Assembly (NCBI GenBank): GCA_020536535.1
Contig: JAHLWZ010000381.1
Span: forward strand, 63,001 to 98,323
Length of the DNA: 35,323 bases
Reading direction: 5' to 3'
Source: Pelomyxa schiedti
Taxonomy: Eukaryota > Protista > Evosea
Shown here: positions 1-35,323 of the stretch, in pieces
Layout of the letters: each line of letters begins with the position of its first letter
Numbering within the stretch: position 1 is the first letter of the stretch
The notes under the pieces: model-generated
Databases searched by the model: none
What the model saw: only the letters and a program-made list of their open reading frames with translations
What the model was told of the DNA's origin: nothing
Made by a program: the position numbers and the translations under genes

Positions 1-856
1 GTCGCCACGGGTGAGTGCTTCGCTGCCGGCGTAGAGGTACTCGGTGATTTTCTTGAAGCCCTCTAGTACGATAGGATCGCTGTCGGCCAGTCTTTTGCGG
101 AATGCTGTCAGCATGGTCTTGAGCGGCCTAGGTTCCATGGTGTCACCGACTACAACCGGAAGTGACCGTACACTGAGCGGGGTTACACTGGGTGATTCAC
201 CAGTCTGTATCAGAGTAACACCGCCATGGGAGATGGCATACTGATCCATTCGCCCACATGGAATTCCCAGCTCATTATGCTCGGCATCGTAGGCCATTTC
301 AGCGATTTCGTCCTTCTTCATTCCCAGCTCATACAACGTGTCTAGAGCCCTTACAAGAGCAACAGAAACGGCACCTGACGAGGCAAGGCCCTTGCCAATC
401 GGAATGCGTGAGTCCACGGATGCCTCAAAGCCACAGGTCAAGCGTGGCCTCAATAAACGGGCAGCAGCACACCAATATTTGAGAGGGTGAGAGTACTGTC
501 GCAATTTGGTTTCTTGCGTGTCATCGTCGAGGCAGTAATTCAAGTCGCCGGGGAAATTTTCCGAGTGGAGAACAACGTCGCGACTTCCGTCCAGCTTCTT
601 CGCGGTGATAGTGAGGGTGCCTTAACACAGTACAAATTTAATAAATCATGGAGACAGGCATTATATGAAATAGAAGAAAGCGAGAAAAAGGTAACGACAT
701 ACAAGTAACCGTAGCGGCAATGACGGGAAGTCCGGCGAGGTCGGTCTTGTCACCAAACAAACATATCCGGCCAGGGATGTCGGCTTGGAAGATCCGCTTA
801 GAAAGAGCCGGGTCACCCGTTGTAGTCCTTGTGTCGGTGGCTGGTGTCTGCGACAT
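1..856 (-). CDS. GHMP-family sugar kinase (glucuronokinase/HddA-fucokinase-like), 5' part of gene; 3' end lies beyond window start. Exon 1 856..710, intron 709..621 (GT..AG), exon 2 620..<1
   Basis: Minus-strand translation gives MSQTPATD...ADIPGRICLFGDKTDLAGLPVIAAT, which resembles the N-terminal GHMP motif (R-I-x-L-x-G-x-x-T-D). After the intron it continues GTLTITAKKLDG...SRIPIGKGLASSGAVSVALVRAL, matching the GHMP ATP-binding motif PxGxGLxSSxA. Downstream is GRMDQYAISHGG. The frame stays open to position 1. The family-level call is secure; the specific substrate is a guess. Confidence 0.6.
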
Positions 857-1136
857 CGGCAGTGAGTGAGAGTGGTGGCGATTAGATAATCCCGAGTAAA
901 AAATGTGGAAACAAAGAACCAAGATTTCGGAGCAGGGGATTTCAGTGATGACCTGTCAAACTGTGACAGCAATGCCCTGGAACAGTAAGCTCTTCGGGGT
1001 GGGACTCTTGAGACTCTGAGATATCCAGCTCCGAGGGCAGAGACTCAGCGGGCACCACTCAGAAAAGATTAAAACTTGTTGATCAGTTACGCGTAGGAAG
1101 CGCACACAAGCAAACCGGTAGTCGACGCACAATAGT

Positions 1137-2230
1137 ATGTCTAGTCATCCAGTCAACAATTGGACAGCACAGTCGTCTGTGGCGCCTCCGCCGAGTACCG
1201 TTCAGCCGGCGTCATCTACGCAAGATCCGGCCTCTATGGCAATTTCTGCACCAACTTCGATTGCCCAGATCCACAGCACGGCCTCGCAACTGCAGTTGTT
1301 GCAGCAGCTGATAGCGCAACAGAGCCCGGAGCAACAAAAGTCGTTGATGAAACCACCGGCGGAGCAGACGGTGGCAACTCCGAAGACAAAAACTGGCTGG
1401 AAGAACAAATTGATGAGGCCAATCTCGACCAGACTTGGCGCAAACACGAGTTCGCCTGCTCTTGTTACACGTGGATTTATCCCCTTGTTTCCTGATGTAG
1501 TGTGGAAAATGTGCAACTACATCAAGCAAAACGGTTCGTTGCAACGATGATGCCAAAAACTAAGCATAAGGTTTTACTCCCAAAGGTCTGGATGAAGAAG
1601 GAATTTTTCGCGTACCTGGTGCCACTATTGCCATTGCCCTCATTCGTAGTACATTTGAGACTGGTTTGTCTCTTCAATTCGTATACATTCCAGCATTGAT
1701 AGTATCCGCTCAGGGGAAGAACTGGACAGTGTACCGGAACTGTCCCCTAATGCTGTAGCCAGTGCCCTGACGAGCAACTTGAGGGAACAACCAGAGCCCC
1801 TAATACCTTTCGCCGACTACCCCAAGTTTATTGCAGCGCAATGTGTGAGCACCTAAACACCCAGATAGTAAAAGAGCCCTACCAGTGCGTCTAACGTTAC
1901 TGTTCCTCAGCTTCTTTGGAACAAACTGGTTCCCTGGTGGAGTTGAAGAATGCAGTGAACCAACTTCCTCCAACCAACAAACTTCTTCTGCATTGCATAG
2001 TCAATTTGCTTGTTGCTGTAAGGTTGCTTGCCAGTGCTTTTATTGTGCATAATGCTTATTCTCCTCTGCAGCCAACACAGCGCAGAAAACAAGATGTCCT
2101 CATCGAACCTTGGAGTTATATTTGGTCCCAACTTTCTCCGGGAAGAAGTGGAAAACTTATTTTCAGGAGAAAGATGTGATGTGGTTTCAAGTTTAATCGA
2201 TCATTATGGAGAACTTTTTGATGTGTGGAA
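1137..2230 (+). CDS. RhoGAP-domain protein, multi-exon. Approximate exons: 1137..1532, 1586..~1663, ~1712..1842, 1911..~2020, 2063..~2230; introns are 40-70 nt
   Basis: There is a low-complexity N-terminus, then ...FIPLFPDVVWKMCNYIKQNG, spliced to GLDEEGIFRVPGATIAIALIRSTFETG (the Arg-finger motif GIFRVPG). This is followed by IRSGEELDSVPELSPNAVASALTSNLREQPEPLIPF, LVELKNAVNQLPPTNKLLLHCIVNLLVAV and QHSAENKMSSSNLGVIFGPNFL, all matching RhoGAP consensus blocks. Donors GTTCGT and GTGTGAGC are seen. Two junction phases could not be resolved cleanly. Confidence 0.6.
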
Positions 2231-3302
2231 TTTTCTTTGTAGCCATATTTGGTTGGTGATACTAATTTCGTACTGAACACCAGGATTCTGAACTCACAGC
2301 TGATAAGTTTCAGCGCCCCGGTCCTCCTGTGCCAACTCCTATCAGAGTTTCGGCAACAGCTAAAACTCCCTCTCAGCAAAGACTGGACTTGACAGCCGTA
2401 TTATCAAACAACCTTCAGTTCTTTACACTGAATATTGTAGAGCGCACCTCCAAAGAAGAAACCTATTGTACAACAAGCACCACCCGGCTGTGCTGAAACT
2501 CGGGCCCTTATTGCACAGTTAGAGAAAGCACAAACAGAACGGGTAACATCAATGAATACAATTCTTTCCTGAAATAAACATTTTTAGATGATTATTGACA
2601 TTCCCAAAGGAGGCACTGTGGAGGAGCTAAGAAATACCCTCAAAAAATCTGAGCGATCACTGACAACAGTTATAATGAAACTCGTTGAGATCACAAAAGA
2701 AAAGGCTGTTCTGGAAGACAAGCTAGCTAAAAGTAGAAAACTAGTAACAGCGTATGGGAATCTCTATCCCCATTCAAGGAATTTTAATGCCAGTACACAA
2801 ATAGATATAAGGCTATGTATGGACCTTTAAATGAAGGTTGTTTTGTGTTACATGTACATCTCTTCCTACAAACTCTAAAGACCAGACCGATCCGCAGCAC
2901 ATTGCTCGTGACGCTCCACCTGCAACTCCTGAGGAACCCCCACAACGTTATCTTCCCTCATTAGTTTTCACCTCTGATTTCTATTAGCTGCAATCAGACC
3001 AAATGCATTTGATGGCACCAAAGAAGAGCTGTCCAGTGCACTCCGAAAGTTAAATAATCTTCACTCGTTTGCGGGTACCATCTTAATTTTCAGCTTCAAA
3101 CACAATCATTTAAAACAAACAAGTCAAGTCTTTGGAACCTCAAAAAATCAAGGCAACTATGAAGCAGATAAAGAAGATTAAAAGATACGCACAACATGCC
3201 CAGGAGGAAATCAAGACGGCAATAACGAATGAAGATATAGTATCGTTTCCACTAGAATGCCCATTGGATTCAGTCTAATGCAGATGACAGGCAAAAGATA
3301 CT

Positions 3303-3938
3303 GTGACAATGCCCAGTAGTGCAGTTCACTATTTGGATGAAGCAATGTCACAAGTTGTTTCAGGACTTGACCAAATTTCAGAACGGAAATCTACTGAGAG
3401 CTCAGAGCAGAGAACAGTCTGGGGCCGCATTGGCCAAGATATTGTTGACATTGCGGCAACAGTGTCCCGCACGCTACATACTCTCTCCAGCGAGTGCGCG
3501 GCGGCCGTGTCAGGCTCCTGCGCTCCCCAGCGCGGAGGCTTCATCCCCCCGCCCACGCAGCCACCCCCACCCCCGTCAACGTCATCAGGGCCCAAGAACC
3601 TATCTCCGCCGCTGACACCGCCGCACATGGCAATAATATCAGGCCCCACGACCGCGCCCACATCGGCATCAACCCCGCCGTCGCCGCCGCGCACCCACGA
3701 GATAGAGGCCCTCAGGGCCAAGACTTGCAAACTCCAGGACGAGCTGGACGTCGAGCGGGCACGGGCCGACGACCTGCAGGAGTGCCAGGAGGCGTCCACC
3801 AGGGTCTTCGCCTCACTCCGCGAGGAGCTCATCAAGTGCAAGGCCCAGAGGGACGCCCTGCAGCAAGACATAACCAAACTCACGGTGTCGAGCAAACCAC
3901 TTCCCCCACTTCCTCCGCATCACGGCTCAAAGACGTGA
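3303..3938 (+). CDS. Hypothetical Pro-rich / coiled-coil ORF (211 aa). It may be a 3' exon of the upstream RhoGAP gene or a separate gene
   Basis: The ORF is long, with a GC3-rich codon pattern, a PPPTQPPPPPSTSS proline tract and a C-terminal heptad-like segment (EIEALRAKTCKLQDELDVERARADDLQE...). An overlapping antisense ORF and an alternative frame exist, so the call is tentative. Confidence 0.35.
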   Translation: MTMPSSAVHYLDEAMSQVVSGLDQISERKSTESSEQRTVWGRIGQDIVDIAATVSRTLHTLSSECAAAVSGSCAPQRGGFIPPPTQPPPPPSTSSGPKNLSPPLTPPHMAIISGPTTAPTSASTPPSPPRTHEIEALRAKTCKLQDELDVERARADDLQECQEASTRVFASLREELIKCKAQRDALQQDITKLTVSSKPLPPLPPHHGSKT

Positions 3939-4202
3939 GTGAAAACGGAATGCAACCCCGCGGCATTGTGGGTTCGCCAGCCCACGCAGCCCCCCAGACA
4001 GCAACAGCAAAAATACAAAGGAATAACACCGATTTTTTTCTCTCCACGGAATTCCACCGCCCCTGTTTTATTGACATCTGCAAAGGTGTTGAACTGCCTT
4101 CGCGGAATGGCACTTGGATCAGGAAAAACCCTGCCTGTTTTTCAACCCCGTTTGGTTGTTTGGGATCTAAAACAGCAGTAAACCATTTATTAAAGAAAAA
4201 TC

Positions 4203-6450
4203 ATGAGTCGTACGAGGGCGTACTCGGCGTCCCCGTCGCCTTCACATTCTCCGTCAATGATGCCATCGCTTGGATCTCCGTTGTCGTCTTCGCCGTCTAT
4301 GTCACCGCTATCACCACGTAACTCATCGGCGATGAGCCGCAGGGCGTCGCTGATTGCCGCGATCTTGCCCATATCTTTCGGCTCTCCGCCGAGCACCGTG
4401 CCCGAGGTGCCCTCTCCTCCACCTCCAGTTGTGCCAAACAAGAATGCCGGAATAAGTGATGGAGTTCGGGAGATACTGAACAAGCATGTTTCCAAGCTGC
4501 CCGTAAGCAAGGATTGGCTCCGCCTGGGCCATACATTTCGTGTTTTTGACCTCGCATCTGGTGTGATTTCGAAGCCACTTTAAGTGATACAACTCTCACC
4601 ATCACAAAGGCGCTGAACTCTTTAACAGCGATACTGATACCAGTGATAATATAAGTGATTTGGAAAAGGGGTTTGCTATGCTTAGAGCTGTATATACTGC
4701 CGCCGAGACGGAGGAGAATGCGGTTGCACTGGAGCAGTTATTTAGAAAGCATGTGACCCGGGAAGATTTAGACTTCACTGAGCAATTTCAAGTCTTACTC
4801 ATTTCTCTTGCCACACCCTCATTTCTCAAACAGAAATTTCTTGAGGAAGTCGATGATGAACTGCCAACAATAAAAGCAATTAAATGCATCTGCCAAGGTA
4901 TCTTTTTTCTTGTTGGTTCCTTCAATTACGTTACCGTCTTCAGACGTAATTTATCCCGCGGTCATGTACTACAAGCGTATTATGGATCCAAAATACCCTT
5001 TCAAAGATAGCAAAGGAACCTGGCATATTGATGTAGGAATTAGAAAACATAGAACCCGCAGAACCACCTTCACTGTAACACACCACAAAGGACAATTGTC
5101 CCATGAGGTTGACATGTTTTCGTTTGAATGGAATTTAGAAATGGATATAAGGAGCAGGTTTCTTTTTTTTTTTTTTTTCCCCTTCTCTGAATTAATGGGA
5201 ATTTATTGAAGTGGAGATATTCAAGCTCAACTTAACGTCATGGATTACCAAATAGGAGGCTCTGTTGCTGAGCCCCAAAAAAGTGAACTCACTTCAATAT
5301 TCCAATCGGAATTACATCCCATTGTCCCCTTCCAAAAAGTAATTTTCCTCGGTTGCTGTGTGCTCACCATAATACAGTTTCTCACCCAAGTTCCATTTGC
5401 AGTTCGGCCTTGGACTTTATTGTCGTCTGGGTACTCTTTTACTATTTCCTCCCTCTCTCAAGCCTGCCTTAAGGGTTTCAATAATTCAAAATGGGACAAT
5501 GTTATATCAATCTGCGGTGGTAGACTCTGTAACGGAGTCCAAATATCAAATCGCATGTACTATTGCCCAGTTTTTGGATGGTGTGGAGCATGGACCACTT
5601 CTAACCCGTGTCGTTGAGGTTTGTACTAACTGTACGAAGTTCTTTTCTGAAAACTCCAAGTTACATCAGCGAGATGGATTTGTAAATTATCAAGATTTTC
5701 AATTACAACCACATTTTTTGAAATGTATAGCATTATTATCACAGGTACCTCGTAGATAAAATCTTAAGATTTATTTCTGAGCTCACTTGCAGGATTTCAT
5801 ATATTTCGCCTATAAAAGACTCCGAAGCTGCTTACACGAGCGATTTCCGTTCAAAGACAAACGAGACTCTATCAGAGAAGCTAACCTGAAGTTCGGTTCG
5901 ACTCACATTGTAATCTTCTCCACATGAAGAGGTTTTTTTGGGGTTTTTTTTTTTCCTTCTTTTACCTGCTAATCAATCAAATCTGCAGACTGTATGCCAT
6001 AGAAAAGTTGAACAGTCTGGCGCACAACAATTCGAATTTTCGTGGGAGTTACAGGCCAAGCTAACAACTAATTTCGAATTAATAAAAACTGAGTGCGTGC
6101 ATTCCTCTCCTTCCACCATTGGCATACTCAAACAGCACAGTTTGCGGATCACTTCATACACATTTTTTGACACCATGTCACTTGCAGATCGCAATGACTG
6201 GCTTTTGGCCGCATCAAGCCTCATTAACAAGCACAGCAAAGAAATACCAGCCACACCAGTCTCAATTCTCTGTGCCTTGCGTGCATGCTGCACAGCCCTC
6301 GAATCCAAGAGCACAGCACCAATGGTGCTCGTTCCCGGGTTGGAATTACCCCTGGAAGCAACCAGTATCCTGTCAGAAGTAATCAACTCACTCTCACAGT
6401 GCCCCAATCTGCCCCTGGTGCACCTACGGCAAGACCCACAACACTCCTGA
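4203..6450 (+). CDS. Hypothetical multi-exon gene(s) of unknown function. The ORF segments are 4203..4583 (Ser/Pro-rich), 4660..4905, about 4951..5033, 5240..5390, 5397..5759 and 5938..6450
   Basis: These are consecutive same-strand ORFs separated by short stop-containing stretches. Plausible donors are present (for example CAAG|GTATCTTTTT at about 4906), and there is a T19 tract at 5161..5180. I found no recognisable domain. The exon structure is not resolved. Confidence 0.25.
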
Positions 6451-6636
6451 CTCAAAATCCTGTGTACACACAACAGCAAAGCCACACAGAACCCCCAAAA
6501 CATACACAATCACATTCACCTATTGAACAGTAACACAATTACGGCTGTACCTTCATCACAATTGTGTTACCCAATTTCGTTAGTCCTTCCAGTAAAAAAA
6601 TAAACGAAAACCGTGGGGGCACAAGACAAGCACACC

Positions 6637-8882
6637 ATGGGACTGAGAGCGGTTTTTGTTGGTGTAGTTTTGGTGTTGGTTGCGTTTGGGACCGGTGTCG
6701 AATCTGGTCGCATCTGGTCCTCACTACGCCAGGACCAGCAGCAACGAGTGCGTGATATCGTAGACTCCATGACTCTCGACGAGAAAATAGGTCCGTAAAT
6801 GGACGAGCTTCGGTGGTTGGGCTTTCGTTTCGAATTTTTGTTTACACGTGGCTTTTTTCTTTTCCTCTTCTTACACGAATGACATTTGATAGGGCAAATG
6901 ACACAGGGCGAGAGGTTGTCTCTTACAACAGCAGACGTTACTAATTTGTTTATTGGCTCTGTTTTGAGTGGAGGAGGCTCTGTTCCTGGTGACAACACTT
7001 TGGAGGACTGGCAGGTGCCTTGAGTCATATCTCACTTTTTCCCGCTTTCTATCCACCTTTGCTTTGTGTGATGGGAATAGATTGGCACCCTCGTTTAAGA
7101 AACCCATTCTTAGGATATGTATGATGAATACCAGAAAGCGGCTCTTGACACCCGCTTGGCAATACCCATAATTTACGGCCAGGATGCCGTTCATGGAGTG
7201 AACAATGTGTACGGTGCTACAGTGAGTGTCCTCTTACAATATGCGTGGTTAATTTGGTCCTTTTCAGATTTTTCCCCACAATGTTGGTCTTGGGGCAGCC
7301 AACGATCCTGACTTAGTGGCAAGAATTGGGCAAGTAGTAGCAGAAGAATTATGTGCGTTTTTTTTTTTTCTCCGGGAAGCCCAATTAGTAACTGTGCATT
7401 AGGTTCATGCGGTAGTACTTGGACTTTTGCACCTTGCATTGCCGTGCCACAAGACGATCGTTGGGGAAGGACATATGAAGGCTTTGGTGAATTGCCAGAA
7501 CTGCAGTCTCTTGGCACTGCCTATGTCAACGGACTTCAAGGCGCACCCTATGGTGCTATTGGGTGCTCCAAGCATTATCTTGGTGATGGTGGCACGAAAT
7601 GGGGAACTGGTGATAATGGCTATCCCATCGATCGTTGACGAAGCAACTCTTCGCGCAATTCATCTTCCAGGCTACATTGAAGCTGTCGAGGCCGGAGTGG
7701 GAACAGTCATGGTGTCATATAGCAGCTGGAACGGAGACAAGATGTCAGGTCACACCTACCTCATTACTGATGTTCTTAAGAATGAGCTTGGCTTTGATGG
7801 CTTTGTTGTAAGTGACTGGGATGCCATACTTGAACTTCCAGGTTCCTTCTATGACCAAGTTGTTGCAAGCGTCAATGCTGGCATGGATATGTTCATGATG
7901 CCATATGACTGGCAAGATTTTATCGACAACCTAAAGAAAGCAGTTAACAAGGGCGATGTCCTCGTATCTCGCATCGATGATGCAGTAACACGAATTTTGG
8001 CTGTCAAGACTGCTTTTGGCTTATTTGATCATCCTTTCGCCAACAGGTCCATAGGCGGTACATTTGGCAACTCCGAACATAGAAACATTGCACGTGAAGC
8101 TGTGCAGAAGTCTATGGTGTTACTCCAGAATAGAAATTCACTCTTGCCACTCACGAAAAACAACATAACGTTTGTTGAATCTCAAGTAATGTATTGTCTA
8201 ACTGAGAGAAAAAAAGGCTCTTCGTTGCTGGCGTTCATGCAGATGATATTGGTCTACAATGTGGTGGCTGGACCATTTCATGGCAAGGGTCAGCCGGCCC
8301 CATCACTACTGGAACTACTATTCTTGACGGCATCCGCGAGTCGGTTTCTGGATATGGCACTGTAGATTATGATGCTGTAAGTTATTCTCAATCCAAATAA
8401 TCTCAGCAAGCAAGCAAGCAAGCAAACAAAAAACCCACAATAAGCTAGTATCCCATCATCCAACTTACAACCAAATAAAATAGAACGGCAACAACGCAGC
8501 CAACCATGATGTGGCAATTGTAGTAGTTGGAGAGTACCCCTACGCCGAAGGTGTTGGCGATGCCTCGAGCCTCGACCTAGCCAGTGACCAGCAGGCCCTC
8601 ATCAACGAAGTATCCTCGGCCGTGGGAGCTGACAACACAGTGGTTGTGATTGTATCCGGCCGGCCTCTGGTCCTCCCGTCAGACACTATGCCCCAATGGG
8701 GAGCACTTGTTGCTGCTTTCCTGCCTGGAACCGAAGCAGGTGGGCTGGCTGATGTGCTCTTTGGGGATGCTCCATTCTCTGGCAGACTTCCACTCAGTTG
8801 GCCAAGGTCAACATCACAAGAGCCAATCAATTTCGGGGATTCCACCTATGACCCACTATTCCCCTACGGCTTTGGCCTGTAA
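6637..8882 (+). CDS. Glycoside hydrolase family 3 beta-glucosidase / beta-D-glucan exohydrolase with an N-terminal signal peptide. Exons: 6637..6790, 6893..7014, 7114..7221, 7268..7352, 7403..8169 (apparent frameshift near 7625-7640), 8217..8376, 8484..8882
   Basis: The start [24 protein letters not shown] is a signal peptide. Conserved GH3 blocks follow: [177 protein letters not shown] and GRLPLSWP. Alignment to barley ExoI-like sequences guided the exon joins. All introns are GT..AG and 47-107 nt long. Confidence 0.85.
8403..8425. repeat. (GCAA)n microsatellite inside GH3 intron 6
   Basis: agcaagcaagcaagcaagcaaac is read directly in the sequence. Confidence 0.8.
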
Positions 8883-8958
8883 GTTTTTAAAGGAATAAAC
8901 AATACAGCTTTTTCTTTTTCCAACTTCTTGTTTTTTCTGTGTTTGTTCTTTTTTAGTT

Positions 8959-10077
8959 TCATTCAGTTCGGGAGTTGAGAGCAATGTAGTTGAGAAGTTC
9001 AACTAAGAAATAAGAGAATTCAGGTGTGAAACCTTCAAGGGCAGAGAAGTCGGGAACTTGAAGGTAAAAGAGCAGGTCACCAGCAATTTCATTGGATGTC
9101 ACCGAGTCGCTACAGACAGTGAAGATGTACTGCAGTTGCTCTGGGGTGACAGAGGGGGTTGCCTGGAAGAAAACATAGGCCAGGTTGGCAATGTAGGCTG
9201 AACAAGCTGGAGTGTCATAGCTCGCAATGGTTATTCTGTGGAGCAAGAATGCCTCTTGTTGGTTAATGTTGTAAATGTAGGAAACTGATTGAGGGAGGGT
9301 TGGCTGCTGGTAAGGTTGAGTCTCGCCTACTGGTTGTGTCTCGACAGGCTGGGGTCCGTCTACTGCAACATTCGGTGTGTATTCGATTATGGTTTGTTCT
9401 TTGGGCAGTTCCTGCTGCTGTGGTATTTCACATCTTTCTGGTTGTGGTGGTTCACAGGTTTCGTTTTGTGTGGATTTGCTGGTGTCCTGTTGAGGTTGAT
9501 ATGATTCCTGCTGTGGTTGGTATGATTCCTGTTGTGGTTGGTTCCGCATCTGCTGTTGTGGTGGATGCATACACCCGGATTGCTGTGACAGTTCGGGTTC
9601 TTTTTCTGATAGATGTTGTGGTTTAAGAGGTGGTTGTGGCGGCTGAGATTGTTTTTGTGGTGGCGGAGATTGTCTTTGTGGCGGCGGAGATTGTCTTTGT
9701 GGCGGCGAAGCTTGTCGTTGTGGCGGCTGAGGTTGTCGTTGTGGTTGTAGCGGTTGCCGCTGTGGTGGCTCCAGTGATGGTTTTGGAGAAGTAGACATGG
9801 AAGGTACCTCGGGTGATAATACTTGTTGCTGTGGTGTTGTTTCTGAAGTTGCTCCTGTAGATTTATGTAGTGGATCACGGTTTTGATCTCCAAGTGTACT
9901 TGGCACGGCACGTTGCGGTGCCTCTGGGGTAGCTGGGAGTTTCGGAGGAGTGCGCTTTTTAGCCATTGCTGCGGCAAGAGCTGCTTCAGCTAGATCTCTT
10001 TGAATGGAGGGTACATTTGGTCTAGCCTGTGAAGTTGATGTCTTTGGCTTTGTGCGATCTACCCGAGATGTTAACAA
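8959..10077 (-). CDS. Pro/Gln-rich low-complexity protein (372-aa ORF) with a structured C-terminal segment. It may have an additional 5' exon near 10215-10400
   Basis: This is a long minus-strand ORF. It carries PPQRQSP heptad repeats and a QPQQESYQPQQESYQPQQ tract. The C-terminal roughly 110 aa are non-repetitive (EAFLLHRITIASYDTPACSAYIANLAYVFF...ELLNYIALNS). A possible upstream minus-strand exon encodes WEIEANLTREAAEDLRKLIISSSIEEYDLSGELPDK. Confidence 0.5.
   Translation of the reverse strand: MLTSRVDRTKPKTSTSQARPNVPSIQRDLAEAALAAAMAKKRTPPKLPATPEAPQRAVPSTLGDQNRDPLHKSTGATSETTPQQQVLSPEVPSMSTSPKPSLEPPQRQPLQPQRQPQPPQRQASPPQRQSPPPQRQSPPPQKQSQPPQPPLKPQHLSEKEPELSQQSGCMHPPQQQMRNQPQQESYQPQQESYQPQQDTSKSTQNETCEPPQPERCEIPQQQELPKEQTIIEYTPNVAVDGPQPVETQPVGETQPYQQPTLPQSVSYIYNINQQEAFLLHRITIASYDTPACSAYIANLAYVFFQATPSVTPEQLQYIFTVCSDSVTSNEIAGDLLFYLQVPDFSALEGFTPEFSYFLVELLNYIALNSRTE
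9640..9765. repeat. Six-unit 21-bp coding tandem repeat (consensus about tggcggcggagattgtctttgtgg on the + strand), encoding (P)PQRQSP heptads on the minus strand
   Basis: Units begin at about 9640, 9661, 9682, 9703, 9724 and 9745. They are read directly. Confidence 0.8.
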
Positions 10078-11049
10078 TTTTCTCGGTGCTAAGTTGAACC
10101 TTTATTTTGAGTGAGTACTTGCAAAACTTGGTCTTCTGTCCCTTCTCCAAAGTCGCACCCTGAAAATCTCTCATTCTTTCCCATCATGTCACAGGCAAAC
10201 CTTGGCACAGGAATTTGATTATCTGTTTGTTCGTTTTAAGGGCTTCAAGGATCTGTATCCCTGCCTCGGGTCCCAGTTTTGGGTTTCCTATTCAACATAA
10301 GTTTGGCATTTGTCTTGTCAGGCAGCTCACCAGACAGATCGTATTCTTCAATGGAACTGGAAATTATCAGTTTGCGGAGGTCTTCTGCAGCTTCTCTAGT
10401 AAGATTGGCCTCTATTTCCCATTGGTAATTAACCTAAGCAGATGATTCTACTGAGGAATACCTGCAAGGTAGAATTTCTTCAAAGATCTGCTTTCACATG
10501 CTGTTTTCCAAAATGTAACCTCGCCCCTACCAAATTGTGTTCCTTTCCCACATCAAAAAGTAAAGGAAAAAGAAAGTGAAGTACTGCTAAGGTTTAAAGA
10601 AATCAAACTCCGCATGTACAAGACAAGGCCATGACCACCCACAATGTCCGTATCTATGTAATTGTGAAAAAAAAAAGGTGCATAATGAAAGGAAAAAATC
10701 ATGGACACTACCTGAAAGATCCAAATCAGTAGGCTTGCCACTTTTATTCCAGGCCGTCAACCTGTCAACCGCTCTTTGTGTGACAACGCCACTTGTACCC
10801 CGTCCAGATCTCCCACTCCCTTCTTGTGCATTAAAGGTAGGTCCAGGTGTGTCCCTTCTTGTGTCCATTACAATGCCGCTTCTGTTGGTTTCTTTTTTTT
10901 TTTTTATGAGCCTCAACTTGGTGGATTTTAGAACAGTAGGTGGTTCCGAATAGAAAAATAGGAAAAATTCCTTCAAAAACAAACAAGGCGGTGCTTGCCC
11001 CCTTGTGATAAAACAACAATAGGGAAAAAAATTCAACTTGACTGGTTGG

Positions 11050-14200
<3,151 letters not shown>

Positions 14201-15258
14201 TCCTTGCTGCCACACGATACTGCTGTATAACCTTTTTTTTTTGTTGTGCGTGTGGGTCTGAGACCACAGCTACGGCTTCTCACTCAATACATTACCTCCA
14301 GATCTGACGACAAAGCGTCGCCGCTGGCTGCCGATGCTGACATTGTGACTCTGTTTTTTTTTCTTTTTTTTTTTCGCCTTTCTGTTTCCGGTTATGCTAA
14401 ACCTTCGTTTCCAAAAAGATCCAGATTTTACAAAAGAAACATCATTTCGAGATCTAGAAGACACAAAAAAACCCAAAAAACCTACGTGCACCTCACAGCA
14501 TCGCCACTCACACTGAGGAGACAATACGCCTGTGTGTTTGTTGTGAACGAGAGTAAGCATGAGGGAGGAAAGAGAAGAAAAGAGGCACACTTGTTCTCTT
14601 TGTGGGCTGTGCTTGATGGAACAGACGTCGAGAGAGTAGTTTAGGAGTGCATTGCCTCCTCTTGCATTTACATGTGAACGCACAACGGCTAGAGCATCAC
14701 ACAAAAATTGGTGAACGAATGTGCCGAAGTCAGTCTCCCCGAGGGAGAAGGTCTCACGAATCAAGTGAATATTCACATAGCCCAAATAACTGTGATGCTG
14801 TTGTTGAGTCCTGTGTTGGAAGGAAAGTGTACAACAGTACCTCTGCACGTTCATTCCCGGAAGAAAGCTTGTCGGTGATATGATGATTTTTTCACCCATT
14901 GGGTTGGGTGACATATTTTTAGACGTGTCCTATTGGGTATTGTCAAAACCGGCTAGTAGACACCATACTAACCCGTGTGTCAGATATACACATTGCAGTT
15001 ATGCAAAACTGCACTTCAAAATCATTAACAATAGTTGCTGTTGTGTTAGTCCGGTAGATACAACATGGACTCACGGGTCTAACCTGGTAGTCATTGCTTA
15101 GTAGGCTCAATTCACGCAAAGGCATACCATTTCAGCCAAAGCAAAAAACATTTCGCGGAAAGCGGAATTGAATAATTTTGTAACCGGCTGTTTGCCAGAG
15201 TTGAATCTCACTCTCTGAACCATAGTAACAAGTTGCTGCGCGTGACCACTGCTAGAGT

Positions 15259-17250
15259 CTATTCCAGGTAGACTCTGGTGAGGGTTGGAAAAAGATGAGG
15301 AAAAAAAGGGGGTGGTCTCACATTGGTTGTGCACAGGCAAACACCAGGGTAAACTCCAATATTGTCCGTGAACGAATCAATAAAATAGGGCTCCATTTCG
15401 TTATCAATCTGCGTTTCTATTAGGTCTGTTTGGGAAAGCCAAGCTAGTACCTCAACAAAAAAGCCATCATGGGCAGCAACTTTGTCAGGTGGTGGTGATT
15501 GTGGGCTCGCTCTAAGGGAAGCTGAGTTGTTGCAACACCACCAAAAACAGTGGGAAAAATACATAGGGAATACTGAAGGCAAACTCACTTGAACGGATTC
15601 CACCACAGTTGAGTTTGTGGGACAGGCAGGTGCTACAGATTGTGCTTGATCACAAATAAGGTTTCGTCTGGGAGTGTCTTGGGAGGTGGTTGTGACTTTG
15701 TGTCTCTTTGGTGAGATACAAGCAGGGTTAATGGGAGTTTCTTCGACACTCTGCTTTGTTGGCTTTTTATGTGACACTTGCTCAGCATTCAAGGCAGCTG
15801 TTTTTGGTGTGGAGGGACGCGGAGTTGCATTTGGTGTTACTCTTTTTGGGGATATGGGCACCTCGGCATTATGTTGTAGCTTTAGTTCATTTGTGTGAAA
15901 TTGGTCTTCTGTGATTGTACTATCTTGCGGAACTGTTTGTGTGAAATGGTGTTTTTTCGATGGCTTCCTCTGTCCCACATCGATCGAGGAATCAGGCATT
16001 TTCCCCGCCTTCGGTTTTTTGGTGACAATCTTCTCTCCTTCGTCATGTTGTTCAGACTGGTGGAAATGGGAAGATAGGGGCTCAAGCAAGGAAGTAATGT
16101 TGTTTTCAGAGTCATTTATCCCTTTCTTGTATTTACGGTGAGATTTCGTGTCACTGAAAGCCAAAGGTTCTTCAATTCTGTCTTCAACTAACTTCTTGAC
16201 AACGTCAGAGCTCTTGGCAATATCTCGCTCACAATTGTCATGGTCTCTTCGAGGGGAAGTGGTGCCACTCCCAGGTGGCTCCTGTGATGTTGCACTTTTG
16301 ACTTTTGGTGAGTGAATGTGTGTTTGTTTCGTGATTCCATGACTAGATTGTGTTGAAGGGTGTTCGAAATCTAGACTCGGAAATTCCTCTCCATCGTGTT
16401 TGTGCTTCACTGGTTCAGATCCCTGTGTCTCAAGTTCAGTTCTGTCTCTTCTGTTATCTTCAGTGCGGATTTTTATCTTAACTCTTTCGATTTCTTCTGC
16501 ACTATCTTTATTCAGTTTATTTTTTTCTTCTAAGTCTTCACCATCTTTGTGTTTTCTCCCTTTTCCTCGATCATTATGGGTACCTCCATCTAAATCGTCC
16601 ACATCCTTTTCTTTGTGGTGCTTTTTCTCTTTTTCTCTTTTTTTCTTTTCTCGGTGATCTGGTGCTAGGGGTTCTTCTCGCTGGTCTCTTCCCTCTTCTC
16701 TCCTACCCTCTACTTGTTCAAGACTTTGTGTCTTATACCTCAGTAGTTTATCATGCTTTTTTATGCCTATCTCTTGGGCGTCATATGTAGCAGAGGCATC
16801 ACTTAAATATTGCTCGAAGTTTAATTTCACCTTGCCTTCAGTGACAGGCTTCACAGAATTTTGATCAGGTGACAATGGAACCACAGATGGTGGCAGTGAT
16901 GGTGAATGCCTGGAGCTTGGTAACTTAGAAGAATGCTTAATTTTGTCTGGAAGGCAGGGTAAAGGTCCTGGTGAAAGAGGTTCTTCAACTTGACCTTTCT
17001 CCGGCTTGTGCCTTTTCTCCTTTCCAGGCAAATCTACTAATATGGGGTTGATAGTTGCCCTAGGTGTAATGGTGTCAGATTTCAGTGTCCTACTTTGAGC
17101 CCTTTTTTCAGAAGGCGAATCTGGCTGGAGAGATACTAATTGAAGTGGGGTATGTGGAGACTTGCTCAAGTACTCTACAGAAGTAGCCTGTGGTGCAGGT
17201 GGTAGCGAGAGAGATGGAAGGTTTTTTTTTCTGGATGACTTCTTGGACAT
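15259..17250 (-). CDS. Hypothetical highly charged (K/E/R/D/S-rich) low-complexity protein, 663-aa ORF. The 3' end may be spliced
   Basis: A single 1,992-nt open frame lies on the minus strand in an intron-dense genome. It has basic/acidic tracts (REKKKREKEKKHHKEKD) and many S/T-P sites. No recognisable domain was found. The C-terminal approximately 90 aa are Cys/Trp-rich and may be read through into intron or UTR. Confidence 0.45.
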   Translation of the reverse strand: MSKKSSRKKNLPSLSLPPAPQATSVEYLSKSPHTPLQLVSLQPDSPSEKRAQSRTLKSDTITPRATINPILVDLPGKEKRHKPEKGQVEEPLSPGPLPCLPDKIKHSSKLPSSRHSPSLPPSVVPLSPDQNSVKPVTEGKVKLNFEQYLSDASATYDAQEIGIKKHDKLLRYKTQSLEQVEGRREEGRDQREEPLAPDHREKKKREKEKKHHKEKDVDDLDGGTHNDRGKGRKHKDGEDLEEKNKLNKDSAEEIERVKIKIRTEDNRRDRTELETQGSEPVKHKHDGEEFPSLDFEHPSTQSSHGITKQTHIHSPKVKSATSQEPPGSGTTSPRRDHDNCERDIAKSSDVVKKLVEDRIEEPLAFSDTKSHRKYKKGINDSENNITSLLEPLSSHFHQSEQHDEGEKIVTKKPKAGKMPDSSIDVGQRKPSKKHHFTQTVPQDSTITEDQFHTNELKLQHNAEVPISPKRVTPNATPRPSTPKTAALNAEQVSHKKPTKQSVEETPINPACISPKRHKVTTTSQDTPRRNLICDQAQSVAPACPTNSTVVESVQVSLPSVFPMYFSHCFWWCCNNSASLRASPQSPPPDKVAAHDGFFVEVLAWLSQTDLIETQIDNEMEPYFIDSFTDNIGVYPGVCLCTTNVRPPPFFPHLFPTLTRVYLE

Positions 17251-17655
17251 GATGGGAGAGGATGGAGGATTAGGGCTTGGCGCGGAGATTATTTTTGGAG
17301 GTATTTGATATAATTCTCTTTGTCTTGCAACAAGCTTCGATAGGAAGCCAATCTGGGAAGGATTCAGTGTTAGAAGGAAATTACATTAAAGTGTGCAGTG
17401 TGGTGCACACAGTACAGAGTGGATCGACATATTTTCAATCTCCCGAAGCTTTGAAAAAACGTCGCACTCTTTACTTGAACAGCGCAGTATGAGGGGTCCA
17501 GGAATAGGAAGAGCAACCAGACATACCTATCTCCATAGTAAATAAAAAGAATTTGGTTCTTCCTATACAGCTGTGCCGGAAGCTACACCAGTTAACATAT
17601 TACTGCCAATACTGATGTCTATCTGCAATCGGAAAACAGCATTCATTCCCTATGT

Positions 17656-19912
17656 CTATTGAGGAAAAGAAAATATGATAGTATGAAAGGTATAAAAAAA
17701 AAGGAAGGTGTAAAATAGTAATGTAAAAGGGCCATAGATACATAAAAATGCAGTTTGTGTACTATCTGTTTGTGCAAGTCGTATTCCAGGAAAGGCAAAT
17801 CTTCTCTCATATCCACAGTGCTTTGGTCCCCCTACCAAAAAAGGAAGTGTTATGAACTGTTGAATGTAATTAATAGTTAGGTACCTCGGCTTTTCTTTTC
17901 TCTCTACAAATTTTAGCCTCCAGAAATTTCCCTGTTCCCACAATTGGAGTCTAATATCTCGTTGGCAAATGAGACGAATATAAAGTAATCGAACTTGTGA
18001 GGGCAATTCCGTTGTAGAGAGAATTATCTCAGGAACGCGTTTCTGCTGACAAATACCACATTTTGAAGTTAGTGGCGCAGCGAGCAGTTCTTCATGTGGT
18101 ATATGCCACAAGCTACAACTCTTTTTATGAATGTGTTGTTCTGCATTTGGTCGTTTGACCATAACAACAGCAGTACCAATAGCGGATATGACACAGATCT
18201 CTGTCATTCTACGTTACAATCAAGGTGTTGGTTATAAAGCAAACCTTCTTCTTCATGAATTACGACTGATTCCCTGTATCCAATAACATGCGTACAATGC
18301 AGAGCGCGGGCATGGCTCCTTATCTCCTCTCTTGCTTCCCCCCACCACCTGTCTCGTGTGAAAGTATACTTCTCCTTTTTGAACATCTTTACTAATCGGG
18401 CCTGAAAAGATACATCAGAATGGAACGAATGGAGATATGATAAGTAACAAGTATACTCAACTGCAACAACACCACCATAATGTCGAATCGCCCCTGGCTC
18501 GAAATCAACAAGTGTGAGTAATGGAATGGTTCCACTGGGAACATCAACATGTCCCACGCCACTTTCGGGAGTGGTTTGGTTTGGGGCACCCCTGAGGGAG
18601 TTTCCTGGAAGAGAGCTTGGAGGTGCTGAAGTGTAAATTGAGGAACTCTGTTCTGGCTGCACAATTTCAGTTTGCGCAATTACATTGCTTGCAGGAGAAA
18701 TAGGTAGAGATGAGGAGCAACTAATTGCCGGGGTAGCAATACTGGTATTCGTACCGAGTGATAGACCGGCACTAACGTTGTTCATTGAAGAGGGAGAACG
18801 GGCTTTGCTGTCCAGGTCGAACAAATAATTCACTGACTTAACTATTGCTGCTGTTCCATATCCACGTGCTACTATGTATACTTCTCGTTCCAAGTCGATG
18901 TGTTGGTGATACCCCAGCACTGCATTCCCTCCAAGACTTGATACCTTGAGACCTATTTGCCGACGAAGGCGGCTTTTCACAATGGGGATAATTAGAATAA
19001 CACATGTGAAGAGTCTGTAACAGCAAAAAAAGGAATATTGAGACTCACCCAGAAAGGCGAATCAAGAGGAGTTGGCGGGCCTCATTAGAGGTACGCGATG
19101 TTCGAAATGTGTCAGCCCAATAATGTTCAGGGTCGTCTTCCACAAGCAATTCATCAACTAGTCCTATGACAGATGTAACCTTCATACATTTTGGGTCTGG
19201 TAAACTACCTGCAGTGTTTTACAGTATGTATTACTAGAAAGAGAAGGTGTGGGGAAATGTACAGGCAAAAAATCTAACACTGGTGGATGTATCAGAAAAG
19301 GGGTTTGTGTTTCTAATCACATTCAATTTCGCCTCTACCTGCAATTCCCCTCTCACACCTGGAGTTGGAAGTTAGCACTATTTAAATAAAAATAGCTAGC
19401 TCTGAACCTCTGAGAGTATCATATATTGGGAACCACCCACCCAGTCGTTTTGGAAGGGGGACCAAAAGAGGTGTGAGGTCCAAGTAAACAGTACCAATAA
19501 CATCATTGGCACTAACAACGTCCCTATCCCAAACCCTTTTTCGTTTATCAGTATTGAATTGTGCAATATCTTGGGCTGTATGCCATAATCCAAAGTAACA
19601 ACAAAGGATAAAGAAAAAAAAAAAAAAAAAAAAAAAATACCGCAATTCCGCGGGTTGGTCGAGTAACACGGCGTCGTTTGCTACCTCGAATTTGAAGTTC
19701 GAATTCCACTGGGGATCTAGGGTTTCAAACTGTGGGTGCGTGCGCCGTGGGGTGGCGTCGTTGAACTTGATCTCCACAAACGCGTCTGCGTTAAGTGTGC
19801 GGGCATCCATCACCGGCAGGTTGCGTGCAGAAACAACCACCAGCTTGAGAGTGAAAGGCATCCCAGCTTGATCACAATTTGTTTTGTAGAATGCTTTTTT
19901 CGCCTTTTTCAC
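17656..19912 (-). CDS. C2-domain protein with two YbjQ/DUF74 (UPF0145)-like domains. Multi-exon, 3' boundary uncertain
   Basis: Exon 1 (19912..~19647) encodes (M)PFTLKLVVVSARNLPVMDARTLNADAFVEIKFNDATPRRTHPQFETLDPQWNSNFKFEV..DQPAELR. An intron containing an A28 tract follows. Exon 2 (about 19590..19400) encodes QDIAQFNTDKRKRVWDRDVVSANDVIGTVYLDLTPLL, which completes the C2 domain. YbjQ-like domain 1 reads KVTSVIGLVDELLVEDDPEHYW...(donor GG|GTGAGT)...RRQIGLKVSSLGGNAVLGYHQHIDLEREVYIVARGYGTAAIVK (about 19160-18860). YbjQ-like domain 2 reads CTHVIGYRESVVIHEEEGLLYNQHLDCNV / ICVISAIGTAVVMVKRP (about 18330-18150). There is a frame break at about 18204. Confidence 0.55.
19609..19637. repeat. Homopolymer A tract of about 28 nt, (T)n on the coding strand, inside intron 1 of the C2-YbjQ gene
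   Basis: It is read directly. Similar tracts occur at 5161..5180 (T19), 23045..23062 (A16-18, Hsp104 intron 1), 14222..14232 and 14347..14372. Confidence 0.8.
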
Positions 19913-20056
19913 AACCCTTGACAGGGGAGCAGGCAGTTAATTTTCTTGCTAGAAAGAGGCCGCAGAGAAAACGAACAGCAGCACAAACGGAAAGCTTCAC
20001 TCAAAATCACAAAATTTTTCTTTTAAATAACAACAACATAAGAGCTGTGAGCCACA

Positions 20057-23000
20057 TCATGACATTTCATCAGCTTCAGCAGTAGCAGTTGAAGGCGTAA
20101 TAACCACAGAGAAATTCAGCTTTGAATTGACCACAGTGATGCTGACAGTAGACCTTTCTCGTAACTGCCCGCCAATGATCATCTTTGACACCTCTGTGAT
20201 GATGTGCTTCTCCAGGAACCTTCCAATTGGTCGGGCTCCAAACTGAGGTTCGTAGGCCTGCTCGATCACGAATCTCTTCGCGTCGTCTCCCATAACTAGC
20301 TTGATGTTCTGGTTCTCCAGCCTCTGCGAAATTCGTGTGACCATCAGCCCGACGATTTTCACCAAATCAGCTTGGGTCAGAGGGTTGAAAATCACAATGT
20401 TATCCAAGCGGTTCAGGAATTCTGCATACGTATTGGTAAGTACCGGTTTCTTTCTATTATAATAATAATAGTAATTGCTAGAGTGCGGACATACCGGGAC
20501 GGAACTGTTTTCGTACAAGAGTCATTACTTTCTCTTGAACTCCGACCAGCATTGTTCCATCCGGCCTGATGTTACTTAAGAGGAGGTCGGATCCAATATT
20601 CGAGGTCATGATGATAATGGTATTGCTGAAATCAACAGTTCTGCCGTGGCCATCAGTGAGACGTCCATCATCAAGAACTGGGCAATGTTAGCTGTGGATA
20701 CAAGAAAAGAGGCACTTCGCACCTTGAAGAAGCACATTCCAAACCTGCGTATGTGCCTTTTCAATCTCATCGAAGAGGACCACTGAGTAAGGCCTCCTTC
20801 TTACAGCTTCTGTGAGCTGGCCACCTTCTTCAAATCCAACATAACCTGGAGGAGACCCAATCAACCTTGCGACACTATGCTGTTCCATGTACTATTGCAT
20901 GATATCAGTGAAATTCCTTCATTAGCTTAGTTACACACCTCAGACATATCTATCCTAATCATATGTTTCTCATCATCGAAAAGTTCGTATGCCAGTGCTT
21001 TTGCCAGCTCTGTTTTCCCAACACCGGAGGGACCCAGAAACTAATGACTTGTTAGAAGATATGAAGTTATCCACTAATCTTACCATGAAGCTTCCTGTTG
21101 GTTTACCCACATTGCCAAGTCCAGCACGGGATCGGAGTACTGCTTCAGACACTGCGTCAACGGCTTCATTTTGTCCAACAACTCTTTTATGTAGTTGGTC
21201 TGAGAGTTGTAGCAAGCGTTCACGTTCTGTTTGGCTCAGTTTGGTCACAGGTATTCCAGTCCATCTGCTAACTACTTCAGCGATTTGCTCTGGTCCAACT
21301 ACTTCGGTGAGCATTCTATCCTTTTCAGTACGTTGAAGTTCTTCCGTGAGCTGTGAAAACATGTTAGATTTACCTTATTAGTGTCATATTAGATACCATT
21401 ACAACGCGCCTCTCGAGCTCTGGGATAGCCCCATACTGCAAGTCTGCAACCAAAGCTAGGTCTCCTCTTCTCTTTGCAGACTCCATTTTGTTTTTCAGTA
21501 CTTCAGCTTTCTGTTTCAACTCATTTATCTCCATAACCCTTGCTTTTTCTGCCTCATGTCTGGCCTTAAGCGGCATCAATTCTTCTCTGATCTTAGCCAG
21601 CTCTTCCCGGACTTTCTCTAGTCGTTGTTTACTTCCCACATCTTTCTCCTTCTCCAAAGCTGTGGCCTCAATTTCTAGTTGAAGTTGCTTCCTCTCCAAT
21701 TGGTCAATAACTTCTGGCTGGCTGTCCAACTGCACTCTTACACTGGCAGCTGCTTCATCAATCAAGTCGATGGCCTTGTCTGGGAGGAAACGATTTGTGA
21801 TATATCTTTGGGCCAGCTGTGCAGCAACAACAAGGGCACTATCCAGCAATCTTACACCATGATGAGTCTCGTATCGCTCTTTCAATCCACGTAGAATGCT
21901 GATTGTATCAGGGATGCTTGGCTCACCCACATAGACTTGTTGGAATCTTCTTTCGAAGGCTGCATCTTTCTCAACATGTTTGCGATATTCGTCCAGAGTC
22001 GTAGCACCAATGCAACGTAGTTCCCCTCTGGCACTGAAGAAAAAGTGAATTATTTATATGGAGAAACAGAGAAAAATGATGTGCATACAGCATGGGTTTG
22101 AGCAAGTTGGCGGCGTCCATGGAACCTTCTGCTTTTCCTGCACCCAAAACGAGGTGAATCTCATCAATGAACAAAATAATCCCAGTCTTGGACTCTGCTA
22201 TTTCCTTTAACACTGCCTTGAGTCTCTCTTCAAACTCTCCACGGTATTTTGCGCCAGCAACAAGTGCACCCTTTTTTAACCAAGGTTACGATAAGAAGGA
22301 AAAGAAAAGCTAAATACCATATCCAGGGCAATCACTTTGCAGTGTAGATCAGTAGGTATATCGCCGCGTACAATTCTTTGAGCCAGACCTTCCACGATTG
22401 CAGTCTTTCCTACACCAGGCTCACCAATAAGGACTGGATTATTCTTTGTCCTCCTGTTGAAGAAAAGGTTAAGCTGAAAACTGCAGGATTTTGTCAGGGG
22501 AGCCGTACCTTGCCAATATGCGAATGACACGTCTTATTTCATCATCTCTGCCGATCACAGGGTCCAGTTTTCCCTGTTCTGCCATAGCAACCAAATCGTG
22601 ACCATATTTTTCCAGAGCATTGTATGAGTCCTCTGGGTTTTGGCCATCAATTTTCCGTGTTCCTCGAGTCTGTGTGATCACTTTCTCCATCTGGTATTTT
22701 GACACTCCTGCGTCGCGCATAGCACCTCCAACGTCCTTGTTCTCGTAAAGAGCCACTGTATTTCCAAACGTGAGCGTTGGTTATGTGGTCATTTATATCT
22801 ACATATAAACAAACAACAAAACAAAAAAAGCAAAATGACACATACTCAAGAGGTGATCCACTGCCACGTGACTATCCTTTTGTCTAGTTTGAAGCTCCAA
22901 TGCCGCTCTCAGCACCGCCATCATCGGTCCCCCAGGTGACATCACTGAAGGTGGTGGATCCTGCCTTGGTTGTTTTTCCTATTTAAAGGAATCAGTGCAG

Positions 23001-23300
23001 ATATACACCAAAATGCCACGACATCTTTGACACATGACATCTTAACCAAAAAAAAAAAAAAACTCCATGACACGACCGACATCTACAAATACTTACCACT
23101 AGCCTCTTGATCACAGGGAGCAGGACGGCCGCGTCGCCGCCGGCTTTGGAGAACACCTGGCGCGCCAGGCCCGCCTCGTCCGAAAACAGAGCGAGGGCCA
23201 CGTGGGACGGGTGCAGCTCGGGGGCACTGTGCTCCAGCGCCATGCGCTGCGCCTTGCTGAGCGCCTCCGCGGCCTTGTCCGTGAACTGTGCGTTGTCCAT
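20057..23300 (-). CDS. Hsp104/Hsp101/ClpB-type AAA+ disaggregase, cytosolic type with no transit peptide, at least 11 exons. Resolved exons include 23300..23097, about 22977..22819, about 22756..22509, about 22454..22319, and a terminal exon about 20460..20057 (stop TGA at 20059..20057)
   Basis: Near-continuous similarity to Hsp101/ClpB. The N-domain reads [42 protein letters not shown]1 has [61 protein letters not shown] and [31 protein letters not shown]. The middle coiled-coil domain follows. NBD2 has [78 protein letters not shown] and [13 protein letters not shown]. Donors include GTAAGT, GTATGT and GTACGG. Confidence 0.9.
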
Positions 23301-23587
23301 TGCGTGTCCAACTTGGATGTTGTGTTTTGATTGGTTGTTTATTACAAAGGTTTTTTTTTTGTCTGTGTTTTCTTTCTTTTCGTGTTTAAAAAGGTACCTT
23401 TGGAGATTCCGGCCAGATGCCGATGGAAGATGAAAGAAATACGAGTGGAATTTCACAGACTGCAACAGCACGACTGGCTGCCAAAACAAAGAAAAAGTAC
23501 AACAGTGTTATGGTGGATTTTTGTACTCGTTGTCAGTAAGGGTTGGTGTTTTATGCTTCCAAAATCAAATAAGTATTGTTCAAGTGA

Positions 23588-24333
23588 CTAACTGCACAAG
23601 AGGTTCTTGAACTCCTCGAAGGTGAGAACACCATCACCATCAATGTCAGCGTCATTGAAGAGGTCCATGGCCGCTTCGTCTTCAAGGTGTTGTCCAAGGA
23701 ATGTGATGACCTGAGCGTGTGTGTTGATGGTTTTGTGATGTCAGAGAGGACAAGGCAAGGAGATTGGGGCAACCCGTTTCACCTTTTTGAATTCCTCCGC
23801 ATCGATTGTCCTGCTTCCATCCTTGTCAAAGAACTGTGTAGTAAATGGCACCAGAAAGGTTAAAAAAATAAAAAAAAAAAGTGAGTGTGTTGTTGTGATA
23901 TGGTGATATGATGAGGGAAGTGAAGGGGAAGACTAGCCGCACGCACATCAAAGGCCTGCTTGATGGCCAGCTCAGTGTTGGTGTTTGAAATTTTGTCCCT
24001 CATCACGTTGATGAAACTCTCATATGTCAGTTTCCCTTTTTCTGTGACTGAGTTAGTGTTGTAATGCAGTGTCATCTCTCGAACAACCATCCAGCATCGC
24101 TCTGATGTCCCTCGACGACGGGTCCTGTGCTTTTGTTTGTTTTTTTTGATTCAGTCAGGGGTTGACGTGGCATGAATTTGTATGCCACACAAAAGGTACA
24201 CACCAAAGGAGCGCATCAGCTTTGTGAGCTCCTCGGCATCGAGCCTGTCGTCCCCATCCTCGTCAAACAAATCAAATGCCTCTGTGAGCTCCTCGAGTTG
24301 TTCAGCCAGCACCTCGTCTTTCGTTGACGTCAT
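23588..24333 (-). CDS. Calmodulin-like / caltractin-like EF-hand Ca2+-binding protein, 4 exons (about 24333..24205, about 24090..23950, about 23826..23785, about 23720..23588)
   Basis: Exon 1 is MTSTKDEVLAEQLEELTEAFDLFDEDGDDRLDAEELTKLMRS, an EF-hand loop DEDGDDRLDAEE, with donor GTGTGT. Exon 2 is ...EKGKLTYESFINVMRDKISNTNTELAIKQAFD. Exon 3 is FDKDGSRTIDAEEFKK, an EF loop, with donor GTGAAA. Exon 4 is HAQVITFLGQHLEDEAAMDLFNDADIDGDGVLTFEEFKNLLCS*, an EF loop DIDGDGVLTFEE. Confidence 0.75.
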
Positions 24334-24580
24334 TGTTGTCAGCAGCTGCTGTTAGGGTTGGTGGTCTGTTTACTACCGGCGAATCTGGGGCCTGGGACTT
24401 TTTTTTACCAGAGCTTGTCCGTTTGCACCAAACGAGGGAAAAAAACACAACCACACGCCGGGTTCGTTTTGGGGGTGATGTTGTGTCAAAAGTGGAACCT
24501 TTACTGTTTCTCGGTAGTGCAACGGACACACGTTTAAGAGACCAAAAGAAAGCAAAACCCAACAAAAAAAAAACAGCCGT
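24334..24580. promoter_or_regulatory. 247-bp divergent intergenic region between the calmodulin-like gene (minus, ATG at 24333) and the giant NACHT gene (plus, ATG at 24581). It is presumed to hold a bidirectional promoter and 5' UTRs
   Basis: This follows from the positions of the two start codons. The region has an A-rich tract immediately upstream of the + ATG (aacaaaaaaaaaacagccgtATG) and a T-run at about 24400. No specific motif is claimed. Confidence 0.4.
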
Positions 24581-27130
24581 ATGAGCTCCACAGCACCAGG
24601 AGATGGGGGGGCTCACGCTACCTCCACAACGTCCACTGCTGAAAGGTCTTCCTCCTCATCAAGTCATCACCACAGCAGTTCCCACAGAGACAAAGCAGAA
24701 CCAAGTGCCCCACAAGAGTCTCGCGCGAAGCGAGTGCAAAACGTGACATCAGGAGCACAACTGGTAGCAGCACTGGCATACAACCGAGAGAAACTCGTCG
24801 AGGACAGGTTCAGCAAGCTACAGGGTTTCGTGGCTGCTGAGCACCAGAGGGCCGCCGAGCAACCGCCGCCCCCCACGGGAAGCGGGACTGCCCCAACTCC
24901 AGCTCCTGAAGGCAAAGTGGAGGTGAAGAAGAAGAACATACTCAGAAGGATGTTTGACACCGCCAAGTCCTTCGTCTCGGAGTATCTGCCAGAGACCACG
25001 TCCAAAGCTGTTCTGGGTGCGAAAGTTGCTCTGGAAGAGTCGGACGCCGATGAACAGTTCAGGTGTTCCCTGATCATCAACGACAAGGTAGGCCAAAGGG
25101 CACTTCAGAGCCTGGCAATCAAGATGATCGACAACTTCCTTTCAACACCGAGCAAGACTCCTGCCCTCATCCGCGAAATCGTGCAGCTTGCGAGGGTGGA
25201 CGACAGGGAGGTGGTCCAGATGCTGGTGACGGCACTCGCGAACACCATCGACCAGAACGTGCTGTTCGACGTTCCGATGATCGAGGGACTGGCGGAGGTT
25301 CTCTTCCAGTGCTCGTCGCGCCACATTCCGGTGGAGAACCTCGTCGTGATCTATCGAATGCTCATCGCGAAGATCGAGACACTTCACTCGCAACAGCAGA
25401 ACGCAGACAGGGTGTTTCAGATACTCAAGGGGTTCAACAAGCTGCTCCGAGCGATGTGGGCATCGGGCGTGAGGGGTCTCGACGAGGAGGACAAGAAGAA
25501 GTCGCTCGGGATCCTCCAGGCGATGAAGGACCGATACGCGAATTACAAGAGCCTCGAGTGTTACGTCGCCGCAGAGGCCGAAGTTGCCAAGCAGAATCTT
25601 CAGCGAATTCAAGATGACGGTGATCCCCTCGCCGACGTCGCCGCGCGTCTTGGTCACGCATACATGGCCGTCGGCGCAATTGCAAATCTGGCCATGCAAT
25701 ACGACATCAGAGAGGTTTTCAACTGTGTCTCCGAGCTGAAGGAGTGCGTTGCCGACATTTACATCAAGAAGTCGTGGATGGATGTTCTATTCTTCATTGA
25801 CTTGATGTTGTGGCAGCTCACTGTCGGTTCGAAGGAACTCAAACCGATGCCGCCAGAGGAACAGGAGAGACTCAAGAGCACGATCGAACGTCTTTACTCC
25901 AAATCCAGGAAAGTTGGGCTTCGCCAAGCTGAAGGCCTGAGCAAAGACGTAACCGCTGCTGAGGAAGGAGAGAAATCGTTTTGGCGTAATATTGGCGACA
26001 GTGTGAAAAGAAAACTAAGTGAGGTCAAAGCTCAGTTTGGTGCTATCATTGAAGGTGAACATGACTTCAGCCTTGGATACGTCAATCTCCTCGACAACGT
26101 AATCAAGGCCGAACCGCTCCTCGACAACATCGACATGAAGAACTGGGCATTGGCGCAGCTCAAGGGAATTCTTGTTGGTGAGGATTATCGCGAGAGCACC
26201 CTGATGAAGTTCTTCAACTCGGAGGTTGGATTGATGATGGTGGTCATCAGCAAGCTTCGTGAGTATTCAACGATGCCTCCTCCAATCGGAAACACTGCAT
26301 GGAAGATCCTGGGAGAAGTAATGGAGGTCATCCAAACGGAGGAGGCAAAAAACCAGTCAAACAGAGACATCAAGAACAAGATCGACTTTAGTTTGGCGTG
26401 CTACCCTCTGAGTAGCCAGTTGGAGAGTCCGTGCTCCGAGCTTCGTCGCCCCCGGCTGGTTTACATTTCAGATAAGGAACAATGGTGGTACATCATGCCC
26501 AAAGCAACACCAGAACGCATCCTCCTTTCCACTCTTCCTCCACCACGCCCAAAAGAGCAACCAACTGCAGAGGTGATCAGTTGTTTCGATGACAAGTTGA
26601 TCAAGAGCGAGGCAAATTTCTCAGCACAGGCAAAGGCACTCTTGAGTCCGTTCAAGCTCAACTTCCTGTTTTTCATGAAAACCCACCCATCTCCTCCCAC
26701 GCAGCCGGGGGCCTTTGCTAATATCCACCCAATTTTCCAGTTCAAGATGTTGATTCCACCAACGAAACCACAAACCGTGCCACTGGAAGACACTTTGTGC
26801 ACAGCAGAGTTATTCATGAAAGCCAAGGCGGAGGTGTTGGCAACACTGAAAGACTCTGTTGATGATCAGGTGGTGGACCTGAGAAAACGTACTTTGGAGG
26901 ACCCACAGCTCGAGAGTCTGCTCAAAACATATGTTGAGAGCGATTGCAGGGAGGGCATCCTCGATAAGTCTGCACAATCATTGACTGGCACCCTGTTCAA
27001 GAAGTTCCTGAAACTGGAACGACCAACCACGTCCCAGTCTCATCGCCATCACAGTGGGAGGTCTCATTCCTCCTCTTCCTCCTCATCATCGTCATCCTCA
27101 AAAACTGAGACAACAACCACAACAGCCCCA
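24581..27130 (+). other. N-terminal approximately 830-aa region of the giant protein with no recognisable domain. Its position suggests an effector or signalling module
   Basis: It begins with Ser/Thr/His-rich low complexity, MSSTAPGDGGAHATSTTSTAERSSSSSSHHHSSSH. A long, predicted mostly alpha-helical region follows (LQSLAIKMIDNFL..., VVQMLVTALANTIDQNVLFDVPMIEGLAEVLFQCSS...). A poly-Ser linker (SSSSSSSSSSKTETTTTT) sits immediately before the Walker A. Confidence 0.5.
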
Positions 27131-30100
27131 CCACCAACCAAAACACTTGTCCTTGTTGGTTCAGGAGGAACTGGAAAATCAATATTCGGGCACTTTGTGG
27201 AGAAACTCCTGTGGGAGTCGTATGACAGGTGCCACGTCATCCCGATCTTCATCTCACTTGCAACAATCAAGAACCCAAGCAAGAACCTGTTCGAGAAGAC
27301 ATTGACATCGCTTGGGTTCTCGCAGAGCAACATCGACGAGATCAAGGAAGGGAGGCGTGTGTTGTTCATCCTCGATGGTTATGACGAGATCACCCTCGAG
27401 GTTGGTGTGAACATCTGCCAGGCCAACAAACTTTGTGACTGGAAACACTCTCAGGTCTTGGTGTCCAGCAGGCCTGAGAAGATTGGGCAAGATTTCTTCC
27501 AGAGTTTCTGTTGCCTTGGTGGTGGTGGTTCCAGCAGCAAACCTGGAAAACATGCTGCGACAACCACAGCAGCCTCCTCAGGAAACAAAACGGCAGGAGG
27601 AAGTTCTGGTGTTCCTCTTGGAAAGTCGTCCACAGTCACCACCAAACAGGTTGCCGAGCAGCCCGAAGTTCTGTGCTGGTATATCGAACCATTCACGAGG
27701 CACAAGATCGAGAAATACGTCAAGAAGTACAAAAAGTGCGGAGGATCACAAGGCGAGAGGAGCGCGGAACTGTTCAACCAACACAGGGAACTCCTGAAAG
27801 GTGTGGAGGAGCTGCTGAGGACTCCGTTCATCCTCACAATGTTCATGGAAATCCTTCCCACCCTCGTCGACAAAATGGAGCAGGACAGGAGCAGGAGGAG
27901 GTTCGACGACTCGAACATCAGCAACAGTTCATCCGCATTGTCGATGGAGCTATCATCGAACCTGACGAGGCTTGAACTTTACGACAGGTTCGTGGAACAG
28001 TGGTTCCAGAGGCAAAAGTCGAAGATCACACCAGAGAGGATGGCACAGTGCACTCAGCACCTCACCGACGACGTCGAGGAGGTCAAGTTCAACTTCCAGG
28101 TTGGTGGTGACATCATCGAGGACTTCAGGTCGTTCTCCGAGAACCTCGCGATCTTCATGTTCACGAAGGGAGCGACAGCACTTCAATACAGTCCCGTGTG
28201 GACACTGAACAGCCAGGGTGTCGAGGTGATCGATCAGAACAACCCACTCGAGAGGTTCTTCAGCCCCACGAACAGGAGCACCCAACTCGTCCTGTCTGGG
28301 TGTCCTGTTCAGAAGAAGGGAGCCAACACGTTCATGTTCCTCCACAAGTCGCTTCAGGAATACTTCATTGCTTACAAGATTTACAAGGAGATCCAACTCT
28401 GTTCCAGCATGCCATTCTCGAACTTTCCGCAAGTGAAGTGCAGGGAGACAATAAAGTTCACACAGAGCAGCTACAAGGAGACAACCCGTCAGATTGTGAG
28501 TGCGATTGTTGAGGAAATAGCTGAAAGGGTTGAGTCAAAGTGGTTGCCAGCAACTGAAAGCGATGATGAACCCACCCAGTTCTTCCGAATCATGATGGGT
28601 CCCTTTGCCGAAGTTGATAAATATGAATGTGAGGAAATTACAGAGATTTTTGTGGATTTCAAAGACCATTTCCTTGCGATGACGGATCCTCCTCCTCTTG
28701 AACTGGCTGAGGTTTCAAACGACAAGCACAAGTTGGAACACCGGCGCGGAATGAGATTGGACTGGCTACCTCAGAGCAGGGACAAAAAATGGACATGTAA
28801 TATTTGCGGCAGTGTGGGCGATTTGGAGAATCCCGACGACGAGTATTGGCACTGTGGCAAATGCGACTTGGACCTGTGCAAAAACTGTATTTCGAAGTTC
28901 CGTGTGTTGCCACCAAGCAAGAGCACACCAAGTGAAAACAACTCGGGCACAACAGCACCAGTTATCAGCAACACCTCTGGAGACAAAGAAGCTATGCCTG
29001 AAAAGCAACAAACAGCACCAGCCCCAAAAATTTCTACTGACAAGGCTGCAACCACATCCACTGTGCCTGTTACCTCCAGTGCTGTTGTATCAGAAGAACA
29101 ACAGGAGGCAAATTTCCAGAGACTCAGAGGACTGTTGGATAAGATCTTTTTTATTGTTGGGGAGAGGCGGCGTCTTGACAAATTGATGAATAAAATAAAA
29201 GAGGCACACTCCCGTCGTCAAGCACAATCTTCTCAGGGATGCTCTTTTGACAAGGAAAAAGTCATAGCTGACATCCTGCACAGTATGGACTTGCTTAGGC
29301 ACAGCGTGAAAGAGGCTTGTGATTCTGTTCTCTCGCACACACGGAAGGCCGAGTTGCACCTTGAAGAAGAAGAGGTCGACTACACAATCACAAAAAACAA
29401 CTTCAGACCAAGTTTGGGAGTTGTGATCGACATTCGAAGGAGGCTGAGGAAGATGCAAGCTGCAAAAGAGAAGGGAAAAAGAACAAAGGTTGTGAAGTAT
29501 CCAAAAGAGCTTGTTGTGAACCAGTCCTCTCTTGTAAAAGTCCACGATGTTGTAAGCTTTTTGTTGGAGATGATGAGGAGGGATGATTCCTTGGCAACAA
29601 CAGAAGATGCGAATAACAAGGACACATTCAGTCTGCGAAACGCACTCCTCCTCCTCATTGAGAATTCAAAGTGGACAAACAGAAAAATTGAAGGGGGCTC
29701 AACAGAAATCAATAGCAGCAACAAAATGAGGATTCACAGAGCTGACAGGGCTGCATCAACTGCGATGATGCTTCTTCTTCAAGGAAAACACAACTTCTCC
29801 AACGTGGATTTGAGGCACATCCACATCAACGGTGCAGACCTGAGTGGTGGAATATTTGGTGGTGCCAGTTTGGTGAAGGCTGACTTGAGTGACTGCAAAA
29901 TGCAGCAGGTGTGGCTCAGTGGAGCTGACTTGGCACACTGCGACATGACAGGTGTGAGCTTCAACGAGAGGGTTGCCTTCGATTTTGGTGTTGGTCTCGC
30001 GTGCGTTGATGTTTCTGCTGACGGGAAGAGGCTTTGTGCATGCCCACGCAACAAAGGTCACCCACTGTTGTGCGATATCACTGACGAGGACCACGAACTT

Positions 30101-33100
30101 AAGGAAATCGGCCCCGAGGTTCAGTGCAATCAGTGCAAGTTCTCTCCAAATGGGAAGAAAATATGCTTTGTTATGTCTGGAGATCAGTCTGTGTTGGTTC
30201 TGGAGACTCATGGCAACACCTGGTTCAACGTTGTGTTGCCAAAATCTACAGTTCTCATGGATGGGAAAAAAGAAAACCCCTCTGCAACAGCCAAGCCCTC
30301 GGCAACAACCAAGATTAGTGGAATGTCCACAGCTGTGCCCAACGCGTCGTCTTCTGCCACAATCAAAAGCATTTGCTTCTCCGCTGATTCCTCCGTTCTC
30401 GCCATTTCCGTTTCCAAAGAACGCCGGGATGCTTTTGACACATTCATATATTCCCTGACCTCTGCCGCTGCCACTCCAACCACAACATCGACTCCCCCTT
30501 CTTCTGCCTTGCAACAACCAGCGGCAGTAGCAGCAGCAGCACCGGAGAGCCCAAAAACCACAGGAACAGAAGCAGTCCTGCCACAACATACACTCAACGA
30601 CTGTGTTGGTCACTTTTTCATCAAGTCTTCTCTTTTGGTGACACAAAACGCCCCCAATAGCCCCCACTCTTGGTGGGAGGTTCCCGCTGCCGAAAAAACC
30701 GGTGCTGCCACGAGCACACCGCCGCCGCCAAAAGATCCACCAACCAACATTGGGAGCGACATTTCGATGTTTGCATTGTCACCAACAAGAAACAAACTTG
30801 CTGGATTCTCCCAAAAAACAGGAAAGGTGACGGTGTGGGAGTTCTCTGAGAAGAACTTGCGCTCATTCCACGTTCTTTTTGAGCACCAAGTCAGTGATCC
30901 ACAGGGTGGATTCTCCAAACTCTCTGTCCTCTCTTTCTCACCCAAAGGGACATGGCTTCTTGCTGGGACACAGTTGCTGCACGTCGAGACCCAGAGTGTG
31001 AACTGCGACGTGGCACAAAAGTGCTTCTTCACTGGTGAAGACACACTTGGTTACTTGGGAGACTCCCAGATTTATGAGGTCAAAGCTTCGTCTGGGAACA
31101 TGCGGGTCACTGAGAGTTGGCCTTGCCGTTGTGTTGCTGCTTGCAGATCCAAAGTTCTTATAGTCACGAGGAGACCAGCAGAACCAAAGGAAACTGCCGA
31201 ATCGGAGAAAACGAGTGCCGCTTCTTCCTCTGGGAGCAATCCACCACAAGAAGAACACGCAAACGACTCATCCAAGTGGGTTATTGTGCATGAGATGTGG
31301 ACAAGTGATGGGATCAAACAGTTACCACTTCCAAATGACTTCGACGAGGCAAACAAGAAGAATCTGCGTCCTTGTTTCTCGTCTGATGGGAAGTACGTCG
31401 CTGGGTGTGATGCCTCGACCTTATTCTTGTGGGATTTGAGCAGTGGCACCATGGTCAAACACAACAACACACTCACTGACTTTGAGTTCAAGGCTTGGTC
31501 GTTCTTCCCGGCAAAGGAAGGTGAACCTGTGAAGTTCGGTGTTGCTCTCACAAGAAAGCAAGTTGAAGATGATGCAAAAGAAAAAGAAAAGGAAGATGAT
31601 GGTGACAGTAAAGAGAGTGAGGATAATCATGAAGACAAAGACAATGACAAAGACGAAGACGAAGACCAAGCCAAAGATAAAGACGAAGATGAAGATGAAG
31701 ATGAGGATGAAGATGAGGACGAGAGTGAGAATGAGTATGAGAGTGAAGATGAGTCAATTTCAGAAATTCAGGAGGGCAAGTTTTTCTGTGAGAAAGACAT
31801 TCCAAAAGACCCCAATAATATTTTCTGTGTGTGGAAAGTGATGGGTGTAGATCCTTGTGAGGCTGTGGAGGAAAATGATGACACTCGAGATTCAGTCGTT
31901 TCAACACCGGGTTTAATCTTGGAGGAGCCAATCAGACTTCCACTGGGAAGAGCTATTTGGGACACCGTCGTTGTGTCTCCATCTTGGAAATCAGTGATAC
32001 TCCTGGTCACCAACCCCTACAAGGCTAACTTCATGGTTATCATTGACCAAGAGGCACATACAATCACAGGAACGTTGTCGCTTCTCTCGCCCGTTTTTAT
32101 TTTCCCAGGAATTACAACCGAGAGATCGCAAAGCACTTCAATTTTCGAATGCAGTCCCGACTTCGATCCCCACAGAAAGTTGCTAAAAGAAAAGGCCGAT
32201 CAAGTGCTTGCCGCAAAAGGTTGTGCGCCAGCCAGTGAAGATCGACAATATTTGTCCTTGCAGGGAGACACTTTGGTTGGCCTGGACCTGAACCTGTTTG
32301 GATCTATTACTCTCTTGGAGGAACTGGACCTGGAGAATGACAAAGACGCAAAGACAATTGATGAACTGGAGAGTTCTTCCAAGAATGAATATGGTATCTT
32401 CGAACGAAGCATGGGTGCCACTGTCCAAAGTGGCCCATGGTGCCTGTTGTTGCAGAGTGAAGTGGCAGCCATCGCCACAACCAAGTCAACGATTGTACTC
32501 TGGAAATTGGCCAGGCCAAAGAAGTGCTTCCTCACGTTGGGTCCCTTTTCAGGACACATATTCTCCGTTACAGCATCTGGTGACAACATGCTTGTTGTTG
32601 TTGCTGGAAGGGACATCCACTACATTCGTGTGGAAAGAAGGCCTGATGGTGATGGGTTCGTTGCAACATTGGTTCACAGAACAGGCCACACGATGCAGCC
32701 TCTCGTTGCTGCTCATGCAAACGTGCAAACAGTCAAAGGCCTGAGTGTGGAAAACAAAAGCCTTCTGAAGTCGCGTGCAATCATTGGAGCAATCAAAATC
32801 GAGAGGGAGTTCGATACCAAGGTTGTTCGACCACAGGTGGAAAAACTGAAATCGAAAGTGTGGACTTCAGCACAAAGCAAACCAAAGCAGATGCCCAAGT
32901 TCCTGGGTTTGTTCTTCTCGAATTATTCAAATCCAAGAAGCAATAAGTGCACGGCGGACCTTGCAGACAAGTATGAATCTCTCATTCAAGAACAACCAAA
33001 GAACACGTTCGCTATCATTGAGATCTCCTGTGATCGCTCCGCGAGATTGTACAAGACAAACGCACGAAAGGATATCAATGGATGGTCACATCTCCAGTTT

Positions 33101-35280
33101 GACGAAAGGGAATTGCAAGAGACTCTCGTGGATCTGTTTGATGTCACTCCATGTACGTCCCTCTCTTCTTCTTTTCTCGTTTTTTACTTTTGTTTCCTTT
33201 TTCTCTTCAAACAGCTGAACCCACAATCGTGGTTCTGAACCAACAAGGGGAGATGGTTTCCAAACATTCGGTTCATGTTCTCTTCAAAGAATTTGCCCAC
33301 CTCAAGTTCCCATGGTCAGTCGAATCTGTCAAGTGGGTGAAGTTTGAGTCACACAAACATCCTCTCGAGTTGTTGTCAACTCCAGAGTTCGTTTGTTCAA
33401 AATGTAACGAGGGTGGATCGGGATTGGCATATCACTGCCATTTGGACAGTCAGGACTTCCATCCACGGTGCACATCAGGTCCCTCTGAGTTGCCGGAATG
33501 GATCTTTTACAAAGGTCATGAGCACCCAGTTCGTCTGGACCAGAAGAGTTCTCCCCCCGAATATCACTGCAAGAAGTGCTCGCACGATGTTGAGCTCAAA
33601 GATTGCCTCAAACTGAAAAAGATTGATCCGCCACCAAAACCAATATTCTCATGGAGCATGTTTGACGGACATGAAACACCACTCCAGTTGGTATTCAAGA
33701 GCGGCTCTTATCAGTGTGCGCAATGCAAAGCAACAAAAGAAGGGGACTGGGTTTATCACTGTCCCAAGAGTAACCTTGACCGCGAGCCTTCCTGCCTCGG
33801 TGATCCCCACCCGTTGTCCAAATGGCTGAAGCTTGAATATCACCCCCACCCTGTCAAACTCACTGAGAAATCGCCAGTGAGCTGGAGTGATCTGCAGTGT
33901 AGTATATGCAGGAAACGTTGCACCAAGTGGTATTACACCTGCCCCGACTGTGAAAAGTTCTGCGTGGAAGTTGAATGCACTCTGACACAACCCTGTGAGG
34001 CACTTCCTGATCCCGTGGTGGAACCAAACAACTGGAAGAAATTCCCCAAAGACCCACACCCATTGAAAATGGTGTTCATGAAGGACTTCCAGTGTTGCCA
34101 GTGCGAGAAACCGGGATCATGTTGGGCACTCGAGTGCAAAGTGTGCAAACCGGAAGGTGTTTATTTCCACCCACAGTGTGCTGGAGAGCCTCGTGAACTC
34201 CCAAAGTTGGTCCTCGAATCAGGTGACTCGGCACACCCTCATCCACTTGCCTTGAAGTCGTCTGAATATGGTGGTACATGTGACAAATGTGGTGATGACA
34301 TCGAAGATACAGAGCAATTTTATTATTGCAAGCTCGATGGCCATTGCCTTCATTTGAAATGTTGTCTGTCAGCCACAGAACTTCCCGACGTCGAGGGGAA
34401 GCCACTGACGTGGAAGAAGTGCAACCAAGACACACACCCAGTGCAGCTGGTCCTGAGCAGCGGCGAGTTCACGTGCCACCACTGCAACAAGCCAAAACCG
34501 GGACCCGCGTGGGCGTACAGGTGCCACACCGAGAACGTTTTCTTCCACGTCGAGTGCCTCGAGAACCCGCAGAACCCGCAGAGGTGGATCATCCTCAACA
34601 GCAAGCACAAGCACCCGCTCCAGTTCGGCAAGAACCCAGGGTTCCTCAAACCCAAGTGCTGTGTGTGCAACAGCGACGGCGACATGGATGCGCAGGTGTA
34701 CGTCTACTTCTGCGAGAGCTGCAACGACTGGTGCCACGTCAAGTGCATGGAAGGGTGCGTGCCGCCGCCGCCGTTGATCAAGATCAAGAAGCACCAGCAC
34801 CCCCTGGCGTTCGTGGAGGCGGCCCCGCCCAAGCCAGAGGGCGCCGACGACGACAACAACATCGACGGCGACAGCGACGACGAGCGCGCGGCCGCCGCGC
34901 AGTGCGACACGTGCTACGGCGAGATCGCCGGGGAGCAGCACTACAAGTGCACAAAGTGCCCCGCTGTAAGGCACATCGGGTGCTGCTCCAAGCCCCAGGC
35001 GTTCGACCCCCTCGCCCCCGTCGGTGACGACGAAGACAGTAGCAGAAAGGGGAAGACAAAGGCCGATGCAGACAGTGACGACAGCGACGATGACAGCGAC
35101 GACGATGACGAGGACCACGGGTCTCAAGAGCAGTTTTTACTAGCGGCAAAGATGCGCGCCATAGAAGCCAGATATGCAACTTCCCAACATCTCCATGGCC
35201 ACCAGGCTGAAGACTCCAAGGCAGACAAAGGTAAAGACAAGGCCGAGGATGAAGCCGACTCCAGTGCCAGTGACGACTGA
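24581..35280 (+). CDS. Giant NACHT-family STAND NTPase (NLR-like) with pentapeptide repeats, a WD40-like beta-propeller, an acidic tract and nine C-terminal tandem DC1-like zinc fingers. CDS is join(24581..33152, 33215..35280), about 3,545 aa, with a single 62-nt phase-1 intron (GTACGT...ttcaaacag)
   Basis: Exon 1 is an 8.57-kb uninterrupted ORF. It contains Walker A LVLVGSGGTGKS (about 27150-27185), Walker B RVLFILDGYDEI (about 27361-27396), a sensor-like SSRP, LRTPFILTMFMEI, and the NACHT winged-helix motif FLHKSLQEYFIAYKI (about 28331-28375). The donor GTACGT at 33153 and the acceptor after a 45-nt pyrimidine-rich tract (ag at 33213-33214) join in frame (...LFDVTP-S-EPTIVVLNQ...) to a 2.07-kb ORF of DC1-like repeats, ending at TGA 35278..35280. 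If unspliced, the reading frame ends 28 codons after the donor in pyrimidine-tract sequence (LSSSFLVFYFCFLFLF). Confidence 0.8.
27130..28380 (+). other. NACHT NTPase domain of the giant protein
   Basis: GSGGTGKS (P-loop), hhhhDGYDE (Walker B with the NACHT-typical acidic pair), LVSSRP, the GxP-like RTPFILTMF and FLHKSLQEYFIA are all present, in canonical NACHT order and spacing. Confidence 0.85.
28788..28890 (+). other. Internal DC1-like / C1-like Cys-His zinc finger
   Basis: WTCNICGSVGDLENPDDEYWHCGKCDLDLCKNC has the pattern C-x2-C-x14-H-C-x2-C-D-L-D-L-C-x2-C. This resembles the DC1 core (Y-x-C-x2-C-d-f-d-L-H-x2-C). Confidence 0.55.
29790..29965 (+). other. Pentapeptide-repeat block of about 11 tandem A(D/N)LxX units
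   Basis: HNFSNVDLRHIHINGADLSGGIFGGASLVKADLSDCKMQQVWLSGADLAHCDMTGVSFNE shows A[DN]L / xDLxx periodicity every 5 residues. Confidence 0.8.
30060..32700 (+). other. WD40-like beta-propeller region, divergent repeats, interrupted by a poly-Asp/Glu tract at about 31560..31760
   Basis: WD-like strands recur: VQCNQCKFSPNGKKICFVMSGDQSVLVLE, IKSICFSADSSVLAISVS, ISMFALSPTRNKLAGFSQKTGKVTVWEF, LSVLSFSPKGTWLLAGT, NLRPCFSSDGKYVAGCDASTLFLWDL, HIFSVTASGDNMLVVVAGRDIHYIRV. The acidic insertion reads DDGDSKESEDNHEDKDNDKDEDEDQAKDKDEDEDEDEDEDEDESENEYESEDE. Confidence 0.6.
31560..31760 (+). repeat. GAN/GAY triplet-repeat tract, (gaa/gac/gat/gag)n, encoding the poly-D/E insertion
   Basis: gacgaagacgaagaccaagccaaagataaagacgaagatgaagatgaagatgaggatgaagatgaggacgagagtgagaatgag is read directly. 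Confidence 0.8.
33340..35000 (+). other. Nine tandem DC1-like (divergent C1, Cys/His-rich) zinc-finger repeats at the C-terminus of the giant protein
   Basis: Each unit has H-x-H-P-(L/V)-x-(L/F) followed by C-x2-C ... (Y/W)-x-C-x2-C ... H/C-x-x-C. Examples: HKHPLELLSTPEFVCSKCNEGGSGLAYHCHLDSQDFHPRC; HPHPVKLTEK...CSICRKRCTKWYYTCPDCEKFCVEVEC; HKHPLQFGKN...CCVCNSDGDMDAQVYVYFCESCNDWCHVKC; HQHPLAFVEA...CDTCYGEIAGEQHYKCTKCPAVRHIGC. GC3 rises markedly across the last three units. Confidence 0.7.
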
Positions 35281-35323
35281 TCTTCTACCTAAATATACAT
35301 CTTAGAAAGTTAAAAAAATGCTC

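What the first reader, a model, noticed from the sequence alone, without database searches (positions are those of the whole stretch)
24581..35280. Giant, nearly intronless NLR-like gene combining NACHT, pentapeptide repeats, a WD40 propeller and nine tandem DC1 zinc fingers
The sequence shows a continuous 8.57-kb ORF with textbook NACHT motifs (GSGGTGKS; LFILDGYDE; FLHKSLQEYFIA). It also has a block of pentapeptide repeats, WD40-like repeats with an embedded poly-D/E tract, and a downstream in-frame array of DC1-type Cys/His fingers. NACHT-WD40 proteins are an established class (fungal HET-E-type NLRs, animal NWD/Apaf-like). Pentapeptide repeats coupled to STAND NTPases are mainly a bacterial, especially cyanobacterial, theme. 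Tandem DC1 arrays are characteristic of plant DC1-domain proteins. I do not recognise the full combination, plus the 830-aa N-terminus of unknown function, as a described family. By inference it is a candidate innate-immunity or regulated-cell-death sensor: the N-terminus would act as effector, the NACHT as switch, and the repeats and DC1 fingers as sensor or lipid/metal-binding modules.
Basis: partly seen in the sequence, partly recalled or inferred. Interest (0 to 1): 0.88.

Follow-up and report, generated by a model that had tools for sequence, protein, structure and literature searches.

The report
Giant amoebal NACHT–WD40 switch gene
This is a real 3,545-residue gene of a Pelomyxa-type anaerobic amoeba; it belongs to an already described class of NLR-like molecular switches but carries an unusual added tail of an inactive thioredoxin-like domain and nine zinc fingers.

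Summary
Window 24581-35280 (+) encodes one gene: exon 1 (24581-33152), a 62-nt GT-AG intron (33153-33214) and exon 2 (33215-35280), giving 3,545 aa. Splicing restores a complete Thioredoxin_8 domain, so the NACHT part and the DC1 array are one product.

The domain order is: ARM_5 alpha-solenoid, NACHT, a gene-specific insert with a zinc finger, a pentapeptide beta-helix, a degenerate WD40-type propeller region with a poly-acidic tract, a family cap motif, a tryparedoxin/nucleoredoxin-like domain without catalytic cysteines, and nine DC1 fingers.

The "unknown" N-terminus is Pfam ARM_5. ARM_5-NACHT-pentapeptide-WD40 is the standard layout of a large family (1,314 cluster representatives) already described in Mortierellomycota fungi and their endobacterium Mycoavidus. 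I also found it in Legionellales-, Coxiellaceae- and Chlamydiae-type genomes.

Pelomyxa schiedti has a monophyletic expansion of the family with different added ends (phosphodiesterase, C2). The Trx-like plus 9×DC1 tail was found in no other member.

The gene has one intron in 10.6 kb, in a genome averaging 7.4 introns per gene.

Verdict: a new variant of a known kind. An immune or symbiont-sensing role is inferred, not shown.

The parts
24581..33152 (+). Coding exon 1 (aa 1-2857 plus the first base of codon 2858). It starts at the first ATG after an A-rich leader.
   Evidence: ORF list and translation. The N-terminus is collinear with the Pelomyxa schiedti paralogue P0001.
33153..33214 (+). 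The only intron: 62 nt, GTACGT donor, pyrimidine-rich, AACAG acceptor, phase 1.
   Evidence: Sequence. The spliced CDS has no stop. After splicing, the Thioredoxin_8 match grows from 2-80/94 (34.3 bits) to 2-93/94 (46.5 bits). The tryparedoxin II alignment runs across the junction. Neighbouring genes have introns of similar size.
33215..35280 (+). Coding exon 2 (rest of codon 2858 to aa 3545, plus the TGA stop at 35278-35280).
24968..27115 (+). N-terminal alpha-solenoid region (aa 130-845). The Pfam ARM_5 core is aa 169-390 (nt 25085-25750). A small beta element and further helices precede the NACHT.
27137..28390 (+). NACHT NTPase plus helical and winged-helix parts (aa 853-1270). Walker A is at 27158-27181, Walker B at 27362-27388, the sensor-1 Arg within 27455-27475, the PFxL motif at 27821-27844 and the FLHKSLQEYFIA motif at 28337-28372. 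A gene-specific low-complexity insert lies at 27509-27667.
   Evidence: PF05729. In the 13-sequence alignment, G15, G18, G20, K21, D87, D90, E91, R119, P237 and F238 are invariant. The family profile's best solved relatives are the NLRP9, NLRC4 and NLRP1 NACHTs.
28583..29239 (+). Gene-specific insertion (aa ~1335-1553) that no BLAST HSP to the paralogues covers. It carries a C-x2-C ... H-C-x2-C ... C-x2-C zinc finger (aa 1404-1436, nt 28790-28888) and an S/T/P-rich linker.
   Evidence: The BLAST HSPs to P0004 end at aa 1335 and resume at aa 1553; P0004 residues 1243 and 1248 flank the gap, so P0004 lacks the insertion. No HSP to P0005 or P0006 covers it either. C1_2 scores 23.5 bits (below the cut-off of 26) and ZZ 14.9 bits. 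It aligns with the DC1 units.
29738..29980 (+). Pentapeptide-repeat beta-helix with its preceding helix (aa 1720-1800).
   Evidence: PF00805: E = 4e-13. 41% identity to P0002 over 91 aa. The AlphaFold model has pLDDT 84-90 with a strand every fifth residue.
29981..32734 (+). Degenerate WD40-type beta-propeller region (aa 1801-2718), interrupted by several low-complexity inserts, including the poly-D/E tract (aa 2328-2398, nt 31562-31774).
   Evidence: Weak WD40, PD40 and beta-propeller Pfam matches. The first blades (aa 1800-1945) and last blades (aa 2612-2740) match family blades in jackhmmer. The equivalent module is ~700-830 aa in 71 representatives, against 1,020 aa here. The AlphaFold model is poor and aa 2293-2624 is not modelled. 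The acidic tract is a tandem repeat.
32735..32815 (+). Family C-terminal cap, a variant of the 'GLS..N..LL.QRGA' motif (the match VKGLSVENKSLLKSRA starts one residue earlier, at aa 2718 / nt 32732). It marks the end of the conserved core.
   Evidence: Aligned with the caps of P0004, P0005, P0007, P0002 and P0127.
32888..33321 (+). Tryparedoxin/nucleoredoxin-type thioredoxin-like domain (aa ~2770-2893), split by the intron. The WCPPC active site is replaced by SNPRS.
   Evidence: PF13905: 46.5 bits. Alignment to tryparedoxin II (1i5g, 1fg4) covers residues 31-152 of the 161-residue segment queried (aa 2740-2900), i.e. about aa 2770-2891; both catalytic Cys positions are substituted.
33337..34992 (+). 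Array of nine DC1 (C1_2) Cys/His zinc fingers (aa 2899-3450). Units start near aa 2904, 2959, 3010, 3067, 3137, 3198, 3264, 3322 and 3384. Units 2 and 3 are degenerate, and unit 9 carries an acidic insert.
   Evidence: PF03107: 111.9 bits, 7 stretches. Unit alignment gives mean pairwise identity of 28%. There is no DNA tandem repeat here.
34993..35277 (+). Acidic, low-complexity C-terminal tail (aa 3451-3545).
   Evidence: Translation; masked as low complexity.

Best explanation
The region is one protein-coding gene of Pelomyxa schiedti or a very close relative. It belongs to a lineage-specific expansion of the ARM_5-NACHT-pentapeptide-WD40 family of STAND NTPases, the 'NACHT-PPR-WD40 NLRs' previously described in Mortierellomycota fungi and Mycoavidus.

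Shown here:
- the gene model;
- the domain order;
- intact NTPase motifs;
- family membership;
- monophyly of the Pelomyxa copies;
- the absence of this tail from every family member examined. The tail is a redox-dead tryparedoxin/nucleoredoxin-like domain followed by nine DC1 zinc fingers, with a further zinc finger inserted after the NACHT.

Inferred mechanism, by analogy with solved NACHT and Apaf-type STANDs:
- In the resting state the C-terminal repeat region (pentapeptide helix plus propellers) holds the NACHT in an ADP-bound, closed form.
- Binding of a ligand, or of a modified host protein, to the repeat region or to the DC1 tail releases it.
- Nucleotide exchange follows and drives oligomerisation.
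- The clustered alpha-solenoid and appended modules then recruit or activate downstream partners.

The cysteine-less Trx-like domain cannot be an oxidoreductase. Together with the zinc-finger array it most likely acts as a binding, targeting or bait module (for a protein, a membrane or a nucleic acid).

The biological role is inference only. Plausible roles are surveillance of microbes or of the amoeba's intracellular symbionts, or another switch-type signalling function.
For: Gene model:
- define the exons and the intron.
- The Trx domain is restored by splicing.

Domains.

NTPase motifs are invariant across the family alignment. The family profile hits the NLRP9, NLRC4 and NLRP1 NACHTs in the PDB.

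Family:
- 1,314 representatives at E <= 1e-3 and 744 at E <= 1e-10.
- Collinear ARM, NACHT and PPR blocks in most of the top 150.
- The PPR-to-cap module has a conserved length.
- P0002 has ARM_5, pentapeptide repeats and WD40 blades in the same order. Its NACHT is supported by the precomputed PF05729 hit and by 26% identity across the NACHT.

Pelomyxa paralogues:
- KAH3742964.1: ARM_5-NACHT-PPR-WD40-PDEase_I.
- KAH3765146.1: C2-ARM_5-NACHT-PPR-WD40.
- KAH3762836.1 is a third full-length copy.
- Closer copies at 72-80% identity are P0001, P0003 and P0117.
- The Pelomyxa NACHT clade has 98/100 neighbour-joining bootstrap support.

Literature: NACHT-PPR-WD40 NLRs (PMC11291939), the helical N-terminal NLR domain (PMC9815663), and the TRX plus DC1 architecture of AtNRX1 (PMC7730559).

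The tail is unique: none of the 152 sequences has a Trx or DC1 block, and a database search with the tail found only one weak hit.

The N-terminal fold is a HEAT/ARM solenoid with no enzyme fold.
Against: - There is no transcript or protein evidence, and no RNA data could be consulted. The single-transcript claim rests on domain continuity across the intron.
- The source assembly may come from amplified single cells, as the published P. schiedti genome does (PMC8887013). A chimeric join cannot be formally excluded.
- The propeller is very degenerate: the AlphaFold model has pLDDT 45, and aa 2293-2624 has no detectable blades. Sensor function may be altered or lost.
- No ligand, partner or phenotype is known for any member of this family.
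- One paralogue ends in a cyclic-nucleotide phosphodiesterase. That points as much to general signalling as to immunity.
Absence of the tail elsewhere is therefore not proven.
Confidence: 0.72

Rival explanations
1. There are two independent genes. One is a NACHT-PPR-WD40 gene ending at the TGA at 33236-33238. The other starts at the ATG at 33151, and its hydrophobic N-terminus (MYVPLFFFSRFLLLFPFSLQ) acts as a signal peptide in front of a secreted DC1-array protein.
For: ORF 33151..35280 starts with ATG and stays open through the putative intron. Its first 20 residues are hydrophobic. No transcript data are available.
Against: This reading cuts a thioredoxin fold in two. Residues matching Thioredoxin_8 positions 2-80 lie at the end of ORF 1, and the rest lie at the start of ORF 2. 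After splicing, the match becomes complete (2-93/94; 46.5 against 34.3 bits), and the tryparedoxin II alignment runs straight across the junction.

The 'signal peptide' is the translation of a pyrimidine-rich 62-nt GT-AG segment, the same size class as neighbouring introns.

The three full-length Pelomyxa paralogues also carry extra sequence after the cap: a PDEase_I domain in P0004 and unassigned sequence in P0005 and P0006.
Confidence: 0.07
2. The fusion of the NLR core to the Trx-DC1 tail is an assembly chimera, for example from multiple-displacement amplification of single cells, and not a real gene structure.
For: The published P. schiedti assembly was built from amplified single cells and scaffolded with RNA (PMC8887013). 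The exact 2,885-aa ORF is absent from the public protein collection, and no near-identical protein turned up in the searches. The tail has no detectable relative in that species. GC3 differs slightly between the exons: 0.57 against 0.65.
Against: The reading frame stays open for 8.57 kb through the cap-to-Trx junction, with only about 38 residues between the two domains. The Trx domain itself begins in the same exon as the core. There is no repeat or inverted junction at that position. Paralogues also have appended C-terminal modules.
Confidence: 0.06
3. The gene core is a fairly recent horizontal acquisition from an intracellular bacterium. It still behaves like a bacterial STAND defence gene, which would explain the lack of introns.
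For: - One intron in 10.6 kb, against 7.43 introns per gene genome-wide, and at least three introns within 400 nt of the neighbouring EF-hand gene.
- The best full-length bacterial matches are MAGs labelled Coxiellaceae, Legionellales, Francisellaceae and Chlamydiae, plus a 2.0-Mb gammaproteobacterial contig with eight full-length NACHT matches and one partial match.
- P0010 is the highest-scoring homologue in the list that has a demonstrably bacterial gene context (RNase R and SLT neighbours). It also groups with the Pelomyxa clade in the tree.
- The literature proposes bacterium-to-fungus transfer for this same family (PMC11291939).
Against: - Identity to any bacterial or fungal member is only 21-38%.
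- The Pelomyxa copies form one clade (98/100) whose members are only 33-50% identical to each other, so the family is old in this lineage.
- Deeper nodes have 18-28% support, so neither donor nor direction can be read.
- Codon preference correlates with the neighbours (r = 0.70).
- The protein is full of eukaryote-style S/T and D/E low-complexity inserts.
- The PADLOC defence models give only one marginal hit.
- Transfer could equally have gone from host to bacterium.
Confidence: 0.25
4. It is a decaying or non-functional family member: a pseudogene in the making that keeps an open frame by chance or recency.
For: The propeller is degenerate and has about 300 aa of low-complexity inserts. There is a 53-aa insert inside the NACHT. 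The Trx active site is lost, and two DC1 units are degenerate.
Against: A 10.6-kb frame with no stop, frameshift or broken splice site is very unlikely without selection. All NTPase motifs are intact. Seven DC1 units still score above the Pfam domain threshold. Low-complexity inserts sit in loops or linkers rather than in motifs.
Confidence: 0.08

Closest known systems
NACHT-PPR-WD40 NOD-like receptors of Mortierellomycota and Mycoavidus cysteinexigens (PMC11291939), with a helical N-terminal NLR domain ('NLR_Helical', PMC9815663; probably the same as Pfam ARM_5 PF23948, not tested)
   Same: Same domain order and the same family by sequence: an ARM_5 solenoid, NACHT with identical motif set, the 'AA.NA..L' helix plus pentapeptide helix directly before the propeller, and the 'GLS..N..LL.QRGA'-type cap.
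   Different: - Only 21-38% identical.
- The Pelomyxa N-terminal region is about 200 aa longer.
- The propeller here is degenerate with large inserts, whereas the fungal and bacterial members have about 14 crisp WD40 blades.
- The zinc-finger insert after the NACHT and the Trx-like plus 9×DC1 tail are absent from all 152 sequences examined.
- The host is an archamoeba, not a fungus or its endobacterium.
Pelomyxa schiedti paralogues KAH3742964.1, KAH3765146.1 and KAH3762836.1 (named 'NB-ARC domain protein' in GenBank), plus the fragment KAH Pelo_4670
   Same: Same core, 33-35% identical over aa ~174-1335 and 46-50% in the NACHT. They form one clade with 98/100 support. Each has extra terminal modules.
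   Different: Their additions are a cyclic-nucleotide phosphodiesterase (C-terminal), a C2 domain (N-terminal) or C-terminal sequence with no Pfam match. None has Trx or DC1. The GenBank name 'NB-ARC' is imprecise: Pfam finds NACHT, not NB-ARC.
Fungal HET-E/HET-D-type and animal NWD/TEP1/Apaf-1-type STAND-WD40 proteins (from my own knowledge)
   Same: A STAND NTPase followed by WD40 propellers, expected to work as ligand-released, nucleotide-driven oligomerising switches.
   Different: They have other N-terminal domains (HET, CARD and so on) and no pentapeptide helix between NTPase and propeller. They lack ARM_5 and a zinc-finger tail. None of them appeared among the named hits here.
Plant nucleoredoxin NRX1 (three TRX domains plus one DC1 domain; PMC7730559) and tryparedoxins (PDB 1i5g, 1fg4)
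   Same: A tryparedoxin-type thioredoxin fold followed directly by DC1 zinc finger(s).
   Different: Here there is one Trx-like domain with both catalytic cysteines replaced (WCPPC becomes SNPRS), and nine DC1 units instead of one. The module is fused to a STAND NTPase. No sequence-level orthology was demonstrated.
Plant NLRs with integrated domains, and thioredoxin-guarding NLRs such as LOV1/TRX-h5 (from my own knowledge, not tested)
   Same: An NLR-like switch that carries an extra, catalytically inactive copy of a cellular protein module. This is the logic of an integrated decoy.
   Different: The NTPase class differs (NACHT rather than NB-ARC), the lineage is unrelated, no matching free nucleoredoxin was found in Pelomyxa, and there is no functional evidence.

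Membership tests
NACHT NTPase (Pfam PF05729; STAND class) | Walker A G-x4-GK[ST] | tested here: met
   GSGGTGKS at aa 860-867. G15, G18, G20 and K21 are invariant in the 13-sequence family alignment.
NACHT NTPase (Pfam PF05729; STAND class) | Walker B hhhhD followed by acidic residues (DGxDE) | tested here: met
   LFILDGYDE at aa 928-936. D87, D90 and E91 are invariant.
NACHT NTPase (Pfam PF05729; STAND class) | Profile match above the curated threshold | tested here: met
   27.7 bits on the whole ORF and 32.1 bits on the segment, against a cut-off of 26.7. Only model positions 2-96/167 match, because of a 53-aa insert. Paralogues P0005 and P0006 match positions 1-163 (P0004 only 1-99). No NB-ARC match was listed at E <= 1.
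NACHT NTPase (Pfam PF05729; STAND class) | Nucleotide binding or hydrolysis and nucleotide-dependent oligomerisation | not testable with these tools
   Needs biochemistry.
ARM_5-NACHT-PPR-WD40 family ('NACHT-PPR-WD40 NLRs') | N-terminal ARM_5 alpha-solenoid (the published NLR_Helical domain is probably the same) | tested here: met
ARM_5-NACHT-PPR-WD40 family ('NACHT-PPR-WD40 NLRs') | Pentapeptide-repeat helix between the NACHT module and the propeller | tested here: met
   PF00805: E = 4e-13 at aa 1738-1796. 41% identity to P0002 over 91 aa. The model has pLDDT 84-90.
ARM_5-NACHT-PPR-WD40 family ('NACHT-PPR-WD40 NLRs') | About 14 WD40 blades (a module of about 700-830 aa from the PPR to the cap) | tested here: inconclusive
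   First and last blades are recognisable. The motif count is above chance, but the pattern was chosen post hoc. The centre (aa 2293-2624) is neither detectable nor modelled. The module is 1,020 aa long with inserts.
ARM_5-NACHT-PPR-WD40 family ('NACHT-PPR-WD40 NLRs') | C-terminal cap motif GLS..N..LL.QRGA | tested here: met
   The variant VKGLSVENKSLLKSRA at aa 2718-2733 aligns with the caps of family members.
WD40 repeat (Pfam PF00400) | Profile match above the curated threshold | tested here: inconclusive
   20.0 bits on the whole ORF, below the cut-off of 27. On the aa 1800-2334 segment it scores 29.7 bits, from a single repeat at aa 2265-2285.
DC1 / C1_2 zinc finger (Pfam PF03107) | HxHP[LV] ... 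CxxC ... C ... HxxC signature and profile match | tested here: met
   111.9 bits against a cut-off of 26, with 7 stretches. Nine alignable units.
Nucleoredoxin / tryparedoxin | Tryparedoxin-type thioredoxin fold (Thioredoxin_8) | tested here: met
   PF13905: 46.5 bits against a cut-off of 27. Tryparedoxin II match at E = 7.9e-5 over nearly the whole chain.
Nucleoredoxin / tryparedoxin | WC[PG]PC redox-active dithiol | tested here: not met
   The aligned positions read SNPRS, so both cysteines are replaced. It is therefore not filed as a nucleoredoxin, only as nucleoredoxin-like in layout.
NLR in the functional sense (innate immune receptor) | A demonstrated role in non-self recognition or regulated cell death | not testable with these tools
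   No functional data exist for any member of this family. The literature itself calls the role open (PMC11291939).
Bacterial anti-phage STAND systems (PADLOC models) | Match to a known defence-system model | tested here: not met
   There was only a marginal 19-bit match to the candidate system PDC-S60 over the P-loop region.

The most novel reading that the evidence does not exclude
The catalytically dead nucleoredoxin-like module (Trx-like plus nine DC1 fingers) is an integrated bait. On this reading the amoeba has fused a copy of a redox or zinc-finger host target to an NLR-like switch, so that manipulation of that target by an intracellular microbe or symbiont trips the NACHT. This would be an independent, amoebozoan invention of the plant 'integrated decoy' principle. 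It would sit in a gene family that circulates between protists, fungi and their intracellular bacteria.
Probability: 0.1. Interest if true: 0.8.

Novelty: new variant of a known kind. Interest (0 to 1): 0.5.

Why it matters
If the gene model is right, it extends the NACHT-PPR-WD40 NLR class beyond Mortierellomycota fungi and their endobacterium. The new host is an anaerobic archamoeba that lives with obligate intracellular prokaryotes.

In that lineage the conserved switch core has been decorated with different end modules: a phosphodiesterase, a C2 domain, and here a dead thioredoxin plus nine zinc fingers.

The family also turns up in Legionellales-, Coxiellaceae-, Francisellaceae- and Chlamydiae-type genomes. 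The pattern suggests a STAND family that is traded between hosts and their intracellular bacteria.

This gives NLR-evolution and symbiosis researchers a concrete set of genes to test. It does not by itself answer an open question, and the core architecture is already published.

Tried and rejected
- A homologue search with the full 3,545-aa protein timed out.
Masking did not lift the cap. The middle part and the tail gave one weak hit each.
- Exact look-ups of paralogue loci found nothing on record, so the intron content of the paralogues could not be checked.
The unspliced ORF is not in the collection.
- The genome scan with the 13-sequence NACHT alignment failed for lack of a conserved stretch. 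It worked with the four Pelomyxa sequences.
- PADLOC and NCBIfam gave nothing useful beyond pentapeptide models.
- The AlphaFold model of the propeller region was too poor to use for a fold search.
- My first two attempts to build a single-blade HMM collected too few blades. I replaced them with a post hoc motif count.
- I considered and rejected a prokaryotic origin for the window itself. The neighbouring genes are split into short exons with GT-AG introns.


Full report
**Observation.**

The window holds an ORF at 24581..33238 (+, 2,885 aa) and an overlapping ORF in another frame at 33151..35280 (709 aa). Between them lies a 62-nt segment (33153-33214) with a GTACGT donor, a pyrimidine-rich body and an AACAG acceptor. 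Removing it gives a 10,638-nt CDS with no internal stop, encoding 3,545 aa.

The splice is supported by protein evidence:
- The Thioredoxin_8 match is truncated on the unspliced ORF (positions 2-80 of 94; 34.3 bits). It becomes complete after splicing (2-93 of 94; 46.5 bits).
- An alignment to tryparedoxin II (PDB 1i5g, 1fg4) runs straight across the junction.

So the coordinates, the long exon, the near absence of introns and the listed motifs are all real.

**Anatomy** (aa positions; nt coordinates are in the parts list).

- **N-terminus:** an S/T-rich leader, then an alpha-solenoid region (aa ~130-845).
  - Its core is Pfam ARM_5 (PF23948; 64 bits).
  - An AlphaFold model built on 18 sequences is almost entirely helical (pLDDT 66, pTM 0.61).
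- **NACHT (aa 853-1270):** Walker A, Walker B (DGYDE), the sensor-1 arginine and the PFxL and F.HKS..EYF motifs are all conserved in a 13-sequence family alignment. A 53-aa low-complexity insert is unique to this gene.
  - The family profile's best solved relatives are the NACHT modules of NLRP9, NLRC4 and NLRP1.
  - No NB-ARC match appears.
- **Insertion (aa ~1335-1553):** no BLAST HSP to the paralogues covers it, and in P0004 the residues flanking it are almost adjacent. It carries a small cross-brace zinc finger at aa 1404-1436. This scores below threshold for C1_2 and ZZ but aligns with the DC1 units.
- **Pentapeptide helix (aa 1720-1800):** a helix plus pentapeptide beta-helix (PF00805, E = 4e-13). 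It is modelled at pLDDT 84-90 with a strand every fifth residue.
- **Propeller region (aa 1801-2718):** WD40-type but degenerate.
  - Only one repeat passes PF00400, and only on the isolated segment.
  - The first and last blades match family blades.
  - The centre is neither detected nor modelled.
  - The region contains several low-complexity inserts, including the poly-D/E tract (aa 2328-2398), which is also the only tandem DNA repeat in the gene.
- **Cap (aa 2718-2733):** a cap motif shared with the family closes the core.
- **Trx-like domain (aa ~2770-2893):** tryparedoxin/nucleoredoxin type. The WCPPC active site reads SNPRS.
- **DC1 array:** nine DC1 fingers at aa 2899-3450. Seven are above the Pfam domain threshold, units 2 and 3 are degenerate, and mean pairwise identity is 28%.
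- **Tail:** acidic and low-complexity.

**Source and context.**

The closest proteins are Pelomyxa schiedti entries at 72-80% identity (P0001 Pelo_4670, P0003, P0117) and three full-length paralogues. No identical or near-identical protein turned up in the public collections searched. The window is therefore from P. schiedti or a very close relative, and this gene is not in the public protein set. That is an inference.

The neighbours are ordinary eukaryotic genes cut into short exons:
- an EF-hand gene placed head-to-head (start at 24333, minus strand), with at least three introns of about 45-80 nt within 400 nt;
- Clp/Hsp104-like, C2CD5-like and GH3 fragments.

The published genome averages 7.43 introns per gene (PMC8887013). 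One intron in 10.6 kb is thus a real anomaly. GC3 is somewhat higher than in the neighbours (0.57 and 0.65 against 0.29-0.61), but codon preference correlates with them (r = 0.70).

**The family.**

An exhaustive profile-free search with aa 130-1300 found 1,314 cluster representatives at E <= 1e-3 and 744 at E <= 1e-10. BLAST against the top 150 representatives plus P0001 and P0002 (152 sequences, 151 with a match) gave these block combinations:

| Blocks detected | Sequences |
|---|---|
| ARM + NACHT + PPR | 60 |
| ARM + NACHT | 36 |
| NACHT + PPR | 35 |
| Trx or DC1 block | 0 |

In 71 representatives the stretch from the PPR to the cap is about 700-830 aa. Here it is 1,020 aa.

Named members are Mortierellomycota (Modicella, Linnemannia, Mortierella) and Mycoavidus cysteinexigens. 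This matches the literature:
- a helical alpha-solenoid NLR N-terminal domain shared by Pezizomycotina, Mortierellomycetes and Mycoavidus (PMC9815663).

A scan of one genome per prokaryotic species added more members. Full-length NACHT matches came from MAGs labelled Coxiellaceae, Legionellales, Francisellaceae and Chlamydiae. A 2.0-Mb gammaproteobacterial contig has eight full-length NACHT matches and one partial match, and a second contig of the same MAG has one more. Two of these encode ARM_5-NACHT, one of them with ankyrin repeats.

The 2,934-aa homologue P0010 sits beside RNase R and a lytic transglycosylase, which is a bacterial context.

Caveat: short MAG contigs can be mis-binned host DNA. 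The 2.0-Mb contig and the Mycoavidus genomes cannot.

**Pelomyxa expansion.**

The three full-length paralogues share the core (33-35% identity over aa ~174-1335; 46-50% in the NACHT) but differ at their ends:
- KAH3742964.1 ends in a class I cyclic-nucleotide phosphodiesterase.
- KAH3765146.1 starts with a C2 domain.
- KAH3765146.1 and KAH3762836.1 carry long C-terminal sequence after the cap that has no Pfam match.

A neighbour-joining tree of the NACHT region (41 sequences, 326 columns) puts the four Pelomyxa sequences in one clade with 98/100 support. Deeper nodes have only 18-28% support, so no donor or direction of transfer can be named.

**How it most likely works.**

Shown: intact NTPase motifs and the STAND-plus-repeat layout.

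Inferred from solved NACHT and Apaf-type switches: the repeat region keeps the NTPase closed. A ligand or a modified host factor releases it. Nucleotide exchange drives oligomerisation, and the clustered non-catalytic modules signal onward.

The N-terminal solenoid shows no enzyme or pore fold, so it probably recruits partners.

The Trx-like domain lacks both catalytic cysteines and cannot be an oxidoreductase. With nine zinc fingers it is best read as a binding, targeting or bait module. Trx followed by DC1 is the nucleoredoxin arrangement (PMC7730559).

The variable parts in the Pelomyxa paralogues are the ends (C-terminal PDEase or Trx-DC1, N-terminal C2), and one paralogue carries a phosphodiesterase. 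The appended ends may therefore be outputs, and a non-immune signalling role is a live alternative.

**Rivals.**

- **Two separate genes.** This is disfavoured because it would split a thioredoxin fold, and its 'signal peptide' is the translation of a typical intron.
- **Assembly chimera.** This cannot be excluded without long reads. It is disfavoured because the Trx domain starts in the same uninterrupted exon as the core, and because paralogues also have appended tails.
- **Recent bacterial transfer.** This fits the intron paucity and the family's distribution. It conflicts with the old, diverged Pelomyxa clade, the host-like codon use and the eukaryote-style inserts. An ancient transfer in either direction remains plausible.
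- **Decay.** This is unlikely for a 10.6-kb open frame with intact motifs.

**Novelty and verdict.**

The core architecture and the N-terminal domain are already known and named.

The taxon (an archamoeba with obligate endosymbionts), the end-module diversity and the link to intracellular bacteria make it a useful lead for NLR evolution, but not a categorical novelty.

Interest is 0.5. The finding is a new variant of a known kind.

Noticed in passing
window 25169-25780 (aa 197-400), compared with P0001 (Pelo_4670): The closest paralogue is about 80% identical overall. It contains a block of about 204 residues that is 100% identical, flanked by much more divergent stretches. This mosaic suggests gene conversion or recombination between close paralogues.
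   Followed up: partly
window 24581-35280: Neither the 2,885-aa ORF nor any near-identical protein is in the public protein collections, although paralogues from Pelomyxa schiedti are. The gene seems to be unannotated, or the window comes from another assembly or strain.
   Followed up: partly
window 23500-24333 (minus strand): An EF-hand (calmodulin/centrin-like) gene starts head-to-head 247 nt upstream of the big gene. It is cut by at least three introns of about 45-80 nt within its first 400 nt. This contrasts sharply with the 8.57-kb exon next door.
   Followed up: partly
window 7427-8365 (+), 14270-18980 (-), 19382-23489 (-): Fragmented exons of a glycosyl hydrolase family 3 gene, a C2CD5-like gene (YbjQ-like domains) and a Clp/Hsp104-type AAA+ chaperone gene (Clp_N, AAA_lid_9).
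   Followed up: no
window 9001-10000, 11001-12000 and 16001-17000: Strong strand-composition skews: GC skew +0.35 and +0.30, and AT skew down to -0.35. They probably reflect low-complexity or purine-rich coding tracts.
   Followed up: no
P0004 (KAH3742964.1), residues 2167-2399: One Pelomyxa paralogue of this NLR-like family ends in a class I 3',5'-cyclic-nucleotide phosphodiesterase domain (174 bits). That would be a STAND switch fused to a cNMP-degrading enzyme.
   Followed up: partly
L007, L009, L013, L014, L016, L017, L019 (contig CAVYTG010000001.1, 2.0 Mb); L015 (second contig CAVYTG010000002.1 of the same MAG): One uncultured gammaproteobacterial MAG shows seven full-length NACHT matches and one partial match (L019) on its 2.0-Mb contig, plus another full-length match on a second contig. 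This is an unusual load for so small a genome, and it resembles host-associated bacteria such as Mycoavidus.
   Followed up: partly
L003:3542-11164 (Legionellales MAG): A 2,541-aa ORF combines ARM_5 and NACHT with a long ankyrin-repeat array in place of pentapeptide and WD40 repeats. The family therefore swaps its repeat module.
   Followed up: no
L082:4368-13172 (P0010, Logan SRR33307855): A 2,934-aa ARM_5-NACHT-pentapeptide protein lies next to RNase R and a lytic transglycosylase, which is a bacterial context. It groups weakly with the Pelomyxa clade in the NACHT tree.
   Followed up: partly
window 32700-32815 (aa ~2708-2745), and the caps of family members: In the AlphaFold model, the family cap after the propeller again shows strands spaced five residues apart. 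This hints that pentapeptide-like rungs bracket the propeller on both sides. The confidence is low.
   Followed up: no

What the first reader, a model, noticed from the sequence alone, without database searches (positions are those of the whole stretch)
24581..33152. Intron paucity of the giant gene versus intron-dense neighbours, and a bacterial-style domain order
The GH3 gene has 6 introns in 2.2 kb, Hsp104 has at least 10 in 3.2 kb, and the CaM-like gene has 3 in 0.75 kb. The giant gene has one intron in 10.7 kb, and none in the 8.57 kb covering the N-terminus, NACHT, pentapeptide and WD40 regions. By inference this pattern fits a comparatively recent origin. The options are horizontal acquisition of a bacterial NACHT-pentapeptide-WD40 STAND gene later fused to a eukaryotic DC1 exon, retrotransposition of a processed transcript, or strong selection against introns in very long exons. 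Its codon usage is not obviously foreign by eye. The GC3-rich 5' and 3' ends resemble other GC-rich patches in the window.
Basis: inference. Interest (0 to 1): 0.65.

Follow-up and report, generated by a model that had tools for sequence, protein, structure and literature searches.

The report
Intron-poor giant amoeba NLR-like gene
A 10.7-kb gene for a 3,545-residue NACHT "switch" protein in a Pelomyxa-like amoeba has one intron while its neighbours have about four per kb, most likely because its gene family came from bacteria long ago and not recently.

Summary
The + strand gene 24581..35280 has one 62-nt intron (33153..33214). Hsp104 has 10 introns, GH3 has 6 and the CaM-like gene has 3. At the neighbours' density, 42 introns are expected in the giant coding sequence (P about 2e-17). 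No credible hidden introns were found.

The protein is a STAND/NLR-like NTPase with the order ARM_5, NACHT, zinc finger, pentapeptide, degenerate beta-propeller, thioredoxin-like domain, then nine DC1 fingers. It belongs to a multi-copy Pelomyxa family. Two P. schiedti proteins are 76-79% identical. Three are 37-42% identical, share the core and carry other accessory domains.

Outside Pelomyxa the nearest NACHT relatives (about 30% identity) lie in bacterial gene contexts or in Mycoavidus, Legionellales-, Coxiellaceae-, Chlamydiae- and Myxococcales-type genomes. Cyanobacterial and actinobacterial hits are far weaker. Mucoromycota fungi form a separate clade. Tree support is moderate (66%).

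Codon usage resembles the amoeba neighbours, not the AT-rich bacterial relatives. An old bacterium-to-amoeba transfer fits better than a recent one.

The intron lies inside the thioredoxin-like domain, about 290 nt past the likely fusion point. It does not mark a separate "DC1 exon". Retroposition is not excluded.

The parts
24334..24580 (.). 247-nt intergenic region shared with the divergently transcribed, intron-bearing CaM-like gene. It is probably a bidirectional promoter.
   Evidence: The CaM-like ATG is at 24333 on the - strand and the giant ATG is at 24581 on the + strand.
24581..33152 (+). Exon 1, 8,572 nt, codons 1-2857 plus the first base of codon 2858. It contains no intron.
   Evidence: Open reading frame. 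No credible cryptic intron.
25085..25750 (+). ARM_5 (PF23948) helical solenoid domain, aa 169-390. This is probably the 'NLR_Helical' N-terminal domain of fungal NLRs (my inference, not tested).
   Evidence: Pfam E 8.9e-17. 105 of 151 homologues also match this region. Literature: PMC9815663.
27116..28450 (+). NACHT NTPase module, aa 846-1290. Walker A is GSGGTGKS (aa 860), Walker B is LFILDGYDE (aa 928), the sensor-1 Arg is in VLVSSRP (aa 959) and the winged-helix His is in FLHKSLQEYF (aa 1253). A low-complexity insert interrupts the module.
   Evidence: Pfam NACHT E 2.8e-6. The invariant columns G15, G18, G20, K21, D87, D90, E91, R119, P188, F189 and the near-invariant H361 are all present. 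Motif positions.
28754..28891 (+). Internal Cys/His zinc-finger-like element, aa 1392-1437, with weak C1_2 similarity.
   Evidence: Pfam C1_2 E 2.2e-3, below the cut-off.
29741..29980 (+). Pentapeptide-repeat beta-helix, aa 1721-1800.
   Evidence: Pfam Pentapeptide E 3.1e-8. 96 of 151 homologues align here.
29981..32428 (+). Degenerate WD40/beta-propeller-like region with long low-complexity inserts, aa 1801-2616.
   Evidence: Only sub-threshold WD40/PD40/EML hits. Weak collinear matches to the clear propellers of P0002 and P0003.
32429..32848 (+). Conserved C-terminal family domain, aa 2617-2756. This is the last part shared with homologues.
   Evidence: Matches the C-termini of P0151 (Mycoavidus), P0120 and P0125, and also P0002 and P0003.
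32897..33252 (+). Thioredoxin_8 (tryparedoxin/nucleoredoxin-like) domain, aa 2773-2870, interrupted by the only intron. No WCPPC-type motif is evident.
   Evidence: Pfam E 5e-11 on the spliced protein, profile positions 2-93 of 94. Tryparedoxin II hits in the PDB. Sequence read.
33153..33214 (+). The single spliceosomal intron, 62 nt, phase 1, GTACGT...polypyrimidine...CAG.
33215..35280 (+). Exon 2 including the stop codon. It encodes the end of the Trx-like domain, nine DC1 (C1_2) zinc-finger modules (about 33340..35007) and an acidic tail.
   Evidence: Pfam C1_2 E 4e-32 with 5 scored stretches. Nine HxHP[LV]-type modules counted. Best PDB hit is the Arabidopsis At1g60420 DC1 domain, 1v5n.
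20060..23291 (-). Comparison gene: Hsp104/ClpB1 with 10 introns.
6637..8879 (+). Comparison gene: GH3 beta-glucosidase with 6 introns and one apparent 1-nt frameshift.
23591..24333 (-). Comparison gene: CaM-like EF-hand gene with 3 introns.
15262..17385 (-). Comparison: a 2.1-kb intron-free low-complexity open stretch inside a C2CD5-like gene (C2, YbjQ_2 and YbjQ_4 pieces at 19936..14273).

Best explanation
The gene is a genuine nuclear gene of a Pelomyxa-like archamoeba. It encodes a giant STAND/NLR-like NTPase.

Its core has the order ARM_5 helical domain, NACHT, pentapeptide beta-helix, beta-propeller, conserved C-terminal domain. This core belongs to a family whose diversity is mainly bacterial, largely in intracellular or host-associated lineages. 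I infer that the family entered the Pelomyxa lineage by an old bacterium-to-amoeba transfer.

After the transfer the gene took on host codon usage and duplicated repeatedly. Different copies picked up different eukaryotic accessory domains: PDEase in one paralogue, C2 in another, and here a nucleoredoxin-like thioredoxin plus nine DC1 module.

The core has no introns because it never had any, and intron gain since arrival has been slow. The one intron lies in the added eukaryote-type module.

Likely mechanism, inferred from the STAND family and not tested here: the propeller and pentapeptide region holds the NACHT domain in an ADP-bound off state. Ligand binding allows nucleotide exchange and oligomerisation. 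Oligomerisation brings the ARM-like and Trx-DC1 modules together to signal.
For: - Gene structure and intron deficit.
- It is a real eukaryotic gene. It is physically linked to intron-rich Hsp104, CaM-like and C2CD5-like genes, it lies 247 nt from the CaM-like gene, and it has a canonical intron.
- Family: an exhaustive HMMER search gave 1,307 hits. 66 of the 151 sequences examined share ARM+NACHT+pentapeptide.
- P. schiedti relatives: two are 76-79% identical. Three are 37-42% identical, share the core and carry different accessory domains.
- NACHT tree: Pelomyxa clade 100% bootstrap, sister to P0008+P0039 at 66%, and separate from the fungal+Mycoavidus clade (80%).
- P0008, P0122, P0131/P0155, P0144, P0010, P0101 and P0043 all sit among bacterial genes such as RNase R, SecB-FtsJ-FtsH, DnaK-DnaJ and IspD/F-GAPDH-PGK.
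- Bacterial ORFs show the same domain order.
- NTPase motifs are intact.
- Codon usage is host-like: RSCU r 0.64 with the neighbours, while the bacterial relatives correlate at about -0.2 with the giant.
- The Trx-DC1 region is unique to this copy and the intron is inside Trx.
- Archamoebae are known to carry many prokaryote-derived genes (PMC8136499). P. schiedti has 7.43 introns per gene (PMC8887013).
Against: - The sister relation to bacterial sequences has only 66% support and the backbone is unresolved. The method was NJ only; no ML tree was possible. The ARM-domain tree does not resolve the placement.
- Identity to any bacterial relative is only about 30%, so direction and timing are inferred, not shown.
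- Many bacterial carriers are intracellular. Such bacteria often take genes from their hosts, so the reverse direction is possible.
- Only the best 150 of 1,307 hits were seen and most have no taxonomic label.
- Another gene in the window (C2CD5-like) has a 2.1-kb intron-free exon.
- GH3, whose best solved-structure match is a 615-residue beta-glucosidase (5m6g, source organism not given by the tool) rather than the plant enzymes, carries 6 introns. If GH3 is itself of bacterial origin (not established), introns can accumulate in acquired genes in this lineage.
- The intron status of the paralogues is unknown.
Confidence: 0.55

Rival explanations
1. The family is eukaryotic in origin, or too old to assign, and intracellular bacteria took it from their amoebal and fungal hosts. 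Under this reading the giant gene lost its introns secondarily. Possible routes are reverse-transcriptase-mediated conversion or retroposition of a (partly) processed transcript, followed by spread through duplication and gene conversion among paralogues.
For: - Many bacterial carriers (Mycoavidus, Legionellales, Coxiellaceae, Chlamydiae) live inside eukaryotic cells.
- Fungal and Mycoavidus copies are interleaved and 50-66% identical.
- The family is multi-copy. Giant and P0152 share a block of about 230 identical residues, flanked by regions that are 60-80% identical. That pattern fits gene conversion.
- Tree support for a bacterial sister group is moderate only.
Against: - Among eukaryotes the family was seen only in Pelomyxa and Mucoromycota, plus Pezizomycotina for the helical domain according to PMC9815663. 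These form two separate clades.
- The basal branches and a non-intracellular Myxococcales MAG are bacterial.
- Pentapeptide repeats fused to NACHT are typically bacterial (general knowledge).
- A processed retrocopy should lack the 62-nt intron, and there is no poly(A) tract in the 43 nt after the stop.
- RT-mediated loss usually removes 3' introns first, yet the surviving intron lies at 80% of the coding sequence.
Confidence: 0.2
2. The intron paucity has nothing to do with the gene's origin. In this genome very long exons, lineage-specific fast-evolving genes, or low-complexity-rich genes are generally intron-poor. Causes could include selection against splicing errors in very long transcripts, or in-place expansion of coding sequence.
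For: - The C2CD5-like gene has a 2.1-kb intron-free low-complexity exon.
- The giant protein is full of low-complexity inserts.
Against: More than 6 kb of the intron-free stretch encodes conserved domains (ARM_5, NACHT, pentapeptide, C-terminal domain), not expanded linkers. Conserved-domain genes next door carry about 4 introns per kb. The only comparison available is a single 35-kb window.
Confidence: 0.15
3. A recent horizontal acquisition from a cyanobacterium or actinobacterium.
For: Only the intron paucity and the bacterial-type domain order.
Against: - Cyanobacterial and actinobacterial hits are only E about 1e-7 to 1e-11, at 20-23% identity over the full NACHT module or 26-31% over short fragments.
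- The best bacterial hit is about 30% identical.
- Codon usage and GC3 are host-like.
- Deep paralogues exist in P. schiedti.
- The gene has a spliceosomal intron and shares a promoter region with a host gene.
Confidence: 0.03
4. An assembly artefact or bacterial contamination joined to amoeba DNA.
For: P. schiedti assemblies come from amplified single cells that carry endosymbionts (PMC8887013, PMC10579272). A 1-nt frameshift in GH3 shows that the sequence is not error-free.
Against: The ORF continues without a break into an intron-containing, eukaryote-type Trx-DC1 region. The composition is host-like. Independent P. schiedti gene models encode 76-79% identical proteins.
Confidence: 0.02

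Closest known systems
Fungal NLRs with the 'NLR_Helical' N-terminal domain (Mortierellomycetes, Pezizomycotina) and their Mycoavidus cysteinexigens homologues (Wojciechowski et al. 2022, PMC9815663)
   Same: A helical solenoid (ARM_5) N-terminal to NACHT, followed by pentapeptide and WD40 repeats. About 30% identity across ARM, NACHT and pentapeptide. Multi-copy families. Host-endosymbiont transfer has been suspected.
   Different: The Pelomyxa proteins form their own clade outside the fungal+Mycoavidus clade. They are about twice as long, have a degenerate propeller, and this copy carries a C-terminal Trx-DC1 array that no homologue has. That ARM_5 is the same domain as NLR_Helical is my inference and was not tested.
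Bacterial NACHT-pentapeptide-WD40 and ARM_5-NACHT STAND proteins of host-associated and other bacteria (P0008, P0122, the OZ257148 gammaproteobacterial MAG, Legionellales, Coxiellaceae, Chlamydiae and Myxococcales MAGs)
   Same: The same domain order in single ORFs of 1,100-2,934 aa. They are the nearest NACHT relatives of the Pelomyxa clade.
   Different: 24-32% identity. AT-rich (GC3 0.24-0.39) against 0.58 here. No Trx-DC1 module, no intron, and often arranged in tandem arrays.
Bacterial anti-phage NACHT proteins (bNACHT; bioRxiv 10.1101/2022.07.19.500537) and animal NLRs
   Same: A NACHT NTPase core with Walker A, Walker B, sensor-1 and winged-helix His, flanked by repeat sensors. Eukaryotic NACHT genes have been proposed to derive from bacteria.
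   Different: No PADLOC defence family matched, except a weak PDC-S60 hit (E 7e-5). No LRRs, and no death-fold or TIR effector. An immune role is untested.
Plant nucleoredoxin NRX1 (At1g60420) and tryparedoxin
   Same: The C-terminal module pairs a tryparedoxin-type thioredoxin fold with DC1 zinc fingers. The best solved-structure hits are the At1g60420 DC1 domain (1v5n) and tryparedoxin II.
   Different: It is one Trx-like domain, without an evident WCPPC active site, followed by nine DC1 modules and attached to a STAND protein. E-values are only 1e-4 to 1e-5.
Prokaryote-derived genes of Archamoebae (528 candidates in Mastigamoeba balamuthi, PMC8136499)
   Same: A lineage known for many bacterial acquisitions that have become integrated nuclear genes.
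   Different: [quoted passage not shown] No NACHT or WD40 case is mentioned in that paper (0 occurrences).

Membership tests
NACHT-clade STAND NTPase (NLR-like) | Walker A P-loop GxxGxGK[ST] | tested here: met
   GSGGTGKS at aa 860. G15, G18, G20 and K21 are invariant in the 18-sequence alignment.
NACHT-clade STAND NTPase (NLR-like) | Walker B hhhhDGxDE with the acidic pair | tested here: met
   LFILDGYDE at aa 928. D87, D90 and E91 are invariant. This motif was the pattern used in the scan.
NACHT-clade STAND NTPase (NLR-like) | Sensor-1 arginine and a winged-helix histidine | tested here: met
   R in VLVSSRP (invariant R119). H in FLHKSLQEYF (H361, at least 90% conserved).
NACHT-clade STAND NTPase (NLR-like) | Pfam NACHT model at or above the gathering score | tested here: met
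   27.7 bits against a cut-off of 26.7. The match covers only the N-terminal 95 of 167 profile positions, because a low-complexity insert follows.
NACHT-clade STAND NTPase (NLR-like) | C-terminal repeat sensor domain | tested here: inconclusive
   The pentapeptide match is clear (E 3e-8). WD40 hits are sub-threshold only, and propeller homology is inferred from the paralogues.
NACHT-clade STAND NTPase (NLR-like) | Nucleotide-dependent oligomerisation and signalling | not testable with these tools
   Needs biochemistry.
ARM_5-NACHT-pentapeptide-WD40 family (fungal 'NLR_Helical' NLRs and bacterial relatives) | ARM_5 domain N-terminal to NACHT, pentapeptide C-terminal to it, in one polypeptide | tested here: met
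   ARM_5 E 8.9e-17 at aa 169-390, NACHT from aa 855, pentapeptide at aa 1738. The same order is seen in 66 of 151 homologues.
Gene acquired by bacterium-to-eukaryote horizontal transfer | The recipient clade nests within donor-domain diversity in a supported phylogeny | tested here: inconclusive
   NJ tree with 200 bootstraps. Pelomyxa clade 100%, sister to sequences in bacterial context at 66%, backbone below 40%. The ARM tree is unresolved.
Gene acquired by bacterium-to-eukaryote horizontal transfer | Patchy distribution among eukaryotes | tested here: inconclusive
   Among labelled hits only Pelomyxa and Mucoromycota were seen. Only the top 150 of 1,307 hits were visible and most are unlabelled.
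Gene acquired by bacterium-to-eukaryote horizontal transfer | Not contamination: linked to host genes and carrying eukaryotic features | tested here: met
   It is flanked by intron-rich host genes, has its own GT-AG intron, and is fused in frame to Trx-DC1.
Gene acquired by bacterium-to-eukaryote horizontal transfer | Recent transfer: donor-like composition or high identity to the donor | tested here: not met
   RSCU r is 0.64 with the neighbours, while the bacterial relatives correlate at about -0.2 with the giant. GC3 is 0.58 against 0.24-0.39. The best bacterial identity is about 30%.
Processed retrogene | Complete absence of introns | tested here: not met
   One canonical 62-nt intron is present.
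Processed retrogene | Poly(A) remnant and target-site duplications | tested here: inconclusive
   Only 43 nt follow the stop codon before the window ends. They contain an A7 run but no poly(A) tract.
Processed retrogene | An intron-bearing parental copy elsewhere in the genome | not testable with these tools
   P. schiedti DNA could not be reached.
Nucleoredoxin-like module | Tryparedoxin-type thioredoxin fold followed by DC1 domain(s) | tested here: met
   Thioredoxin_8 at 43.2 bits (cut-off 27) and C1_2 at 109 bits. PDB hits 1v5n and tryparedoxin II.
Nucleoredoxin-like module | Redox-active WCxxC motif | tested here: not met
   The sequence at the expected site reads FFSNYSNPRSNKC, with a single Cys. 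This was read by eye, not aligned formally.

The most novel reading that the evidence does not exclude
Pelomyxa-type amoebae, which live packed with prokaryotic symbionts, may carry an expanding family of giant NLR-like receptors. The core would have been captured from intracellular bacteria. The family would since have been re-armed with eukaryotic output modules: here a redox-inactive nucleoredoxin-like Trx plus nine DC1 array, elsewhere a cyclic-nucleotide phosphodiesterase or a C2 domain. That would be an independently assembled amoebozoan innate-immunity or symbiont-surveillance system, and its intron-free cores would be a fossil of the transfer.
Probability: 0.25. Interest if true: 0.65.

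Novelty: new variant of a known kind. Interest (0 to 1): 0.45.

Why it matters
If the reading is right, this is one more independent case of a eukaryote taking a NACHT/STAND sensor from bacteria. That bears on the current debate over the bacterial roots of eukaryotic innate immunity.

It would also place NLR-like receptors in Archamoebae, a group where I know of no description of them. In addition, it gives a concrete locus for asking how slowly introns colonise acquired genes in a genome with about 7 introns per gene.

The practical point for annotation is smaller. Existing P. schiedti models of close relatives (917 and 521 aa) look truncated compared with this 3,545-aa gene.

Tried and rejected
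- Word-index protein search with the whole of exon 1 found nothing. Low-complexity words probably filled the candidate list.
- A cleaned query found only P0152 and missed P0001-P0004. That tool's recall is poor here.
- The third search used an Hsp104 exon to identify the organism. It returned only unnamed 57-81% hits and gave no identification.
P. schiedti proteins P0152 and P0003 are not in the gene-position index.
- Two metagenome scans, one with a single protein and one with the Pelomyxa-clade alignment, found no relatives. The intron status of the paralogues therefore could not be checked.
- Tetranucleotide correlation was uninformative at these lengths. Values were 0.2-0.56 for all pairs, including the bacterial controls.
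- A simple codon log-odds exon finder trained on the giant gene was too weak to map the neighbours. Alignment to solved structures was used instead.
- Rfam, tRNA and tandem-repeat scans found nothing relevant.
- PADLOC and NCBIfam gave no family assignment.
- Structure prediction was not run. The questions at issue are evolutionary, and a single-sequence model of a degenerate propeller would be unreliable.
- Mastigamoeba balamuthi was rejected as the source, because its genome is 60.7% GC and the window is about 46%.
Full report
**Observation**

The window is eukaryotic and intron-rich. On the + strand an ORF opens at ATG 24581 and stays open to 33238. At 33153 there is a GTACGT donor, and at 33214 a pyrimidine-rich ...CAG acceptor. 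Removing these 62 nt joins the frame of 24581 to the frame of the next long ORF (33151..35280). The result is a 3,545-aa protein with a single stop at the end. The junction is supported independently, because the Pfam Thioredoxin_8 match rises from 34.3 bits on exon 1 alone to 43.2 bits on the spliced protein and then covers profile positions 2-93 of 94.

I mapped the neighbours by aligning concatenated reading-frame pieces to solved structures.

- Hsp104/ClpB1 on the - strand (23291..20060) falls into 11 collinear blocks, which means 10 introns of 43-118 nt.
- The GH3 beta-glucosidase (6637..8879, + strand) falls into 8 blocks. Six gaps are clean GT-AG introns. The seventh (7611/7634) is a 1-nt frameshift, not an intron.
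- The CaM-like gene (24333..23591, - strand) has 3 introns.

That gives 19 introns in about 4.8 kb of coding sequence. At this density 42 introns are expected in the giant's 10.6 kb, and one is observed (Poisson P about 2e-17).

A donor/acceptor weight-matrix scan of exon 1 found only 7 weak candidates. That is the background rate seen in known coding blocks, and their GC is 45-53% against 37% for real introns. The intron paucity is real.

**What the gene encodes**

Pfam and motif inspection give this order:

- a low-complexity N-terminus;
- ARM_5 (aa 169-390, E 9e-17);
- a long helical linker;
- NACHT (aa 846-1290), with intact Walker A GSGGTGKS, Walker B LFILDGYDE, the sensor-1 Arg and the winged-helix His;
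- a Cys/His finger (aa 1392-1437);
- pentapeptide repeats (aa 1721-1800);
- a degenerate, insert-rich propeller-like region (aa 1801-2616);
- a conserved C-terminal family domain (aa 2617-2756);
- a tryparedoxin/nucleoredoxin-type thioredoxin-like domain (aa 2773-2870) without an evident WCPPC motif;
- nine DC1 zinc-finger modules;
- an acidic tail.

The best solved-structure matches of the C-terminal module are the DC1 domain of Arabidopsis At1g60420 (nucleoredoxin) and tryparedoxin II. The WD40 assignment is the weakest call. All WD40-type hits are below Pfam cut-offs. It rests on weak collinear similarity to paralogues that have clear propellers.

**Relatives**

An exhaustive HMMER search with aa 150-1340 gave 1,307 hits.

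- The best are Pelomyxa schiedti proteins. P0001 (521 aa) is 79% identical and P0152 (917 aa) is 76%. Giant, P0152 and P0001 are roughly equidistant, at 76-78% over shared columns, with mosaic sharing of variants. Giant and P0152 share a block of about 230 identical residues. These are recent paralogues, or orthologue and paralogues in sister taxa.
- P0002, P0003 and P0004 (2,408-2,672 aa) are 37-42% identical. They share the ARM_5-NACHT-pentapeptide-propeller core but carry other accessory domains: a C-terminal class-I phosphodiesterase in P0002 and an N-terminal C2 domain in P0003.
- No homologue among the 151 examined matches the giant beyond aa 2760. The Trx-DC1 array is therefore specific to this copy.

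The source organism is thus a Pelomyxa or a close relative. Mastigamoeba balamuthi is excluded by its 60.7% GC. I could not decide whether the window is P. schiedti itself.

Beyond Pelomyxa, identity drops to about 30%. The labelled hits are:

- Mortierellomycotina and Glomeromycotina fungi (Modicella, Mortierella, Entomortierella, Glomus);
- Mycoavidus, the Mortierella endosymbiont, with many copies per genome;
- bacterial MAGs.

A scan of 185,579 prokaryotic species genomes found the closest bacterial NACHT modules (24-32% identity, E 1e-21 to 1e-51) in Mycoavidus, a gammaproteobacterial MAG (OZ257148), Coxiellaceae, Chlamydiae, Legionellales and Myxococcales.

Seven unlabelled hits from the non-fungal part of the tree were looked up on their contigs. 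All sit among bacterial genes such as RNase R and SLT, IspD/IspF/GAPDH/PGK/TIM/SecG, an XRE-type regulator with a nucleotidyltransferase, CorA, a seven-gene NACHT-WD40 array in a MAG, DnaK-DnaJ with transposases, and SecB/FtsJ/FtsH/GlmM/HU. An eighth, P0039, is on a short uninformative contig.

Bacterial ORFs show the same order. Legionellales L040 has NACHT-pentapeptide-WD40, Myxococcales L037 has ARM_5 (E 7e-56)-NACHT, and P0008 has ARM_5-NACHT-pentapeptide in 2,934 aa. The 'bacterial-style domain order' is therefore correct.

**Phylogeny**

I built a neighbour-joining tree of 81 NACHT modules with 200 bootstraps, rooted with ordinary bacterial NACHT proteins.

- The family separates from the outgroups at 81%.
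- The Pelomyxa clade (giant plus P0002-4) is recovered at 100%.
- Its sister is P0008+P0039 at 66%.
- The fungal+Mycoavidus clade is distinct at 80%.
- The backbone is unresolved.

An ARM-domain tree again gives Pelomyxa at 100%, outside the fungal clade (84%), with unresolved placement. Positive support for a bacterial sister group is only moderate.

**Age of the event**

GC3 of the giant gene is 0.58, ranging from 0.49 to 0.66 along it. That lies inside the spread of the neighbours, 0.37-0.63. Its RSCU correlates with the pooled neighbours at r 0.64, similar to neighbour-versus-neighbour values. The five bacterial relatives tested correlate at 0.03-0.23 with the neighbours and about -0.2 with the giant, and have GC3 of 0.24-0.39.

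Three things together point to an old event rather than a 'comparatively recent' one: the roughly 30% identity to any bacterial relative, the deep paralogues, and the 247-nt head-to-head arrangement with an intron-bearing host gene.

**The intron and the fusion**

The last region shared with homologues ends at about aa 2756. The Trx-like domain begins at about aa 2773. The splice junction is at aa 2858, which is position 110 of a domain spanning 25-122 of the fragment tested. The join between the bacterial-type core and the eukaryote-type add-on therefore lies inside exon 1. The intron splits the thioredoxin fold about 290 nt further on.

The broader idea survives: a eukaryote-type module was added, and the only intron lies in it.

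**Best explanation and rivals**

The best explanation (about 0.55) has four steps:

1. a bacterial STAND gene was taken up long ago by the Pelomyxa lineage;
2. it took on host codon usage;
3. it expanded into a family;
4. different copies recombined with different eukaryotic domains.

Under this reading the core never had introns. Archamoebae are known to hold hundreds of prokaryote-derived genes (PMC8136499), and P. schiedti averages 7.43 introns per gene (PMC8887013).

The main rival (about 0.2) reverses the direction. Here the hosts are the source, and the intracellular bacteria (Mycoavidus, Legionellales, Coxiellaceae, Chlamydiae) are the recipients. This needs secondary intron loss, possibly by retroposition or conversion among paralogues. 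The retained intron, its 3' position and the lack of a poly(A) tract argue against a simple retrocopy, but only weakly.

A second rival (about 0.15) is that long exons are generally intron-poor in this genome. The C2CD5-like gene next door has a 2.1-kb intron-free low-complexity exon. However, most of the giant's intron-free stretch encodes conserved domains.

Recent transfer (0.03) and artefact (0.02) are effectively excluded.

**Mechanism**

This part is inferred from the STAND/NLR family and was not tested. The NTPase motifs are all intact. The protein probably works as a nucleotide-dependent switch. The pentapeptide and propeller region would act as an autoinhibitory sensor. NACHT would drive oligomerisation. 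The ARM-like N-terminus, the apparently redox-dead Trx and the nine DC1 fingers would serve as interaction or output modules.

No PADLOC anti-phage family and no NCBIfam model matched. It is therefore not a member of the characterised bacterial NACHT defence families in those libraries.

**Comparison with what is known, and verdict**

The ARM-like domain plus NACHT plus WD40 family has been described in fungi, with Mycoavidus homologues and suspected host-symbiont transfer (PMC9815663). Intron-poor acquired genes in intron-rich protists are a known pattern.

What is new here:

- the family's presence and expansion in an archamoeba;
- its closer affinity to bacterial sequences than to the fungal clade;
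- the Trx plus nine DC1 C-terminal fusion.

I rate it a new variant of a known kind, of moderate interest (0.45). The decisive missing data are the exon structures of the paralogues, a genome-wide intron-versus-exon-length survey, and a properly labelled ML tree.

Noticed in passing
window 7600..7640 (GH3 gene, + strand): The GH3 reading frame shifts by 1 nt around 7636. Frame A reads ...GYPIDR then a stop, while the homologous ...[14 protein letters not shown] continues in the next frame. No intron fits. This is either a sequencing indel at a TT or a real frameshift (pseudogene).
   Followed up: partly
window 25220..25950 (giant aa about 215-445) compared with P0152 (P. schiedti Pelo_4670): A block of about 230 residues is 100% identical between the giant protein and P0152, while the flanking regions are 60-85% identical. 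Giant, P0152 and P0001 share variants in a mosaic pattern. This suggests gene conversion among recent paralogues, or extreme constraint on the ARM_5 domain.
   Followed up: partly
window 14273..19936, - strand: A C2CD5-like gene (C2 domain, YbjQ_2 and YbjQ_4 pieces) contains a 2.1-kb open low-complexity exon (15262..17385) with no Pfam match. It is a second long intron-free exon in the window.
   Followed up: partly
window 6637..8879 (GH3): The best solved-structure match of the GH3 protein is a 615-residue beta-glucosidase, 5m6g (E 5e-141; the tool gives no source organism). It scores ahead of the plant ExoI enzymes (3e-124), yet the gene carries 6 introns. If GH3 is itself of bacterial origin, acquired genes can become intron-dense in this lineage. 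Its origin was not tested.
   Followed up: no
P0152 (917 aa) and P0001 (521 aa), P. schiedti gene models: Both public models of the closest relatives end abruptly within or just before the NACHT P-loop region, whereas this gene encodes 3,545 aa. They are probably truncated by contig ends or by gene-model errors.
   Followed up: no
L084 1..19402 (MAG GCA_964651735.1, contig CAZYYU010000008.1): A bacterial MAG carries at least seven consecutive same-strand NACHT / NACHT-WD40 / ARM_5-NACHT genes in 19 kb. This is a tandem array of the same family.
   Followed up: no
L001-L049 (Mycoavidus cysteinexigens MAGs) compared with Mortierella and Modicella proteins: Mycoavidus genomes hold many copies of the family (more than 10 loci in isolate BRE-AD073). 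Their NACHT modules are 50-66% identical to those of Mortierellomycotina host proteins and interleave with them in the tree. This fits repeated host-endosymbiont exchange.
   Followed up: partly
window 1..621, - strand: A partial GHMP-kinase gene (GHMP_kinases_N, E 3e-21) runs off the left end of the window.
   Followed up: no
window 8962..10101, - strand: A 380-codon open frame rich in Pro/Gln repeats (PPQRQ units) has no Pfam match. Whether it is coding is unclear.
   Followed up: no

What the first reader, a model, noticed from the sequence alone, without database searches (positions are those of the whole stretch)
33140..33230. A single 62-nt phase-1 intron fuses the NACHT/WD40 exon to the DC1 array
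The 8.57-kb frame meets a consensus donor, CCAT|GTACGT, at 33153. A 45-nt pyrimidine-rich stretch follows and ends ...ttcaaacag|CTGAACCC. Splicing there keeps the frame (…DLFDVTP-S-EPTIVVLNQQGEM…) into a 2.07-kb ORF that otherwise has no convincing start. Its ORF-track Met at 33151 overlaps the donor and is followed by the hydrophobic pyrimidine-tract translation. Without splicing, exon 1 reads on into LSSSFLVFYFCFLFLF and stops. The intron looks like the other introns in this window (GT-AG, 47-107 nt).
Basis: seen in the sequence. Interest (0 to 1): 0.6.

Follow-up and report, generated by a model that had tools for sequence, protein, structure and literature searches.

The report
Real intron inside giant amoeba gene
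The 62-base stretch is almost certainly an ordinary spliceosomal intron in a Pelomyxa schiedti gene; removing it rejoins the two halves of a thioredoxin-like domain and links a giant NACHT protein to its zinc-finger tail, which is correct gene annotation rather than new biology.

Summary
Positions 33153..33214 are 62 nt, GTACGT...AAACAG, phase 1. Removing them joins ORF 24581..33152 to 33215..35280 as one 3545-aa reading frame.

The window is from Pelomyxa schiedti. My 10-intron rebuild of the neighbouring Hsp104 gene is letter-for-letter KAH3763495.1.

Frame-keeping alone is weak evidence, because 88 GT/GC-AG pairs nearby also keep the frame. The strong evidence is elsewhere:
- The intron sits inside a tryparedoxin/nucleoredoxin-like Thioredoxin_8 domain. 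The Pfam match grows from profile 2-80 (36.7 bits) to 2-93 of 94 (about 46 bits) only with this splice pair, the best of ten pairs tested.
- The spliced peptide aligns with tryparedoxin II (1i5g) straight through the junction.
- A P. schiedti paralogue, KAH3759832.1, carries the identical junction peptide DVTPSEPTIVVLN. Both halves of the domain are about 90% conserved, against 74% overall.
- The 62 nt are the most T-rich stretch in the 10.7-kb gene.

No RNA evidence could be reached. The intron differs from its neighbours: 82% pyrimidine and a distant branch motif.

Low interest.

The parts
24581..33152 (+). Exon 1 coding part: 8572 nt, 2857 codons plus the first base of the split Ser codon. 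Encodes an ARM-like region, NACHT, a ZZ/DC1-like finger, pentapeptide repeats, propeller-like repeats and the first ~85 residues of a thioredoxin-like domain.
   Evidence: ORF list and translation. Pfam: ARM_5 169-390; NACHT 855-939 (27.7 bits, cut-off 26.7); C1_2 1392-1437 (weak); Pentapeptide 1738-1776; weak WD40-type matches 2050-2310; Thioredoxin_8 2773-2856.
27143..27397 (+). NACHT NTPase core (residues 855-939), with Walker A GSGGTGKS and Walker B-like LFILDGYDE.
   Evidence: Pfam PF05729 27.7 bits against cut-off 26.7. Motifs read in the translation. The only outside relative of this module is a Gigaspora margarita NACHT+pentapeptide protein, 26% identity, E 3.6e-20.
32897..33315 (+). 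Tryparedoxin/nucleoredoxin-like Thioredoxin_8 domain, interrupted by the intron. Residues 2773-2857 lie in exon 1, Ser2858 is split, and residues 2859 to about 2891 (up to the FPW motif) lie in exon 2. The CPPC redox site reads NPRS.
   Evidence: Pfam 45.7-46.4 bits, profile 2-93 of 94, only when spliced. phmmer alignment to tryparedoxin II 1i5g residues 26-142 across the junction. 90.6% and 89.6% identity to the paralogue in the two halves, with no gaps.
33153..33214 (+). The intron: 62 nt, phase 1, GT-AG, 82% pyrimidine, 35% GC.
   Evidence: Sequence. Compositional extreme of the gene. Donor and acceptor scores lie inside the range of ten verified introns. Best Thioredoxin_8 score among ten alternative pairs.
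33153..33158 (+). 5' splice site GTACGT, preceded by CAT.
   Evidence: 5.6 bits on a PWM built from ten Hsp104 donors; leave-one-out range of those donors is 0.8-8.2; rank 19 of 617 GT sites in the gene.
33183..33187 (+). Only YTNAY branch-point candidate (TTTAC). The branch A at 33186 is 28 nt from the 3' end. Inferred, not shown.
   Evidence: Motif scan. All ten verified introns have a YTNAY at 10-21 nt, so this assignment is tentative.
33188..33214 (+). Polypyrimidine tract and 3' splice site (...CTCTTCAAACAG). The last 25 nt before the AG are 84% pyrimidine.
   Evidence: Acceptor PWM 4.2 bits, rank 26 of 826 AG sites in the gene.
33215..35280 (+). Exon 2 coding part: 2066 nt including the stop at 35278-35280. 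Encodes the end of the thioredoxin-like domain, nine DC1-type zinc-finger modules and an acidic tail.
   Evidence: Translation. Pfam C1_2 111.2 bits, 6 stretches. Nine H-x-H-P-[LV] ... C-x2-C ... H-x2-C modules counted by eye.
33349..34990 (+). DC1 (C1_2) array; coordinates approximate.
   Evidence: Pfam. 75.6% identity to the paralogue over this span. Nearest outside relatives are DC1-array and Thioredoxin_8+DC1 proteins.

Best explanation
Positions 33153..33214 are a genuine U2-type GT-AG spliceosomal intron in a protein-coding gene of the anaerobic amoeba Pelomyxa schiedti.

The intron is phase 1. It lies inside a redox-inactive tryparedoxin/nucleoredoxin-like thioredoxin-fold domain, immediately before the conserved cis-proline strand (E-P-T-IVVL, aligned to I-P-T-LV in tryparedoxin).

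The spliceosome would recognise GTACGT, probably a branch A in TTTAC 28 nt upstream of the 3' end, and a long pyrimidine tract ending in CAG. It would then join T|CT into a Ser codon.

The mature mRNA encodes one 3545-aa STAND-type protein. Its order is: ARM-like N-terminus, NACHT NTPase, ZZ/DC1-like finger, pentapeptide repeats, propeller-like repeats, thioredoxin-like pseudo-enzyme domain, nine DC1 zinc fingers, acidic tail.

Shown here: the coordinates, the frame, the composition, domain completion across the junction, and the same junction peptide in an annotated paralogue.

Inferred: that splicing actually occurs in vivo, which nucleotide is the branch point, and the biological role of the protein. 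A signalling or sensor NTPase whose C-terminal nucleoredoxin-derived module binds a ligand or partner, rather than doing redox chemistry, is the most likely role.
For: - Exact arithmetic of the splice gives a 3545-aa open frame.
- Pfam Thioredoxin_8 covers profile 2-80 of 94 at 36.7 bits for the read-through product. It covers 2-93 of 94 at 45.7 bits (46.4 bits for the shorter test peptide) for the spliced product.
- The nine other frame-keeping splice pairs tested give 18.4-41.6 bits.
- phmmer against PDB: the spliced peptide aligns with Crithidia tryparedoxin II 1i5g residues 26-142 of 144 (E 6.8e-5) with a single one-residue gap at the junction. FDVTPSEPTIVVL matches FDVK-SIPTLVGV, and the C-terminal FPW motif is conserved.
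- The window is P. schiedti: my Hsp104 reconstruction equals KAH3763495.1 exactly.
- P. schiedti genes average 7.43 introns, 98.4% of them GT-AG (PMC8887013).
- The paralogue KAH3759832.1 (Pelo_8394, on another contig) is annotated as one protein reading ...LVDLFDVTPSEPTIVVLNQSGEMV..., with 1490 residues before the exon-2 equivalent.
- The thioredoxin-like domain is the best-conserved segment between the two genes, and equally so on both sides of the junction: 90.6% and 89.6%, no gaps, against 74% overall.
- The 62 nt are the T-richest and pyrimidine-richest 62-mer of the 10.7-kb gene.
- Length, GC content and splice-site scores fall within those of ten verified introns 10 kb away.
- Thioredoxin_8 followed by DC1 recurs in unrelated proteins: P0154, and P0141, which is a single uninterrupted ORF.
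Against: - No transcript data could be reached, so splicing itself is not observed.
- The exact 3545-aa product is not in the 15-billion-protein collection. The public model for this locus is therefore either different or not retrievable here.
- The paralogue's junction comes from an Augustus/PASA/EVM model, not necessarily from a sequenced cDNA. Its DNA could not be fetched.
- Splice-signal scores are good but not unique in the gene: donor rank 19 of 617, acceptor rank 26 of 826.
- The intron lacks the YTNAY motif 10-21 nt before the AG that all ten Hsp104 introns have. It is also more pyrimidine-rich than any of them.
- The translation from ORF2's ATG (MYVPLFFFSRFLLLFPFSLQTA) superficially resembles a signal peptide.
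Confidence: 0.9

Rival explanations
1. No splicing occurs and there are two genes. The NACHT protein ends at 33238 after a 28-residue hydrophobic tail. A separate DC1-array protein starts at ATG 33151 with a signal-peptide-like N-terminus, MYVPLFFFSRFLLLFPFSLQTA.
For: - Both ORFs exist as listed.
- The ORF2 N-terminus is hydrophobic and begins with Met.
- No RNA evidence for splicing was available.
- The exact spliced product was not found in the protein collection.
Against: - This reading would cut a thioredoxin-fold domain in two. ORF1 would keep profile positions 2-80. ORF2 would start with the remaining strand and helix behind a pyrimidine-tract 'signal peptide'.
- The paralogue is annotated as one protein with the identical junction peptide.
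- The two ORFs overlap by 88 nt, which leaves no room for a promoter or a 3' end.
- There is no AATAAA or ATTAAA on the + strand from 29200 to the end of the window. This is weak evidence, since the local poly(A) signal is unknown.
- The hydrophobic peptide is what any T/C-rich tract encodes.
Confidence: 0.04
2. The intron is real but inefficiently or conditionally removed. When it is retained, the product is a NACHT-propeller protein with a truncated thioredoxin-like domain and no DC1 array, or an NMD target. The intron would then act as a switch between two isoforms.
For: - The intron is atypical for its neighbourhood: 82% pyrimidine, and its only YTNAY is 28 nt from the 3' end against 10-21 nt in ten of ten neighbouring introns.
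- Retention meets a stop after only 28 codons.
Against: - Nothing here measures splicing efficiency.
- A retained-intron product would carry an incomplete fold, which is more likely to be degraded than to function.
- The paralogue's annotated product is the spliced form.
- A distal branch point plus a strong pyrimidine tract is a normal U2-type arrangement in many eukaryotes (general knowledge).
Confidence: 0.08
3. The 62 nt are an assembly or amplification artefact, or a recent insertion in a decaying pseudogene copy. The genome came from single-cell whole-genome amplification. The reading frame would only seem to be rescued by splicing.
For: - The assembly derives from multiple-displacement-amplified single cells (PMC8887013).
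- The gene has a paralogue, so one copy could be decaying.
Against: - The insert has exact GT...AG ends, and its removal restores a conserved domain to the residue.
- 10.6 kb of open frame on both sides argues against a pseudogene.
- The paralogue's protein implies the same exon junction.
- No copy of the 62 nt (k of 12 or more) exists elsewhere in the window.
Confidence: 0.02

Closest known systems
Ordinary U2-type GT-AG introns of Pelomyxa schiedti, e.g. the ten introns of the Hsp104 gene KAH3763495.1 in this same window
   Same: GT-AG ends. GTAnGT-type donor. Length of 62 nt against 43-118 nt. Low GC of 35% against 28-49%. Any phase is used. The genome is intron-rich, with 7.43 introns per gene and 98.4% GT-AG (PMC8887013).
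   Different: 82% pyrimidine against 43-69%. The only YTNAY motif is 28 nt from the 3' end, against 10-21 nt in all ten. It is the only intron needed in a 10.6-kb CDS, whereas Hsp104 has ten in 2.6 kb.
KAH3759832.1, hypothetical protein Pelo_8394 (Pelomyxa schiedti): a paralogue on another contig
   Same: 74% identity over residues 1338-3519. Identical junction peptide LVDLFDVTPSEPTIVVLN. Same order of pentapeptide, propeller-like, thioredoxin-like and DC1-array regions.
   Different: The public model is 2183 aa. It starts at the equivalent of our residue 1154 and skips 151 residues, so it lacks the ARM-like and NACHT parts. This is probably a truncated model. Its DNA and exon structure could not be retrieved.
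Nucleoredoxin / tryparedoxin (Pfam Thioredoxin_8; e.g. Crithidia tryparedoxin II, PDB 1i5g; plant nucleoredoxins with a C-terminal DC1 domain)
   Same: Thioredoxin_8 fold aligned end to end, including the cis-Pro strand and the C-terminal FPW. It is followed by a DC1 zinc finger, as in nucleoredoxin-type proteins P0154 and P0141. That plant NRX1 has this architecture is from my own knowledge.
   Different: The WCPPC redox motif is N-P-R-S here, so both catalytic cysteines are absent (alignment). The domain is most likely not an oxidoreductase. It sits at the C-terminal end of a 2850-residue NACHT protein and is followed by nine DC1 modules rather than one.
NACHT + pentapeptide-repeat proteins (e.g. 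Gigaspora margarita 44440_t, P0159)
   Same: NACHT NTPase followed by pentapeptide repeats. 26% identity over 86% of the 468-aa NACHT-module query, E 3.6e-20.
   Different: The fungal protein is 792 aa. It has no ARM-like N-terminus, propeller region, thioredoxin-like domain or DC1 array.
DC1-array proteins (Pfam C1_2, mostly from plants)
   Same: Tandem DC1 modules with the H-x-H-P-L ... C-x2-C ... H-x2-C pattern. The best outside hits of exon 2 carry 9-16 C1_2 repeats.
   Different: Those proteins are stand-alone arrays, or are fused to jacalin, IQ or PEARLI-4 domains. None of those scanned carries a NACHT domain.

Membership tests
U2-type GT-AG spliceosomal intron | GT at the 5' end and AG at the 3' end | tested here: met
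   GTACGT at 33153-33158 and CAG at 33212-33214.
U2-type GT-AG spliceosomal intron | Splice-site context and length like verified introns of the same genome | tested here: met
   Donor 5.6 bits and acceptor 4.2 bits, against leave-one-out ranges of 0.8-8.2 and -1.6 to 11.6 for ten Hsp104 introns. Length 62 nt against 43-118 nt. The PWM rests on only ten introns.
U2-type GT-AG spliceosomal intron | Branch-point motif (YTNAY) at the distance used locally | tested here: inconclusive
   The only YTNAY is TTTAC, with its A 28 nt from the 3' end. All ten neighbouring introns have one at 10-21 nt. This is compatible with U2-type introns in general but atypical here.
U2-type GT-AG spliceosomal intron | Removal restores a continuous, homologous coding sequence | tested here: met
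   3545-aa open frame. Thioredoxin_8 completed to profile 2-93 of 94. Alignment to 1i5g runs through the junction. Identical junction peptide in the paralogue.
U2-type GT-AG spliceosomal intron | Spliced transcripts observed | not testable with these tools
   No RNA-seq or transcript collection for P. schiedti was reachable. Protein and contig look-ups for this locus returned nothing.
Thioredoxin_8 (tryparedoxin/nucleoredoxin-like) domain | Pfam PF13905 match above the gathering score over the whole profile | tested here: met
   45.7-46.4 bits against a cut-off of 27, profile 2-93 of 94, for the spliced product.
Thioredoxin_8 (tryparedoxin/nucleoredoxin-like) domain | CxxC (WCPPC) redox-active site | tested here: not met
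   In the alignment to 1i5g the motif positions read N-P-R-S. The paralogue has the same NPRS. It is a fold member but probably catalytically dead.
Thioredoxin_8 (tryparedoxin/nucleoredoxin-like) domain | cis-Pro strand following the third helix | tested here: met
   S-E-P-T-IVVL aligns to S-I-P-T-LVGV of 1i5g. This strand is encoded by exon 2.
Nucleoredoxin-type architecture | Thioredoxin_8 domain followed C-terminally by a DC1 (C1_2) finger in the same polypeptide | tested here: met
   In the spliced peptide, Thioredoxin_8 covers residues 33-130 and C1_2 covers 163-203. The same order is seen in P0154 and P0141. This depends on the splice being real.
DC1 / C1_2 domain array | Pfam PF03107 above the gathering score, in several copies | tested here: met
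   111.2 bits against a cut-off of 26, with 6 stretches. Nine modules counted by eye in the translation.
NACHT (STAND) NTPase | Pfam PF05729 above the gathering score, with Walker A and Walker B motifs | tested here: met
   27.7 bits against a cut-off of 26.7, covering profile 2-95 of 167 only. GSGGTGKS and LFILDGYDE are seen in the translation. The match is marginal. It is supported by the Gigaspora NACHT+pentapeptide relative.
WD40 propeller | Pfam WD40-type match above the gathering score | tested here: not met
   All WD40, PD40 and propeller matches in residues 2050-2310 are below their cut-offs, e.g. WD40 at 20.1 bits against 27. A propeller is plausible but not shown.

The most novel reading that the evidence does not exclude
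The 62-nt intron may be more than a neutral interruption. It is unusually pyrimidine-rich and has a distal branch point. It could be a regulated, inefficiently spliced switch that decides whether this giant NACHT protein carries its nucleoredoxin-derived TRX-DC1 sensor/effector tail. The gene would belong to a lineage-specific family of STAND receptors in Archamoebae that has co-opted a redox-dead nucleoredoxin module, an architecture not described for NACHT proteins.
Probability: 0.07. Interest if true: 0.45.

Novelty: new member of a known kind. Interest (0 to 1): 0.18.

Why it matters
The main value is correct annotation. With the intron removed, the locus is one 3545-aa gene rather than a truncated NACHT protein plus an orphan 'secreted' DC1 protein.

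It also shows that the C-terminal module is a nucleoredoxin-like unit (thioredoxin fold plus DC1 fingers) with its redox cysteines lost, attached to a STAND NTPase. That is a modestly unusual domain combination in an anaerobic amoeba, and of some interest to people cataloguing NLR-like proteins outside animals, plants and fungi.

The intron itself is ordinary. The genome is already public and annotated, and a paralogue's public protein already carries the same junction.

Tried and rejected
- Word-indexed homologue search with the 475-aa spliced junction peptide found nothing. That index also missed the 100%-identical P. schiedti Hsp104 and the paralogue. It evidently does not reach these NCBI eukaryotic proteins, so its silence is uninformative.
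- Exact look-ups found none of these in the collection: the spliced 3545-aa product, the unspliced ORF1 product, ORF2 from ATG 33151, and ORF2 from the first downstream Met.
Exon 2 alone was used instead.
- Contig look-ups for the paralogue P0121 and for Hsp104 P0158 returned nothing. I could therefore read neither the public exon coordinates of this locus nor the paralogue's DNA.
- A related eukaryote contig found through Hsp104 (L001, Logan SRR24390609) is not syntenic and gave no orthologue of this gene.
- A codon-usage log-odds test did not discriminate. The read-through frame scored z = +0.25. I rejected it as uninformative for a T-rich tract.
- An automatic intron finder on tblastn HSPs gave ambiguous or empty answers. 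The Hsp104 introns were instead read by hand and verified by the exact protein match.
- A single-sequence AlphaFold2 model of the paralogue's TRX-DC1 segment had mean pLDDT 33.5. It was useless, so no fold search was run.
- There are no tRNA or Rfam matches and no relevant tandem repeat at the site. No copy of the intron occurs elsewhere in the window. It is therefore not a repeat element or an RNA gene.
Full report
**Observation**

The sequence is exactly as described.
- ORF1 runs 24581..33238 and ORF2 runs 33151..35280, on the + strand in different frames.
- cat|GTACGT places the first intron base at 33153. ...ttcaaacag|ctgaaccc places the last at 33214.
- The interval is 62 nt (T34, C17, A6, G5).
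- 33153-24581 = 8572 = 3x2857+1, so the intron is phase 1. The split codon T|CT encodes Ser.
- The joined CDS (24581-33152 plus 33215-35280) is 10638 nt, 3545 codons, with no internal stop. It reads ...DLFDVTP-S-EPTIVVLNQQGEM....
- Unspliced, ORF1 continues as CTSLSSSFLVFYFCFLFLFKQLNPQSWF and then stops.
- ORF2's ATG overlaps the donor and is followed by MYVPLFFFSRFLLLFPFSLQTA.

**Is it more than chance?**

Frame-keeping is weak evidence on its own. Between 33000 and 33500, 88 GT/GC-AG pairs join the two frames without a stop.

Splice signals are also only moderately informative. I scored them with a small matrix built from ten verified introns of the same window.
- The donor scores 5.6 bits, rank 19 of 617 GT sites in the gene.
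- The acceptor scores 4.2 bits, rank 26 of 826 AG sites.
- Both fall inside the leave-one-out range of the real introns, but neither is unique.

Two things single the interval out.
- It is the compositional extreme of the whole 10.7-kb gene. T is 55% against 21.7 +/- 7.1% for 62-nt windows, and it is the only place with T at or above 45%.
- Removing it does something specific to the encoded protein, described next.

**The intron cuts a thioredoxin-fold domain**

Pfam finds a Thioredoxin_8 (tryparedoxin/nucleoredoxin-type) match at the very end of exon 1. It stops at profile position 80 of 94, exactly at the exon end.
- The read-through product scores 36.7 bits over profile 2-80.
- The spliced product scores 45.7 bits over profile 2-93.

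I then scored ten alternative frame-keeping splice pairs.
- The proposed pair is the best, at 46.4 bits over profile 2-93.
- The runner-up scores 41.6 bits but needs a 23-nt 'intron', which is shorter than any of the ten verified introns here (43 nt and up).
- All the others score 18-37 bits and do not complete the domain.

Against the PDB, the spliced peptide aligns with Crithidia tryparedoxin II (1i5g) over residues 26-142 of 144.
- There is a single one-residue gap at the junction: FDVTPSEPTIVVL.NQQGEMV against FDVK-SIPTLVGVEADSGNII.
- The conserved C-terminal FPW is present.
- The cis-proline strand of the fold is therefore encoded by exon 2 and the rest by exon 1.

The same alignment shows the WCPPC redox motif replaced by N-P-R-S. 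The domain is most likely catalytically inactive.

**Organism and local intron model**

A ClpB/Hsp104 gene lies on the minus strand at 23300..20057.
- I reconstructed ten introns by hand: 23096-22979, 22845-22756, 22508-22454, 22317-22271, 22088-22034, 21396-21351, 21083-21041, 20938-20892, 20722-20678 and 20494-20422.
- They are 43-118 nt, and all are GT-AG.
- The resulting 874-aa protein is letter-for-letter KAH3763495.1, 'heat shock protein [Pelomyxa schiedti]'.

The window is therefore Pelomyxa schiedti (Archamoebae), and these ten introns agree with the public annotation.

The genome paper reports 7.43 introns per gene, 98.4% GT-AG, and gene models from Augustus refined by PASA/EVM with single-cell transcriptomes (PMC8887013).

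The candidate compares with the ten introns as follows.
- It fits in length, in GT-AG ends and in GC content (35% against 28-49%).
- It is more pyrimidine-rich: 82% against 43-69%.
- Its only YTNAY motif (TTTAC) has the branch A 28 nt from the 3' end. All ten Hsp104 introns have one at 10-21 nt.

This is a real difference from its neighbours. It is still a normal U2-type layout: a distal branch point followed by a strong pyrimidine tract.

**Related sequences**

I ran an exhaustive HMMER search with exon 2 against 1.84 billion representative proteins. It gave one strong hit, P0121 (E = 0, 80% identity), with the query matching residues 1491-2090 of a 2183-aa protein.
- P0121 is KAH3759832.1, hypothetical protein Pelo_8394 of P. 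schiedti. It lies on a different contig, so it is a paralogue.
- It aligns with my spliced protein over residues 1338-3519 at 74% identity.
- It reads ...ERELQETLVDLFDVTPSEPTIVVLNQSGEMV..., the same junction peptide.
- The thioredoxin-like domain is the best-conserved segment of the alignment, equally on both sides of the junction: 90.6% in the exon-1 half and 89.6% in the exon-2 half, with no gaps. Both halves are therefore under the same constraint.

Weaker hits are DC1-array proteins with 9-16 C1_2 repeats.
- Two of them (P0154, P0141) carry Thioredoxin_8 followed by C1_2.
- In P0141 this is a single uninterrupted ORF from a metagenome.
- The TRX-then-DC1 order created by the splice is thus a recurrent, nucleoredoxin-type architecture.

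The NACHT module has only one detectable outside relative. It is a Gigaspora margarita NACHT+pentapeptide protein with 26% identity and E 3.6e-20.

**What the gene is**

The spliced product is a 3545-aa STAND-type protein. Its parts, in order:
- ARM-like region, residues 169-390.
- NACHT, residues 855-939. It passes its cut-off only marginally (27.7 against 26.7 bits). Walker A GSGGTGKS and Walker B-like LFILDGYDE are present.
- A ZZ/DC1-like finger, residues 1392-1437.
- Pentapeptide repeats, residues about 1737-1795.
- A long region with sub-threshold WD40-type matches.
- An acidic low-complexity stretch.
- The thioredoxin-like domain, residues 2773 to about 2891.
- Nine DC1 modules.
- An acidic tail.

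The gene start at 24581 lies about 245 nt from a small EF-hand-like gene on the opposite strand.

**Rivals**

1. Two separate genes without splicing. This would split a conserved fold and make a 'signal peptide' out of a pyrimidine tract. It would also leave an 88-nt overlap with no room for a promoter or a 3' end. It contradicts the paralogue's one-protein model. No AATAAA or ATTAAA occurs on the + strand after 29200, which is weak evidence. I give it about 4%.

2. Regulated retention. This is not excluded, because nothing here measures splicing. The atypical branch and pyrimidine layout is the only hint. I give it about 8%.

3. Assembly artefact or pseudogene. The exact GT...AG ends, the residue-exact domain restoration and 10.6 kb of open frame argue against it. 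I give it about 2%.

**What could not be done**

- No transcript evidence was reachable.
- The public exon coordinates for this locus and the paralogue's DNA could not be retrieved.
- The exact 3545-aa product is not in the protein collection. The deposited model for this locus may therefore differ from mine.
- A single-sequence AlphaFold model was useless, with mean pLDDT 33.5.

**Verdict**

There is one useful correction: the intron lies inside a nucleoredoxin/tryparedoxin-like domain, not between domain blocks.

It is an ordinary spliceosomal intron in an intron-rich, already sequenced and annotated amoeba. Its value is correct gene structure. The domain combination (a NACHT NTPase with a redox-dead TRX-DC1 tail) is mildly unusual but is not a new kind of system. 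Interest is low.

Noticed in passing
window 20057..23300, minus strand: Complete ClpB/Hsp104 gene with ten short GT-AG introns (43-118 nt). My reconstruction is identical to KAH3763495.1 of Pelomyxa schiedti, which identifies the organism of the window.
   Followed up: yes
window 24581..35280 compared with 20057..23300: The 10.6-kb NACHT-DC1 coding sequence needs only one intron. The neighbouring 2.6-kb Hsp104 CDS has ten, and the genome average is 7.43 per gene. This gene is therefore strikingly intron-poor, and the 8.57-kb first exon is unusually long for this genome. Not explained.
   Followed up: partly
window ~24200..24335, minus strand: A small EF-hand-like ORF (MTSTKDEVLAEQLEELTEAFDLFDEDGDDRLDAEELTKLMRSFGV...) starts about 245 nt from the NACHT gene's ATG on the opposite strand. 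The two form a compact divergent gene pair.
   Followed up: no
paralogue P0121 (KAH3759832.1) against window residues 1154-1186 and 1338 onward: The paralogue's first 33 residues are 100% identical to this gene's residues 1154-1186. The alignment then jumps to residue 1338 and continues at 74% identity. The skipped 151 residues include the NACHT winged-helix motif FLHKSLQEYF. The public model looks 5'-truncated or mis-spliced, or the two copies have undergone local gene conversion.
   Followed up: partly
window 32930..32960 (residues ~2785-2795): The thioredoxin-like domain has N-P-R-S where tryparedoxins have C-P-P-C. The paralogue has the same change. This is a conserved pseudo-enzyme version of the fold.
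   Followed up: partly
window 33183..33214: The intron's only YTNAY motif (TTTAC) is 28 nt from the 3' end. It is followed by an 84%-pyrimidine tract. All ten Hsp104 introns have a YTNAY at 10-21 nt and weaker tracts.
   Followed up: partly
window ~7350..8882, plus strand: Exons of a glycoside hydrolase family 3 (beta-glucosidase-like) gene, judged from the ORF translations only.
   Followed up: no
window 8959..10077, minus strand (repeats at 9485..9769): A proline/glutamine-rich ORF containing 21-nt tandem repeats that encode PPQRQ-type units.
   Followed up: no
window 31629..31753: GAAGAC/GAAGAT-type tandem repeats encode the long Asp/Glu run inside exon 1. This segment is almost unalignable with the paralogue (9.8% identity).
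   Followed up: partly
tool behaviour: The word-indexed protein search returned neither the 100%-identical P. schiedti Hsp104 nor the roughly 90%-identical paralogue segment, although both are in the collection. Negative results from that tool for this organism should not be trusted.
   Followed up: yes
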